Shown one piece after another: positions 1 to 44,071 of a DNA stretch of 44,071 nucleotides. This stretch comes from an uncultured Pirellulales bacterium. Its GTDB lineage: Bacteria > Planctomycetota > Phycisphaerae > Sedimentisphaerales > Anaerobacaceae. The notes beneath the pieces are model-generated. The model saw only the letters and a list, made by a program, of their open reading frames with translations. It was not told the DNA's origin and made no database searches. A program made the translations under genes and the position numbers. The DNA lies in assembly GCA_964524285.1 (NCBI GenBank), contig CAZGGE010000004.1, forward strand, positions 1-44,071. Reading direction: 5' to 3'. Position 1 is the stretch's first letter. Each line of letters starts with the position of its first letter.

Positions 1-1
1 C

Positions 2-493
2 CAGTTGAGGAGTGTTCGGACGGGTCGTGCATCGACGGGACTTGTCGAAAATATCAAAGTCGATTACTACGGCTCACCGACTCCCCTGAAGCAGCTTGCC
101 ACTCTTGCTGCACCGCAGCATGATATGATTGTGATAAAGCCGTTTGACTCTGCCTCCATCAAGGATATTGAAAAAGCGGTAAAAAACAGCGACCTGAGCA
201 TAGCGCCTGTTGTTGACGGTAAAATCATCAGGCTCAACATCCCCGAACTTAGCGAAGACAGAAGAGATCAACTTGTTCATCAGGTTAAAAACCTCGGAGA
301 GCAAACGAAGGTGAGTATCAGAAACGTTAGAAGGGATGCCATTAAATATCTTGAAAAAGAGGAAAAAGACAAGGTTATTACGGAAGACGACCTCGAGCTT
401 GGAAAAAAGAAGATGGATGAACTCACACGAAGCTATGTGGAGAAGGTCGAGGAAATGATAAAAAGTAAATCCGACGATATTTTGCGCGATTAA
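2..493 (+). CDS. frr: ribosome recycling factor, 5'-truncated by the window edge
   Basis: The frame is open from the first base. The translation (GRASTGLVENIKVDYYGSPTPLKQLA...IKPFD...SIRNVRRDA...) matches the canonical RRF layout. TAA stop at 491-493. Confidence 0.93.
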   Translation, partial: QLRSVRTGRASTGLVENIKVDYYGSPTPLKQLATLAAPQHDMIVIKPFDSASIKDIEKAVKNSDLSIAPVVDGKIIRLNIPELSEDRRDQLVHQVKNLGEQTKVSIRNVRRDAIKYLEKEEKDKVITEDDLELGKKKMDELTRSYVEKVEEMIKSKSDDILRD

Positions 494-668
494 TTTATTG
501 AAAGCTAATCAAGGTCAAAGTGGCCGGAAACTAATTCGCGCTAAAATGTTTTACTACTCATCCCATCACGATTTTGGGCCTGTCCGTATATTTGCCGCGC
601 CCAAAATTTTCAGCTCGTTAACCTGTTCTCATAATGAAACCGACAGCAATTTTTTCGAGGAAAGCTTT

Positions 669-3600
669 ATGTCCGCTCAAAATATAGGAAACCCAGTTTC
701 CCAAGGCGAGTCTGTTGCCCGCACTAAAATCAAAAAGAGACTGTTGAAGATAATTATAGCTATCACGGTCATTTTTGCCCTGCTGATTCTTTTTGGTATA
801 CCTGCTTTTGTATCCTCCGGAGCCGGCCAAAGTTTCATACTGTCAAAAGTCAACAAATCCATTGACGGAACACTGCAATTTAAGAACCTCGAGATGGGAT
901 GGTTCAAAGGCGTAGCGATTCGGGAGCTTACTTTTACCGACGCGGCAGAAACCATTGTGGCAGATGTGGCAACAATTACCACAAAACCTCATTACCTGTC
1001 CCTGCTAACAGGTTCACCTTCTTTCGGAAAGACGGTTATCGATAAGCCGAAAGTTACCATAAGAATAGCTGAGTATGAGGCCGGCAAAAAACAAGCTTCA
1101 CCGGCAGGACAAGACGAGCAGGTTCGTTCCGCTGGCGTGCCTTTTGGGCAAATCGACCTCACAATCAATGAAGGTGCATTTGAGCTTATCGGGCGGAAAT
1201 CCGAGAGCGTTACCATATCCAACATCAACTCGCAGTTGAAAGTCCAGCCTCCGGGCAAACCGACGGAATTTAGCACCAGCATGTCCATCGCCGCCGAAGG
1301 TAAAAAATCACCGGTCGAAGCTCGTGCAACGCTGAAGCCCAAAGAATCCGCTACTTCGATTTTAGAGGGCGTATCCGGCGAATTATGCGTAGATACTACA
1401 GAGCTTGACCTCAGCTCGCTGCAACCTTTCTTTAATTTGCTTGGCATCGATTTAACTGCTTCCGGTCTCGTATCGGCAAACATTCATGCTGAATTAAAAG
1501 ACGGAGCCGTACATCAACTTGATGCAACTATTAACGGCAGTAACAACGTTACGGTAACCGCCGACTATTTGAAAGGCGACACACTCAAAACATCAACCCT
1601 TGCACTGGACGTAAAACTTGTTACCGAGAAAGAGCTGGTAAAAATTCAGAAATTCCGGGCCGAGACTGACTGGCTTTCGGCAAATGCCGACGGAACGTTT
1701 CCCACTACTTTTGATTCGCTCAATAACTTCCTTAAAGCCGGGGCTGCTTTTAACGCTCAGTTAAGCTGTGATATGGCTGAGCTAATCTCGCAACTTCCCA
1801 ACACGGCAGGTCTTAAACCCGACACCCAAATTACCTCCGGCAACCTCAAGGCCGATATTAAAACCGACCAGACTGATGCCGGAAATCAGCTCACAGCTTA
1901 TGCCTTACTTTCCGACTTCAAAGGGAAAATCGCGGAAAAAAGCATCGGACTATCGCGGCCTCTTGAAGCCAAAGCGGTTCTTTCAGCCGATGACGCCGGC
2001 ATAAAGTACGACCAGGTTAAGCTTTCATCATCTTTTGCAGACGTTTCAGCCACCGGCACAAGCGACCTGCTGAATTATGACGGGCTGGCGAATCTTAAAA
2101 AATTCCAGACTGAATTCGGCCGGCTGTTCGATATGACTTATGAAGTAGAGGGGAATTTTTCGGCCAAAGGTACACTCACGCAGCAGAAAGGCAAAATATC
2201 TACGACCGGCACCGCACCTGTAACCAACTTTACCTTAACTTCCCCCGGCGAGCAAACCGCAAGCGAGCCGAACGCACAAATCGCATACGACCTTGAATTT
2301 CTTACGAAAGAAAAATTCGTAAGTATCAACAAACTAAACGCAGAGGCCGAGCTTGGAACTATCATTACCAGGGATGCTGTTGTGCCGTTAACGAAAAAAT
2401 CTGAGAAGTCTCTTAATGTGCCCCTTGAAACGAAAATTCACCTCCGGAAGCTGCAACCTTTCATCGAATTGTTCAGGCCAGATTTATTAAAAGCAAACAA
2501 GCTTGAAGGCACCGCCCTTTCAACGCTTTCGGTCAGTAGAAAAGACAGGGAATACAGCTTTATTACGGAAGATACGAAGATTAAAAAGTTTCGTTTTACT
2601 TCGCCGGACGGCAATTCCTTTTACCGCGATGAAGTTACTGTCGCTGCGGAAGTACGCCTGACCCCGACATTGATGGAAGTCGAATGGTCGCAATCCACGT
2701 CGGGCAGTCCCCTGGCTACTAAAGGGCACTTTACCAGGAAAATCGGCCCGAAGCAGGTAGAAATAGAAGCCGACGCCGATTATGAAATCGACCTCCGTGA
2801 AGTAACTACCCTTATGTCTTCCCGTTTGCCAAAAGGGTTGAAGCTCGAGGGACAAAGAAAAGGAACAATTAAATTATCAACCCATTATCCTCCGCAGGAG
2901 CCTAACCGATTCACCCAAAACCTTGACGCCGACACAACATTCGGTTTCGACAGTGCCGAATACATGGGACTGAAGGTGGGTACTACCGAAATCAAACTGA
3001 AAGCAAAAAACGGTCTGCTGACAATACCTCCTTTTTCCACGACGGCCAACGAGGGAACACTTAACTTTGCCTCGAAAGTTGACCTCACCGAATCACCGAT
3101 GATGCTCAGCATACCAGAACCTATCCAGATAGCCGAAAATGTACAAATAAACGACCAGGTCAGCAAAAACCTTCTCATGTATCTGAACCCTATCTTTGCA
3201 AACCAGACCGGCGTTACCGGAATTGCAAATTTGCATGCAGAGGAACTTAAAATTCCTTTGGGCAAAGCTCCACCTGAAGCTTTAAAAATCGAAGGAACTG
3301 TCGGCTTGCCAAGCTTCAAAGTGAAATCAATGGGCCTGCTCGCTGCCGTCCTCGCAAAAACATCAATTTCAGGGCAGGTTGACGGTGGTGTCTCCCCAAC
3401 CAAATTTACACTTAATAAAGGAACCATCAGTTATAATAACATGGCTCTGCGTATAAATCAATATCCATTAAACTTCGCCGGCACTATAAACATGCCCAAT
3501 AACAAACTCGATATGAAAATCACCACGCCTTATGTACTCACATCCGATTTTGACTTCCGGACCGTAGAAATAGGCCAAAGCCAAATAAATCCTGAAGAAA

Positions 3601-3740
3601 GATTGAAAATTTCTCTTACAGGTTTTATTTCAAAGCCCGAATTCGACTGGCCGCACATAACTAAAGATTTACTTGAACAGCAATTAAAAAAGCGATTACA
3701 AAAAGAAATTTTCGACCAACTCGAGGATGTATTCAAGTAG
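669..3740 (+). CDS. large membrane-anchored envelope protein, AsmA/TamB-like (tentative family)
   Basis: ATG 669 lies 7 nt after GAGGA (657-661). The protein has a basic N-terminus and one TM helix (LLKIIIAITVIFALLILFGIPAFV), followed by about 950 aa of S/T/G/K-rich, beta-type sequence. The architecture resembles the AsmA family, but this assignment is by eye only. The ORF-track start at 498 adds 57 residues that do not look like protein. Confidence 0.6.
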   Translation: MSAQNIGNPVSQGESVARTKIKKRLLKIIIAITVIFALLILFGIPAFVSSGAGQSFILSKVNKSIDGTLQFKNLEMGWFKGVAIRELTFTDAAETIVADVATITTKPHYLSLLTGSPSFGKTVIDKPKVTIRIAEYEAGKKQASPAGQDEQVRSAGVPFGQIDLTINEGAFELIGRKSESVTISNINSQLKVQPPGKPTEFSTSMSIAAEGKKSPVEARATLKPKESATSILEGVSGELCVDTTELDLSSLQPFFNLLGIDLTASGLVSANIHAELKDGAVHQLDATINGSNNVTVTADYLKGDTLKTSTLALDVKLVTEKELVKIQKFRAETDWLSANADGTFPTTFDSLNNFLKAGAAFNAQLSCDMAELISQLPNTAGLKPDTQITSGNLKADIKTDQTDAGNQLTAYALLSDFKGKIAEKSIGLSRPLEAKAVLSADDAGIKYDQVKLSSSFADVSATGTSDLLNYDGLANLKKFQTEFGRLFDMTYEVEGNFSAKGTLTQQKGKISTTGTAPVTNFTLTSPGEQTASEPNAQIAYDLEFLTKEKFVSINKLNAEAELGTIITRDAVVPLTKKSEKSLNVPLETKIHLRKLQPFIELFRPDLLKANKLEGTALSTLSVSRKDREYSFITEDTKIKKFRFTSPDGNSFYRDEVTVAAEVRLTPTLMEVEWSQSTSGSPLATKGHFTRKIGPKQVEIEADADYEIDLREVTTLMSSRLPKGLKLEGQRKGTIKLSTHYPPQEPNRFTQNLDADTTFGFDSAEYMGLKVGTTEIKLKAKNGLLTIPPFSTTANEGTLNFASKVDLTESPMMLSIPEPIQIAENVQINDQVSKNLLMYLNPIFANQTGVTGIANLHAEELKIPLGKAPPEALKIEGTVGLPSFKVKSMGLLAAVLAKTSISGQVDGGVSPTKFTLNKGTISYNNMALRINQYPLNFAGTINMPNNKLDMKITTPYVLTSDFDFRTVEIGQSQINPEERLKISLTGFISKPEFDWPHITKDLLEQQLKKRLQKEIFDQLEDVFK

Positions 3741-3779
3741 CAAATCCGCTTGGCCGAAAAAAAAACGGAAGGGCATATC

Positions 3780-5129
3780 ATGTTCCATATAAGAAAACCT
3801 TTGTCAACACCAACCGAACAGCTTGGAAAGGCAAGCCGATTTATTGTTTTTCAGATAAAGCTGTGGTCTCACTGCGCCAGAGTGCTCAAGGCTAACCGCT
3901 CCGGTCAACAGGCGGCCGCGCTTTCATACCATACTATCTTCGGAATAATTCCCGTCGCCATAGTGATGCTGTTAATCTTCCAGTCCTTTCCGGCATACAA
4001 ACACATTGGTGAAAAAATAAAAGCCGCCATCTACAAACAGGCAAACCTCACCGCTTATAGTACCGTGGTTCAGCAGGAAGAGGACGGGGAAACCGTCGCA
4101 TTGACTGAAAAACTTGACCGTGTCATCAACCGTTTCTTCACCGGGACGCACACGGGTTCCATTACATTTCTCAGTGTTGTAGCGGTAATATGGGCGGCCC
4201 TTGCACTGCTGTCTACTATTGAAAAGTCCTTCAACAATATCTGGCACGTATCGAAGCCTCGGAATTTATTGAACAGGGTCATAAATTACTGGGCGGTTCT
4301 GACACTCGGCCCGCTTCTTATAGGTGCAGGCATATACCTCGGCACGACTTTCTCACCTCTTTCAAAGCTGCAGCAAACGATTATTTCCATTGGTGCACCA
4401 ATTGTATTCTCTTATATCATCGCAACTGTAACGTTTTTCCTGCTCTACTTCATTTTGCCGAATACGCGGGTAAACGTGAAAGCGGCACTCGGGGGCGCCG
4501 CCCTTTCAGCCCTTATCTGGATTGCGGCAAAGTACCTCTTTTCATATTCCGTAACCGAGTTTGGTCTTTACAAAAGCATTTACGGAACGCTTGGTCTGAT
4601 ACCGATAACCGTAGTGTGGATATTCATAACCTGGCTTATCATTTTATTTGGCTTGCAGCTTACCTATACAACTCAAAATTTAAGTTCCCTTGACGCCGAG
4701 AGCATCGGACACACAAGGCAGTCAGAGGGCCTGTTCATTGCAAACGATATGACCGTAATAAACATTCTCCGCGAAATAACCGCCGCGTTCGAGCAAAACA
4801 AAGCCCCCGTTGAACCCCAGCGTGTCTCCAGCAGACTCGGAATACCGCTGGAATTCAGTGAAAAGATTCTTCATCACCTCGTTAAGGCGGGTATTCTTGC
4901 AAAAACTTCCGAACCGAAAGACGGCTTTTTGCCCACAAGAGACCCTGAGAGCATAAAACTTTCCGAGGTAACCGAAGCTGTCGCCCGTGCGGGCTTCGCG
5001 CAAAACGTACCTGAAACCAGCCAGCAGCTTGAACAAATCAGGCAATCATATAACGCCAACCTTGCACAATACAACATCAAGCAAATTCTGCAGCCACCCC
5101 CGAAGAACGAACAGGCCGCCCAGTCATAA
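3780..5129 (+). CDS. YihY/BrkB-family membrane protein with a C-terminal Rrf2-like winged-helix extension
   Basis: ATG 3780 lies 6 nt after GGAAGGG (3767-3773). It has the YihY signature (AALSYHTIFGIIPVAIVMLLIF) and about 6 TM segments. The C-terminal ~120 aa (RLGIPLEFSEKILHHLVKAGILAKTSEPKDGFLPTRDPESIKLSEVTEAV) follow the Rrf2-type wHTH pattern. Confidence 0.8.
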   Translation: MFHIRKPLSTPTEQLGKASRFIVFQIKLWSHCARVLKANRSGQQAAALSYHTIFGIIPVAIVMLLIFQSFPAYKHIGEKIKAAIYKQANLTAYSTVVQQEEDGETVALTEKLDRVINRFFTGTHTGSITFLSVVAVIWAALALLSTIEKSFNNIWHVSKPRNLLNRVINYWAVLTLGPLLIGAGIYLGTTFSPLSKLQQTIISIGAPIVFSYIIATVTFFLLYFILPNTRVNVKAALGGAALSALIWIAAKYLFSYSVTEFGLYKSIYGTLGLIPITVVWIFITWLIILFGLQLTYTTQNLSSLDAESIGHTRQSEGLFIANDMTVINILREITAAFEQNKAPVEPQRVSSRLGIPLEFSEKILHHLVKAGILAKTSEPKDGFLPTRDPESIKLSEVTEAVARAGFAQNVPETSQQLEQIRQSYNANLAQYNIKQILQPPPKNEQAAQS

Positions 5130-6326
5130 TTACGTGTGTTTCATATTCCTTTTCGCACTGGTAATACTGAAGTAAACCTCTTCGAGAGTATCAATCATCT
5201 TCTCCGGCGAGAATTTTTCTTTGACATATTCTCTTGCCTGTTTTCCAAGGTGGTGTCTTAATTGTTCATCTTCTATCAATTCCGCGCATGCGTTTATCAA
5301 CTGCTGAACACTTTCAGGTTCAATCAGCCTTCCGGTCTTCTCATTCACCACTTCCCGTGCCCCGTCGACGTCAAAGCTCACCGCCGGCCTGCCGCAAAGC
5401 ATCGCCTGTGGAAGAGCCCTTGCCAATCCCTCTCGAAGTGAACAGTGCACGAGTATATCCGAGGCCTTTATCGCCGTCGGTATCTCGCTGGGCCGCAGTA
5501 GTCCTGTAAACTTCACCTTATCTTCCAATGCCAAGCTGTGAACTTTTTTCTTAAAATAGGTGGCCAGATTCCCGTCTCCCACAAACAGCCAAACGCATTT
5601 GTCATATCGCTGCGAAAGCATGCGTGCCGACTCGATAATATATTCGTGTCCCTTCAATTCGAACAGCCTTGCTATTGTAACAAGCACCACCGCATCGTCG
5701 GCAATGCCATATCTTGCGCGAAAAACCTGCTTTTTAACCGGGGGTAATTGCTGAATAAAATCTTCCTCTTCAATAGCGGAATAAGCTGTTGTATATTTCG
5801 CCTTTGTGCCGATACCCGCCTGTTTTGCCTGTTCGGTCATGGCGTCTGCAACACTAATAAAACAGTCAGTCCGTTTGCCTGCCGCTTGCTCAATCGAAAT
5901 ATAAAAACGGTTCACCCAACAGCTTTGATATGGATGAAACGCCAGGCCGTGTATTGTATGAATCACGCCCGGAATACTCTCACCCCATTTCCCTTTCATA
6001 CTCCATCCCGCGAAACGTCCCAGCACACCCGCTTTTGCGGAATGCGTATGCACAATGTCCGGTTTTAGATTTCGCAGATGTTGTTTTATCTTACGGTAGC
6101 TTATGAAATCTTTTACAGGTTCAATTTCCCTGCGCAACTCATCCACGACCAGGGTCTCGAATTTCTGGTTGCGAGTTTGCTCGAAAAGCTCACCTTCGGG
6201 GCCAATCGCCGGCCCTGTTATCAGCGTTACGTGGTGTCCGCGTTCCGCCAGCAGGCGACAACTTATAAGCGTATTTTCCTGCGCCCCGCCCAATATAAGC
6301 CGAGTTATAACATGCACAATTTTCAA
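5130..6326 (-). CDS. glycosyltransferase family 4 (GT-B fold)
   Basis: N-terminus MKIVHVITRLILGGAQENTL..AERGHHVTLITG, and a C-terminal EX7E-type region (SLREGLARALPQAMLCGRPAVSFDVDGAREVV). It overlaps the truA stop by 4 nt, which suggests an operon. Confidence 0.85.
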   Translation of the reverse strand: MKIVHVITRLILGGAQENTLISCRLLAERGHHVTLITGPAIGPEGELFEQTRNQKFETLVVDELRREIEPVKDFISYRKIKQHLRNLKPDIVHTHSAKAGVLGRFAGWSMKGKWGESIPGVIHTIHGLAFHPYQSCWVNRFYISIEQAAGKRTDCFISVADAMTEQAKQAGIGTKAKYTTAYSAIEEEDFIQQLPPVKKQVFRARYGIADDAVVLVTIARLFELKGHEYIIESARMLSQRYDKCVWLFVGDGNLATYFKKKVHSLALEDKVKFTGLLRPSEIPTAIKASDILVHCSLREGLARALPQAMLCGRPAVSFDVDGAREVVNEKTGRLIEPESVQQLINACAELIEDEQLRHHLGKQAREYVKEKFSPEKMIDTLEEVYFSITSAKRNMKHT

Positions 6327-7063
6327 TACTTAACCCACATCAAGCAAAGTCCCTGCGGCGGAGCTATCGGCCCCGCAGCCTTTCGGTCTGCTGCATTAAG
6401 TATCTGCTCGATTTTATCCGCATCAATTCTGCTCAATCCCACTTCAATTAGAGTTCCAACTATATTTCGAACCATATTGTATAAAAAAGCGTTACCTTCG
6501 GCTTCGACGTAAATCCACTTGTCGTCCGGGTAAACCTGGCATCGATAAAGCGTTCGAACCGAATCCTGACGATGGTCTTTAGCCGACGCAAATGACTTAA
6601 AGTCCCTGGTTCCCGTCAGCATTCGACCGGCTTCGTTCATCGCCTTTATGTCAAGCCGGCTCGGCACATGCCAGCAATGCCTTACATGTAAGACGGGCCG
6701 TACCTCGCCTGTAAAAATGGTATACCGGTATAATTTCCGCTTTGCCCCGCCTATAACGTCGAACCTGGGCCCTGCCTCTTCTGCCCAACTGACCGAAATA
6801 TCCAAAGGTAGTTTATCCGAAATTACCTTCGCAATGCTTTCCGTTGGTATGGGCGACTCGACTTCCATGGCCGCCACCTGCCCCAGCGCGCTAACCCCCG
6901 CATCGGTCCGGCTCGCTGCCGTTATTCGCAAGCGCCGGCCAAATATATTTTCCAAAGCTGCCGCCAGTTCTCCCTGTATAGTCTTCAGCTCGGGCTGAAA
7001 GGCCCAGCCGTGATACCCGCTGCCGTCGTATTGGATTGTCAGCTTTAATTTACGCTTTGCCAT
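6323..7063 (-). CDS. truA: tRNA pseudouridine(38-40) synthase TruA
   Basis: KLTIQYDGSGYHGWAFQP and the catalytic-Asp motif SRTDAGVSALGQV. ATG at 7063. An alternative TTG at 7072 immediately follows the asd stop codon. Confidence 0.9.
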   Translation of the reverse strand: MAKRKLKLTIQYDGSGYHGWAFQPELKTIQGELAAALENIFGRRLRITAASRTDAGVSALGQVAAMEVESPIPTESIAKVISDKLPLDISVSWAEEAGPRFDVIGGAKRKLYRYTIFTGEVRPVLHVRHCWHVPSRLDIKAMNEAGRMLTGTRDFKSFASAKDHRQDSVRTLYRCQVYPDDKWIYVEAEGNAFLYNMVRNIVGTLIEVGLSRIDADKIEQILNAADRKAAGPIAPPQGLCLMWVKY

Positions 7064-7072
7064 CCCCCGCAA

Positions 7073-8074
7073 TTATATCAGGCGTTCGGCAATCTGCACA
7101 GCGTTCAAGGCCGCCCCTTTACGCAACTGGTCGCCGCTAACCCACATGTTTATTCCTCGATTTTCGGCAAGCGATTCATCCTGCCTGATACGCCCGACAA
7201 AGATATCGTCAACGCCCGTTGCATCTATCGGCATTGGAAAGCGGTTTTCTTCTCTGTCGTCAAGTACTCGTACTCCGGGGGCCGTACTCAGCAAATCTCT
7301 GACTTCATCGGGTCTCATCTCTTCACTAAACTCGAGGTTTATACTTTCGCAGTGCGCGCGAAATACGGGTATGCGAATGCATGTACAGGTAACCCCGATG
7401 TCCTGACAGTCAAAAATCTTGTGTGTCTCATGTACCATCTTCATTTCTTCTTTGCAATAGCCGTTCGGCCCAATATCTGAGTCGTGCGAAAAACAATTAA
7501 ATGCTATCCTGTACTTAAAAGCTTCACATTCGGGTTCTCGTCCCTCGAGAATATCGCGAGATTGCTTCTCCAGTTCTCTCATTGCCTTCATACCCGCACC
7601 GCTTGCGGCCTGATAAGTACTGACGACCATGCGTTTTACAGGATTTGCCTTATGCAGCGGCCAAACCGGGACGATACCTATAATCGTTGAGCAGTTTGGG
7701 TTTGCAATTATTCCATTGTGCTCTTTAATTTTCTGAGGATTGATTTCCGGTATTACCAGCGGAATCTGTGGGTCCATACGGAACGCACTGGAATTATCGA
7801 CCACCACCGCGCCTGCCTCCACAGCCGGTGATGCAAACTCTTTGCTCCTGGACGCACCCGCACTGAACAAAGCAACGTCGATTCCCTTAAAACTGTCCTT
7901 TCGCAGCTCTTCGACCGTATATTCCCTGCCTTTGAACTCGATTTTCTTTCCCGCCGAACGATGACTGGCGAGTAGCTTGAGAGAATCGAATGCAAATTCC
8001 CGTTGCTCAAGTATACGTAAAAACTCCTGTCCCACCGCTCCGGTTACTCCTGCGATTGCAAGATTGCAAGCCAT
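7073..8074 (-). CDS. asd: aspartate-semialdehyde dehydrogenase
   Basis: NAD-binding motif IAGVTGAVGQEFLRIL, active-site Cys context IANPNCSTI, and C-terminal GDQLRKGAALNAVQIAE. ATG 8074 is preferred (GGGAAG upstream) over ATG 8095. Confidence 0.93.
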   Translation of the reverse strand: MACNLAIAGVTGAVGQEFLRILEQREFAFDSLKLLASHRSAGKKIEFKGREYTVEELRKDSFKGIDVALFSAGASRSKEFASPAVEAGAVVVDNSSAFRMDPQIPLVIPEINPQKIKEHNGIIANPNCSTIIGIVPVWPLHKANPVKRMVVSTYQAASGAGMKAMRELEKQSRDILEGREPECEAFKYRIAFNCFSHDSDIGPNGYCKEEMKMVHETHKIFDCQDIGVTCTCIRIPVFRAHCESINLEFSEEMRPDEVRDLLSTAPGVRVLDDREENRFPMPIDATGVDDIFVGRIRQDESLAENRGINMWVSGDQLRKGAALNAVQIAERLI

Positions 8075-8413
8075 AGTCGAAACTTCCCAAAACATTCATA
8101 ACAACGGGCAGCCGTTTCAGACTGCCCTCATTTTCGGTTCAAAACACACTAACATCATTATTATAGTATTATCCTGGAAAAATTCAACCCTCCACTTCGA
8201 AACACAGCCTTTATGCGAAAACCATTATTATCCTCATTAACATCATAAGCTCACAAACTACAGATTCAGGAGTTTTCAGCATTTTATGCGAAACCCTTAA
8301 AAGGTGAACCTTAATTGATGTAAGTTCTTTTTTATCAAAGGCTTAGATTGTTAACAAAAAGCAGCGACAGGACATTTGCCCGAATCAACTATTGTAATAT
8401 TGAAAGCGGGCCT

Positions 8414-8584
8414 ATGAATAACGCACAAAATGTGTTATCGTGGTTAAAAAGTGCTTATCTGAAGATGCTTGAAGTGCTTTTCAGGATGGGGGTTTGCCCG
8501 TTGAATCGGGAGACGATGGAAGGCGCTCGGGATATTTTGCGGCACGAGCGGTCGCAGCGATTACCGTGTGAAGCGAATGAGTGA
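8414..8584 (+). CDS. hypothetical small protein (56 aa), weakly supported
   Basis: This is the only sizeable ORF in the 713-nt asd/proA divergent spacer. It has a weak RBS and no recognisable motif. A T8 run follows the stop codon, but there is no clear stem. Confidence 0.15.
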   Translation: MNNAQNVLSWLKSAYLKMLEVLFRMGVCPLNRETMEGARDILRHERSQRLPCEANE

Positions 8585-8787
8585 AGGTGAAAGCATGGGA
8601 TTTTTTTTGAATGTGAGTACAATTAATGAGCATATAACCACAGTTTTGTCAGGGATGGCCGACAGGCTGGTGATTCTTCGCACTTTGGCCTGAAATGCGA
8701 GTGAGCTATTATCGTACAAAACCAACCCTTCAAGTCACCTTTGCGTAAAGTTGCAAAATTGAGCAAAACAATTAGAAGGCAGCAAAG

Positions 8788-10080
8788 ATGCTTAAAACCG
8801 CTGAAGTAAATGTGAAAGAAGTAGCCCAAACGGCACAGAGGGCGTCTCGAGAACTGTCTTTTGTCGGAAGATTAAAAAAAGACTGTGCTCTGACGGTTAT
8901 GGGTAAAAAACTCGCCGGGAACAAAAATGATATATTAAAAGCGAATGAGCAGGACGTTAAAAATGCAGAAGAATCGGGTTTGCCGGCCAATCTTGTCGAC
9001 AGGCTGCTATTCACAGAAGCCAGGATTGAAAGCCGGATACGCTCGCTGGAAAAGATAGCGGCTTTGGAGGACCCCATCGGACAATCTTTTTGGCAGCGGC
9101 GAACGTTTAACGGCTTGCAGGTGTCCCGCGTTCGGGTCCCGCTGGGTGTAATATTAATGATTTACGAAGCCCGCCCGCATGTAACGGTAAATGCGGGAGC
9201 TTTTTGCATTAAATCCGGAAATGCCGCTATTTTGCGGGGCGGCTCCGAGGCAAAAACATGCAACCAGCTTCTGGGCCGACTCTGGCGGGAAAGCCTTGAA
9301 GAAGCTCAAATTAATCCGGACGCCGTCCAGGTCATTAGCGGTTCGCATAAAGACGTGGATGTTCTTTTGCAGCAGGATGAGTTTATCGACCTGGTGATTC
9401 CGAGGGGCGGGAAAGGATTGATTAAAGCGGTTGCGGATAAATCCAAAATCCCCGTTGTAAAACATTACAGCGGTGTATGTCATGTCTACGTGGATGAGGT
9501 GGATAAAGTCCAAAGTGCGATAGAAATAGCGCTGGATTCGAAATGCCTGATGCCGGAAGTATGTAATGCGATGGAGACGCTTCTGGTGTCTGAGAAAATG
9601 GAGCAGAATATCGCAAAATTTGTGCAGGCATTCAGGGAATTTGGTGTTGCCGTAAAAGGCTGTAAAAAAACACAACAGGCCGCCGACGGTGTCGAACCGG
9701 CGACGGAAGATGACTGGCGCACCGAATATCTTGACAATATTGTATCGATCAGAATGGTAAGAGACGTTGAGCATGCGATTGAACATATCAACAAGTACGG
9801 CTCACATCACACCGATTCGATTGTTACAGACAAAATCGAAAATGCAGAAAGATTTGCTCAAGCGGTTGATTCGGCGGTGGTGCTGGTTAATGCTTCAACC
9901 ATGTTTTGTGACGGCCAATCGCTCGGCATGGGCGCGGAGATTGGCATTTCGACGGACAAGTTGCATGCAAGGGGTCCGATGGGCCTCGAGGAATTGACCA
10001 GCTACAAATTCGTTATTCGCGGAAAGGGGCACATAATGGGTAAACCCCGCATGCAAACCGCAAAACGGGGGCGCATTTAA
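8788..10080 (+). CDS. proA: glutamate-5-semialdehyde dehydrogenase (gamma-glutamyl phosphate reductase)
   Basis: ProA-typical blocks: ILKANEQDV, RVPLGVILMIYEARP, GNAAILRGGSEA, SHHTDSIVT, and NASTMFCDG (catalytic Cys). AGAAGG lies 8 nt upstream of the ATG. No proB is adjacent. Confidence 0.93.
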   Translation: MLKTAEVNVKEVAQTAQRASRELSFVGRLKKDCALTVMGKKLAGNKNDILKANEQDVKNAEESGLPANLVDRLLFTEARIESRIRSLEKIAALEDPIGQSFWQRRTFNGLQVSRVRVPLGVILMIYEARPHVTVNAGAFCIKSGNAAILRGGSEAKTCNQLLGRLWRESLEEAQINPDAVQVISGSHKDVDVLLQQDEFIDLVIPRGGKGLIKAVADKSKIPVVKHYSGVCHVYVDEVDKVQSAIEIALDSKCLMPEVCNAMETLLVSEKMEQNIAKFVQAFREFGVAVKGCKKTQQAADGVEPATEDDWRTEYLDNIVSIRMVRDVEHAIEHINKYGSHHTDSIVTDKIENAERFAQAVDSAVVLVNASTMFCDGQSLGMGAEIGISTDKLHARGPMGLEELTSYKFVIRGKGHIMGKPRMQTAKRGRI

Positions 10081-10095
10081 GGAACAGGTTAAATA

Positions 10096-11454
10096 ATGGA
10101 AACACTTTACGAACATCTCGTTGAAGGTTTTCAAAATATCAACATAGATGACGTGCCGGAGCAAAGACGAATAGGCCTGGAATTGAAATTCCCGCTGGTG
10201 AACCATGACGGTACGGCGGCCAGTTACGAAAAAGTTTGCCGGCTGTGGCAGTATCTCGAGTCCAAAGGCTGGCAATTCCTGAAGGACGGCATGACCAATC
10301 GTATAATCGGCGCAAAAAAACCCGGCCCGCAAAATGACACCATAGCCGGCTGTGAGACAGGGTTTTGCAAGATAGAATTCTCGATGGCTCACGTAGCAAA
10401 CCTCTTTGAGCTGGAAAAACTAATTGATGATTTGAAAATGGAGCTTAGGCCGTTCTGTGAAAAACATCACGTTCACCTGCTGGGCTACGGCATTCAGCCG
10501 GTTACACCACCTACCAGAAAGCTGCTTATGAAAAAGAGCAGAACGAGTCCGTGGGGACAGGTGTTTGGTTCTAACCGCTATGTAAGTGAGAGTGACGGAG
10601 ATGATTTTCACCTGTTTACCATAAACGCCGCGAGTCACGTGCACATCAGCGTTTCTCTGGAAGAGGCGGTAACCGCTGTCAATGTTCTCAATGGTTTTGC
10701 CGGTGCCCAGATAGGGCTGACCGCCAACTCCAATATATGGCAGGGACGCATCGACCCGTGCTACAAATGTGTAGCGGAAAAATTCTGGGACTGGTGGATA
10801 CCTGATGGAAAAAGAGTAGGTATGCCGCCCAGGCCTTTTGACGACCTTAAAGACTACTGTAAGCTCATCTCATCTCTTCGCCCGCTTTATGTAACCCGTG
10901 CCGGAAAGCCTATTGTGCTGAACAAATATAAAACGTTTTCGGAATTTATCCGAAAGGGCCGGGCCGTGGGAATCGACCCCGACGGAAAAGAAGTGTCATT
11001 TGTACCGGATAAAAACGATATAGATATGCACAGCACATGCTACTGGTATAATTCAAGAATTTCGAGATACTGTACAGTTGAAAATCGTGCAAATGACCAG
11101 CAGCCGCCGGGTGAGCTGCTTGCGGTCAGCGCTCTTACGCTTGGTTTGCTTTCTGCCCTGGAACAGGCAGAGGAAGTTCTGCAAAGATATCAATGGGCCC
11201 ATTTGCTGAAAGCAAGACAGGCCGCCTGTGAGCACGGGGTGAAAGGCAGCATAAGTAAGTTGGAGCTTGCTGAACTCACCAAAGAAATGCTGGAAGTGGC
11301 AAAGACAGGTCTGCAACGGCGGGGATTAGGGGAATTAATATATCTTGAACCATTGTTCGGGCGTTTACAGAGAAAAAGATGCCCGGCGGACCAGGCTGCG
11401 CAAATTTTCAGAGAAGGGGGAATTGACTCACTCGTAGATGCAAGACAGTTTTAA
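10096..11454 (+). CDS. carboxylate-amine ligase, glutamate-cysteine ligase family 2 (GCS2/YbdK-like)
   Basis: Blocks parallel YbdK-type ligases: IGLELKFPLV (cf. GxEEEF), ASHVHISV (cf. HVHVGV), LTANSNIWQGR (cf. SANSPFWxG), and YWYNSRISRYCTVENRANDQQP (cf. WWDVRP..TVExRxxD). It starts 16 nt after the proA stop. Confidence 0.6.
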   Translation: METLYEHLVEGFQNINIDDVPEQRRIGLELKFPLVNHDGTAASYEKVCRLWQYLESKGWQFLKDGMTNRIIGAKKPGPQNDTIAGCETGFCKIEFSMAHVANLFELEKLIDDLKMELRPFCEKHHVHLLGYGIQPVTPPTRKLLMKKSRTSPWGQVFGSNRYVSESDGDDFHLFTINAASHVHISVSLEEAVTAVNVLNGFAGAQIGLTANSNIWQGRIDPCYKCVAEKFWDWWIPDGKRVGMPPRPFDDLKDYCKLISSLRPLYVTRAGKPIVLNKYKTFSEFIRKGRAVGIDPDGKEVSFVPDKNDIDMHSTCYWYNSRISRYCTVENRANDQQPPGELLAVSALTLGLLSALEQAEEVLQRYQWAHLLKARQAACEHGVKGSISKLELAELTKEMLEVAKTGLQRRGLGELIYLEPLFGRLQRKRCPADQAAQIFREGGIDSLVDARQF

Positions 11455-11477
11455 CCATAATTATTAAGGAGATTATT

Positions 11478-12959
11478 TTGGCGAATTTGCAGGAAGAACA
11501 ATTACAACACAGGTGCCCCGGCATAATGACTTGTCCTTACAAACCGTTAAATGATTCCGATGTTAATCAGATTTCGGAGGCGGTTTTCGAGGTGTTGTCC
11601 AAATCAGGAATGCTCGTTTATTCACCCACAGCTTTTCAGGCGTTCAAAAAGGCCGGCGCCGATGTTGATTCGCAGTTGTGTACAGTAAAATTGCCACGCA
11701 GTCTGGTCGAAGATTGTATCGCATCGAATCCGTCTTCCATAACACTTTATTCAAGGGACCGCCAAAACGACGCAATCCTTGAAAAAAGCAGGGTACATTA
11801 CGGCACCGGAGGGACGGCTATTTACGTTCTGGACCCTGAAACGGGAAAACGCAGACCTTCCACAACGGGCGACGTGGCACTTAATGCCAGGATGGTAAAT
11901 CAACTTGAAAACGTGCACGTCTTTACTATCAATGTTTTCCCAAACGAAATAGAAGCCAAAGACAAGATAGATGTAAATAGATTTTTTCACTCCTTCGATA
12001 ATACCACAAAACACGTGATGGGCGGCGTTTATAATCTGGAGGGTACGCGCAGGGTTGTCCGAATGGCACAGAAAATTGCCGGCGGCGAAGAGGCCCTGCG
12101 GAAAGAACCTTTTGTCTCATTCATAACATTGATAATCAGCCCATTCAAAATTGACAAAGAGTACGGCGAAATGGCCTGTTACGTTGCCGAACGTGGTTTG
12201 CCGCTGGTAGTCCCAACCGAACCCATATGCGGAACTACCTCCCCTGTAACACTTGCCGGAAATATTCTTTCGCATATTGCGGAAACCATCGGTGGAATTG
12301 CTATGGTGCAGTGTGTCAACAAAGGTGCCCCCGGTATATGCGGAAGTGTTGGTTCAATAACCAACCTGAAGACTATGAGCCATCTGGGCGGTCCTGTAGA
12401 GCGTGCCATCATAAACGCAGCCACGGCACAAATGGCGCAGCATTTCGAAATTCCCCTTTACTCCACGGCCGGTACTTCAGATGCAAAAGAGCTTGACATC
12501 CAGGCCGCCTACGAAAGCGCTATGTCAAGTCTTCTGGTGGCAATGGCGGGGGCGAATTACATACACGACATCGCCGGCCTCATGGAGGAAGACCTTACCG
12601 TATCTTATGAAAAGCTGGTGATGGACGACGAGATACTGGGTATGTGCCAGAGGGTATTGCGTGGTATTGAAGTAAATGCCGACACGCTGGGGGTTGATTT
12701 GATAATCAAAAAAGGGCCAGGAAAGGATTTTCTCGCCGAAGACCATACAATCAAATACATGAGAAATGAATTTTTCATGCCCAGGCTCGCCAACCGCGAG
12801 AAAAGAGATCAGATGCAGCCCGGAAGTGATGCACTGTCCAGAGCTAAAAAGTACGTAAAAGAAATTATCGAAAGCAGTCGCGAATCCTGCCTGGATTCAC
12901 AGGTTCGACAAGAAATCCTCGGCGAGTTCCCGGAAATACTAAGCCTCGACGGCGGTTAA
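11478..12959 (+). CDS. MttB-superfamily (trimethylamine methyltransferase-like) protein, non-pyrrolysine member, paralog 1
   Basis: A 493-aa uninterrupted ORF with no in-frame TAG. MttB-family blocks: TKHVMGGV, EPFVSFITLIISP, EIPLYSTAGTSDAKELDIQAAYES, GANYIHDIAGLME, and LVMDDEILG. TTG start lies 6 nt after AAGGAG (11466-11471). Confidence 0.8.
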   Translation: MANLQEEQLQHRCPGIMTCPYKPLNDSDVNQISEAVFEVLSKSGMLVYSPTAFQAFKKAGADVDSQLCTVKLPRSLVEDCIASNPSSITLYSRDRQNDAILEKSRVHYGTGGTAIYVLDPETGKRRPSTTGDVALNARMVNQLENVHVFTINVFPNEIEAKDKIDVNRFFHSFDNTTKHVMGGVYNLEGTRRVVRMAQKIAGGEEALRKEPFVSFITLIISPFKIDKEYGEMACYVAERGLPLVVPTEPICGTTSPVTLAGNILSHIAETIGGIAMVQCVNKGAPGICGSVGSITNLKTMSHLGGPVERAIINAATAQMAQHFEIPLYSTAGTSDAKELDIQAAYESAMSSLLVAMAGANYIHDIAGLMEEDLTVSYEKLVMDDEILGMCQRVLRGIEVNADTLGVDLIIKKGPGKDFLAEDHTIKYMRNEFFMPRLANREKRDQMQPGSDALSRAKKYVKEIIESSRESCLDSQVRQEILGEFPEILSLDGG

Positions 12960-13068
12960 CCGTTGAGCTTATTTCACCACATTGCAATCCCGGATTTTGT
13001 GATACAGGATATTACCGGCGTATAATTATAAAATAAGCCGCAAGAACAGCTTATCAGGTCGGAGTGAT

Positions 13069-14313
13069 ATGAAAACCAAAAAGCTGAACATACCGAATCA
13101 AATGCTCTCGTCGGAAGAGGCGTGGCCTGTTTTGCACATCAAAACAGATGAAATGAATCTTCAGGCTTCAGGAGTGAAAGAGGTTGAGCTTGTAAATAAA
13201 CTGCTTTATGAAGCATATGAGCAGTTGCACGATAATAAAATTGCCGGCCAAACCTTTATAAAAGTACACATTGGAGAGCCAAAATGTGATACACGAATGA
13301 AACCACTTTATGTACAGAGCGGCGTGAAATGGCTTAAAAACAATGGAGCGACCGGCGTGGTCATTGGCGACACTACCGTCGCCTACACCGGAGCCAGAGG
13401 TCATAAAAGCAATCCGCCGGGCAATTGCAACGAGTATACAGGACTCGCAAGAAGACATAAATGGTGGAGCGATTCCGATGCCAATGCCAGGTTTGTCGTC
13501 CTTGACAGGCCTTCAACATCTCTGAAAGACGTTTTTTCATTTACACAGCAGGAAAAACGAATCGGAGTAGAAGGCATAAGTCGATTCAATGATTTTTATC
13601 TTGCCGGCGGTTTTTCAGCCGCCGACTTCATTCTGAACCACGCGCATCTTACGCTTCACGGGCTTGCAGGTGTCGCCGGATGTGTCAAAAGCATCGCAAT
13701 GGGTTGCTCGAGCCTTGCCGGAAAACTCAGGATGCACCAGTCACTACTGCCAAAATTCGATGCCCAACTTTGTGTTTTGTGTGGACGGTGCGTACAACAG
13801 TGTCCCGAAGATGCGCTTCACCTCGATAAAGAACGTGGATGTCCGGTCGTAGACCCTCAGAAGTGTATAGGCTGCGGTGAATGTGAAGCGGTTTGCGCAA
13901 CCGGCAAGGGAGCCGTTCACCTCGAAGGAAAAGAAATTACCGACTGGCAGAGAGGACAGGACACCCTTTCCGTGCGCATGGCAGATTACACCATCGGTCT
14001 TATGAACGAAAGATGGAAAAATGTAATTCACGTCCTGCACATGTATTCGATAACCGAACGCTGCGATTGCATAGATATGAAACAAAGTCCAATGATTGAA
14101 AAAGACCTCGGATTCCTCGCAGGAAAAAATCCGTTTGCAGTAGACAAACTGGGAGCAAAAATACTGATGGAACAAATGCAAAAAGAAGGGCAGGATGTTA
14201 CCGACCCTCTTCTGTATACAGCGGAAAAAACGTCCCGGTATGTTGCAGAAAACTACGGCATAATTACCGACGTACCCCTGATAACCAAATCGCCTTCTCA
14301 AAATGCCCCTTGA
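13069..14313 (+). CDS. DUF362-domain protein with an embedded 2x[4Fe-4S] ferredoxin module
   Basis: Two cluster motifs: CVLCGRCVQQCP (C235/238/241/245) and CIGCGECEAVC (C266/269/272/276), at nt 13771-13896. The flanking sequence (IKVHIGEP, VVIGDTTV, NHAHLTLHGLAG) is DUF362-like. Confidence 0.75.
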   Translation: MKTKKLNIPNQMLSSEEAWPVLHIKTDEMNLQASGVKEVELVNKLLYEAYEQLHDNKIAGQTFIKVHIGEPKCDTRMKPLYVQSGVKWLKNNGATGVVIGDTTVAYTGARGHKSNPPGNCNEYTGLARRHKWWSDSDANARFVVLDRPSTSLKDVFSFTQQEKRIGVEGISRFNDFYLAGGFSAADFILNHAHLTLHGLAGVAGCVKSIAMGCSSLAGKLRMHQSLLPKFDAQLCVLCGRCVQQCPEDALHLDKERGCPVVDPQKCIGCGECEAVCATGKGAVHLEGKEITDWQRGQDTLSVRMADYTIGLMNERWKNVIHVLHMYSITERCDCIDMKQSPMIEKDLGFLAGKNPFAVDKLGAKILMEQMQKEGQDVTDPLLYTAEKTSRYVAENYGIITDVPLITKSPSQNAP

Positions 14314-14370
14314 AAAAGGCTTTAGAATTTACTATATATCCTTACTCTGACGCATAATCAGGAACTAATT

Positions 14371-15885
14371 ATGGTATTAAAAACCGAAAAAACTGTTGAG
14401 GAGAAACCCGTGCAATTAGAGCAACGCCAGGGAATAGTGGTAACCCCGCATTGTCGTCTCAGTGATGAGCAGGTAAAACTGATTGACGAAACATCAAGAG
14501 ATATTTTGGAAAATCCGGGCCTGCTTTGTTATAATGCAGAAGCTGCCAGGCTGTTCAAAAAGGCTGGGGCAAAAGTTGAAGACCAGGACAAATGCGTCCG
14601 CGTTCGCCTGCCTTCGGAATTGATTGATGCCGCTCTCAAAACTGCTCCTTCGAAGGTCGTACTCGGCGCACGCAAGGAAGAGAATCGTCTGGTTCTCGAT
14701 GCTTACGAGCCGAGGGTCCGCTTTGGCAGCGGCTCCGAAACAAACGTCTGGCTCGATGTAGACTGCTCCGACAAAACACCGCTTTTCCAGAAAAAAAAGG
14801 GGACAATCGCTCATTTGTGTAATGCAGCACACCTTTGTGATAACCTTGAAAACCTCGATTTCTTCATACGCTGCGTTAACATTCGGGATGACAACGTTAC
14901 CGAGAACAACAAGGATGTGAACAAATTTCTCGCAAGCCTGAATAACATTACAAAACACGTCCAGGGAGGCCTGACGAAACTGGAGGCTCTGGACGACGTA
15001 ATACGCATTGGACGAATCATAGCCGGCGGTAAAGAAGCGTTCGAGAAAGAACCTGTCCTTTCCTTCATTACCTGTGTTGTAAAAAGCCCGTTACAGGTTG
15101 TGGACGACACCGCTTCAAAATTAATAGCTATTGCCAGACACAACGCCCCCGTGGTCGTATCGAGTTCCCCCATGGGCGGAGCCACCGCACCCTTTGACGA
15201 GTTCGGAATGGTGGCTCAAATTAACGCAGAGCTTCTGGCTGGCGTAACTCTTAATCAGCTTGCCCGCGAAGGAGCGCCGGTATTGTATGGCGCCGTTCCT
15301 GTGAGAACCCGCCTTGATAACCTGAACGATATGTATGGAGCACCGGAATTTGTTCACTACAATCTTGATTGTGCTCAAATGGCAAGATTTTACGGCCTGC
15401 CCTGCTATTCTACCGCCGGTGTCGGTGATACCGAAGTGCCCGGCATACAGGCCACTGTTGAAAAACTGATTACTTACGCAGGTGTATCACGCGGGGGTGC
15501 TCAGTATATCCATTACGCTTTCGGACTGCTCGAACGGACGAACACTTTTTGCCCCGTACAGGCCGTCATGGATAACGAGCATATCGGTATTGTCAAGAAC
15601 ATGCTGAAGGACGCTGATGTTTCCTCGGGTCTGAAGAAAAAAATCCTCGATATGGTTCGTGAAGTCATGCAGACCGACCACAAGACATACATGTATCACT
15701 TACCTCTGCCCACTCGTGAAGCGGTTTATACAAGCTACCCGCTGGAAAATGAACGGGGCGCCATATATGCAGCAAATGAAAAATATGAGAAAATAATGAA
15801 AATGCCGCGGAATCAGCTAAGCAAACAGTTAGCCGAAAAAATAAAGACCGAAATTGAGGGCATCCTGCCTGAAACACTTCAATAG
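14371..15885 (+). CDS. MttB-superfamily protein, non-pyrrolysine member, paralog 2
   Basis: A 504-aa uninterrupted ORF. It shares family blocks with paralog 1 (TKHVQGGL, EPVLSFITCVVKSP, GLPCYSTAGVGDTEVPGIQATVEK, GAQYIHYAFGLLE, AVMDNEHIG) but is otherwise strongly diverged. Confidence 0.8.
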   Translation: MVLKTEKTVEEKPVQLEQRQGIVVTPHCRLSDEQVKLIDETSRDILENPGLLCYNAEAARLFKKAGAKVEDQDKCVRVRLPSELIDAALKTAPSKVVLGARKEENRLVLDAYEPRVRFGSGSETNVWLDVDCSDKTPLFQKKKGTIAHLCNAAHLCDNLENLDFFIRCVNIRDDNVTENNKDVNKFLASLNNITKHVQGGLTKLEALDDVIRIGRIIAGGKEAFEKEPVLSFITCVVKSPLQVVDDTASKLIAIARHNAPVVVSSSPMGGATAPFDEFGMVAQINAELLAGVTLNQLAREGAPVLYGAVPVRTRLDNLNDMYGAPEFVHYNLDCAQMARFYGLPCYSTAGVGDTEVPGIQATVEKLITYAGVSRGGAQYIHYAFGLLERTNTFCPVQAVMDNEHIGIVKNMLKDADVSSGLKKKILDMVREVMQTDHKTYMYHLPLPTREAVYTSYPLENERGAIYAANEKYEKIMKMPRNQLSKQLAEKIKTEIEGILPETLQ

Positions 15886-15930
15886 CTGTAAAAACCTTGA
15901 CTAACCGGTTTATATGAGAGGAGTAAATTT

Positions 15931-17220
15931 ATGCCGGAATCTATGGACAATGAACAAATGGCCGCTTACAGCGAGGCGGCAAAAAGCGGACTCTACGCAA
16001 AAAGGTCCGGACTCATCGGAAAGTACGACAATGTAAGGAAGTACTGGGAAGACGAAATCTCGCGTAAAACTTTTTATCCGTACCTTCGAAAGCTCATAGA
16101 AAAAAGCCAGTCACGAATGCACCGTCTGAGAATTCTCGACCTGGGCTGTGGCAGCGCCGACGGCTACGAACTCCTGTGTGGAATAAGACAGAGAGACCCC
16201 GGACTAAAGGATTCGGAAGTAGACCTGCTCACTCCGGATGTGCTCGGTGTATATAAAGGCGTGGACCTCAACAAGGATTTAATGGAACAGGCAAAACAAA
16301 TATACGGGCACAATCCCAAAATGATTTTCGAACAGGGAGATTTCACCAGGGGACTGCCCGGAAAAAAGAAAGAAAAACCCTGGGATTTGTATTTTACTTC
16401 GTACGGAACCTGCTCACATCACAATACTGATGAAACCTTCGTCAAAATGATGGTGGATATCGCCGAGCACGTTAGCGATTACGCAATTGTCGTCTGTGAC
16501 TGGGTCGGACGTTTCTCTTATGAATGGCAGAGCCTGTGGACAAACGATTTTGATAAAGTCAAGAACATGGATTATGTCGTTTCTTATATCTATCCCAAAG
16601 AGAAACGCGAAGCACAAAGGGACAAGCTCCAGCATCTTACATTACGGCTGGTGAGCAGAAAAGAAGCAGAGGCTATGATAAGCCGGGCAAACAAAGAATC
16701 CGGCGCGGATATTAAAACCCTTAATTATTTCGACCGCTCCGTTTTCACGGGCCGGCACATGGACACCGCAGAATATAACCCACACGCACAACCTGTAAGG
16801 CAGGCCGTTAACTCCCTGCATGAAATAAACCTGAGAACCGATTTGGGGAGCTTGCTTATAAATTACGTACCAAAGAATGGTTTCGAGGAACTTAATGAAT
16901 ACTTTGGCCATCTCCAAATGTGCTGGAATCACCTTGTTCATTATACCATCGAGCTTTTACACAAATATGACGAAAAAAGAGAAACTTTAGCCGATGATTT
17001 GCCCGAAATCTCCGCCTCTTATCCGCCACCGCTCCGTACCATGATGGAGCGAATGCGCCGCGTCATCGAAGGAGTAGGCTGGCTTGGTATAGGTCTGCCG
17101 CGCGAAAACATCATAGAACCGCAGTTAGGTTATGCACTGCGATACCTCATCAGTAACCTTCAAAAGGGACGCGGCTGTGCACACGGCCTCGTGGGCATAT
17201 TTGAAATTGACAAAACTTAG
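15931..17220 (+). CDS. class I SAM-dependent methyltransferase with ~220-aa C-terminal extension of unknown function
   Basis: Motif I is RILDLGCGSADGYE, post-I is YKGVDLNKDLMEQA, and the motif II/III region is WDLYFTSYGTCSH. GAGGAG RBS lies upstream of the ATG. Confidence 0.75.
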   Translation: MPESMDNEQMAAYSEAAKSGLYAKRSGLIGKYDNVRKYWEDEISRKTFYPYLRKLIEKSQSRMHRLRILDLGCGSADGYELLCGIRQRDPGLKDSEVDLLTPDVLGVYKGVDLNKDLMEQAKQIYGHNPKMIFEQGDFTRGLPGKKKEKPWDLYFTSYGTCSHHNTDETFVKMMVDIAEHVSDYAIVVCDWVGRFSYEWQSLWTNDFDKVKNMDYVVSYIYPKEKREAQRDKLQHLTLRLVSRKEAEAMISRANKESGADIKTLNYFDRSVFTGRHMDTAEYNPHAQPVRQAVNSLHEINLRTDLGSLLINYVPKNGFEELNEYFGHLQMCWNHLVHYTIELLHKYDEKRETLADDLPEISASYPPPLRTMMERMRRVIEGVGWLGIGLPRENIIEPQLGYALRYLISNLQKGRGCAHGLVGIFEIDKT

Positions 17221-17258
17221 GTGCTGCAAGGGTATAGAATACCGGAGTATTGAAGAAA

Positions 17259-17768
17259 ATGCGAGCGGCATACTCAGATGCAAGAATCCATATTATCTTG
17301 TTAGGTTCTCGTCGTGATGAGCTGCTGCAGCAGGCGGCAGCTTTGCTGGCGCGTTATTGTCTGCCTTTTGAGTTGTCTGATGATATTTACGATTCCGTCG
17401 CTCGAATTGCTTGTTGCCGGGACGATTGCGAAGTCGTTGTGATAGCAAGGCATGAATTACTTGCCGGCGAGAAGGGGTATCTGATTCGCAAAGCCAGGCG
17501 GAAAGCCCTGACGTGCTGTTGTATTTACAGCCATGCCTTTCATAATTGTTTCATTCGTGAACAATTGCTTTCGGGAAGTGGTATTTTTTATGTACAGACC
17601 CCGGAGGAGATTGCCGAAGTTATCCATAAAAGACTTGCTTTCGTTACCGCCGACTCAATTTCCGGGGATGCCGGCAGGCGGGGCGACGACCTTATAACCG
17701 AAGGATTCCGTGCGAGTCAGGAGGAAATAGATGCCCTTCTGGGAGCAAGTAGTGATGACAAAGGGTGA
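17259..17768 (+). CDS. hypothetical protein with a possible pseudo-receiver fold and a C-terminal SQEEIDALL peptide
   Basis: The alternating beta/alpha pattern (IHIILLG...LPFELSDD...EVVVIARHEL) looks REC-like, but I see no acidic pocket or phospho-acceptor Asp. The C-terminal motif ASQEEIDALLG lies at nt 17712-17744. Start choice (ATG 17259 versus TTG 17250) is uncertain. Confidence 0.5.
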   Translation: MRAAYSDARIHIILLGSRRDELLQQAAALLARYCLPFELSDDIYDSVARIACCRDDCEVVVIARHELLAGEKGYLIRKARRKALTCCCIYSHAFHNCFIREQLLSGSGIFYVQTPEEIAEVIHKRLAFVTADSISGDAGRRGDDLITEGFRASQEEIDALLGASSDDKG

Positions 17769-18783
17769 AAGCGAAAAGTCAGGGGTAATGGTAGTTGGTA
17801 ATGTGGAGCGGGCATTCAGCGACGTTCAGGTACGGGGCCAATTTCCCTTTGAACATTATGATAGAGTTGTGGATGCAATCGACGCCGCCGGCAGGAACAA
17901 ATACCGGTTAATTGGCGTGGTGATGTCTGGAACTGCGGCTAATTTTGTCAAGGCGCTTAAATCATTGCGAAAAGTTTCACAAGCCGCCAGGATTGTTCTT
18001 CTTGCTGAGATGTGGGAAGAAGCGGAGGCTGTTCGCCTTACGCGGAGCGGGCGAAACGGCAGTGCTATGGCGGATGAATACCTGATGTGTCCGACAAAGA
18101 TAAGCAGTCTTGAAGGACTGCCGGTTTATAACGGCAAACCACAGGCAGGGGAAGATAAGAAAGTCGCGGATTTCATGGACGAGCAGCGAATAACTGAGCT
18201 GGAGAAGCTTGCCACCACCGATGAGCTTACGGGATTGAAAAACAGACGCTACATCTGGGAATTTGCCAGACAGATAATCAAACGTGCGCAGGAAATGGAG
18301 GAGCGTGTAACACTTTTGATTTTCGACATAGACGACTTTAAACATTATAATGATCTTTACGGTCACTCGGCGGGCGACCAGATACTCAAGCAGGCTGCGG
18401 TACTTATCCAGCGGTGCTGTCGTGCCCATGATGTAGTGGGCAGGATAGGTGGTGATGAATTTGCCGTTATCTTCTGGCAGCATCCCTCAAGGTCGCCCGG
18501 TGATGCGGAGAGGCGGTCGGCATCGGCGGAGCCTCCAAAAGAAGCAATATTTATCGCCAAAAGATTCCGCAGCGAATTAAGCAAGGCGGAATTTGATTTG
18601 CTCGGCCCGGAAGGTAAGGGTGTATTGAGTATAAGCGGAGGGCTGGCAGGTTTTCCGAGGGATGCCCGTAACATTAGTGAGCTTGTAGAGCAGGCCGATT
18701 CTGCACTATTACAGGCAAAAAGGAGCGGCAAAAACAGGATATATCTTGTCGGCACGCCACAGGCAGATATTGAGAATATGTAA
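17731..18783 (+). CDS. diguanylate cyclase (GGDEF) with a degenerate receiver-like N-terminal domain
   Basis: The GGDEF active site is intact (RIGGDEFAVIF). RxxD I-site (RAHD) lies 5 residues upstream, and DELTGLKNRR is present. ATG 17731 lies 6 nt after AGGAGG (17719-17724) and overlaps the previous ORF by 38 nt. Confidence 0.88.
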   Translation: MPFWEQVVMTKGESEKSGVMVVGNVERAFSDVQVRGQFPFEHYDRVVDAIDAAGRNKYRLIGVVMSGTAANFVKALKSLRKVSQAARIVLLAEMWEEAEAVRLTRSGRNGSAMADEYLMCPTKISSLEGLPVYNGKPQAGEDKKVADFMDEQRITELEKLATTDELTGLKNRRYIWEFARQIIKRAQEMEERVTLLIFDIDDFKHYNDLYGHSAGDQILKQAAVLIQRCCRAHDVVGRIGGDEFAVIFWQHPSRSPGDAERRSASAEPPKEAIFIAKRFRSELSKAEFDLLGPEGKGVLSISGGLAGFPRDARNISELVEQADSALLQAKRSGKNRIYLVGTPQADIENM

Positions 18784-18845
18784 TATTTGAGCCTGATGAA
18801 TCGGTCGATAGGGAATATGGTATGATTTCTTTTAGTATGACAGTG

Positions 18846-20540
18846 CTAAAACCGGCCGCTTCGTATAATCGATACTAAAAGCCACAATCCCATAACGGCG
18901 GCTATTATATAACCGAGAACACCGAGCGATTGCAGTCTCATCAAGCCAAGAACAGTTCCCTCCTGGGGGACTAACAAACTGGAGCCGACGAGTAAAGCCG
19001 CAATAATTAACGAAAAGCTGATACGGCTCGAGCTTTTGTCGATTTTCTGAGCGAGGTTTTCAAGGTGTTCATGGTGAACGCGAACCTGAAATTTGCCGTG
19101 CTGGAATTTGCTGAGGATGGAGTTTACTTCCTCGGGCAGTTTTGTAACAAGTTCGCCGGCGTCGGAGACGGCCCTGCGGGCGTTGCGCATAAATTCTTTG
19201 GTGTTGAATTGGGGCAAACTGAATCTTCGTGCATAGGGCTTTAGAAAATCCATTATTTCAAAGCCCGGATACAGGGACTTTGCGAATGATTCCATGGTGA
19301 GCATTGCCTTTAGCATAAGAGTAAACTGAGCGGGAGGGTGCACGTTATGTCGGCGAACCAGGTCGAAAATATTCCTTACAACCTCATTAAAAGGGATGTC
19401 CTTTAGCGGCAGGTCCTGATAGGTATCCAGCAAAAGCTCCATATCTCTGGTAAGCCTCTGCACATCCGTTTGCTCCGTGAACATCTCCATTTTTTCCATC
19501 TCTCGCAGCATCCGGGCGGGGTCGGCATCCACGACGGAAAGAAGGATTTCATTTAATAGCCGCCTGTCCTGAGAAGACAATCTTGCCGCCTGTCCGAAAT
19601 CAATAGGTACCAGTATATTATGACCTATTATGAAGAAATTTCCAGGATGCGGGTCGGTGTGAAAGAATCCGAATTCAAAAATTTGGCGAAGGACAAAATC
19701 AGCACCGCGTTTTGCTATTTCAATTGGGTCGTGTCCCGCTTCTTTCAGAACGTTGACATCGCCCGGCCTGAGGCCGTCAATATACTCCATGGCAAGAACA
19801 CCTTCGGAGCAATACTTATCGAAGACTTCAGGGATGTGCACAGTTTCGTCCAGTGCGAAGCTTCGCAAAAAGCGCATTTGATTACGGCGTTCATTTGTAA
19901 GATCGACCTCCATAGTAACGGCTTCGGTAAACTCTGCGACCATTTTCTGGGGATCGATGGTTTGGTTTTCGAAGAGTGTAGCTTTTAATAATCCGGCTAA
20001 ATCCTGAAGGATAGCACATTCGGCCTGGATTCTTTCCGTTATTTTGGGTCGTCTTATCTTTACTACTACGGAATTTCCCTGATGTGTTACGGCTCTATGG
20101 ACCTGGGCAATACTGCCGGCGGCCAGTGGCTCGGAATCAAATTCGGCGAATAGTTCATCAACGGTTCCGCCTAATTCACGTTCAAGCTCTGAAATAATGC
20201 CCTCGCTGCATTCGGGTGTAACCTGGTCCTGAAGCTGTTCCAGTTCTTTGATATATTCGTGAGGAATCAGGTCGGGGCGTGTGCTCAAAAGTTGCCCCAG
20301 CTTTATGAACGTTGGTCCGAGTTCCTCGAGAGCAAGCCGGACACGAACGGCTCTGCTTCGTCCAACGGCAGCGGGTTCTACCTGAGAGGGTATAGTTTTC
20401 TCACCAAGACGAAAGCTGAGCCGGCTTCGAAGGGCATTCGCCACTTCCTCGAAACCGTATTTCATCAGCACTACCATGATATGGCGGTACCGTCGCACAC
20501 GCTGTAAGGTGTGCCCGAAATTGCGCCTCGCCGGCGTCAA
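18846..20540 (-). CDS. ABC1/UbiB-family atypical protein kinase with C-terminal TM helices
   Basis: ABC1 blocks: FIKLGQLLSTRPDLIPHEYIKEL, PLAAGSIAQVHRA, FHTDPHPGNF, and DFG. There are two C-terminal hydrophobic helices. TTG start directly abuts the upstream stop (TAATTG junction). Confidence 0.88.
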   Translation of the reverse strand: MTPARRNFGHTLQRVRRYRHIMVVLMKYGFEEVANALRSRLSFRLGEKTIPSQVEPAAVGRSRAVRVRLALEELGPTFIKLGQLLSTRPDLIPHEYIKELEQLQDQVTPECSEGIISELERELGGTVDELFAEFDSEPLAAGSIAQVHRAVTHQGNSVVVKIRRPKITERIQAECAILQDLAGLLKATLFENQTIDPQKMVAEFTEAVTMEVDLTNERRNQMRFLRSFALDETVHIPEVFDKYCSEGVLAMEYIDGLRPGDVNVLKEAGHDPIEIAKRGADFVLRQIFEFGFFHTDPHPGNFFIIGHNILVPIDFGQAARLSSQDRRLLNEILLSVVDADPARMLREMEKMEMFTEQTDVQRLTRDMELLLDTYQDLPLKDIPFNEVVRNIFDLVRRHNVHPPAQFTLMLKAMLTMESFAKSLYPGFEIMDFLKPYARRFSLPQFNTKEFMRNARRAVSDAGELVTKLPEEVNSILSKFQHGKFQVRVHHEHLENLAQKIDKSSSRISFSLIIAALLVGSSLLVPQEGTVLGLMRLQSLGVLGYIIAAVMGLWLLVSIIRSGRF

Positions 20541-20834
20541 TTATTGCTCCTTCTGGAGAAGTTGGTCGAGCTTGCTTTCGAGGCGTTCGATGTCCTCTCG
20601 TGTAGCCAGGTCGAGCTTGCCGATGGTTTCTCGGACATGCTCCGAGACCACTTTGCCCAGATTTTCGCGGGTTTTGTCGGCTGTATCCATCATTTCTTTT
20701 ACAAACCCGCTTTTTGCTGTCTTTTGAGTTTTTCCTTTTTCAACGTATTCTTCAAAAATTTGCTCGGCGCGCTCCCGTGACATGGACATTGCCCCAAGAC
20801 CGGCGAGCATCAATTTGTCAATAGCTTCAAACAT
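20541..20834 (-). CDS. phasin-like small protein (PHA-granule regulator/COG3937-like)
   Basis: MFEAIDKLMLAGLGAMSMSRERAEQIFEEYVEKG plus a coiled-coil C-terminus. ATG 20834 lies downstream of AAGGAG. The longer 20909 start lacks an RBS. Confidence 0.65.
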   Translation of the reverse strand: MFEAIDKLMLAGLGAMSMSRERAEQIFEEYVEKGKTQKTAKSGFVKEMMDTADKTRENLGKVVSEHVRETIGKLDLATREDIERLESKLDQLLQKEQ

Positions 20835-21043
20835 AAGCAATCTCCTTAATAAATTTAAGATATCAATATGCGAGAAATTTCCAAACTTCAACCTGTCAAT
20901 CAATAACATATTATCAACAAAGCTCTAATGCCGCAAGGCATACCAGCAAAGTAAAATTCTTTAGTTTCCAACGGAAACGAGTAAACCTGCACCCCTCCGG
21001 TGAGAGATATTACGGACAGCAGGAACAGAGGTTTTACCGGAAC

Positions 21044-23440
21044 CTATTGCACTGTGCCGAGTTCGTATAACTGCTCGACCTCGGTTTGGCTCAGGGCTGT
21101 GCCGAATATCAACACTTCATCGATTTTGCCGTCAAAGTGAATATCACCTACACCGTCCGGACGCATACCTATGTACAAATCGCCTCTTTTATCACGTATT
21201 CCATTTACACTATCGCCGATGACACCGACCTGCCGGCCGTTCAGGTACAGTCTGGACCGTGAGCCGTCGAAGACTCCAACGATGTGATTCCAACCGCCAT
21301 CCAGGAGGCTTTCACTGAAATTTGAATTGCTGTGGTTTCCATTTTGATCGTATACCCAGAATCTCACTAAGTCGGTCGCACAGAATAGGATGTAATTATA
21401 TTTATGCTTCCAAATCAATCCTACACTCTCACCCAGATTTCCAAACCAGAACCACCCGGATACCGTAATTTGTGAGTGTGGGCTTAACGATATGCTGTCT
21501 GGTACACGGACAAAATCACTGCTTCCGTTAAAGTAAAAGGCGCCAACGAATTTTCCGTCAACATGTAAGAGGCTGGTGTTTCGTCCGGCTCTTCCGTTAT
21601 TTCGATAGATGCTGCTGTCGCGAACAAAGTTGTTGTCTGCATTATCGTCAAGGCTCCAGTGGGCGAGCTTGTAATCCATAAAGGTTGTCGTGTACCAGGT
21701 GCAGTTTTCAAGCCAGTCATGAGCAAAATATGTATAGTCTTTTATGTCGGCATCCCCGTCTCTTTGCAGGTCGGAGGGTAATTCGTTCTTTTGGCCAAGC
21801 CAGAAGCTCGACCATTCCTGCAGGTCTGTAAGTTCAACCTTTCCATTGTTGGTCAAATCACTAAGCAAAGACCATTCATGTGGTCCCAAACTTGTGGTTT
21901 TGGTGCCACTATAAACGCCTATGTTTATCCTTATATTTTCCGCCCAGATATTGTTTGGGTCATTTGGGACGGAAACCGGTTCGTCGTCGAGTGGTGAGCC
22001 TGGATTCCCGGCATCAATACATCTGCTTGTAACCTCATCCCATATCCAGACCTCGCGGACGCTGTTCCATCGCCACCCTTGGCTTTTCAGATGGTAATCC
22101 CCGTCTACCCAGAAATCATCGTCGGTATTGTCGGGTGTTCCATTTGGGTCCCAGTGGCAGGCTTGTACGAAACAGGGATCAACATCAAGATTTCCCAGCC
22201 CGGGCCAGCCGCCAACGATGTTGCTGTAGGTCGCACCGGTTGCAGGACTTCCGGAATCAAATATTTCCGGCAGGCCGTCATTCACGATGCAATTCATAAG
22301 GACCGGCCCGGCGTCCACGCCGAAATTCGCGATAGCGTTTGACCAATATCCGTAATTATCGACTAAACTGCAATTGACTATCTTTATATCGCTGTTGTCA
22401 CAAACAATTGCCCCGCCGTGCTCCAATGCGCTGTTGGCGGTGAAAAGGCATTTTCGGATTTGAGCATTTCCCTGCCCGTCGTATATTGCTCCTGCCATCC
22501 AGGCCTGATTTTGGCTGAGTATACTTCCTTCAATCTCCGTATCACTTATATCATCGGCGATAGCACCGCCCAGACCTTCCATCACCCAGTTGTTGTAGAA
22601 TTCGCAGTTGCGGACAGTTACCGTACTGTCGCTGTTATAAACTGCGCCGCCGAGGATTTCAGAACAGTTTTTTTTGAACTTGCACAGGGTCAAAACCACT
22701 ATGCTCTCAGTGGTGTAAATCGCGCCCCCTTCTGAGGCGGCTGAGTTTGTAATGAAGGATGACCCCGTAACCATCAGGTTGCTGTTTTTGCAGCAGATTC
22801 CGCCGCCTCTTTCGCATTGCTGATTGTGTCTGCTGAAAGTACATTCATATACGGACAGGCTACTTTGCATACTATACAAACCGCCTCCCTCCACAGCATT
22901 GTTATCCGAGAAATTACAGCCAACCACGGCCAGCCCGCTGTCTACGCAACAAATCGCTCCGCCATATTCACCCTGGCAGTTGTTTATTACACAATTCATT
23001 ATTGCGGGGTGTGAGTCATCGCATAAAACTCCTCCACCTGCGGAGTGCGTACCTGCATTAATGCTCTGGTTGGGGCCGTACCCGTTGCGTATAGTCAGGC
23101 CGTTAACAATCGAATCCGGCATCTCCTCGCTGTGAAAATAAAAACCCCGATGTGGACTGTTAGCATCTGATTCGCAATCAATGATAGTCCCTTCCACTAT
23201 GCAGGGATCGTGTGGGTCAAAACTTCGAACCACGATTCTCTTGCCGTTAAAATCGATATTTCTATTACCGCTGCCGGTATATATGCCCGGATAGACCGTA
23301 ATTGTGTCTCCGTTGTCCGCGTCATCTATAGCCGCCTGAATATTGTCAAAATCCGCTCCTGGTTCATCATCAACTGTGATTGTACGCCCGAGGCACGCTC
23401 CTGCGGCGATAAGCAAAGACAGAAAAAACATTCCCCGCAT
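21044..23440 (-). CDS. secreted right-handed beta-helix (PbH1) protein with dockerin-like EF-hand pair and C-terminal LamG/ConA-like domain
   Basis: ATG 23440 lies 8 nt after GAGGAGG, with signal peptide MRGMFFLSLLIAAGACLG. It has repeated N/C/G-rich PbH1-type turns (GGAICC, GGGLYS, GGGICC, GGAIYT, GGAVYN, GGAIVC). DLTNNGKVELTDL and DLQRDGDADIKDY lie at nt 21734-21862. The LamG-like tail contains LYLNGRQV...IDEVLIFGTALS. Confidence 0.8.
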   Translation of the reverse strand: MRGMFFLSLLIAAGACLGRTITVDDEPGADFDNIQAAIDDADNGDTITVYPGIYTGSGNRNIDFNGKRIVVRSFDPHDPCIVEGTIIDCESDANSPHRGFYFHSEEMPDSIVNGLTIRNGYGPNQSINAGTHSAGGGVLCDDSHPAIMNCVINNCQGEYGGAICCVDSGLAVVGCNFSDNNAVEGGGLYSMQSSLSVYECTFSRHNQQCERGGGICCKNSNLMVTGSSFITNSAASEGGAIYTTESIVVLTLCKFKKNCSEILGGAVYNSDSTVTVRNCEFYNNWVMEGLGGAIADDISDTEIEGSILSQNQAWMAGAIYDGQGNAQIRKCLFTANSALEHGGAIVCDNSDIKIVNCSLVDNYGYWSNAIANFGVDAGPVLMNCIVNDGLPEIFDSGSPATGATYSNIVGGWPGLGNLDVDPCFVQACHWDPNGTPDNTDDDFWVDGDYHLKSQGWRWNSVREVWIWDEVTSRCIDAGNPGSPLDDEPVSVPNDPNNIWAENIRINIGVYSGTKTTSLGPHEWSLLSDLTNNGKVELTDLQEWSSFWLGQKNELPSDLQRDGDADIKDYTYFAHDWLENCTWYTTTFMDYKLAHWSLDDNADNNFVRDSSIYRNNGRAGRNTSLLHVDGKFVGAFYFNGSSDFVRVPDSISLSPHSQITVSGWFWFGNLGESVGLIWKHKYNYILFCATDLVRFWVYDQNGNHSNSNFSESLLDGGWNHIVGVFDGSRSRLYLNGRQVGVIGDSVNGIRDKRGDLYIGMRPDGVGDIHFDGKIDEVLIFGTALSQTEVEQLYELGTVQ

Positions 23441-23713
23441 TTTATCAACCTCCTCAGAAAACAAATCTTCTCAACACATTTTACAAAATTGACAATAATA
23501 ATTCAACAAATAACAATCAAGGCTGCTGTATGCTGTATGTGGGTTTTAAGGTTAATTTGCGGCGTATATTGAAACAAAGGCTCAAGATGTGTTGCAAGCC
23601 TGTCCCTGTTGCTGTATCCTCACAGGCGAAAAAAAATCACAACGAAGATTTATTGACACATATAATATCAGGCAAGGAAAACGAATAAGGTTATAATTCA
23701 AAGGAGGCTGCGA

Positions 23714-26143
23714 GTGGGCAAATATATTTGCATACACGGGCATTTTTATCAGCCGCCCCGGGAAAATCCCTGGCTTGAAGATTTGGAATTGCAGGATTCC
23801 GCTTATCCTTATCACGACTGGAATACAAGGATTACCGATGAGTGCTACCGGCAAAATGCTGCTTCACGAATACTCCGGCCCGACCGTAAGATAGTAGACA
23901 TCGTTAACAATTATTCGAGTATCAGCTTCGATTTCGGCCCCACACTTCTTTACTGGCTGGAGACTCATGCAGGCGATGTCTACGAGAAAATTCTCGAGGC
24001 GGACAGAATCGGAAGCGAAAAGTTTTCCGGTCACGGTCCTGCTCTGGCACTGCCTTATAATCACATGATTCTTCCACTGGCCAACTCCAGGGATAAACAA
24101 ACACAGGTCATCTGGGGCATCAGGGACTTTAATATGCGGTTCGGCAGAAAGCCGGAAGGAATGTGGCTGCCCGAAACTGCGGTGGATTTGCCTACACTTG
24201 AGGTGCTCGCAGAGCAGGGCATAAATTTCACTATTCTCAGTCCACATCAGGCTGAAAAGATTCGCGAGAGGGGTTCAAAGAAATGGAAACAGGTCGATGA
24301 GCACTCATTGGACACGACTGCGGCTTATCTTTGTGAGTTGCCCTCCGGCAGGAAGATAAGCCTGTTCTTTTATGACGGCGGTCTTTCGCATGACGTTGCA
24401 TACGGAGGATTACTTCACAGCGGCGAGAACTTTGCCAACCGCCTGCTCAGTGCTTTTCCGCAAGGCGACAACTCAGCCGACCTGGTTCATATTGCCACGG
24501 ACGGAGAGTCATTCGGTCATCATCACCGCCATGGTGATATGGCACTGGCTTACTGTTTGCATCACATCAGGAGTAACAAGTTAGCGGAGATAACTATCTA
24601 TGCGGAGTATCTTGAAAAGTTCCCACCTGAGTACGAAGTTCAGATTCGAGAGAACAGTTCCTGGAGCTGTGTGCACGGCGTCGAGCGGTGGAGAAGCAAT
24701 TGCGGCTGTTGTGCGGACTCGGCAAGGTGCGGCGAGCAGCAATGGAGGGCGCCGCTGCGAAAGGCGATGGACTGGTTGAGGGACAAGCTGGCTGAAGTTT
24801 ACCAAACACAAATGGAAAGTTTCACCAAAGAGCCATGGAAAGTGAGAAACGAATACATCGAAGTTATAAACGAACGTTCGAAAGAAAACGTGAACGGTTT
24901 TTTGAAAGGTGCGGCCGAAAGAAAGCTGAATCAAGATGAAAAGATAAAATTTTTGAAGTTGATGGAAATGCAGCGCAACGCCATGTTAATGCACACAAGT
25001 TGTGGATGGTTTTTTGAAAGTATGTGGGGCATAGAAACGGTGCAGATTTTGCAGTATGCAGTCCGCGCGATGCAACTTTGCAATGAAGTTCACAAGGTCA
25101 ATTTTGAGCAGGAATTCAAGGAGATACTGGCGGAGGCCCAAATCAACTCAGGTTCTTTTTCAAACGGACGCCAGGTCTATGAGGCATACGTGCAGCCGGC
25201 ACAAATCGACCTTAACAGAGTCGCGGCGCATCTTGCATTAAGCTCGGTTTTCGAGAAATATGAAGGAGCAGAGGTCAAGGTTTATTGTTACCTCGCTGAG
25301 ATGCAGGACTTTCAAAGGGATGAAGCCGGCGTCCAGAGCCTGACCACGGCCAAAACAACTGTTCGCTCGCAAATCACGCTGGAAAGCAGTGAAATCGACT
25401 TTGCAGCTCTTTATCTGGGGGATCAGAATCTGTTCGCTGCGCTGGATGCTCACAACTCGGATGAAAAATTCGTCAAGCTGCGAGAAGGCTTGAGAAACGC
25501 TTTTGGAAAGGGAGATACCAATGAGGTGATACGTATGATGAACAAGTCGTTTGAGGTTCGCAACTATTCGCTTTCAGACCTTTTCAAGGATGAGCAGCGG
25601 CGGATTATGAATGAGGTGCTTACGAATACCTGGGAGGAGATAGAAAGCTCGTTTCGTCGCATATACGAACACAATTACGCCCTGATGCTCATGATAAGAA
25701 ACATGAATATGCCGCTTCCAAAAGCACTATCGACTCCCTGCGAGTTCGTGCTGAATAAAGATATAGAAAGGCAGATTCAGGCCGAGCACACCGACCTTAA
25801 GCAACTACACAGCCTCGCTGAAGAAGCTGCCAAATTAAGTCTTGACCTTGACCGTCAGACACTAAGGTTCCACGGTGCTCGTAAAATAAACGGATTTATG
25901 AAGAAGCTGGAAAAAAAACCCGAAGATACGGAACTGCTTTTGTTAATTGAAAAAACACTTGCGATACTGAAGGAAATAACGCCGGATATGGATTTGCAGA
26001 GTTCGCAGAACGTTTTTTTTACGCTTGGCCGGGCGAAATACGCTGAAATGAAAAGTAAAGCCGAGTCCGGAAAAAAGAAAGCAGCCAGGTGGGTTACTTA
26101 CTTTGAGAATCTGGCTCAGCATCTGGGTTTGGCGGTCCCGTGA
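23714..26143 (+). CDS. glycoside hydrolase family 57 protein with long C-terminal (DUF3536-like) region
   Basis: N-terminus ICIHGHFYQPPRENPW is the GH57 hallmark. WLPETAV and TDGESFGHH are also present. GTG start lies 6 nt after AAGGAGG (23701-23707). Confidence 0.85.
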   Translation: MGKYICIHGHFYQPPRENPWLEDLELQDSAYPYHDWNTRITDECYRQNAASRILRPDRKIVDIVNNYSSISFDFGPTLLYWLETHAGDVYEKILEADRIGSEKFSGHGPALALPYNHMILPLANSRDKQTQVIWGIRDFNMRFGRKPEGMWLPETAVDLPTLEVLAEQGINFTILSPHQAEKIRERGSKKWKQVDEHSLDTTAAYLCELPSGRKISLFFYDGGLSHDVAYGGLLHSGENFANRLLSAFPQGDNSADLVHIATDGESFGHHHRHGDMALAYCLHHIRSNKLAEITIYAEYLEKFPPEYEVQIRENSSWSCVHGVERWRSNCGCCADSARCGEQQWRAPLRKAMDWLRDKLAEVYQTQMESFTKEPWKVRNEYIEVINERSKENVNGFLKGAAERKLNQDEKIKFLKLMEMQRNAMLMHTSCGWFFESMWGIETVQILQYAVRAMQLCNEVHKVNFEQEFKEILAEAQINSGSFSNGRQVYEAYVQPAQIDLNRVAAHLALSSVFEKYEGAEVKVYCYLAEMQDFQRDEAGVQSLTTAKTTVRSQITLESSEIDFAALYLGDQNLFAALDAHNSDEKFVKLREGLRNAFGKGDTNEVIRMMNKSFEVRNYSLSDLFKDEQRRIMNEVLTNTWEEIESSFRRIYEHNYALMLMIRNMNMPLPKALSTPCEFVLNKDIERQIQAEHTDLKQLHSLAEEAAKLSLDLDRQTLRFHGARKINGFMKKLEKKPEDTELLLLIEKTLAILKEITPDMDLQSSQNVFFTLGRAKYAEMKSKAESGKKKAARWVTYFENLAQHLGLAVP

Positions 26144-26169
26144 TTGACCGAGATTAAAGGGATTTTTGA

Positions 26170-27666
26170 ATGTTAAGCAGTCGTAGTAGTGGAATATTGT
26201 TGCATATAAGCTCGTTGCCCGGTGAATATGGTATTGGCGACTTCGGGGCGCCTGCCGATAAATTCGTTAAATTTCTAAAGAATGCGGGGCAAACCTGCTG
26301 GCAGATGCTGCCGCTCAATTACATTACGGCCGGAAATCGATTTTCTCCTTACAAATGTTTGTCCGCTTTTGCGGGAAATCCTTTGTTTGTAAGTCCACAA
26401 TTGCTTCGGCGGGACGGCCTGCTGTCCAAAAAACACCTCGAAGAAAGACCCAAATTCAGCAGGGATTACACCGACTACAAAAAGGTCGAATCATATAAAT
26501 CAACGCTTTTCGATATTGCCTTTGCCAATTTCAGCAAAACCAAAAAACCTGTTGATTATGCTGCTTTTGTAAAAAGAAACAGTTTCTGGCTGGAGGAATT
26601 TTCGCTATTTCTTGCATTGAAGCAGCGCTTCAAAAATCGAATATGGTGCGACTGGCCTGTCGATATAAGGGATAGAAAAAAACAAGCTTTGAAAGAAGCA
26701 GGGAAAGATTTGGACAGGCAAATAAAGAAAGAGAAGTTTTTACAGTATATTTTTTATAAGCAATACATTTCTTTGAAAAGGCGATGCAACCGTAAAGGGA
26801 TACAAATCTTCGGCGACCTCCCCATCTATGTGGCATACGACAGTGCCGACGTGTGGTCGGCTCCGGAAATGTTCAAACTGGCAAGCGACAAAAAACCTGA
26901 GTATATCGCCGGTGTTCCTCCGGATTATTTCAGCCGAACAGGCCAGTTATGGGGTAATCCGGTTTATAACTGGAAACGTCTAAAGGCAAGGGGTTATCAA
27001 TGGTGGATACGCCGCCTTGAACATAATTTGCAGCTTTTCGATATTTTGCGTATCGACCATTTTCGGGGATTTGTGGCTTATTGGCAAGTGCCCGCCGGCA
27101 GCAAAACCGCTACCAAAGGCCGGTGGATTAAAGCACCCGCAGAGGATTTCTTTAATACGGTGTTAAAGCAGATGCCTTCAGCACAAATCGTTGCCGAGGA
27201 CCTCGGACAGATTACGCCGGATGTCAGAGAAATTATAAATAAGTTCAACTTTCCGTGCATGAAGGTTTTGCATTTTGCTTTTGACGGCGAGCCAAAGAAG
27301 AATACTCATCTCCCTCATAATCACGTCAAAAACTGTGTGGTTTATACCGGCACTCACGATAACAATACTACAAGGGGTTGGTTCAAAAAAGAACTTAATC
27401 GGAAACAAAAACAACGACTGTCGGATTATCTCGGCCGAAAGCCCTCTGAGAAAAATGTTCACCGCCGGATGATACGGCTTGCCATGTCGTCTGTGGCAAA
27501 CCTTGTAATAATCCCAATGCAGGATATCCTCGGGTTGGACGGGAAAACGCGGATGAACAATCCTGCACTTACACGGGGAAACTGGCGATACCGAATGTTA
27601 AGACTGCCCGACAGCGGCGTTATTAAGGATTTGAAAAACATAACATTTACCTATGGGCGAAGTTGA
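26170..27666 (+). CDS. malQ: 4-alpha-glucanotransferase (amylomaltase, GH77)
   Basis: SGILLHISSLPGEYGIGDFG, LRIDHFRGF, VAEDLG, and YTGTHDNNT are GH77 catalytic-region blocks. Confidence 0.92.
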   Translation: MLSSRSSGILLHISSLPGEYGIGDFGAPADKFVKFLKNAGQTCWQMLPLNYITAGNRFSPYKCLSAFAGNPLFVSPQLLRRDGLLSKKHLEERPKFSRDYTDYKKVESYKSTLFDIAFANFSKTKKPVDYAAFVKRNSFWLEEFSLFLALKQRFKNRIWCDWPVDIRDRKKQALKEAGKDLDRQIKKEKFLQYIFYKQYISLKRRCNRKGIQIFGDLPIYVAYDSADVWSAPEMFKLASDKKPEYIAGVPPDYFSRTGQLWGNPVYNWKRLKARGYQWWIRRLEHNLQLFDILRIDHFRGFVAYWQVPAGSKTATKGRWIKAPAEDFFNTVLKQMPSAQIVAEDLGQITPDVREIINKFNFPCMKVLHFAFDGEPKKNTHLPHNHVKNCVVYTGTHDNNTTRGWFKKELNRKQKQRLSDYLGRKPSEKNVHRRMIRLAMSSVANLVIIPMQDILGLDGKTRMNNPALTRGNWRYRMLRLPDSGVIKDLKNITFTYGRS

Positions 27667-27674
27667 GCATCGTT

Positions 27675-30284
27675 TCAGGATTGCAGGCTGCGGACAGGCT
27701 CAGCAGATTTGAAGAAACAGACAACTTTCTCACTCAGGATATCGCACATGAGTTGTAATCTGTCCGCCGCTGGTTCGAAGACCTTTATAATATGCTCAAA
27801 TTTTTGCTTCTCGGGCAGCAGTTCCGGCAACAAGTTCGGCATTTCAAGTAAGCGTTCTTTGTTAAATATAACGTTTTTTTCACCGCCGAAAAGAGCCACA
27901 TAGAATATGTCGCTTTCCACCAGATCCTGAAAGAAGTGGGTTCCGAAAGAAAGCTCCGGCATCAGATTGCCGCCTTCGTATGCTATTTCCACCAGTACTG
28001 TTATCCTGTTGATTTCCGAAAAACTGACGGGGACTCCCAGGCTCGGCGTCGTGGTGCCCCATCTGCCGGGACCAAGCAGCATGGTCGGCGTCGAATGCCT
28101 GCTTGTTATCTGACGGTTCAGTTTGCCTATGAGTCTTGCTATGCTGTATTTTTGCGAAAGAGGTAACTGAACGTATGCCTGTGGGTCGACATAAATGATA
28201 CGTTGTATAGGTTGAGAAATATTACCGCCCATTGTATATCCGCGAGAGGAGAAAAGGATTTGCGATGGTTGAATGTTTGAAGGCATTTGCCCGCCTGCTC
28301 TCAATCCTTTTGTCTGCAGAGGCCTGCATTGTACAAGGTTGATTTTGAAAGTGTTACCCTTTGTGAAATTGACCGTAAATTCTATATCAACCGGATATTT
28401 ATAATGTGCTTCTAAGGTCTTTAGCATTTGTTGCATGGTATTCGTAAATTCTGTGTCGGAAAGGAATTTTTTGAACGTCATAAGCCGGATTTTCGGACCC
28501 GGCTTATCCGGTTGTATTTTTTGTCGGCTGTGGATATCCGGGTCGGATAACAAATCCAGGTTGATGTCAATGTTTTCGTTCAGCAACTCGCTCATGTCAA
28601 TTGTTCTGAGGCGATTTTGTCCGGTGTCAAGCAGGTCGGCCTTATGTTGGGAATATTTTTTCGCATCTTCGGTGTCTGAATACGGCCTTAACAACGGCTG
28701 GTCCAGCGCGATTACCTGCGGATAATCATCATCGACACGGTCAACCGCACGCGTACCCAGACCGAAAACAAGTCTCAACATCCCTGCTTTCGGGTCAAGC
28801 TCGGGTTTCCAAACAAAAGTATTATACGAGACACCAACACCTGCCAGGTCCGGAAAGAAATAACTGTTTTTGTAGGAACCTGATACACGCTGGACAAGCA
28901 ACGCCATTTGTTCATCCCGTTGGTCAAGACCCCTTTCCAGACGGTAAGCAAGGGCATTTTCATCCATTGTACTCGCATAAACCCTTCGAACGGCTTCTTC
29001 AAACTCGGCGTAACGCTGCTCGGGGTCGCCCTGGTTGACAAGAAATATACTTTCGTATTTTCCCGCAAACGCATTACCGAATGAGTCTTCCAGCAGACTG
29101 CTTGAACGAACAATGATGGGGGACTGGCCGAAATATTCTATTATCTCGCGGAACCGCTCACGCACCTGGCCGGGGAAATTTCCACGAAGCATATTTTCTT
29201 TCAGTTCGCCGGCAAGCTGAAAATAACCCTCCCTTGTCTTTTGCCTCATCAGAAGGTTCCACCAGCCGTTTTCCACAATGTAACTGTAAAATACGTCTGA
29301 ACCGACGAAGAAAGAATCATGGGCTTCCAGAAACGCAGCCCAGTCGAACTCTTTGTCAGACGCGAGTATTTTTTGAGCAAGCAACATGCCTGCCGCCTTG
29401 CCGCCCACGAAGCCGCTGCCTATCAGTCGCTCCTTCATATCTGTCAAATCCTTGAGCGAAAAATGCTTCTGAGCTAATTCGGAAATCATATTTTCACGCC
29501 CAATCATTATCCTGCAAAGCTGGCGTATAAGTTTTTCGACTTCATCGGAGTTCTGCGGTGACTGCATCAGATTTTCCGCCCTCATGAAAAGGCGGTCCCA
29601 ATAGTCCAGAACTCTCGGCGCTCCTCCCAGACCCTTCTGTGAGATGTGAGAAAATAACTTGCCTGCGTCGACGCTGTTTACAACGGGTGTGAATTCTTCA
29701 TCATTTTGAGCGTGAGGCAGAAACATGGTATGAGAATAACGGTTCCAGACCTTCAGGGGGTGAACGTAATATTGACCTTCAAAATTATAGGCGTCGAGCA
29801 GCAACTGCGTGGTTTCTCGAATACGCGCCACGGTTTGAAAAGAGTGATGATTGCGTAATATGCCGAAATAAGCGATGGTATCCAGCTCGAAAAGATACGG
29901 GCAGGTTACCATAAAAAAATTACCAATCATCAAATCGGTAGCCCACGCGCCCAGCAAATCGGAAAGACAGTCGAATACATAGCAGCTTTCGGTGCCCTGT
30001 TGTGATATTATGGAACGAACCTGTATAGAAAAGCTCTCAAAACCTCCCGTTGGATCAAGTTGACAAACGGTCAGCCCCGGCTGATTAGCGACAAGAGATT
30101 CGTGCCGGGCGAACCGCATATAAACAAGATTACGCTTGTTATGCAGAGCACGCTTAACATACGGATTAACGAAATGTTTATAGTCTTGTATGCTGTCTAT
30201 CTGCCAGACGACATTGTCGCCCTTTTTAAGCTCGCAAAGTATTAGGTCCAGCCCGTCAAGGCCCGTACTTGTCCAATCCGGCAT
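27675..30284 (-). CDS. PEP/pyruvate-binding (PPDK_N, ATP-grasp) domain protein with degenerate KaiC/RecA-like N-domain; no recognisable phosphohistidine motif
   Basis: The central blocks GFVGGKAAGM, IIVRSSSLLEDSFGNAFAGKYES and VDIEFTVNF...LVQCRPL are classic PpsA/PPDK nucleotide-binding domain motifs. The N-terminus (TGLDGLDLIL..GDNVVWQ...YVFDCLSDLL) resembles a KaiC-type fold without a Walker A motif. I see no TSHAAI-type motif anywhere. The ATG lies 3 nt after the stop of the upstream activator gene. Confidence 0.75.
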   Translation of the reverse strand: MPDWTSTGLDGLDLILCELKKGDNVVWQIDSIQDYKHFVNPYVKRALHNKRNLVYMRFARHESLVANQPGLTVCQLDPTGGFESFSIQVRSIISQQGTESCYVFDCLSDLLGAWATDLMIGNFFMVTCPYLFELDTIAYFGILRNHHSFQTVARIRETTQLLLDAYNFEGQYYVHPLKVWNRYSHTMFLPHAQNDEEFTPVVNSVDAGKLFSHISQKGLGGAPRVLDYWDRLFMRAENLMQSPQNSDEVEKLIRQLCRIMIGRENMISELAQKHFSLKDLTDMKERLIGSGFVGGKAAGMLLAQKILASDKEFDWAAFLEAHDSFFVGSDVFYSYIVENGWWNLLMRQKTREGYFQLAGELKENMLRGNFPGQVRERFREIIEYFGQSPIIVRSSSLLEDSFGNAFAGKYESIFLVNQGDPEQRYAEFEEAVRRVYASTMDENALAYRLERGLDQRDEQMALLVQRVSGSYKNSYFFPDLAGVGVSYNTFVWKPELDPKAGMLRLVFGLGTRAVDRVDDDYPQVIALDQPLLRPYSDTEDAKKYSQHKADLLDTGQNRLRTIDMSELLNENIDINLDLLSDPDIHSRQKIQPDKPGPKIRLMTFKKFLSDTEFTNTMQQMLKTLEAHYKYPVDIEFTVNFTKGNTFKINLVQCRPLQTKGLRAGGQMPSNIQPSQILFSSRGYTMGGNISQPIQRIIYVDPQAYVQLPLSQKYSIARLIGKLNRQITSRHSTPTMLLGPGRWGTTTPSLGVPVSFSEINRITVLVEIAYEGGNLMPELSFGTHFFQDLVESDIFYVALFGGEKNVIFNKERLLEMPNLLPELLPEKQKFEHIIKVFEPAADRLQLMCDILSEKVVCFFKSAEPVRSLQS

Positions 30285-30287
30285 AGC

Positions 30288-31865
30288 TTAATCCTTTTTC
30301 CTGCGATATCGTTTATAATCTATGTTCAGTTCCTTGACTTTATATCTGATAATTCTCGGGGTAGTGTTGAGGTCGCGAGCAACTGCCGCCAGATTACCGT
30401 TACAGCGTTTCAAGGCATCGATAATGAGATCCCTTTCGAACAGGTCGGTTTTTTCCTTCAGTGAGCCTGCTGCTATCGTGCCCGAAGCATCCGATGTCTG
30501 AAGCGTAGGAGGTAAGTGATGGCCTCGAATAACTCCTTCGCCGCTGAGTATAACGGCCCTCTCGATGCAGTTTTCAAGCTCACGCACATTGCCCGGCCAA
30601 TGATATGAAACCATCATGTTTATGGCGGGCGTGCTTATCCGTTTGATATTCTTACCCATTTTTTGTGAGTAATGCTCCACAAAAAAATCTGCCAGCAACA
30701 GAATGTCATCCTTACGCTCACGTAACGGAGGCAGAAATATCGGAAATACATTGATACGGTAGTAAAAGTCCTCCCGAAATGTGCCGGCATCGACGTTCTT
30801 CTCGAGGTTTCTATTCGTTGCAGCAATAATTCTTGTGCTCGTTCTTAGGGTACGGTTGCTTCCGACACGCTGGAATTCTTTTTCCTGCAGAACCCTCAAA
30901 AGCCTTACCTGGGTAGCTGTGGAAAAGTCGCCGATTTCATCAAGAAAAATTGTTCCGTTGTCAGCTTCTTCGAGTCGGCCTTGACGCGTTTGTGTAGCTC
31001 CGGTAAAAGCACCTTTTTCATGGCCGAATAGTTCGCTTTCAATAAGGCTTTCGTTCAAAGCCGCACAACTGACCTTGACAAAAGGCCCGTCAGCCCTCGA
31101 ACTTGAGTAGTGAATAGCATGTGCAACCAATTCCTTTCCGGTACCCGATTCGCCCCGAATGAGAACAGTTGTATCACCGGCTGCCACCTGATGAATCTGC
31201 CTGTATACTTCGCGCATCAGGCTTGAATTACCTATTATGTTCTCCGGACGGAATTTGCCTTCCAGTTCATGTCGCAGTCGTACATTCTCATCTTCTAACA
31301 TGTGCCGCTCTATTTCAGCTTCGCGTCGAGACCGCAAATCATTTGCAATCATGCTGGAAATGATGCTCATGACACGCATTTCATCCTCCAGGGAAGCCGA
31401 TTCGTCGAAAGGCCTGTCAACCGAGATTGTGCCGATTACATCTTTGCCCATGGAAATTGGCACACAAATAAAACTCATCTCTTCCTTGGTAACATTCCAT
31501 CTCTCGAAGCGGTTTAAGAAAAGCGGCTCCTGAGATATTTTCGGCACAATCATTGGCTTTCCGGATTGCATAACCTTGCCGGTAACCCCTTCACCAATTC
31601 GGTATGTTATTGTGCGGCTCTGTTGCTCAGAAAGGTTGTGAGCGGCTTCGATTCTTATCTGGTCTCCGTCAGGGGCAAGAAGTGTTATCGTACCTCTTTT
31701 CAAGCCCAGGTCATCATCAAGTACATCCAGAACCTGACCCAGAGCTTCTTTTTGGTTGCCTCCGGAACCCAGAATCTGGCTCACCTTATAAAAACTTTCA
31801 AGCTGACGCAAGTGGCCTGATTTATACGCAAGAACCGGATTCCAGATTGGCGGTTTTTTGAACAT
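30288..31865 (-). CDS. sigma54-dependent transcriptional activator, GAF-AAA+-HTH (NifA-type architecture, no receiver domain)
   Basis: Walker A is GESGTGKE, the sigma54-contact loop is EKGAFTGA, and Walker B is IFLDEIGD. The C-terminal Fis-type HTH is [24 protein letters not shown]. The N-terminal ~170 aa are GAF-like. AGGAG RBS lies upstream. Confidence 0.9.
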
Positions 31866-32072
31866 TACAAAAGCTCCTGATATTAAATAGCCTACATTAT
31901 TGTAACATATAACGATAGGGCAACAAACTCATTTCTACTAATAAAGAACATAAGCCATATTTCTTTTCCATAAGTATATATATTGCAAATAGTTACGATT
32001 GTCAAAATTCTCCAATATCAATTTCAAGGATGGCCTTGTTGAATAAACAAAAAGCAAAACATGCGACATAAA

Positions 32073-32090
32073 TGTTACATTGCAATGACA
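32073..32090. promoter_or_regulatory. candidate enhancer (UAS) for the sigma54 activator: TGT-N12-ACA containing a perfect 10-bp palindrome CATTGCAATG
   Basis: Palindrome at 32078-32087, about 100 bp upstream of the -24/-12 element. Related GTTACAT copies lie at 32092-32098 and, inverted, at 31901-31908. The function is inferred only. Confidence 0.3.
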
Positions 32091-32183
32091 AGTTACATAT
32101 TTGTCTTATGCTAACTGGCATTTTTATCTGCTGCAAAATCTATAAGTCATTGGAGAACAATTACTTATAAACATTTTTCATCT

Positions 32184-32198
32184 TGGCACAATTATTGC
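32184..32198 (+). promoter_or_regulatory. sigma54 (-24/-12) promoter TGGCAC-N5-TTGC
   Basis: An exact consensus match (TGGCACaattaTTGC) lies 45 nt upstream of the porin ATG. It sits in the divergent spacer next to a sigma54 activator gene. Confidence 0.75.
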
Positions 32199-32242
32199 CT
32201 TACTAATATCAAAGTAACTTTTGTGCAGAGAAAAAAGGAGAT

Positions 32243-33013
32243 ATGGAAGTGAAAACAGCTACGACATTTTTATACATGATGGTGTTTATGAGCCTGTATA
32301 ACGAAACATCACTAAGCAGTGAACCTTTTTCTTTTGAGCTAAACGCAGAATTGTCAGGCAAATACATCTGGAGAGGTCAGAACATTAGCGACGACCCCGT
32401 TTTTCAGTCTGCTCTCGCGGTGAGTTATGAGAATTGGACTACCGCCGTATGGGGAAATATCGATTTGACTAATATTAACGGCAACAGCGGTGATTTCTCG
32501 GAACTTGATTATGCCCTTGACTATACGGCAGCTTTCGAAGGCTTGGAAGGTATACAATATTCAGCAGGTGTCATTTACTACGAGTTTCCGGGAACGAAGG
32601 TTAAGGACACGACCGAAGTTTATTGGGCAATTGGCTGCGATTTGCCTTTGAATCCATCAATAACTGTTTATCACGATTTGGACGAAGCAGAAGGCACTTA
32701 TATCTGCTCAGCCTTGAAATACAGCACTGATAAAGTTTTGAAGCTCGGAGACGATATGTTTGCGGGTTTGGATATAGGCGCCTCTCTCGGCTGGGCAAGT
32801 GGCTCTTATAACAAATACTACTGGGGAACCGAACAGAGTAAATTCCAGGATTTATCTTTCAAAGTGGCTTTTCCCGTTGAGTTAGCCGGCTGGGAAGTTA
32901 CACCAGGCTTGAACTATGTTACGCTGCTAAGCGATGACATTCGAGATACGGACATATATGCAAGTAAAAGCGACTTCTTTTATGCGAGTGTTGAATTTAC
33001 GAAGTTTTTTTGA
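32243..33013 (+). CDS. TorF/Gcw_chp-family putative outer-membrane porin (typical amt-associated)
   Basis: AAGGAG RBS. The sequence is beta-barrel-like and alternating, with family-like blocks YIWRGQNISDDPVFQ and SELDYALDY, and a terminal aromatic residue (TKFF). It sits directly upstream of amt. Confidence 0.7.
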   Translation: MEVKTATTFLYMMVFMSLYNETSLSSEPFSFELNAELSGKYIWRGQNISDDPVFQSALAVSYENWTTAVWGNIDLTNINGNSGDFSELDYALDYTAAFEGLEGIQYSAGVIYYEFPGTKVKDTTEVYWAIGCDLPLNPSITVYHDLDEAEGTYICSALKYSTDKVLKLGDDMFAGLDIGASLGWASGSYNKYYWGTEQSKFQDLSFKVAFPVELAGWEVTPGLNYVTLLSDDIRDTDIYASKSDFFYASVEFTKFF

Positions 33014-33028
33014 AAGTGGATTTGAGCA

Positions 33029-34393
33029 ATGCATAAGAACAGGATAAGATTTTTGAGCCTTTTGATATTGCTGGTTGTGGCGATTTTATGTAACCGACCT
33101 GCAATTGCTGCATCCGAAACAGCGGACCGGTTTGTGGATGACTTGAGCGTCTTCGTCGAGGGACTGGACACTGTCTGGGTATTGATTTGTGCATTCCTTG
33201 TGTTTTTTATGCAGGCAGGTTTCGGAATGGTTGAGGCGGGTTTTATCCGTGCAAAAAACACCTGCAATATACTGACAAAGAACTTTCTCGATTTCTGTAT
33301 GGCCTCGCTGGGCTTTTTCCTTATAGGCTATGCTCTAATGTTTGGTGATGGTAATGGTTTTTCCGGTCTTAAAGGCTGGTGTCTTTTTGGACTGGATTCT
33401 TCTGTTGATGGAATACCCCTGTATGCTTTCTGGCTTTTCCAGGCTGTATTTTGCGGAGCCGCGGCGACAATTGTCGCCGGCGGAATGGCGGAAAGAATGA
33501 AGTTCCCGGCTTACCTGGTTTACTCATTTATAATATCTGCTTTTGTATATCCGGTTATCGGTCATTGGATATGGGGCGACGGGTGGCTGAGCAATATGGG
33601 ATTTAAGGATTTTGCCGGCTCAACCGTCGTACACACGGTTGGTGGGTTTGCTGCATTGGTGGGAACGACTATACTTAAACCAAGAGAGGGTAAATATGGT
33701 ATTGACGGCAAGCCTAATGTAATTGCAGGACACAATATTCCACTGGCTTCTTTAGGAGTATTTATACTCTGGTTCGGATGGTTTGGATTCAATGCAGGTT
33801 CAACCTTGTCGGTCGGCGACGGCTCTCTCATAGGAAGAGTCGCAATAAACACAAACATAGCAGCCGCTCTCGGGGGCATTGCGGCAATGGGCACCGTCTG
33901 GATAAGATTCGGAAAGCCAGACTTGTCGATGGCCATGAACGGTGCACTGGCGGGTTTGGTAGCTATTACCGCTCCGTGCGCTTACGTCGAGCCGTGGGCG
34001 GCTCTCCTGATAGGCTCACTCGCAGGATACATGGTAATCAGGGCCGTTGAGCTGCTTGATAAACTGCAGATTGACGACCCCGTAGGAGCTTTTCCGGTAC
34101 ACGGTGTCTGCGGCGTATGGGGAACGATTTCCGTGGGTATTTTCGGAAAGGCATCGCTGGGACTTGCAAACAACGGCTTCATTTATAGTGCAAATCCAAT
34201 GCAGTTGGGTATACAGTTGGTCGGAAGCGTCGCTGCGGTAGCATTTGTCCTGGTTAGCATGGGAATAGTCTTCAAGCTCATCGACCTGTCGATTGGATTA
34301 AGAATAAGCCGCGTTGAAGAACTAAGAGGACTGGATATCGGCGAACACGGCATGGAAGCATACGGAGGTTTCCAGATATTCAGCACAGTATAA
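33029..34393 (+). CDS. amt: ammonium transporter (Amt family) with signal peptide
   Basis: Amt signature [15 protein letters not shown], about 11 TM segments, and [12 protein letters not shown] (second conserved His). Confidence 0.93.
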
Positions 34394-34418
34394 ATTTTAT
34401 TTTGTAAAGAGTGTGAAA

Positions 34419-34760
34419 ATGAAATTGATTGTGGCATATATTCAACCTCACAAGTTGAAAGATGTAAAACAGGCACTTTATAAAGCAAAAGTATACAAGC
34501 TGTCGGTAACCAACGCCCTCGGATGCGGTGAGCAGCATGGCTACGAGGAAAGCTACAGGGGTATAAAATTCGAGGTAAACCTGCTTAAAAAAGTTAGGCT
34601 TGATATCGCAGTAAACGAAGAATTTGTGGAAAAAACAATTAATGCGATTATTGATGGTGCTAAAACCGGAAATATAGGTGACGGTAAGATATTCGTTCTG
34701 GAACTTGGCGAGTGCATACGCATTCGGACAGGCGAAAAAGGAAAAAAGGCAATCGGTTAA
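34419..34760 (+). CDS. glnK: P-II nitrogen regulatory protein (GlnK-type by context)
   Basis: [20 protein letters not shown]..., T-loop [17 protein letters not shown], and C-terminal [11 protein letters not shown]. It is 113 aa long. Position 51 is Phe rather than Tyr. Confidence 0.92.
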
Positions 34761-34800
34761 GGCAGCCAATGCCGTAATAATTATCGAAAGGAAATCAAAA

Positions 34801-36219
34801 GTGTCAACAAAAGAATTTTTTGAATTTGCAAAAAAGAACAATGCAAAGATGGTAGACCTGAAATTTACCGACCTTCTTGGAACCTGGCAGCATTGTAGTT
34901 TCCCCACCGAGACTTGGGGTGAAGGCACTTTCAAAGAAGGGGTTGGATTTGACGGCTCATCAATCAGAGGCTGGCAGGGAATTCACATGTCGGACATGCT
35001 GGCGGTGCCGGATTCACGTACGGCAGTGATTGACCCATTTTTCAAAGAGCCGACAGTAAGCGTTATAGCCAATATTGTCGACCCCGTAACAAAAGAAGAC
35101 TACAGCCGTGACCCGCGTCACGTTGCGCGAAAAGGAACGGCGTATCTGAAGAAAACGGGCATAGCGGACGTCTGTTACATAGGGCCTGAACCGGAATTTT
35201 TCATATTTGACGAAGTTCGCTACGAGCAAAATCAACATACCGGCTCGTATAAAATCGATTCCGTCGAAGGGGCATGGAACACCGCTCGTTTTGAAGAACC
35301 CAATCTCGGATACAAGCCCAGCTTCAAAGGCGGATACTTTCCCGTAAGTCCTTCGGATACTTACCATGATTTGCGCGGCGAGATGGTGGCTGCCATGAAA
35401 AAGGTGGGTATTGTGGTCGAAGCCCATCATCACGAGGTCGCCACGGCCGGACAAAGCGAGATTGATATGCAGTTTGACGAGTTGTTGAACATCTCGGACA
35501 AATTCATGTGGTATAAGTACATAATAAAAAACATCGCCCGCCAGCATGGCAAAACGGTTACATTTATGCCCAAGCCTGTCTTCGAAGACAACGGAAGCGG
35601 TATGCACACGCATTTCTCGCTATGGAAAGACGGCAAACCTTTATTTGCGGACGACAATAGTCATTACGCCGGCTTGAGCGACATCGGCCTGTACTCAATC
35701 GGAGGCATACTGAAGCATGCTCCCGCTATACTGGCTTTTGCTGCTCCCACTACCAATTCTTATCGCCGTCTGGTTCCGGGGTTTGAGGCACCGGTAAACC
35801 TTGTTATGAGCGCACGTAATCGCTCAGCCGCGATACGCATACCTATGTATTCACAAAACCCCAAAGCAAAAAGACTGGAGTTTCGTTGTCCGGACCCTAC
35901 CGCCAACGGTTATCTGGCATGGACCGCCATGCTTATGGCTGCGATTGACGGAATTGAAAATAAGGTAGACCCCGGTGAGCCTCTGGACAGGGACATTTAC
36001 GAAATGAGTGCCCAGGAGCTCTCCGGTTACATGAAGACGCCAGGAGAACTTGCAGAAGCCGTCGATGCTCTAAAAAAGGACCACCACTTTCTCCTTAAAG
36101 GAAATGTTTTCACGGAAGACTTGATTTACACCTGGGTAAACTGGAAACGGGAAAACGAGCTTCGTGAGCTGGCGCTAAGGCCGCACCCCTATGAATTTCA
36201 CCTGTACTATGATAGTTGA
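34801..36219 (+). CDS. glnA: glutamine synthetase type I
   Basis: GTG 34801 lies after AAGGAAA. Conserved blocks: [45 protein letters not shown], and [13 protein letters not shown]. The ORF-track start at 34678 would overlap the P-II gene and is rejected. Confidence 0.93.
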
Positions 36220-36268
36220 ATAAAATAAAGAATGCATAAAAGCTTGAATTAATTTGAAGGAGAACAAA

Positions 36269-37504
36269 ATGAGCTCCGCCGAAGAATCAATAGGTCAGAG
36301 TCTTTACAACTTCCAGGCCGCGCTGCAAGAAAACGGACAAACTTTGCAAGGTTTCATACACAGAAACTATACAGACAAATGGCGAAGCGACAGCCTGTAT
36401 CACGTTTCTGCCGTAAGGACAACCTTCGTCAACGCTATGCACAACTTCCTGACTGAGTACGGGCTGCTCAACCTCGAAAGAGTTTCAATGAGTCCGGTTA
36501 CTGACCCCCTTGCTCACGATGTGGAACATGTTCCCACCATAAGCTATAAGGGCCATCCGTATAAGGCGACACACTCCATGATATACTCGAAATTCATGGC
36601 GTGTTTTAATCCAAAAACAAAAGGCATTTTTGTCGATTCGCCGAACATTCGTCTGGAAATCGAAAGCCCTACCGGCGAGCAACGCGGAAAATATCTTGCC
36701 GATTTTTCACAGATGGATATTGAAATACGTCGCAACAGATATGTTACACTCGAGGAATACCTGAACTCCACCGATAAAGTCAGGAAAATACTTGAAGAAG
36801 ATATGGAAAAGGCTCTTGAATTTTTCGAGCAGCTTATCATTCATGCCCTCGGTGCGGTGGCTGACAAAAATGAACAGGACCTTAAGGCGCTCGGAGTTGC
36901 GATTGAAGTACCAAAATCGCCGTTTCCGCGATTCAGAAAAGATCAGACCGTGAAAAAATATGGTGCGAGAGGCCTCGAGTCCAGGCTCGGCGAGCAGGCT
37001 GATTCACAGTTTTTCTGGATTACAGGCTTGATGAGGGAAAATTACGACCTTATTTACCCATATTTAAAACCGGACGGCTCAAAAATACCTATCGCCGATT
37101 TCACCTCCGATATGATTTACAACTACGATATTTGCGCACAATCAATTCAGCGTGAAAACGGAGAGTACGGCGACTGTTATGAAGTAATGTCGGGGGCTAT
37201 AAGAGAGTGGCTTTACGAGGCCATCGTCGAACGCCTCATAGACAACAGGGTAATCAAAGTACGTCCCAAAATAAGAGATGGTATCATGGAGAACATCAAT
37301 GAGCTTGGTGGTTACGGACCTTTCCTGATGGCCGTCGCACAAAAAGACCGAAAGGAAAATCAATTATTTCCGGATACCTTTGGCGGCGGTATTGGAATCG
37401 AAAGAACTTTGTTTGCACTGACCAAAGGCAAATTTGTAAAAAAGGTGGATGATATCACCTTCTTCGGAAAGAATCCGGATTCTCATCCAGTATTTTTGTA
37501 TTAG
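36269..37504 (+). CDS. stand-alone class II aminoacyl-tRNA-synthetase-like catalytic core (AsnA / aspartate-ammonia ligase-like), no anticodon-binding domain
   Basis: ATG lies 6 nt after GAAGGAG. Class II motif 1-like YGLLNLERVSMSPVTDP, motif 2-like NIRLE...GKYLADFSQMDIEI, and motif 3 GGGIGIERTLFAL. It is 411 aa, longer than classical AsnA. Confidence 0.65.
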   Translation: MSSAEESIGQSLYNFQAALQENGQTLQGFIHRNYTDKWRSDSLYHVSAVRTTFVNAMHNFLTEYGLLNLERVSMSPVTDPLAHDVEHVPTISYKGHPYKATHSMIYSKFMACFNPKTKGIFVDSPNIRLEIESPTGEQRGKYLADFSQMDIEIRRNRYVTLEEYLNSTDKVRKILEEDMEKALEFFEQLIIHALGAVADKNEQDLKALGVAIEVPKSPFPRFRKDQTVKKYGARGLESRLGEQADSQFFWITGLMRENYDLIYPYLKPDGSKIPIADFTSDMIYNYDICAQSIQRENGEYGDCYEVMSGAIREWLYEAIVERLIDNRVIKVRPKIRDGIMENINELGGYGPFLMAVAQKDRKENQLFPDTFGGGIGIERTLFALTKGKFVKKVDDITFFGKNPDSHPVFLY

Positions 37505-37511
37505 TGAGCCG

Positions 37512-37544
37512 ACAATTACCGGCAAAATTTTTGCCGGTAATTGT
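37512..37544 (+). terminator. perfect 16-bp inverted repeat (ACAATTACCGGCAAAA t TTTTGCCGGTAATTGT): hairpin, attenuator or operator between the AsnA-like gene and gltB
   Basis: The palindrome was verified base by base. It lies 8 nt after the upstream stop. No U-tract follows; instead a second palindrome, GTGCGCAC, lies at 37545-37552. An intrinsic-terminator function is therefore uncertain. Confidence 0.45.
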
Positions 37545-37599
37545 GTGCGCACAGTCTGAAAGATTCGCTTCAAACAAATCAGGATAAGCTCAGTTAAAA

Positions 37600-40500
37600 A
37601 TGTTGAAATCACACAAAAACCCGGGATTATATGAACCTCGTCGCCAACATGATGGGTGCGGGATAGGTGCGGTTGTAAGAATCAGCGGTGAACGAGACCA
37701 TTCTATCCTTGAATACGCAAGGGAAATACTGTTGAACCTTCGTCATCGTGGTGCGGCCGGCGCCGACGAAATAACAGGAGACGGAGCGGGCATATTGTTC
37801 GAGATTCCTGATGAATTCTTTCGAGGTGAGTGTAGTCGGCTTGCATTTTCCCTGCCCCCAAGCCTAAGATATGCCGTGGGGATGGTATTTGCTTCAAAAA
37901 ATGAACAATTACGCAACAAATGCTACCGGATATTAGAGGAATCTATCCAGCATTACGGAATGAGTATACTTGGTTGGCGGCATGTACCCACCTCTAATGA
38001 ATGCCTGGGAAGGATTGCACTTCTGGCGGAACCGGAGATTAAACAAATTTTTGTGGATGGTGCAGACCTTGAAAATGAAAACTTCGAGACGGCTCTTTAT
38101 CTGGCTCGAAAACGGGCAGAAAAACTTGTCAGAAAAAAATTCGGACGCCAGGCAAAAGATTTCTATATATCATCGCTTTCATCAAGGACGCTCTGCTACA
38201 AGGGAATGTTCATGGCCTGGCAGTTGTTCGCATATTACCCCGACCTTCAGGATGAGCGGGTGAGTTCCGCGCTGGCGATAGTGCACCAGCGATACAGTAC
38301 CAACACCTCGCCCAACTGGCAGCTCGCTCAGCCAATGAGATGTATGGCCCACAACGGAGAGATAAACACACTCAGCGGAAACCGTAACTGGATGCAGGCA
38401 AGACAGGTAAAAATGTCGTGCGAAAAATTCGGCGAAAATATCAGAGACATCCTGCCCGTTCTAACGCCGAAAGGCAGCGACTCCGCATGCTTCGATAACG
38501 TTCTTGAGCTTCTTATTCGTGCCGGCCGGAGTCTGCCTCATTCGGTTATGATGATGATTCCGGAGGCATTCGGTCCATCTTATCATATCAGTACCGATAA
38601 AAGAGCATTTTACGAATATCACGCATCGATAATGGAACCCTGGGACGGACCGGCGGCGATGGTCTTTACCGACGGTCGCCTCGTTGGGGCAACACTTGAT
38701 AGAAATGGGCTTAGGCCTTGTCGCTACGTTGTAACAACCGACGGCCTGGCTGTCCTGGCAAGCGAAGCCGGCGTCGTTCAGTTTCCGCCACAAAAAATCT
38801 GTAGAAAAGGACGACTCAAACCGGGAAATATGTTTCTTGTTGATATGAAAGAGCAGAGAATAGTTTCAGATAACGAAATAAAAAGCAAAATAAGTCGTCA
38901 TAAACCGTATCGAAGATGGCTTGATGAACACAAAATTGAGCTTCGTGGATTATTTGACGCTCCCAGCCTGGCAACGGGAAAACCGAAAACACTAATACCC
39001 CGCCTCCGTTCCTTCGGCTATACACGTGAAGAGCTGAAGATGATTCTGTTGCCGATGGCTCTTAATGCACAGGAACCGGTGGGCTCTATGGGTAACGATA
39101 CCCCTCCTGCCGTCCTTTCCGAAAAACACGGATTGTTATTCGATTATTTCAAACAGCTTTTCGCACAAGTAACCAACCCCGCTATTGACCCCTTGCGTGA
39201 AGGCTCGGTTATGAGTTTGATGAGCCTTGTCGGACGCAAACCTAATATACTTGAAGAAACACCGCAGCATTGCCGTCAGCTAAAACTGCCCCATCCCATA
39301 CTGGCCAACGAAGACATCCGGCGACTTGGAACAGTGCAAAGAAAGGACCTTAAATCCCTTACCATCCCTATGATTTTCGATACCCAAACACATGATGTCG
39401 GCCAAAGTTTGAGGACAGCGTTAAGAAATATGGTTAATTCAGCACGAAAAGCTGTTGAAAATGGAGCTTCTATATTAATATTAAGTGACCGGGCCGTTTC
39501 ACAAACAAAAGCGGCAATTCCTTCGCTCCTGGCGGTGGGAGCTGTGCATCAGGGCCTCCTGAATTGCGGCCTTCGCAGCGAAGTCGGAATTATTGTAGAA
39601 AGCGGAGAAACGAGAGAAGTTATGCACTTCTGCCTTTTATGCGGCTTCGGTGCAAATGCAGTAAATCCTTATCTGGCTTTTGAGACACTTAATTATCTAC
39701 AACAGCAGGGCGATATACCCAACGATATGGAGCCTTCTCAGATAGCGGATAATTATATTGCCGCAGTAAAGAAAGGTATTTTGAAAACCATGAGTAAGAT
39801 GGGGATATCGACCTTGCGAAGTTACACGGGCGCGCAGTTGTTCGAAGCAATCGGCTTAAACAGGTCTTTTATAGACGAGTATTTTACTGGCACAACATCC
39901 CGAATAGGAGGCATAGGACTGGCGGAAATAGCAAAGGAAACAACCGAGCGACAAAAAAACGCCTTCGAACAACATTCTGCCGGCCAAATAAAACTCGATT
40001 TCGGCGGAGAATATCATTTCAGGCATAATGCACGCAGGCACCTCTGGAACCCGGTAACAGTGGCAAAACTGCAACACGCCGTCAAGTTCGAAGACGAGCA
40101 GGCTTATGAGGATTACGCAAATGCAGTAAATCATCAGGCAGGGAAACTGTACACTCTGCGGGGACTTTTCCAGTTCGCCAAAAGCGAACCAATACCCATC
40201 GACCAGGTCGAGACTGCCGATGAAATTGTCAAAAAATTTTGTACAGGTGCTATGAGTCACGGCTCAATTAGCAAAGAAACACACGAATGCCTGGCGATTG
40301 CCATGAATCGAATTGGTGCCATGAGCAATACCGGAGAAGGCGGCGAGGATGAACAACGTTATCAAACAGATACTAACGGCGACTCCAGGAACTGCGCAAT
40401 CAAACAAGTCGCCAGCGGACGCTTCGGAGTAACATTGAATTATCTGGCTCATGCCAAAGAGCTTCAAATCAAGATAGCACAGGGAGCTAAGCCCGGCGAG

Positions 40501-42162
40501 GGTGGCCAGTTGCCCGGACATAAAGTTACCGATGAAATCGCCAGGCTCAGGTATTCGACTCCGGGCGTAACACTCATATCGCCGCCCCCGCACCATGACA
40601 TTTATTCTATCGAGGACCTGGCTCAGCTTATCTATGACCTTAAGTGTGCAAATCCGTCGGCCAAAGTTTCGGTGAAACTCGTTGCCGAAGTGGGGGTCGG
40701 CACCGTTGCCGCCGGTGTCGCCAAGGGTAACGCCGACGAAGTTCTCATAAGCGGCCACGACGGCGGCACCGGTGCAAGCCCGCTTTCTTCAATAAAGCAC
40801 ACCGGATGTGCATGGGAACTCGGGCTTGCCGAAACTCAACAGGTACTTATCAACAACGATTTGAGAGGCCGGGTTAGACTACAGGTCGACGGTCAGATTA
40901 AAACCGGCAGAGATGTTGTCATTGCTGCCCTGCTTGGAGCGGAAAGATTTGGGTTTGGAACGGCCGCTCTGGTAACGCTCGGCTGTACACTTTTACGAAA
41001 ATGTCACGAAGGGGCATGCCCGTTCGGAATCGGCACGCAGGACCCGAAACTTCGCAGGCGTTTTGCGGGCAAGCCGGAATATGTTCAAAGATTCATGTAT
41101 TTCGTGGCTGATGAAGCCCGCCAAATCATGGCTCAGCTCGGTTTTGCGCGGTTCGACGACATGATAGGCAAAACAGAAGTGCTGCGAACACGTCCGGCTG
41201 TTGAACACTGGAAAGCAAAAGGCCTGGACCTTTCTCCGATTTTCTATCGGCCTGACATCTCGGATGGAAGACCAGTAAAATCGACGCACCCACAGCCGAA
41301 CAAGCTTGGCGACCATCTCGACTGGAGCATTTTCGATAAAGCAAGACCGGCAATAGGAAGAAGCGAACGCACCGTTATAGAAGCACCGATACGAAATGTG
41401 AACCGCACAGTGGGGACAATTCTTAGTAATCGCATAGTTAACACTCATGGGCCGAAGGGTCTGCCGGATAATACTCTGGAAATTAACTTTCACGGCTCAG
41501 CGGGCCAAAGCTTCGGAGCGTTTCTGGCACCCGGTGTTACGCTGCGGCTAACCGGTGAAAGTAACGACTATCTTGGAAAGGGTCTTTCAGGCGGTAGAAT
41601 AATTGTAATTAAGCCCGAACGCTCTCCTTTTATGAGCCATGAAAACGTTATTGCGGGTAACACTATCTTGTATGGAGCAACATCGGGCGAAGTTTTTATC
41701 AACGGTAAGGCCGGCGAAAGATGCTGCGTACGAAACAGTGGAGCGAAACTTGTCGTCGAGGGCGTCGGCGACCACTGTTGTGAATACATGACGGGAGGCC
41801 TGGTTGTGGTGCTGGGCAAGACAGGATGCAATTTTGCGGCGGGAATGAGCGGCGGGCTGGCATACGTTCTTGATGAAGCCCAGCTATTCGATACCATGTG
41901 CAATCTGGACATGGTAGAACTTGAAAGTGTCTGGAGGCCGGAAGACAGAAAATTGCTGCGGGACATGATTGAACAACACCTGAGCTGGACCGGCAGCAGG
42001 CGTGCGGAGTATATCCTCGGCGCCTGGCCTGATATGGTCGGAAGATTTGTAAAAGTCGTACCCATAGATTATCGCAAAGCCCTTGAGAAGATGCGTGCCG
42101 CCGAAACAAGGGAAACGGAAACAATGCCCGCCACCGAGGAGGTGTTCTCATGGGTGAAGTAA
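37600..42162 (+). CDS. gltB: glutamate synthase large subunit
   Basis: Ntn amidotransferase N-terminus (HDGCGIGAV), FMN/Fe-S central domain, GXGXG C-terminal beta-helix domain, 1520 aa. Confidence 0.95.
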   Translation: MLKSHKNPGLYEPRRQHDGCGIGAVVRISGERDHSILEYAREILLNLRHRGAAGADEITGDGAGILFEIPDEFFRGECSRLAFSLPPSLRYAVGMVFASKNEQLRNKCYRILEESIQHYGMSILGWRHVPTSNECLGRIALLAEPEIKQIFVDGADLENENFETALYLARKRAEKLVRKKFGRQAKDFYISSLSSRTLCYKGMFMAWQLFAYYPDLQDERVSSALAIVHQRYSTNTSPNWQLAQPMRCMAHNGEINTLSGNRNWMQARQVKMSCEKFGENIRDILPVLTPKGSDSACFDNVLELLIRAGRSLPHSVMMMIPEAFGPSYHISTDKRAFYEYHASIMEPWDGPAAMVFTDGRLVGATLDRNGLRPCRYVVTTDGLAVLASEAGVVQFPPQKICRKGRLKPGNMFLVDMKEQRIVSDNEIKSKISRHKPYRRWLDEHKIELRGLFDAPSLATGKPKTLIPRLRSFGYTREELKMILLPMALNAQEPVGSMGNDTPPAVLSEKHGLLFDYFKQLFAQVTNPAIDPLREGSVMSLMSLVGRKPNILEETPQHCRQLKLPHPILANEDIRRLGTVQRKDLKSLTIPMIFDTQTHDVGQSLRTALRNMVNSARKAVENGASILILSDRAVSQTKAAIPSLLAVGAVHQGLLNCGLRSEVGIIVESGETREVMHFCLLCGFGANAVNPYLAFETLNYLQQQGDIPNDMEPSQIADNYIAAVKKGILKTMSKMGISTLRSYTGAQLFEAIGLNRSFIDEYFTGTTSRIGGIGLAEIAKETTERQKNAFEQHSAGQIKLDFGGEYHFRHNARRHLWNPVTVAKLQHAVKFEDEQAYEDYANAVNHQAGKLYTLRGLFQFAKSEPIPIDQVETADEIVKKFCTGAMSHGSISKETHECLAIAMNRIGAMSNTGEGGEDEQRYQTDTNGDSRNCAIKQVASGRFGVTLNYLAHAKELQIKIAQGAKPGEGGQLPGHKVTDEIARLRYSTPGVTLISPPPHHDIYSIEDLAQLIYDLKCANPSAKVSVKLVAEVGVGTVAAGVAKGNADEVLISGHDGGTGASPLSSIKHTGCAWELGLAETQQVLINNDLRGRVRLQVDGQIKTGRDVVIAALLGAERFGFGTAALVTLGCTLLRKCHEGACPFGIGTQDPKLRRRFAGKPEYVQRFMYFVADEARQIMAQLGFARFDDMIGKTEVLRTRPAVEHWKAKGLDLSPIFYRPDISDGRPVKSTHPQPNKLGDHLDWSIFDKARPAIGRSERTVIEAPIRNVNRTVGTILSNRIVNTHGPKGLPDNTLEINFHGSAGQSFGAFLAPGVTLRLTGESNDYLGKGLSGGRIIVIKPERSPFMSHENVIAGNTILYGATSGEVFINGKAGERCCVRNSGAKLVVEGVGDHCCEYMTGGLVVVLGKTGCNFAAGMSGGLAYVLDEAQLFDTMCNLDMVELESVWRPEDRKLLRDMIEQHLSWTGSRRAEYILGAWPDMVGRFVKVVPIDYRKALEKMRAAETRETETMPATEEVFSWVK

Positions 42163-43574
42163 AAGGGTTTATAAAATACAGACGCAGGGAGGTCGAACAC
42201 GAACCTGTCGAGCAGAGGATAAATCACTTTAACGAGTTTGAAATACCGCTTTCGGATGAGCAGATTCACGAACAGGCTGCAAGGTGTATGGATTGCGGGA
42301 TACCCTTCTGTCACGGCGTGGGCTGTCCCGTCAGGAATTACATACCGGAGCTGAACGAGCTTGTTTACAGGGGCAAGTGGCGTCAGGCCAGCGAGATGTT
42401 GCATGAACGGAACAATTTTCCCGAAATAACGGGGCGAGTGTGTCCGGCTACCTGTGAGGCAGGCTGCACGCTTTCGATTAACGACTCTCCGGTTTTGATA
42501 AAGCATATCGAGTTTCAGATTGCCGAGCGAGCTTTCGGTCGTGGTTGGATAAAGCCGCAGCCGCCCGCCGTTAAGACGGGCAAGAAGGTGGCGGTGGTCG
42601 GGTCGGGACCTTCGGGCCTGGCGGCAGCTCAGCAGCTTGCCCGGGCGGGACACGATGTTATTGTTTTTGAAAAGGATGAAAAACCCGGGGGTATTCTGCG
42701 ATACGGTATTCCTGATTTCAAGCTCAGCAAGGGGGTTATAGACCGCCGGCTCGAGCAATTGCGAAACGAAGGGGTGGAATTTCAAACCGGGGTAAATGTG
42801 GGCGAAGATATTTCCGTTCGTTACCTGAAGAAGATGTTTGACGGTATCTGTCTTTCTATGGGAGCCGGCGTAGCCCGTGACCTGAACATACCGGGGCGTG
42901 GATATGAGAATATTTTTTCTGCAATGGATTTTTTGAAAGCACAGAACAAGCGTTTTGCCGGCGAGCCTCTGGAAGGATTGCCGGACGTTACAGCGAGGGG
43001 CAAAGTTGTAGTTGTGATAGGGGGCGGCGATACGGGAAGTGACTGTGTGGGAACGGCTCGCAGGCAGGGAGCAAAAGATGTTTATCAGTTGGAGATTTTG
43101 CCGGAGCCTCCTCTGATGAGAACGGCGGAAATGCCGTGGCCCACCTGGCCTCGCATAATGAGGACCTCCTGTTCGCAGGAGGAAGGCTGTCGACGGCAGT
43201 GGTCTGTCGGTACTAAGAGTTTTTCTGGTGCGGGCGTTCACGTTGAAAAGGTGAACTGCTGTAAGGTGGAATGGACAAAGCACAACGGCAAATGGGAGTT
43301 CACGGAGATAGCCGGCAGCGATTTCAGTATTAAAGCGGATTTGGTGCTGCTGGCTACGGGATTTCTGCATGTAGAGCACGAAGGGCTTGTGAGGCAGGCG
43401 GGTTTGCGACTTGAGGAATCCGGCAATATTTCGGTGCAAAATTTTTGCAGCAGCGAAAGGGGTGTATTCGCCGCGGGAGATAATGTAATTGGTGCGTCGC
43501 TGGTTGTTCGAGCTATTCACAGCGGGCGGCTTGCCGCTTGTGCTATGGACAGATGGTTGAAAAAGATGAAATAA
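42150..43574 (+). CDS. gltD: glutamate synthase small subunit (NAD(P)H-dependent)
   Basis: Fe-S Cys clusters (CMDCGIPFCH..GCP, CPATCEAGC) and dinucleotide folds (VAVVGSGPSGLAAAQQLARAGH, VVVIGGGDTGSDC). ATG lies 7 nt after GAGGAGG and overlaps the gltB stop by 13 nt. Confidence 0.95.
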   Translation: MGEVKGFIKYRRREVEHEPVEQRINHFNEFEIPLSDEQIHEQAARCMDCGIPFCHGVGCPVRNYIPELNELVYRGKWRQASEMLHERNNFPEITGRVCPATCEAGCTLSINDSPVLIKHIEFQIAERAFGRGWIKPQPPAVKTGKKVAVVGSGPSGLAAAQQLARAGHDVIVFEKDEKPGGILRYGIPDFKLSKGVIDRRLEQLRNEGVEFQTGVNVGEDISVRYLKKMFDGICLSMGAGVARDLNIPGRGYENIFSAMDFLKAQNKRFAGEPLEGLPDVTARGKVVVVIGGGDTGSDCVGTARRQGAKDVYQLEILPEPPLMRTAEMPWPTWPRIMRTSCSQEEGCRRQWSVGTKSFSGAGVHVEKVNCCKVEWTKHNGKWEFTEIAGSDFSIKADLVLLATGFLHVEHEGLVRQAGLRLEESGNISVQNFCSSERGVFAAGDNVIGASLVVRAIHSGRLAACAMDRWLKKMK

Positions 43575-43718
43575 CCGAGCCGGCGGTGTTGAAAGTTGGG
43601 AAACTTTTGTAAGAAATAAGCAAAAATAATCACGAATTTGACACTTTTGCGGGTGAATTGGAACAACCGATGGTAGAGCAGAAGAAGGACATGAGTTCGT
43701 ACTGCTTCGGGCTGGTGC

Positions 43719-43857
43719 AGCAAGTTGGATGCACTGCTTGATGGGCAGTACACCACGTGGGGTGCACTGCTTGTTGGGTTTGAATCGGGTTTGATTGGCG
43801 GTGTACCACGTGGGATACACCGCTTGATGGCTTTGATTGGGTTTGGATTGGCTTTGT
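43719..43857 (+). repeat. degenerate direct repeats (~53-nt unit x2 plus a partial upstream copy), each full unit starting with a CCACGTGG palindrome
   Basis: Unit 1 (43752-43804) and unit 2 (43805-43857) align at roughly 80% identity (accacgtggg.t.cac.gcttg.tgg.tttga..gggtttg.attggc). The partial copy tgcactgcttgatggg lies at 43730-43745. CCACGTGG occurs at 43753-43760 and 43806-43813. Confidence 0.55.
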
Positions 43858-44071
43858 TTTGTGTTGCGGTTCGAATACTGGTTTTCATAAATCTCTGCAA
43901 AGAAAGAGCTTGTGTTAACCGGTGCGTTTTGAAATTGGGTTTGTTTTGCAAAAAAAGGTCTTATTTTGCCCAGCTTAACTTTGTGGGGATTCAAGAAAAG
44001 GCCAAAAAGTGCAGGAAAACATATATGAAATTTGAGATTTGACAGCTCAGAATGTATTCGGCCATTGGCCG

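Follow-up and report, generated by a model that had tools for sequence, protein, structure and literature searches.

Six consecutive genes in a 44,071-nt stretch of DNA (the window) from a Phycisphaerae bacterium were identified as a copy of a widespread gene cluster that had not been described before. It combines methyltransferases of the vitamin-B12 and SAM types with genes for betaine transport, and its probable role in sediment bacteria is to make or recycle a methylated solute that protects against salt. Its fixed core consists of MttB-1, MttB-2 and a SAM-dependent methyltransferase (MT), the last being the signature gene of the cluster. No paper describing the MttB pair together with the MT and a feeder module was found in literature searches; the combination had also been new to the preliminary description, which was made from the sequence alone.

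Gene content of the cluster

The six genes lie on one strand, with intergenic gaps, in order, of 15, 23, 109, 57 and 45 nt:

8788..10080, + strand, proA (NCBIfam NF001221 equivalog)
10096..11454, + strand, GCS2-like ligase (PF04107, TIGR01436)
11478..12959, + strand, MttB-1 (TTG start; PF06253)
13069..14313, + strand, DUF362/2x[4Fe-4S] protein (PF04015 and two Fer4 motifs)
14371..15885, + strand, MttB-2 (PF06253)
15931..17220, + strand, MT, a 429-aa SAM-dependent methyltransferase (motif I, class I fold)

Re-checking of the ORFs confirmed the positions reported in the preliminary description and the operon-like layout (one strand, gaps of 15 to 109 nt), and Pfam/NCBIfam profile searches agreed with its family assignments. 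The arrangement was seen again in ∼160 independent loci with a median intergenic gap of ∼20 nt, and the adjacency was kept in related genomes; the arrangement is far beyond chance.

MttB-1 (PF06253, 318 bits) is predicted to be a pyrrolysine-free MttB-superfamily TIM-barrel methyltransferase and is a core gene, while MttB-2 (212 bits) is a second, older pyrrolysine-free paralog. The two share 31% identity and split anciently. Neither gene contains an in-frame stop, and with no UAG codon and Thr333 (ACT) or Val351 at the pyrrolysine (Pyl) position of MttB-1 or MttB-2, respectively, the earlier assignment of both as non-Pyl proteins stands. Both also sit outside every characterized substrate clade. 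MttB-1 orthologs were 62 to 77% identical in close loci and 41 to 46% in a deep clade; the corresponding values for MttB-2 were 60 to 73% and 47 to 53%. The arginine common to all five characterized quaternary-amine enzymes (R312 of MtgB) is Tyr in both paralogs (Tyr328 in MttB-1), and conserved acidic or His-Asp residues are found in place of this acid-group-binding residue. His363-Asp364 of MttB-1 is invariant across 83 orthologs, and Tyr346, Cys345, His381 and Glu123 of MttB-2 are invariant or nearly so across 101. Judged from these residues, the paralogs would fit protonated, non-quaternary amine substrates. The PYLIS_3 Rfam model matched MttB-1 exactly at the Pyl-equivalent codon; conservation of the coding sequence accounts for this signal, and among the modelled pairs several are non-canonical.

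The MT carries a canonical motif I (ILDLGCGSADG) and scored 20.5 bits against Methyltransf_25, under the cut-off of 27. Its AF2 model (pLDDT 92.2) gave a confident class I fold, with an N-terminal class I Rossmann domain followed by a helical C-terminal domain of ∼200 aa. Using Foldseek, only the N-terminal domain resembled small-molecule amine N-methyltransferases, including glycine/sarcosine N-methyltransferases, and no structural match to the C-terminal domain was identified; no PDB chain matched the MT at the sequence level. Identity remained at 65 to 72% across phyla, and length and domains were equal in the window clade and the deep clade. Fusions of the MT with asparagine synthase (AsnB; P0156 and P0160) and with Usp were present among relatives. 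In L086, a locus with visible degradation, a protein call (P0172) combines the MT with a fragment of a B12-binding domain.

The DUF362 protein (PF04015, 72.6 bits) has a 2x[4Fe-4S] ferredoxin domain inserted within it (two Fer4 motifs, residues 228 to 280). Among loci with long flanks, its gene occurred only in those of GCS2 type (11 of 22), and no fetched locus held it together with Met_synt_B12. It is an accessory gene.

Feeder modules, distribution and corrinoid machinery

The proA product is a glutamate-5-semialdehyde dehydrogenase (gamma-glutamyl phosphate reductase; NF001221, 530 bits, cut-off 289). The adjacent ligase scored barely over the cut-off for PF04107 (21.6 versus 21 bits) and matched plant-type glutamate-cysteine ligase along its full length (TIGR01436 residues 22 to 442; PDB 6gmo/2gwc, E = 3e−7), and is predicted to be a GCS2-like ATP-dependent carboxylate-amine ligase distantly related to that enzyme. 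Its family is small and dedicated (430 matches, of which the best 120 are at least 53% identical). The linkage to proA pointed out earlier is real, in that 27 of 28 GCS2-type genome loci have proA directly 5′ of the ligase gene (median gap, 20 nt), but it is optional: proA and GCS2 occur in ∼35 loci (about a third) and AsnB in ∼70, never both in one locus across the loci surveyed. ProA and GCS2 are an optional feeder module for which AsnB stands in elsewhere, the two being mutually exclusive. Either kind, placed before or after the core, consists of ATP-dependent amino-acid enzymes. Because AsnB takes the place of proA and GCS2 in other loci, a glutamate- or proline-specific reading of the cluster is not secure. 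The AsnB-MT fusions keep an intact Cys2, and the AsnB of P0156 is nearer to true AsnB than to the NAGGN amidotransferase model (566 versus 278 bits). Minimal modules without any MttB (AsnB-MT-importer and proA-GCS2-MT-importer) were also found.

Relatives of the MT were present in 214 of 185,579 species genomes from about ten phyla, the taxa including Planctomycetota, Spirochaetota, Latescibacterota, Hydrogenedentota, Anaerolineales, Kiritimatiellae, Lentisphaerales and Fibrobacterota, and many of these genomes came from soda-lake, salt-lake or marine sediments. MttB-1, MttB-2 and the MT were linked in nearly all loci with sufficient flank. A betaine-type ABC importer (ABC_tran/BPD_transp_1/OpuAC) was found in 47 to 58 of 81 loci; its genes are missing from the window itself. 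Cluster neighbors also included MarC, MscS and MarR and, in 4 loci, a sucrose-phosphate-synthase-like gene, and the neighborhood survey revealed no conserved downstream catabolic or C1-oxidation genes. The earlier proposal that the genes act on a methylated amine or a compatible solute fits in general terms, its strongest support being the OpuAC-binding-protein importer directly 3′ of the MT in most relatives.

No gene of the corrinoid, pterin, activase or URO-D kind was identified in the 44 kb of the window by Pfam scans of all ORFs of ≥150 aa, by a six-frame DxHxxG..SxL..GG regular expression, or by tblastn with a relative's corrinoid, Pterin_bind, Met_synt_B12 and URO-D proteins. Corrinoid, pterin and activase genes were likewise absent within 10 kb either side in 78 of 80 close-clade genome loci, and neither a RamA-type ATP-dependent activase nor Met_synt_B12 was found in the fetched loci of the window clade. 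In two close relatives (L031 and L048), MttB-1 is followed immediately by the gene for a canonical corrinoid protein, L087 and L088 have corrinoid machinery within the operon, and so do at least 13 complete loci of the deep clade. In deeper relatives, a single operon runs from a MetH-type reactivation domain through MttB-1, a pterin methyltransferase, MttB-2 and a corrinoid protein to the MT and AsnB, the corrinoid gene being directly 5′ of the MT in this clade. The preliminary description, which saw no corrinoid partner, was therefore right for the window and the near clade and wrong for the family: the absence is a trait of the former only, not of the system. The corrinoid and pterin proteins of relatives are nearest to catabolic-type components of Desulfitobacterium and Moorella.

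Possible functions of the cluster

We tentatively favor, from genomic context and predicted structures, a reading of the window as the Phycisphaerae copy of a horizontally mobile osmolyte cluster performing hybrid synthesis of an N-methylated betaine-type solute from an amino acid. ProA and the GCS2-like ligase would provide more amino-acid skeleton or neutralize a side-chain carboxylate. Methyl-THF would methylate a corrinoid protein from another part of the genome, and low-potential electrons from the DUF362/2x[4Fe-4S] protein would keep that corrinoid as Co(I). MttB-1 and MttB-2 would work, perhaps as a heterodimer, in the methylating direction and put on the first two N-methyls, taking a primary amine through the secondary to the tertiary stage. 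If the amine behaves like methylamines, tabulated methanogenesis free energies would put these steps ∼20 kJ/mol downhill from methyl-THF. The uphill last quaternization would be the job of the MT, and an importer outside the window would take back leaked solute.

Two distinct old paralogs and one MT match three successive methylations. Synthesis is also favored by the wide conservation of the linked core, the in-operon corrinoid machinery of relatives, the AsnB-MT fusions, the MttB-free minimal modules, the osmolyte neighbors, the MT fold and the lack of nearby catabolic genes, and the missing Arg would fit non-quaternary amines. Against it, we know of no anabolic MttB-family enzyme, nor of one that acts on non-quaternary amines without pyrrolysine. 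In addition, the corrinoid and pterin proteins of relatives most closely match catabolic-type anaerobe systems, an importer beside MttB genes is a classic catabolic layout too, the window clade has no in-cluster corrinoid, pterin or reactivation genes, and the two feeder modules have no evident chemical common ground.

The main alternative, doubtful but a serious possibility, is that a quaternary amine is taken up and demethylated with the help of a corrinoid. The importer would supply a betaine, the MttBs would pass methyls from one or two quaternary amines to a corrinoid protein, and the pterin methyltransferase would transfer them to THF, to be used in C1 metabolism or to regenerate methionine/SAM, with the MT and feeder forming a separate co-located module that makes the cell's own solute. 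Demethylation is the sole activity demonstrated for non-Pyl MttB proteins (PMC13080624; PMC12478193), and the deep-clade operon holds a full set of MT1, corrinoid protein, MT2 and reactivation domain beside an OpuAC importer, with the Desulfitobacterium and Moorella affinities pointing the same way. In Ruegeria, the gene for the corrinoid partner is not next to the MttB-family genes (PMC12478193), which would explain the partner missing from the window. However, this alternative leaves the near-obligate MttB-1/MttB-2/MT linkage unexplained, places synthesis and breakdown within a single operon, lacks conserved genes nearby for further product breakdown or C1 oxidation, and needs an uphill second step (tertiary amine to THF) and enzymes without the acid-binding Arg.

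It is unlikely that the MT instead belongs to the corrinoid cycle and, rather than methylating a small molecule, loads the corrinoid from SAM or reductively reactivates it as the MetH activation domain does, with the DUF362/Fe-S protein as electron donor. The deep-clade corrinoid gene next to the MT, P0172, and the window clade's lack of RamA-type activase and Met_synt_B12 would suit such a role. The MT nevertheless occurs with importer and AsnB where no MttB or corrinoid gene is present, is fused to AsnB, folds like small-molecule N-methyltransferases, and accompanies a separate Met_synt_B12 domain in deep-clade operons, and P0172 comes from a degraded locus.

The lack of a corrinoid partner in the preliminary description could be read as a corrinoid-independent use of the MttB fold, in which the MT or DUF362 protein would replace corrinoid protein, second methyltransferase and activase. 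This is improbable: it accords with the missing genes in the window and close clade, but deep-clade MttB-1 and MttB-2 orthologs share an operon with a corrinoid protein, a pterin methyltransferase and a reactivation domain, the corrinoid gene is still present in two close relatives, and the constant length and domains of the MT mean that no corrinoid-replacing domain was gained. Least probable is a pyrroline-carboxylate (P5C)-based amide, free or attached, made by ProA and the ligase to mimic pyrrolysine for Pyl-less MttBs acting on methylamines; P5C corresponds to the core of the pyrrolysine ring without its methyl group and MttB-1 keeps the true-MttB motif around the Pyl site with its PYLIS_3 match, but feeders go with the MT rather than MttB, as in the MttB-free minimal modules, ∼70 loci have a near-canonical asparagine synthase instead, and the PYLIS match has the origin given above.

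Comparison with known systems

The glycine betaine:THF system MtgB/MtgC/MtgA of Desulfitobacterium hafniense and the related MtcB, MtpB, MtyB and MthB systems of Eubacterium limosum have the pyrrolysine-free PF06253 TIM-barrel in common with the cluster, and its relatives share with the MtgB system an MT1, corrinoid protein and pterin-binding MT2 beside a betaine transporter. However, the score against MtgB is only ∼208 bits, and its betaine-binding Y97, R312, H348 and F356 are T, Y, D and D in MttB-1. Unlike MtgB-type systems, the cluster always has two divergent MttB paralogs and a SAM methyltransferase, plus AsnB or ProA and GCS2, and reactivation in its relatives is MetH-type rather than RamA-type.

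Ruegeria pomeroyi MtgBCD(E) is a split methionine synthase/glycine betaine demethylase (PMC12478193). It shares with the cluster MttB-family proteins, a shared corrinoid protein, a bidirectional pterin methyltransferase and MetH-like reactivation, and its scattered genes are a precedent for a window without corrinoid partner, although a SAM-dependent MT, AsnB, ProA/GCS2 and DUF362 are not reported for it (PMC12478193). Its hosts are aerobic marine Proteobacteria, unlike those of the cluster, and the present clusters have no homocysteine methyltransferase domain.

The pyrrolysine-dependent trimethylamine methyltransferase MttB of Methanosarcina barkeri, with MttC (PDB 7xcl/7xcn), shares the Pyl-site motif P-x-Y-x-x-G-x-[O/T/V]-x-D and a G-T/S-G loop; the cluster proteins differ in having Thr333 or Val351 and no UAG codon, bacterial hosts and other partners. 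GSMT of Methanohalophilus portucalensis (PDB 5hij), from SAM-only glycine betaine synthesis, in which glycine/sarcosine and sarcosine/dimethylglycine N-methyltransferases act, is alike in Rossmann fold and osmolyte context, and the AsnB-MT variants with importer look like a SAM-only route of this type. The MT differs in its ∼200 extra C-terminal residues, the lack of a sequence-level PDB match, its linkage to AsnB or ProA/GCS2 rather than glycine metabolism, and its association with corrinoid machinery in the majority of loci.

Finally, AsnO acts in N-acetylglutaminylglutamine amide synthesis, and ProJ/ProA/ProH in osmoadaptive proline synthesis in Bacillus subtilis. Like these, the cluster places a dedicated asparagine-synthase or glutamate-to-semialdehyde route within an osmolyte locus, with an AsnB that scores closest to true AsnB in place of an NAGGN amidotransferase and a GCS2-like ligase in place of the ProB/ProJ kinase as partner of ProA.

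Gene content and family assignment

The six genes of the cluster were recovered as open reading frames (ORFs) exactly at the positions claimed in the preliminary description, all on the plus strand and separated, in order, by 15, 23, 109, 57, and 45 nt. Profile searches confirmed the family labels assigned there, with strengths that differed from gene to gene.

Genes of the cluster (window coordinates, strand, assignment)
8788-10080, +, proA (NCBIfam equivalog)
10096-11454, +, 452-aa GCS2-like ligase (GCS2 profile at threshold)
11478-12959, +, MttB-1 (MTTB profile; TTG start)
13069-14313, +, 414-aa DUF362 protein (PF04015 plus two Fer4 motifs)
14371-15885, +, MttB-2 (MTTB profile)
15931-17220, +, 429-aa SAM methyltransferase, MT (motif I plus predicted class I fold)

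ProA was identified as gamma-glutamyl phosphate reductase using NCBIfam models (NF001221, 530 bits versus a cut-off of 289; TIGR00407, 436 versus 317). The GCS2-like ligase barely passed the PF04107 cut-off (21.6 versus 21 bits) and scored 48 bits against the glutamate-cysteine ligase equivalog TIGR01436 (cut-off, 463), with an end-to-end alignment to the plant-type enzyme. It represents a distant, dedicated subfamily, for which the match is valid only at the superfamily level. The DUF362 protein (PF04015, 72.6 bits) carried Fer4 motifs at residues 228 to 250 and 258 to 280, consistent with a DUF362 protein with an inserted 2x[4Fe-4S] domain. This family is without known function and belongs to the same Pfam clan as the LarA N-terminal domain (PMC11770544).

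The Pfam score of MT lay under threshold (20.5 versus a cut-off of 27). However, its motif I (ILDLGCGSADG) was invariant among orthologs, and an AF2 model built from a 49-sequence alignment (pLDDT, 92.2) matched many class I methyltransferases with a Foldseek probability of 1.0. Motif I together with the modeled Rossmann-type seven-strand fold thus predicts a class I SAM-dependent methyltransferase. The Foldseek alignment was confined to the N-terminal ∼230 residues, which resembled small-molecule SAM methyltransferases, many of them amine N-methyltransferases (CcbJ, CalS10, TylM1, NmbA, human GNMT, and Methanohalophilus GSMT); no structural match was found by Foldseek for the C-terminal ∼200 residues. 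No PDB chain matched the MT sequence at an E value of ≤0.9. The sequence homology to GSMT/SDMT that defines glycine/sarcosine/dimethylglycine N-methyltransferases was absent, and the resemblance of MT to 5hij and 1r74 was generic fold likeness only (TM about 0.5 on the target).

Other features were observed in the window. The protein Asd, encoded beside the cluster, was 80 to 83% identical to proteins from metagenome-assembled genomes of Sedimentisphaerales and other Phycisphaerae, which places the host among the Phycisphaerae of the Planctomycetota. An alpha-glucan metabolism block at 23714-30284 encodes a GH57/DUF3536 protein and a 4-alpha-glucanotransferase; the other strand of this block codes for an 869-aa PPDK_N-domain protein. 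A nitrogen-assimilation neighborhood at 30288-43574 encodes a GAF-domain sigma-54 activator, a porin-like Gcw_chp protein, an ammonium transporter, glutamine synthetase, a 416-aa class II aaRS-like protein that may resemble AsnA, and both glutamate synthase subunits (large and small). An ORF of 641 aa that matches no family (42069-43994, minus strand) lies antisense to the small-subunit gene and is probably a shadow ORF.

Active-site residues of the MttB paralogs

Both paralogs belong to the MTTB family (PF06253; cut-off, 25 bits), MttB-1 with 318 bits over residues 13 to 480 and MttB-2 with 212 bits over residues 27 to 437, and they shared only 31% identity with each other. Against the true MttB model TIGR02369 (cut-off, 525), they scored below threshold at 404 and 267 bits, respectively. 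Neither carries an in-frame UAG at the catalytic position, so their earlier designation as nonpyrrolysine MttB paralogs was borne out. The pyrrolysine (Pyl) position is occupied in MttB-1 by Thr333 (ACT; T in 62 and M in 17 of 83 orthologs) and in MttB-2 by Val351 (V in 96 of 101 orthologs). A hidden pyrrolysine was also considered and rejected, as in-frame stops occurred in 2 of 101 MttB-2 orthologs, sporadically and away from the Pyl site. An Rfam PYLIS_3 match lies inside MttB-1 (12474-12573, plus strand; 42 bits versus a gathering score of 38), beginning on the ACT codon of Thr333, which aligns to the UAG of the model. Because several of the modeled pairs are noncanonical, this match most likely reflects coding-sequence conservation with true mttB and no working insertion element.

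Residues of MtgB, the glycine betaine methyltransferase of Desulfitobacterium hafniense (PMC13080624), were transferred to the ortholog alignments via alignments with 9yce and 7xcl.

Residues of the MttB paralogs at MtgB positions
R312: Y328 in MttB-1 (invariant in 83 orthologs); Y346 in MttB-2 (invariant in 101 orthologs)
Y97: T110 in MttB-1, within an invariant GTGG loop
H348: D364 in MttB-1, adjoining invariant H363
F356: D372 in MttB-1
Pyl position: T333 in MttB-1; V351 in MttB-2

R312 of MtgB binds the acid group of the substrate (PMC13080624) and is conserved in MtgB and in the related Eubacterium limosum enzymes MtcB, MtpB, MtyB, and MthB. Neither paralog retains this arginine, the conserved feature of the characterized non-Pyl quaternary-amine enzymes, and MttB-1 also lacks the glycine betaine surround of MtgB (the aromatic pair Y97/F356 plus H348). 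Since the R312 equivalent is tyrosine in each, both paralogs appear to fall outside every characterized quaternary-amine clade, as judged against the family members present in the PDB. Locally, the two resemble true MttB minus its pyrrolysine.

A canonical Arg-type MttB beside the cluster, acting as a separate catabolic enzyme, was considered and rejected, as the extra MttB copies in three related loci (L026, L126, and L127) have Tyr or Trp at that position. A further, more distant set comprising a pterin methyltransferase, a corrinoid protein, and MttB homologs was found just downstream of the main cluster in L125, L126 (7379-11994), L127 (16120-19057), L137, and L140; its MttB homologs were 30 to 35% identical and also had Tyr or Trp at the R312 position.

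Conserved core and its importer, feeder, and corrinoid genes

Relatives of MT numbered 1,573 in a 90%-clustered protein collection, and the best 120 of these were 65 to 72% identical despite differing phyla. A profile search recovered 319 MT family clusters, distant members included, from 1.8 billion representative proteins. When one genome per species was scanned, relatives occurred in 214 species, mostly Planctomycetota, with others in Spirochaetota, Latescibacterota, Hydrogenedentota, Anaerolineales, Kiritimatiellae, Lentisphaerales, Fibrobacterota, and further groups. Many of the genomes came from soda lake, salt lake, Black Sea, or sulfidic spring samples.

Gene calls in related loci were made by tblastn and simple ORF finding. 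With window proteins as queries against 80 loci, MttB-1, MttB-2, and MT were adjacent in essentially all loci with enough flank, at 60 to 77% identity and with median intergenic gaps of ∼20 nt; the order was MttB-1, MttB-2, MT, or in spirochaetes MttB-2, MT, MttB-1. Together, the three form the cluster core. The gene-neighborhood survey called for in the preliminary description thus found conserved adjacency, and because the arrangement recurs in ∼160 loci, chance adjacency was rejected. A variant lacking MttB-2 (proA-GCS2-MttB-1-DUF362-MT-importer-MscS) was seen in L104, L105, and L107, where MT was far more divergent (37 to 40% identical) and the remaining genes were 50 to 76% identical to those of the window.

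Accessory genes were identified by clustering all neighboring ORFs and scanning the clusters against Pfam. Directly 3′ of MT in most loci was a betaine-type ABC importer (ABC_tran in 58 loci, BPD_transp_1 in 50, and the OpuAC binding protein in 47); MarC, MarR, MscS, and a short-chain dehydrogenase were less frequent neighbors. The importer is absent from the window, where MT is followed instead by a 172-aa ORF without a known family and a GGDEF protein. This ORF overlaps the start of the GGDEF diguanylate cyclase gene by 38 nt (17250-18783, plus strand) and matched no family. Related loci yielded no homolog of it, and the small receiver-like proteins encoded upstream of proA in relatives showed no homology to it. 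A sucrose-phosphate-synthase-like glycosyltransferase near the cluster in L026 (2458-3819), L047, L083, and L085 could be another sign of an osmoadaptation neighborhood.

Enzymes that could feed the pathway were of two kinds, proA plus GCS2 in 28 loci and asparagine synthase (AsnB) in 30, with zero overlap. Across all fetched loci the counts rose to ∼35 and ∼70, still without overlap, and among 34 loci with long flanks, 22 carried GCS2, 10 carried AsnB, and 2 carried neither. Within these 34 loci, DUF362 was confined to the GCS2 type, where 11 of 22 carried it. ProA was the constant companion of the GCS2-like ligase, which belongs to a small, tight family with 430 hits that is therefore dedicated to this cluster; as it is confined to the cluster, a role as a general ProB substitute is unlikely. 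AsnB-type and GCS2-type loci interleaved in a neighbor-joining MT tree without support values, and no alignment column of MT, MttB-1, or MttB-2 separated them, so differing substrates for the two types were rejected. The two feeders look interchangeable, and we infer that one ATP-dependent step or need is served by AsnB in some loci and by the GCS2-like ligase in others, each enzyme activating an acidic amino acid at its side-chain carboxylate. Two AsnB-family genes, ∼60 to 74% and ∼30 to 35% identical to the common type, were found in L127 (10479-14522), L161 (2667-5727), L017, L025, and L030, a hint that amidation may occur at two separate steps.

In the representative proteins P0156 and P0160, AsnB is fused to MT and keeps its N-terminal Cys intact, P0156 exceeding the AsnB equivalog threshold; in their loci the importer is present and MttB is absent. 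Other arrangements included AsnB-MT-importer, proA-GCS2-MT-importer (L110), OpuAC-MT by itself, and a Usp-MT fusion. The AsnB-MT fusions and MttB-free loci therefore suggest that MT, a feeder enzyme, and an importer form a self-sufficient module. The MttB/corrinoid module would be an addition, found in clades with 42 to 72% MT identity. The fragmented state of locus L086 lowered the weight given to its B12-MT fusion (P0172) as evidence that MT binds a corrinoid. In this degraded cluster copy (4910-8164), MttB survives as pieces of 90 and 248 aa and GCS2 as a remnant; a B12-binding fragment reads through into a truncated MT, and an S-adenosylhomocysteine hydrolase gene adjoins.

Using Pfam scans of ORFs of ≥150 aa, a six-frame B12-motif search, and tblastn with proteins of a relative, no corrinoid, pterin-binding, RamA-like, MetH-activation, or URO-D gene was found in the 44-kb window. 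The reported lack of a corrinoid partner therefore held within the window but not for the family. In the close relatives L031 (Sedimentisphaerales) and L048, the B12-motif search located the gene for a canonical corrinoid protein of 207 aa immediately 3′ of MttB-1, and a cognate corrinoid protein (B12-binding_2 plus B12-binding) lay within the orthologous cluster in L031, L048, L087, and ∼30 metagenome loci. The complete L087/L088 operon of the deep clade, the context of one of the 319 MT clusters, encodes MarR, Met_synt_B12 (the SAM-dependent domain that reactivates MetH), MttB, Pterin_bind, MttB, a corrinoid protein, MT, ABC_tran, BPD_transp_1, and OpuAC, with MttB genes orthologous to MttB-1 (45% identical) and MttB-2 (48%). 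A metagenome scan with distant MT sequences added 80 loci, at least 13 of which repeated this complete operon, including its PF00809 and PF02965 proteins, usually with AsnB after it; ∼15 truncated contigs carried corrinoid-MT-AsnB. In L115, the order was proA-GCS2-MttB-1-MttB-2-corrinoid-MT. No RamA-type gene was seen, and DUF362/2x[4Fe-4S] and Met_synt_B12 never occurred in one locus among those fetched. The corrinoid genes in the operons of relatives therefore suggest that the MttB-pair system is corrinoid dependent, and the clade of the window appears to have moved or lost its corrinoid, pterin, and reactivation genes. In Ruegeria pomeroyi, the MttB-family MtgB shares MtgC and MtgD with a split methionine synthase, and these scattered genes provide a precedent for a window without a corrinoid partner (PMC12478193).

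In L031 (2326-8445) and L048 (4612-6912), the corrinoid protein and a VTT/DedA membrane protein are encoded between MttB-1 and DUF362; L031 further carries an inserted NMO-like FMN oxidoreductase gene and a DUF547 gene after DUF362. The corresponding MttB-1/DUF362 gap of the window, the only long gap of its cluster, contains a terminator-like hairpin overlapping the MttB-1 stop codon (12945-12967, plus strand), followed by a promoter-like site with 10 of 12 matches (12997-13026, plus strand), which together may form an internal regulatory point.

Readings of the pathway and comparison with known systems

Our tentative preference is for one pathway that synthesizes a betaine-type solute. Working with a corrinoid protein that is charged by methyl-THF, the two MttB paralogs would put on the first two N-methyl groups, MT would perform the last quaternization, the feeder would provide the skeleton, and the importer would recover leaked solute; the DUF362/2x[4Fe-4S] protein might conceivably supply electrons for corrinoid reduction. 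This gives every conserved part a job, with two old paralogs and one MT accounting for three methylations. Also counted in its favor are the graded series of variants with zero, one (L104, L105, and L107), or two MttB genes, the acidic MttB pockets without a carboxylate-binding Arg, and the absence of conserved catabolic follow-up genes near the cluster. From the standard free energies of methanogenesis, methyl groups on protonated amines lie ∼20 kJ/mol below those of methanol or methyl-pterin, and the early methylations would therefore run downhill from methyl-THF. Quaternary amines lie above methyl-THF, since they support acetogenic growth, and the last step would therefore need SAM. That MttB-superfamily proteins are run in this direction, the Pyl-free pair N-methylating an amino-acid-derived primary and then secondary amine with methyl groups passed from methyl-THF to corrinoid before a SAM enzyme quaternizes the product, is rated a little less likely. 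A previously undescribed solute, such as an asparagine- or glutamine-type betaine, may be the end product.

A pathway of known type, in which the importer and MttB proteins take up a quaternary amine and demethylate it onto THF while MT and the feeder form a colocated synthesis module, is possible but a little more doubtful. It has all the biochemical precedent, and the kin of the corrinoid and pterin proteins are of catabolic type: nearest to the deep-clade pterin protein were Desulfitobacterium MT2 and MeTr/AcsE, and nearest to the corrinoid protein were Moorella and Desulfitobacterium corrinoid proteins and MttC. However, the linkage to MT is obligate, and one operon would hold synthesis plus breakdown. 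A role of MT in corrinoid loading or reactivation is improbable, and a corrinoid-free MttB system, as first described, is more improbable still.

Nonpyrrolysine MttB homologs are among the most abundant uncharacterized methyltransferase genes in sediments and oceans. The cluster defines two new, ancient MttB subfamilies, constant partners of a SAM methyltransferase, a betaine importer, and enzymes that supply amino acids, in about ten phyla characteristic of anoxic saline sediments. If MttB acts biosynthetically here, this would be the first corrinoid/folate-driven betaine route, sparing two-thirds of the SAM per molecule in energy-limited anaerobic halophiles. Such hybrid biosynthesis would change energy-cost estimates for organic osmolytes in these organisms and add a new B12 requirement in osmoadaptation and a new catalytic direction for the MttB fold. 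If the system is catabolic, it would be an unrecognized sink for methylated amines that compete with methanogenesis. On both readings, the cluster offers testable candidate genes for the solute in Phycisphaerae, Brocadiia, Spirochaetota, and others.

No description of the cluster, the MT family, or the MttB paralog pair was found in the literature. To our knowledge, the nonpyrrolysine MttB proteins with known substrates amount to a handful, every one catabolic. The parts of the cluster come from known families, and its relatives hold the standard three-component corrinoid system; the novel case is the anabolic reading of MttB.
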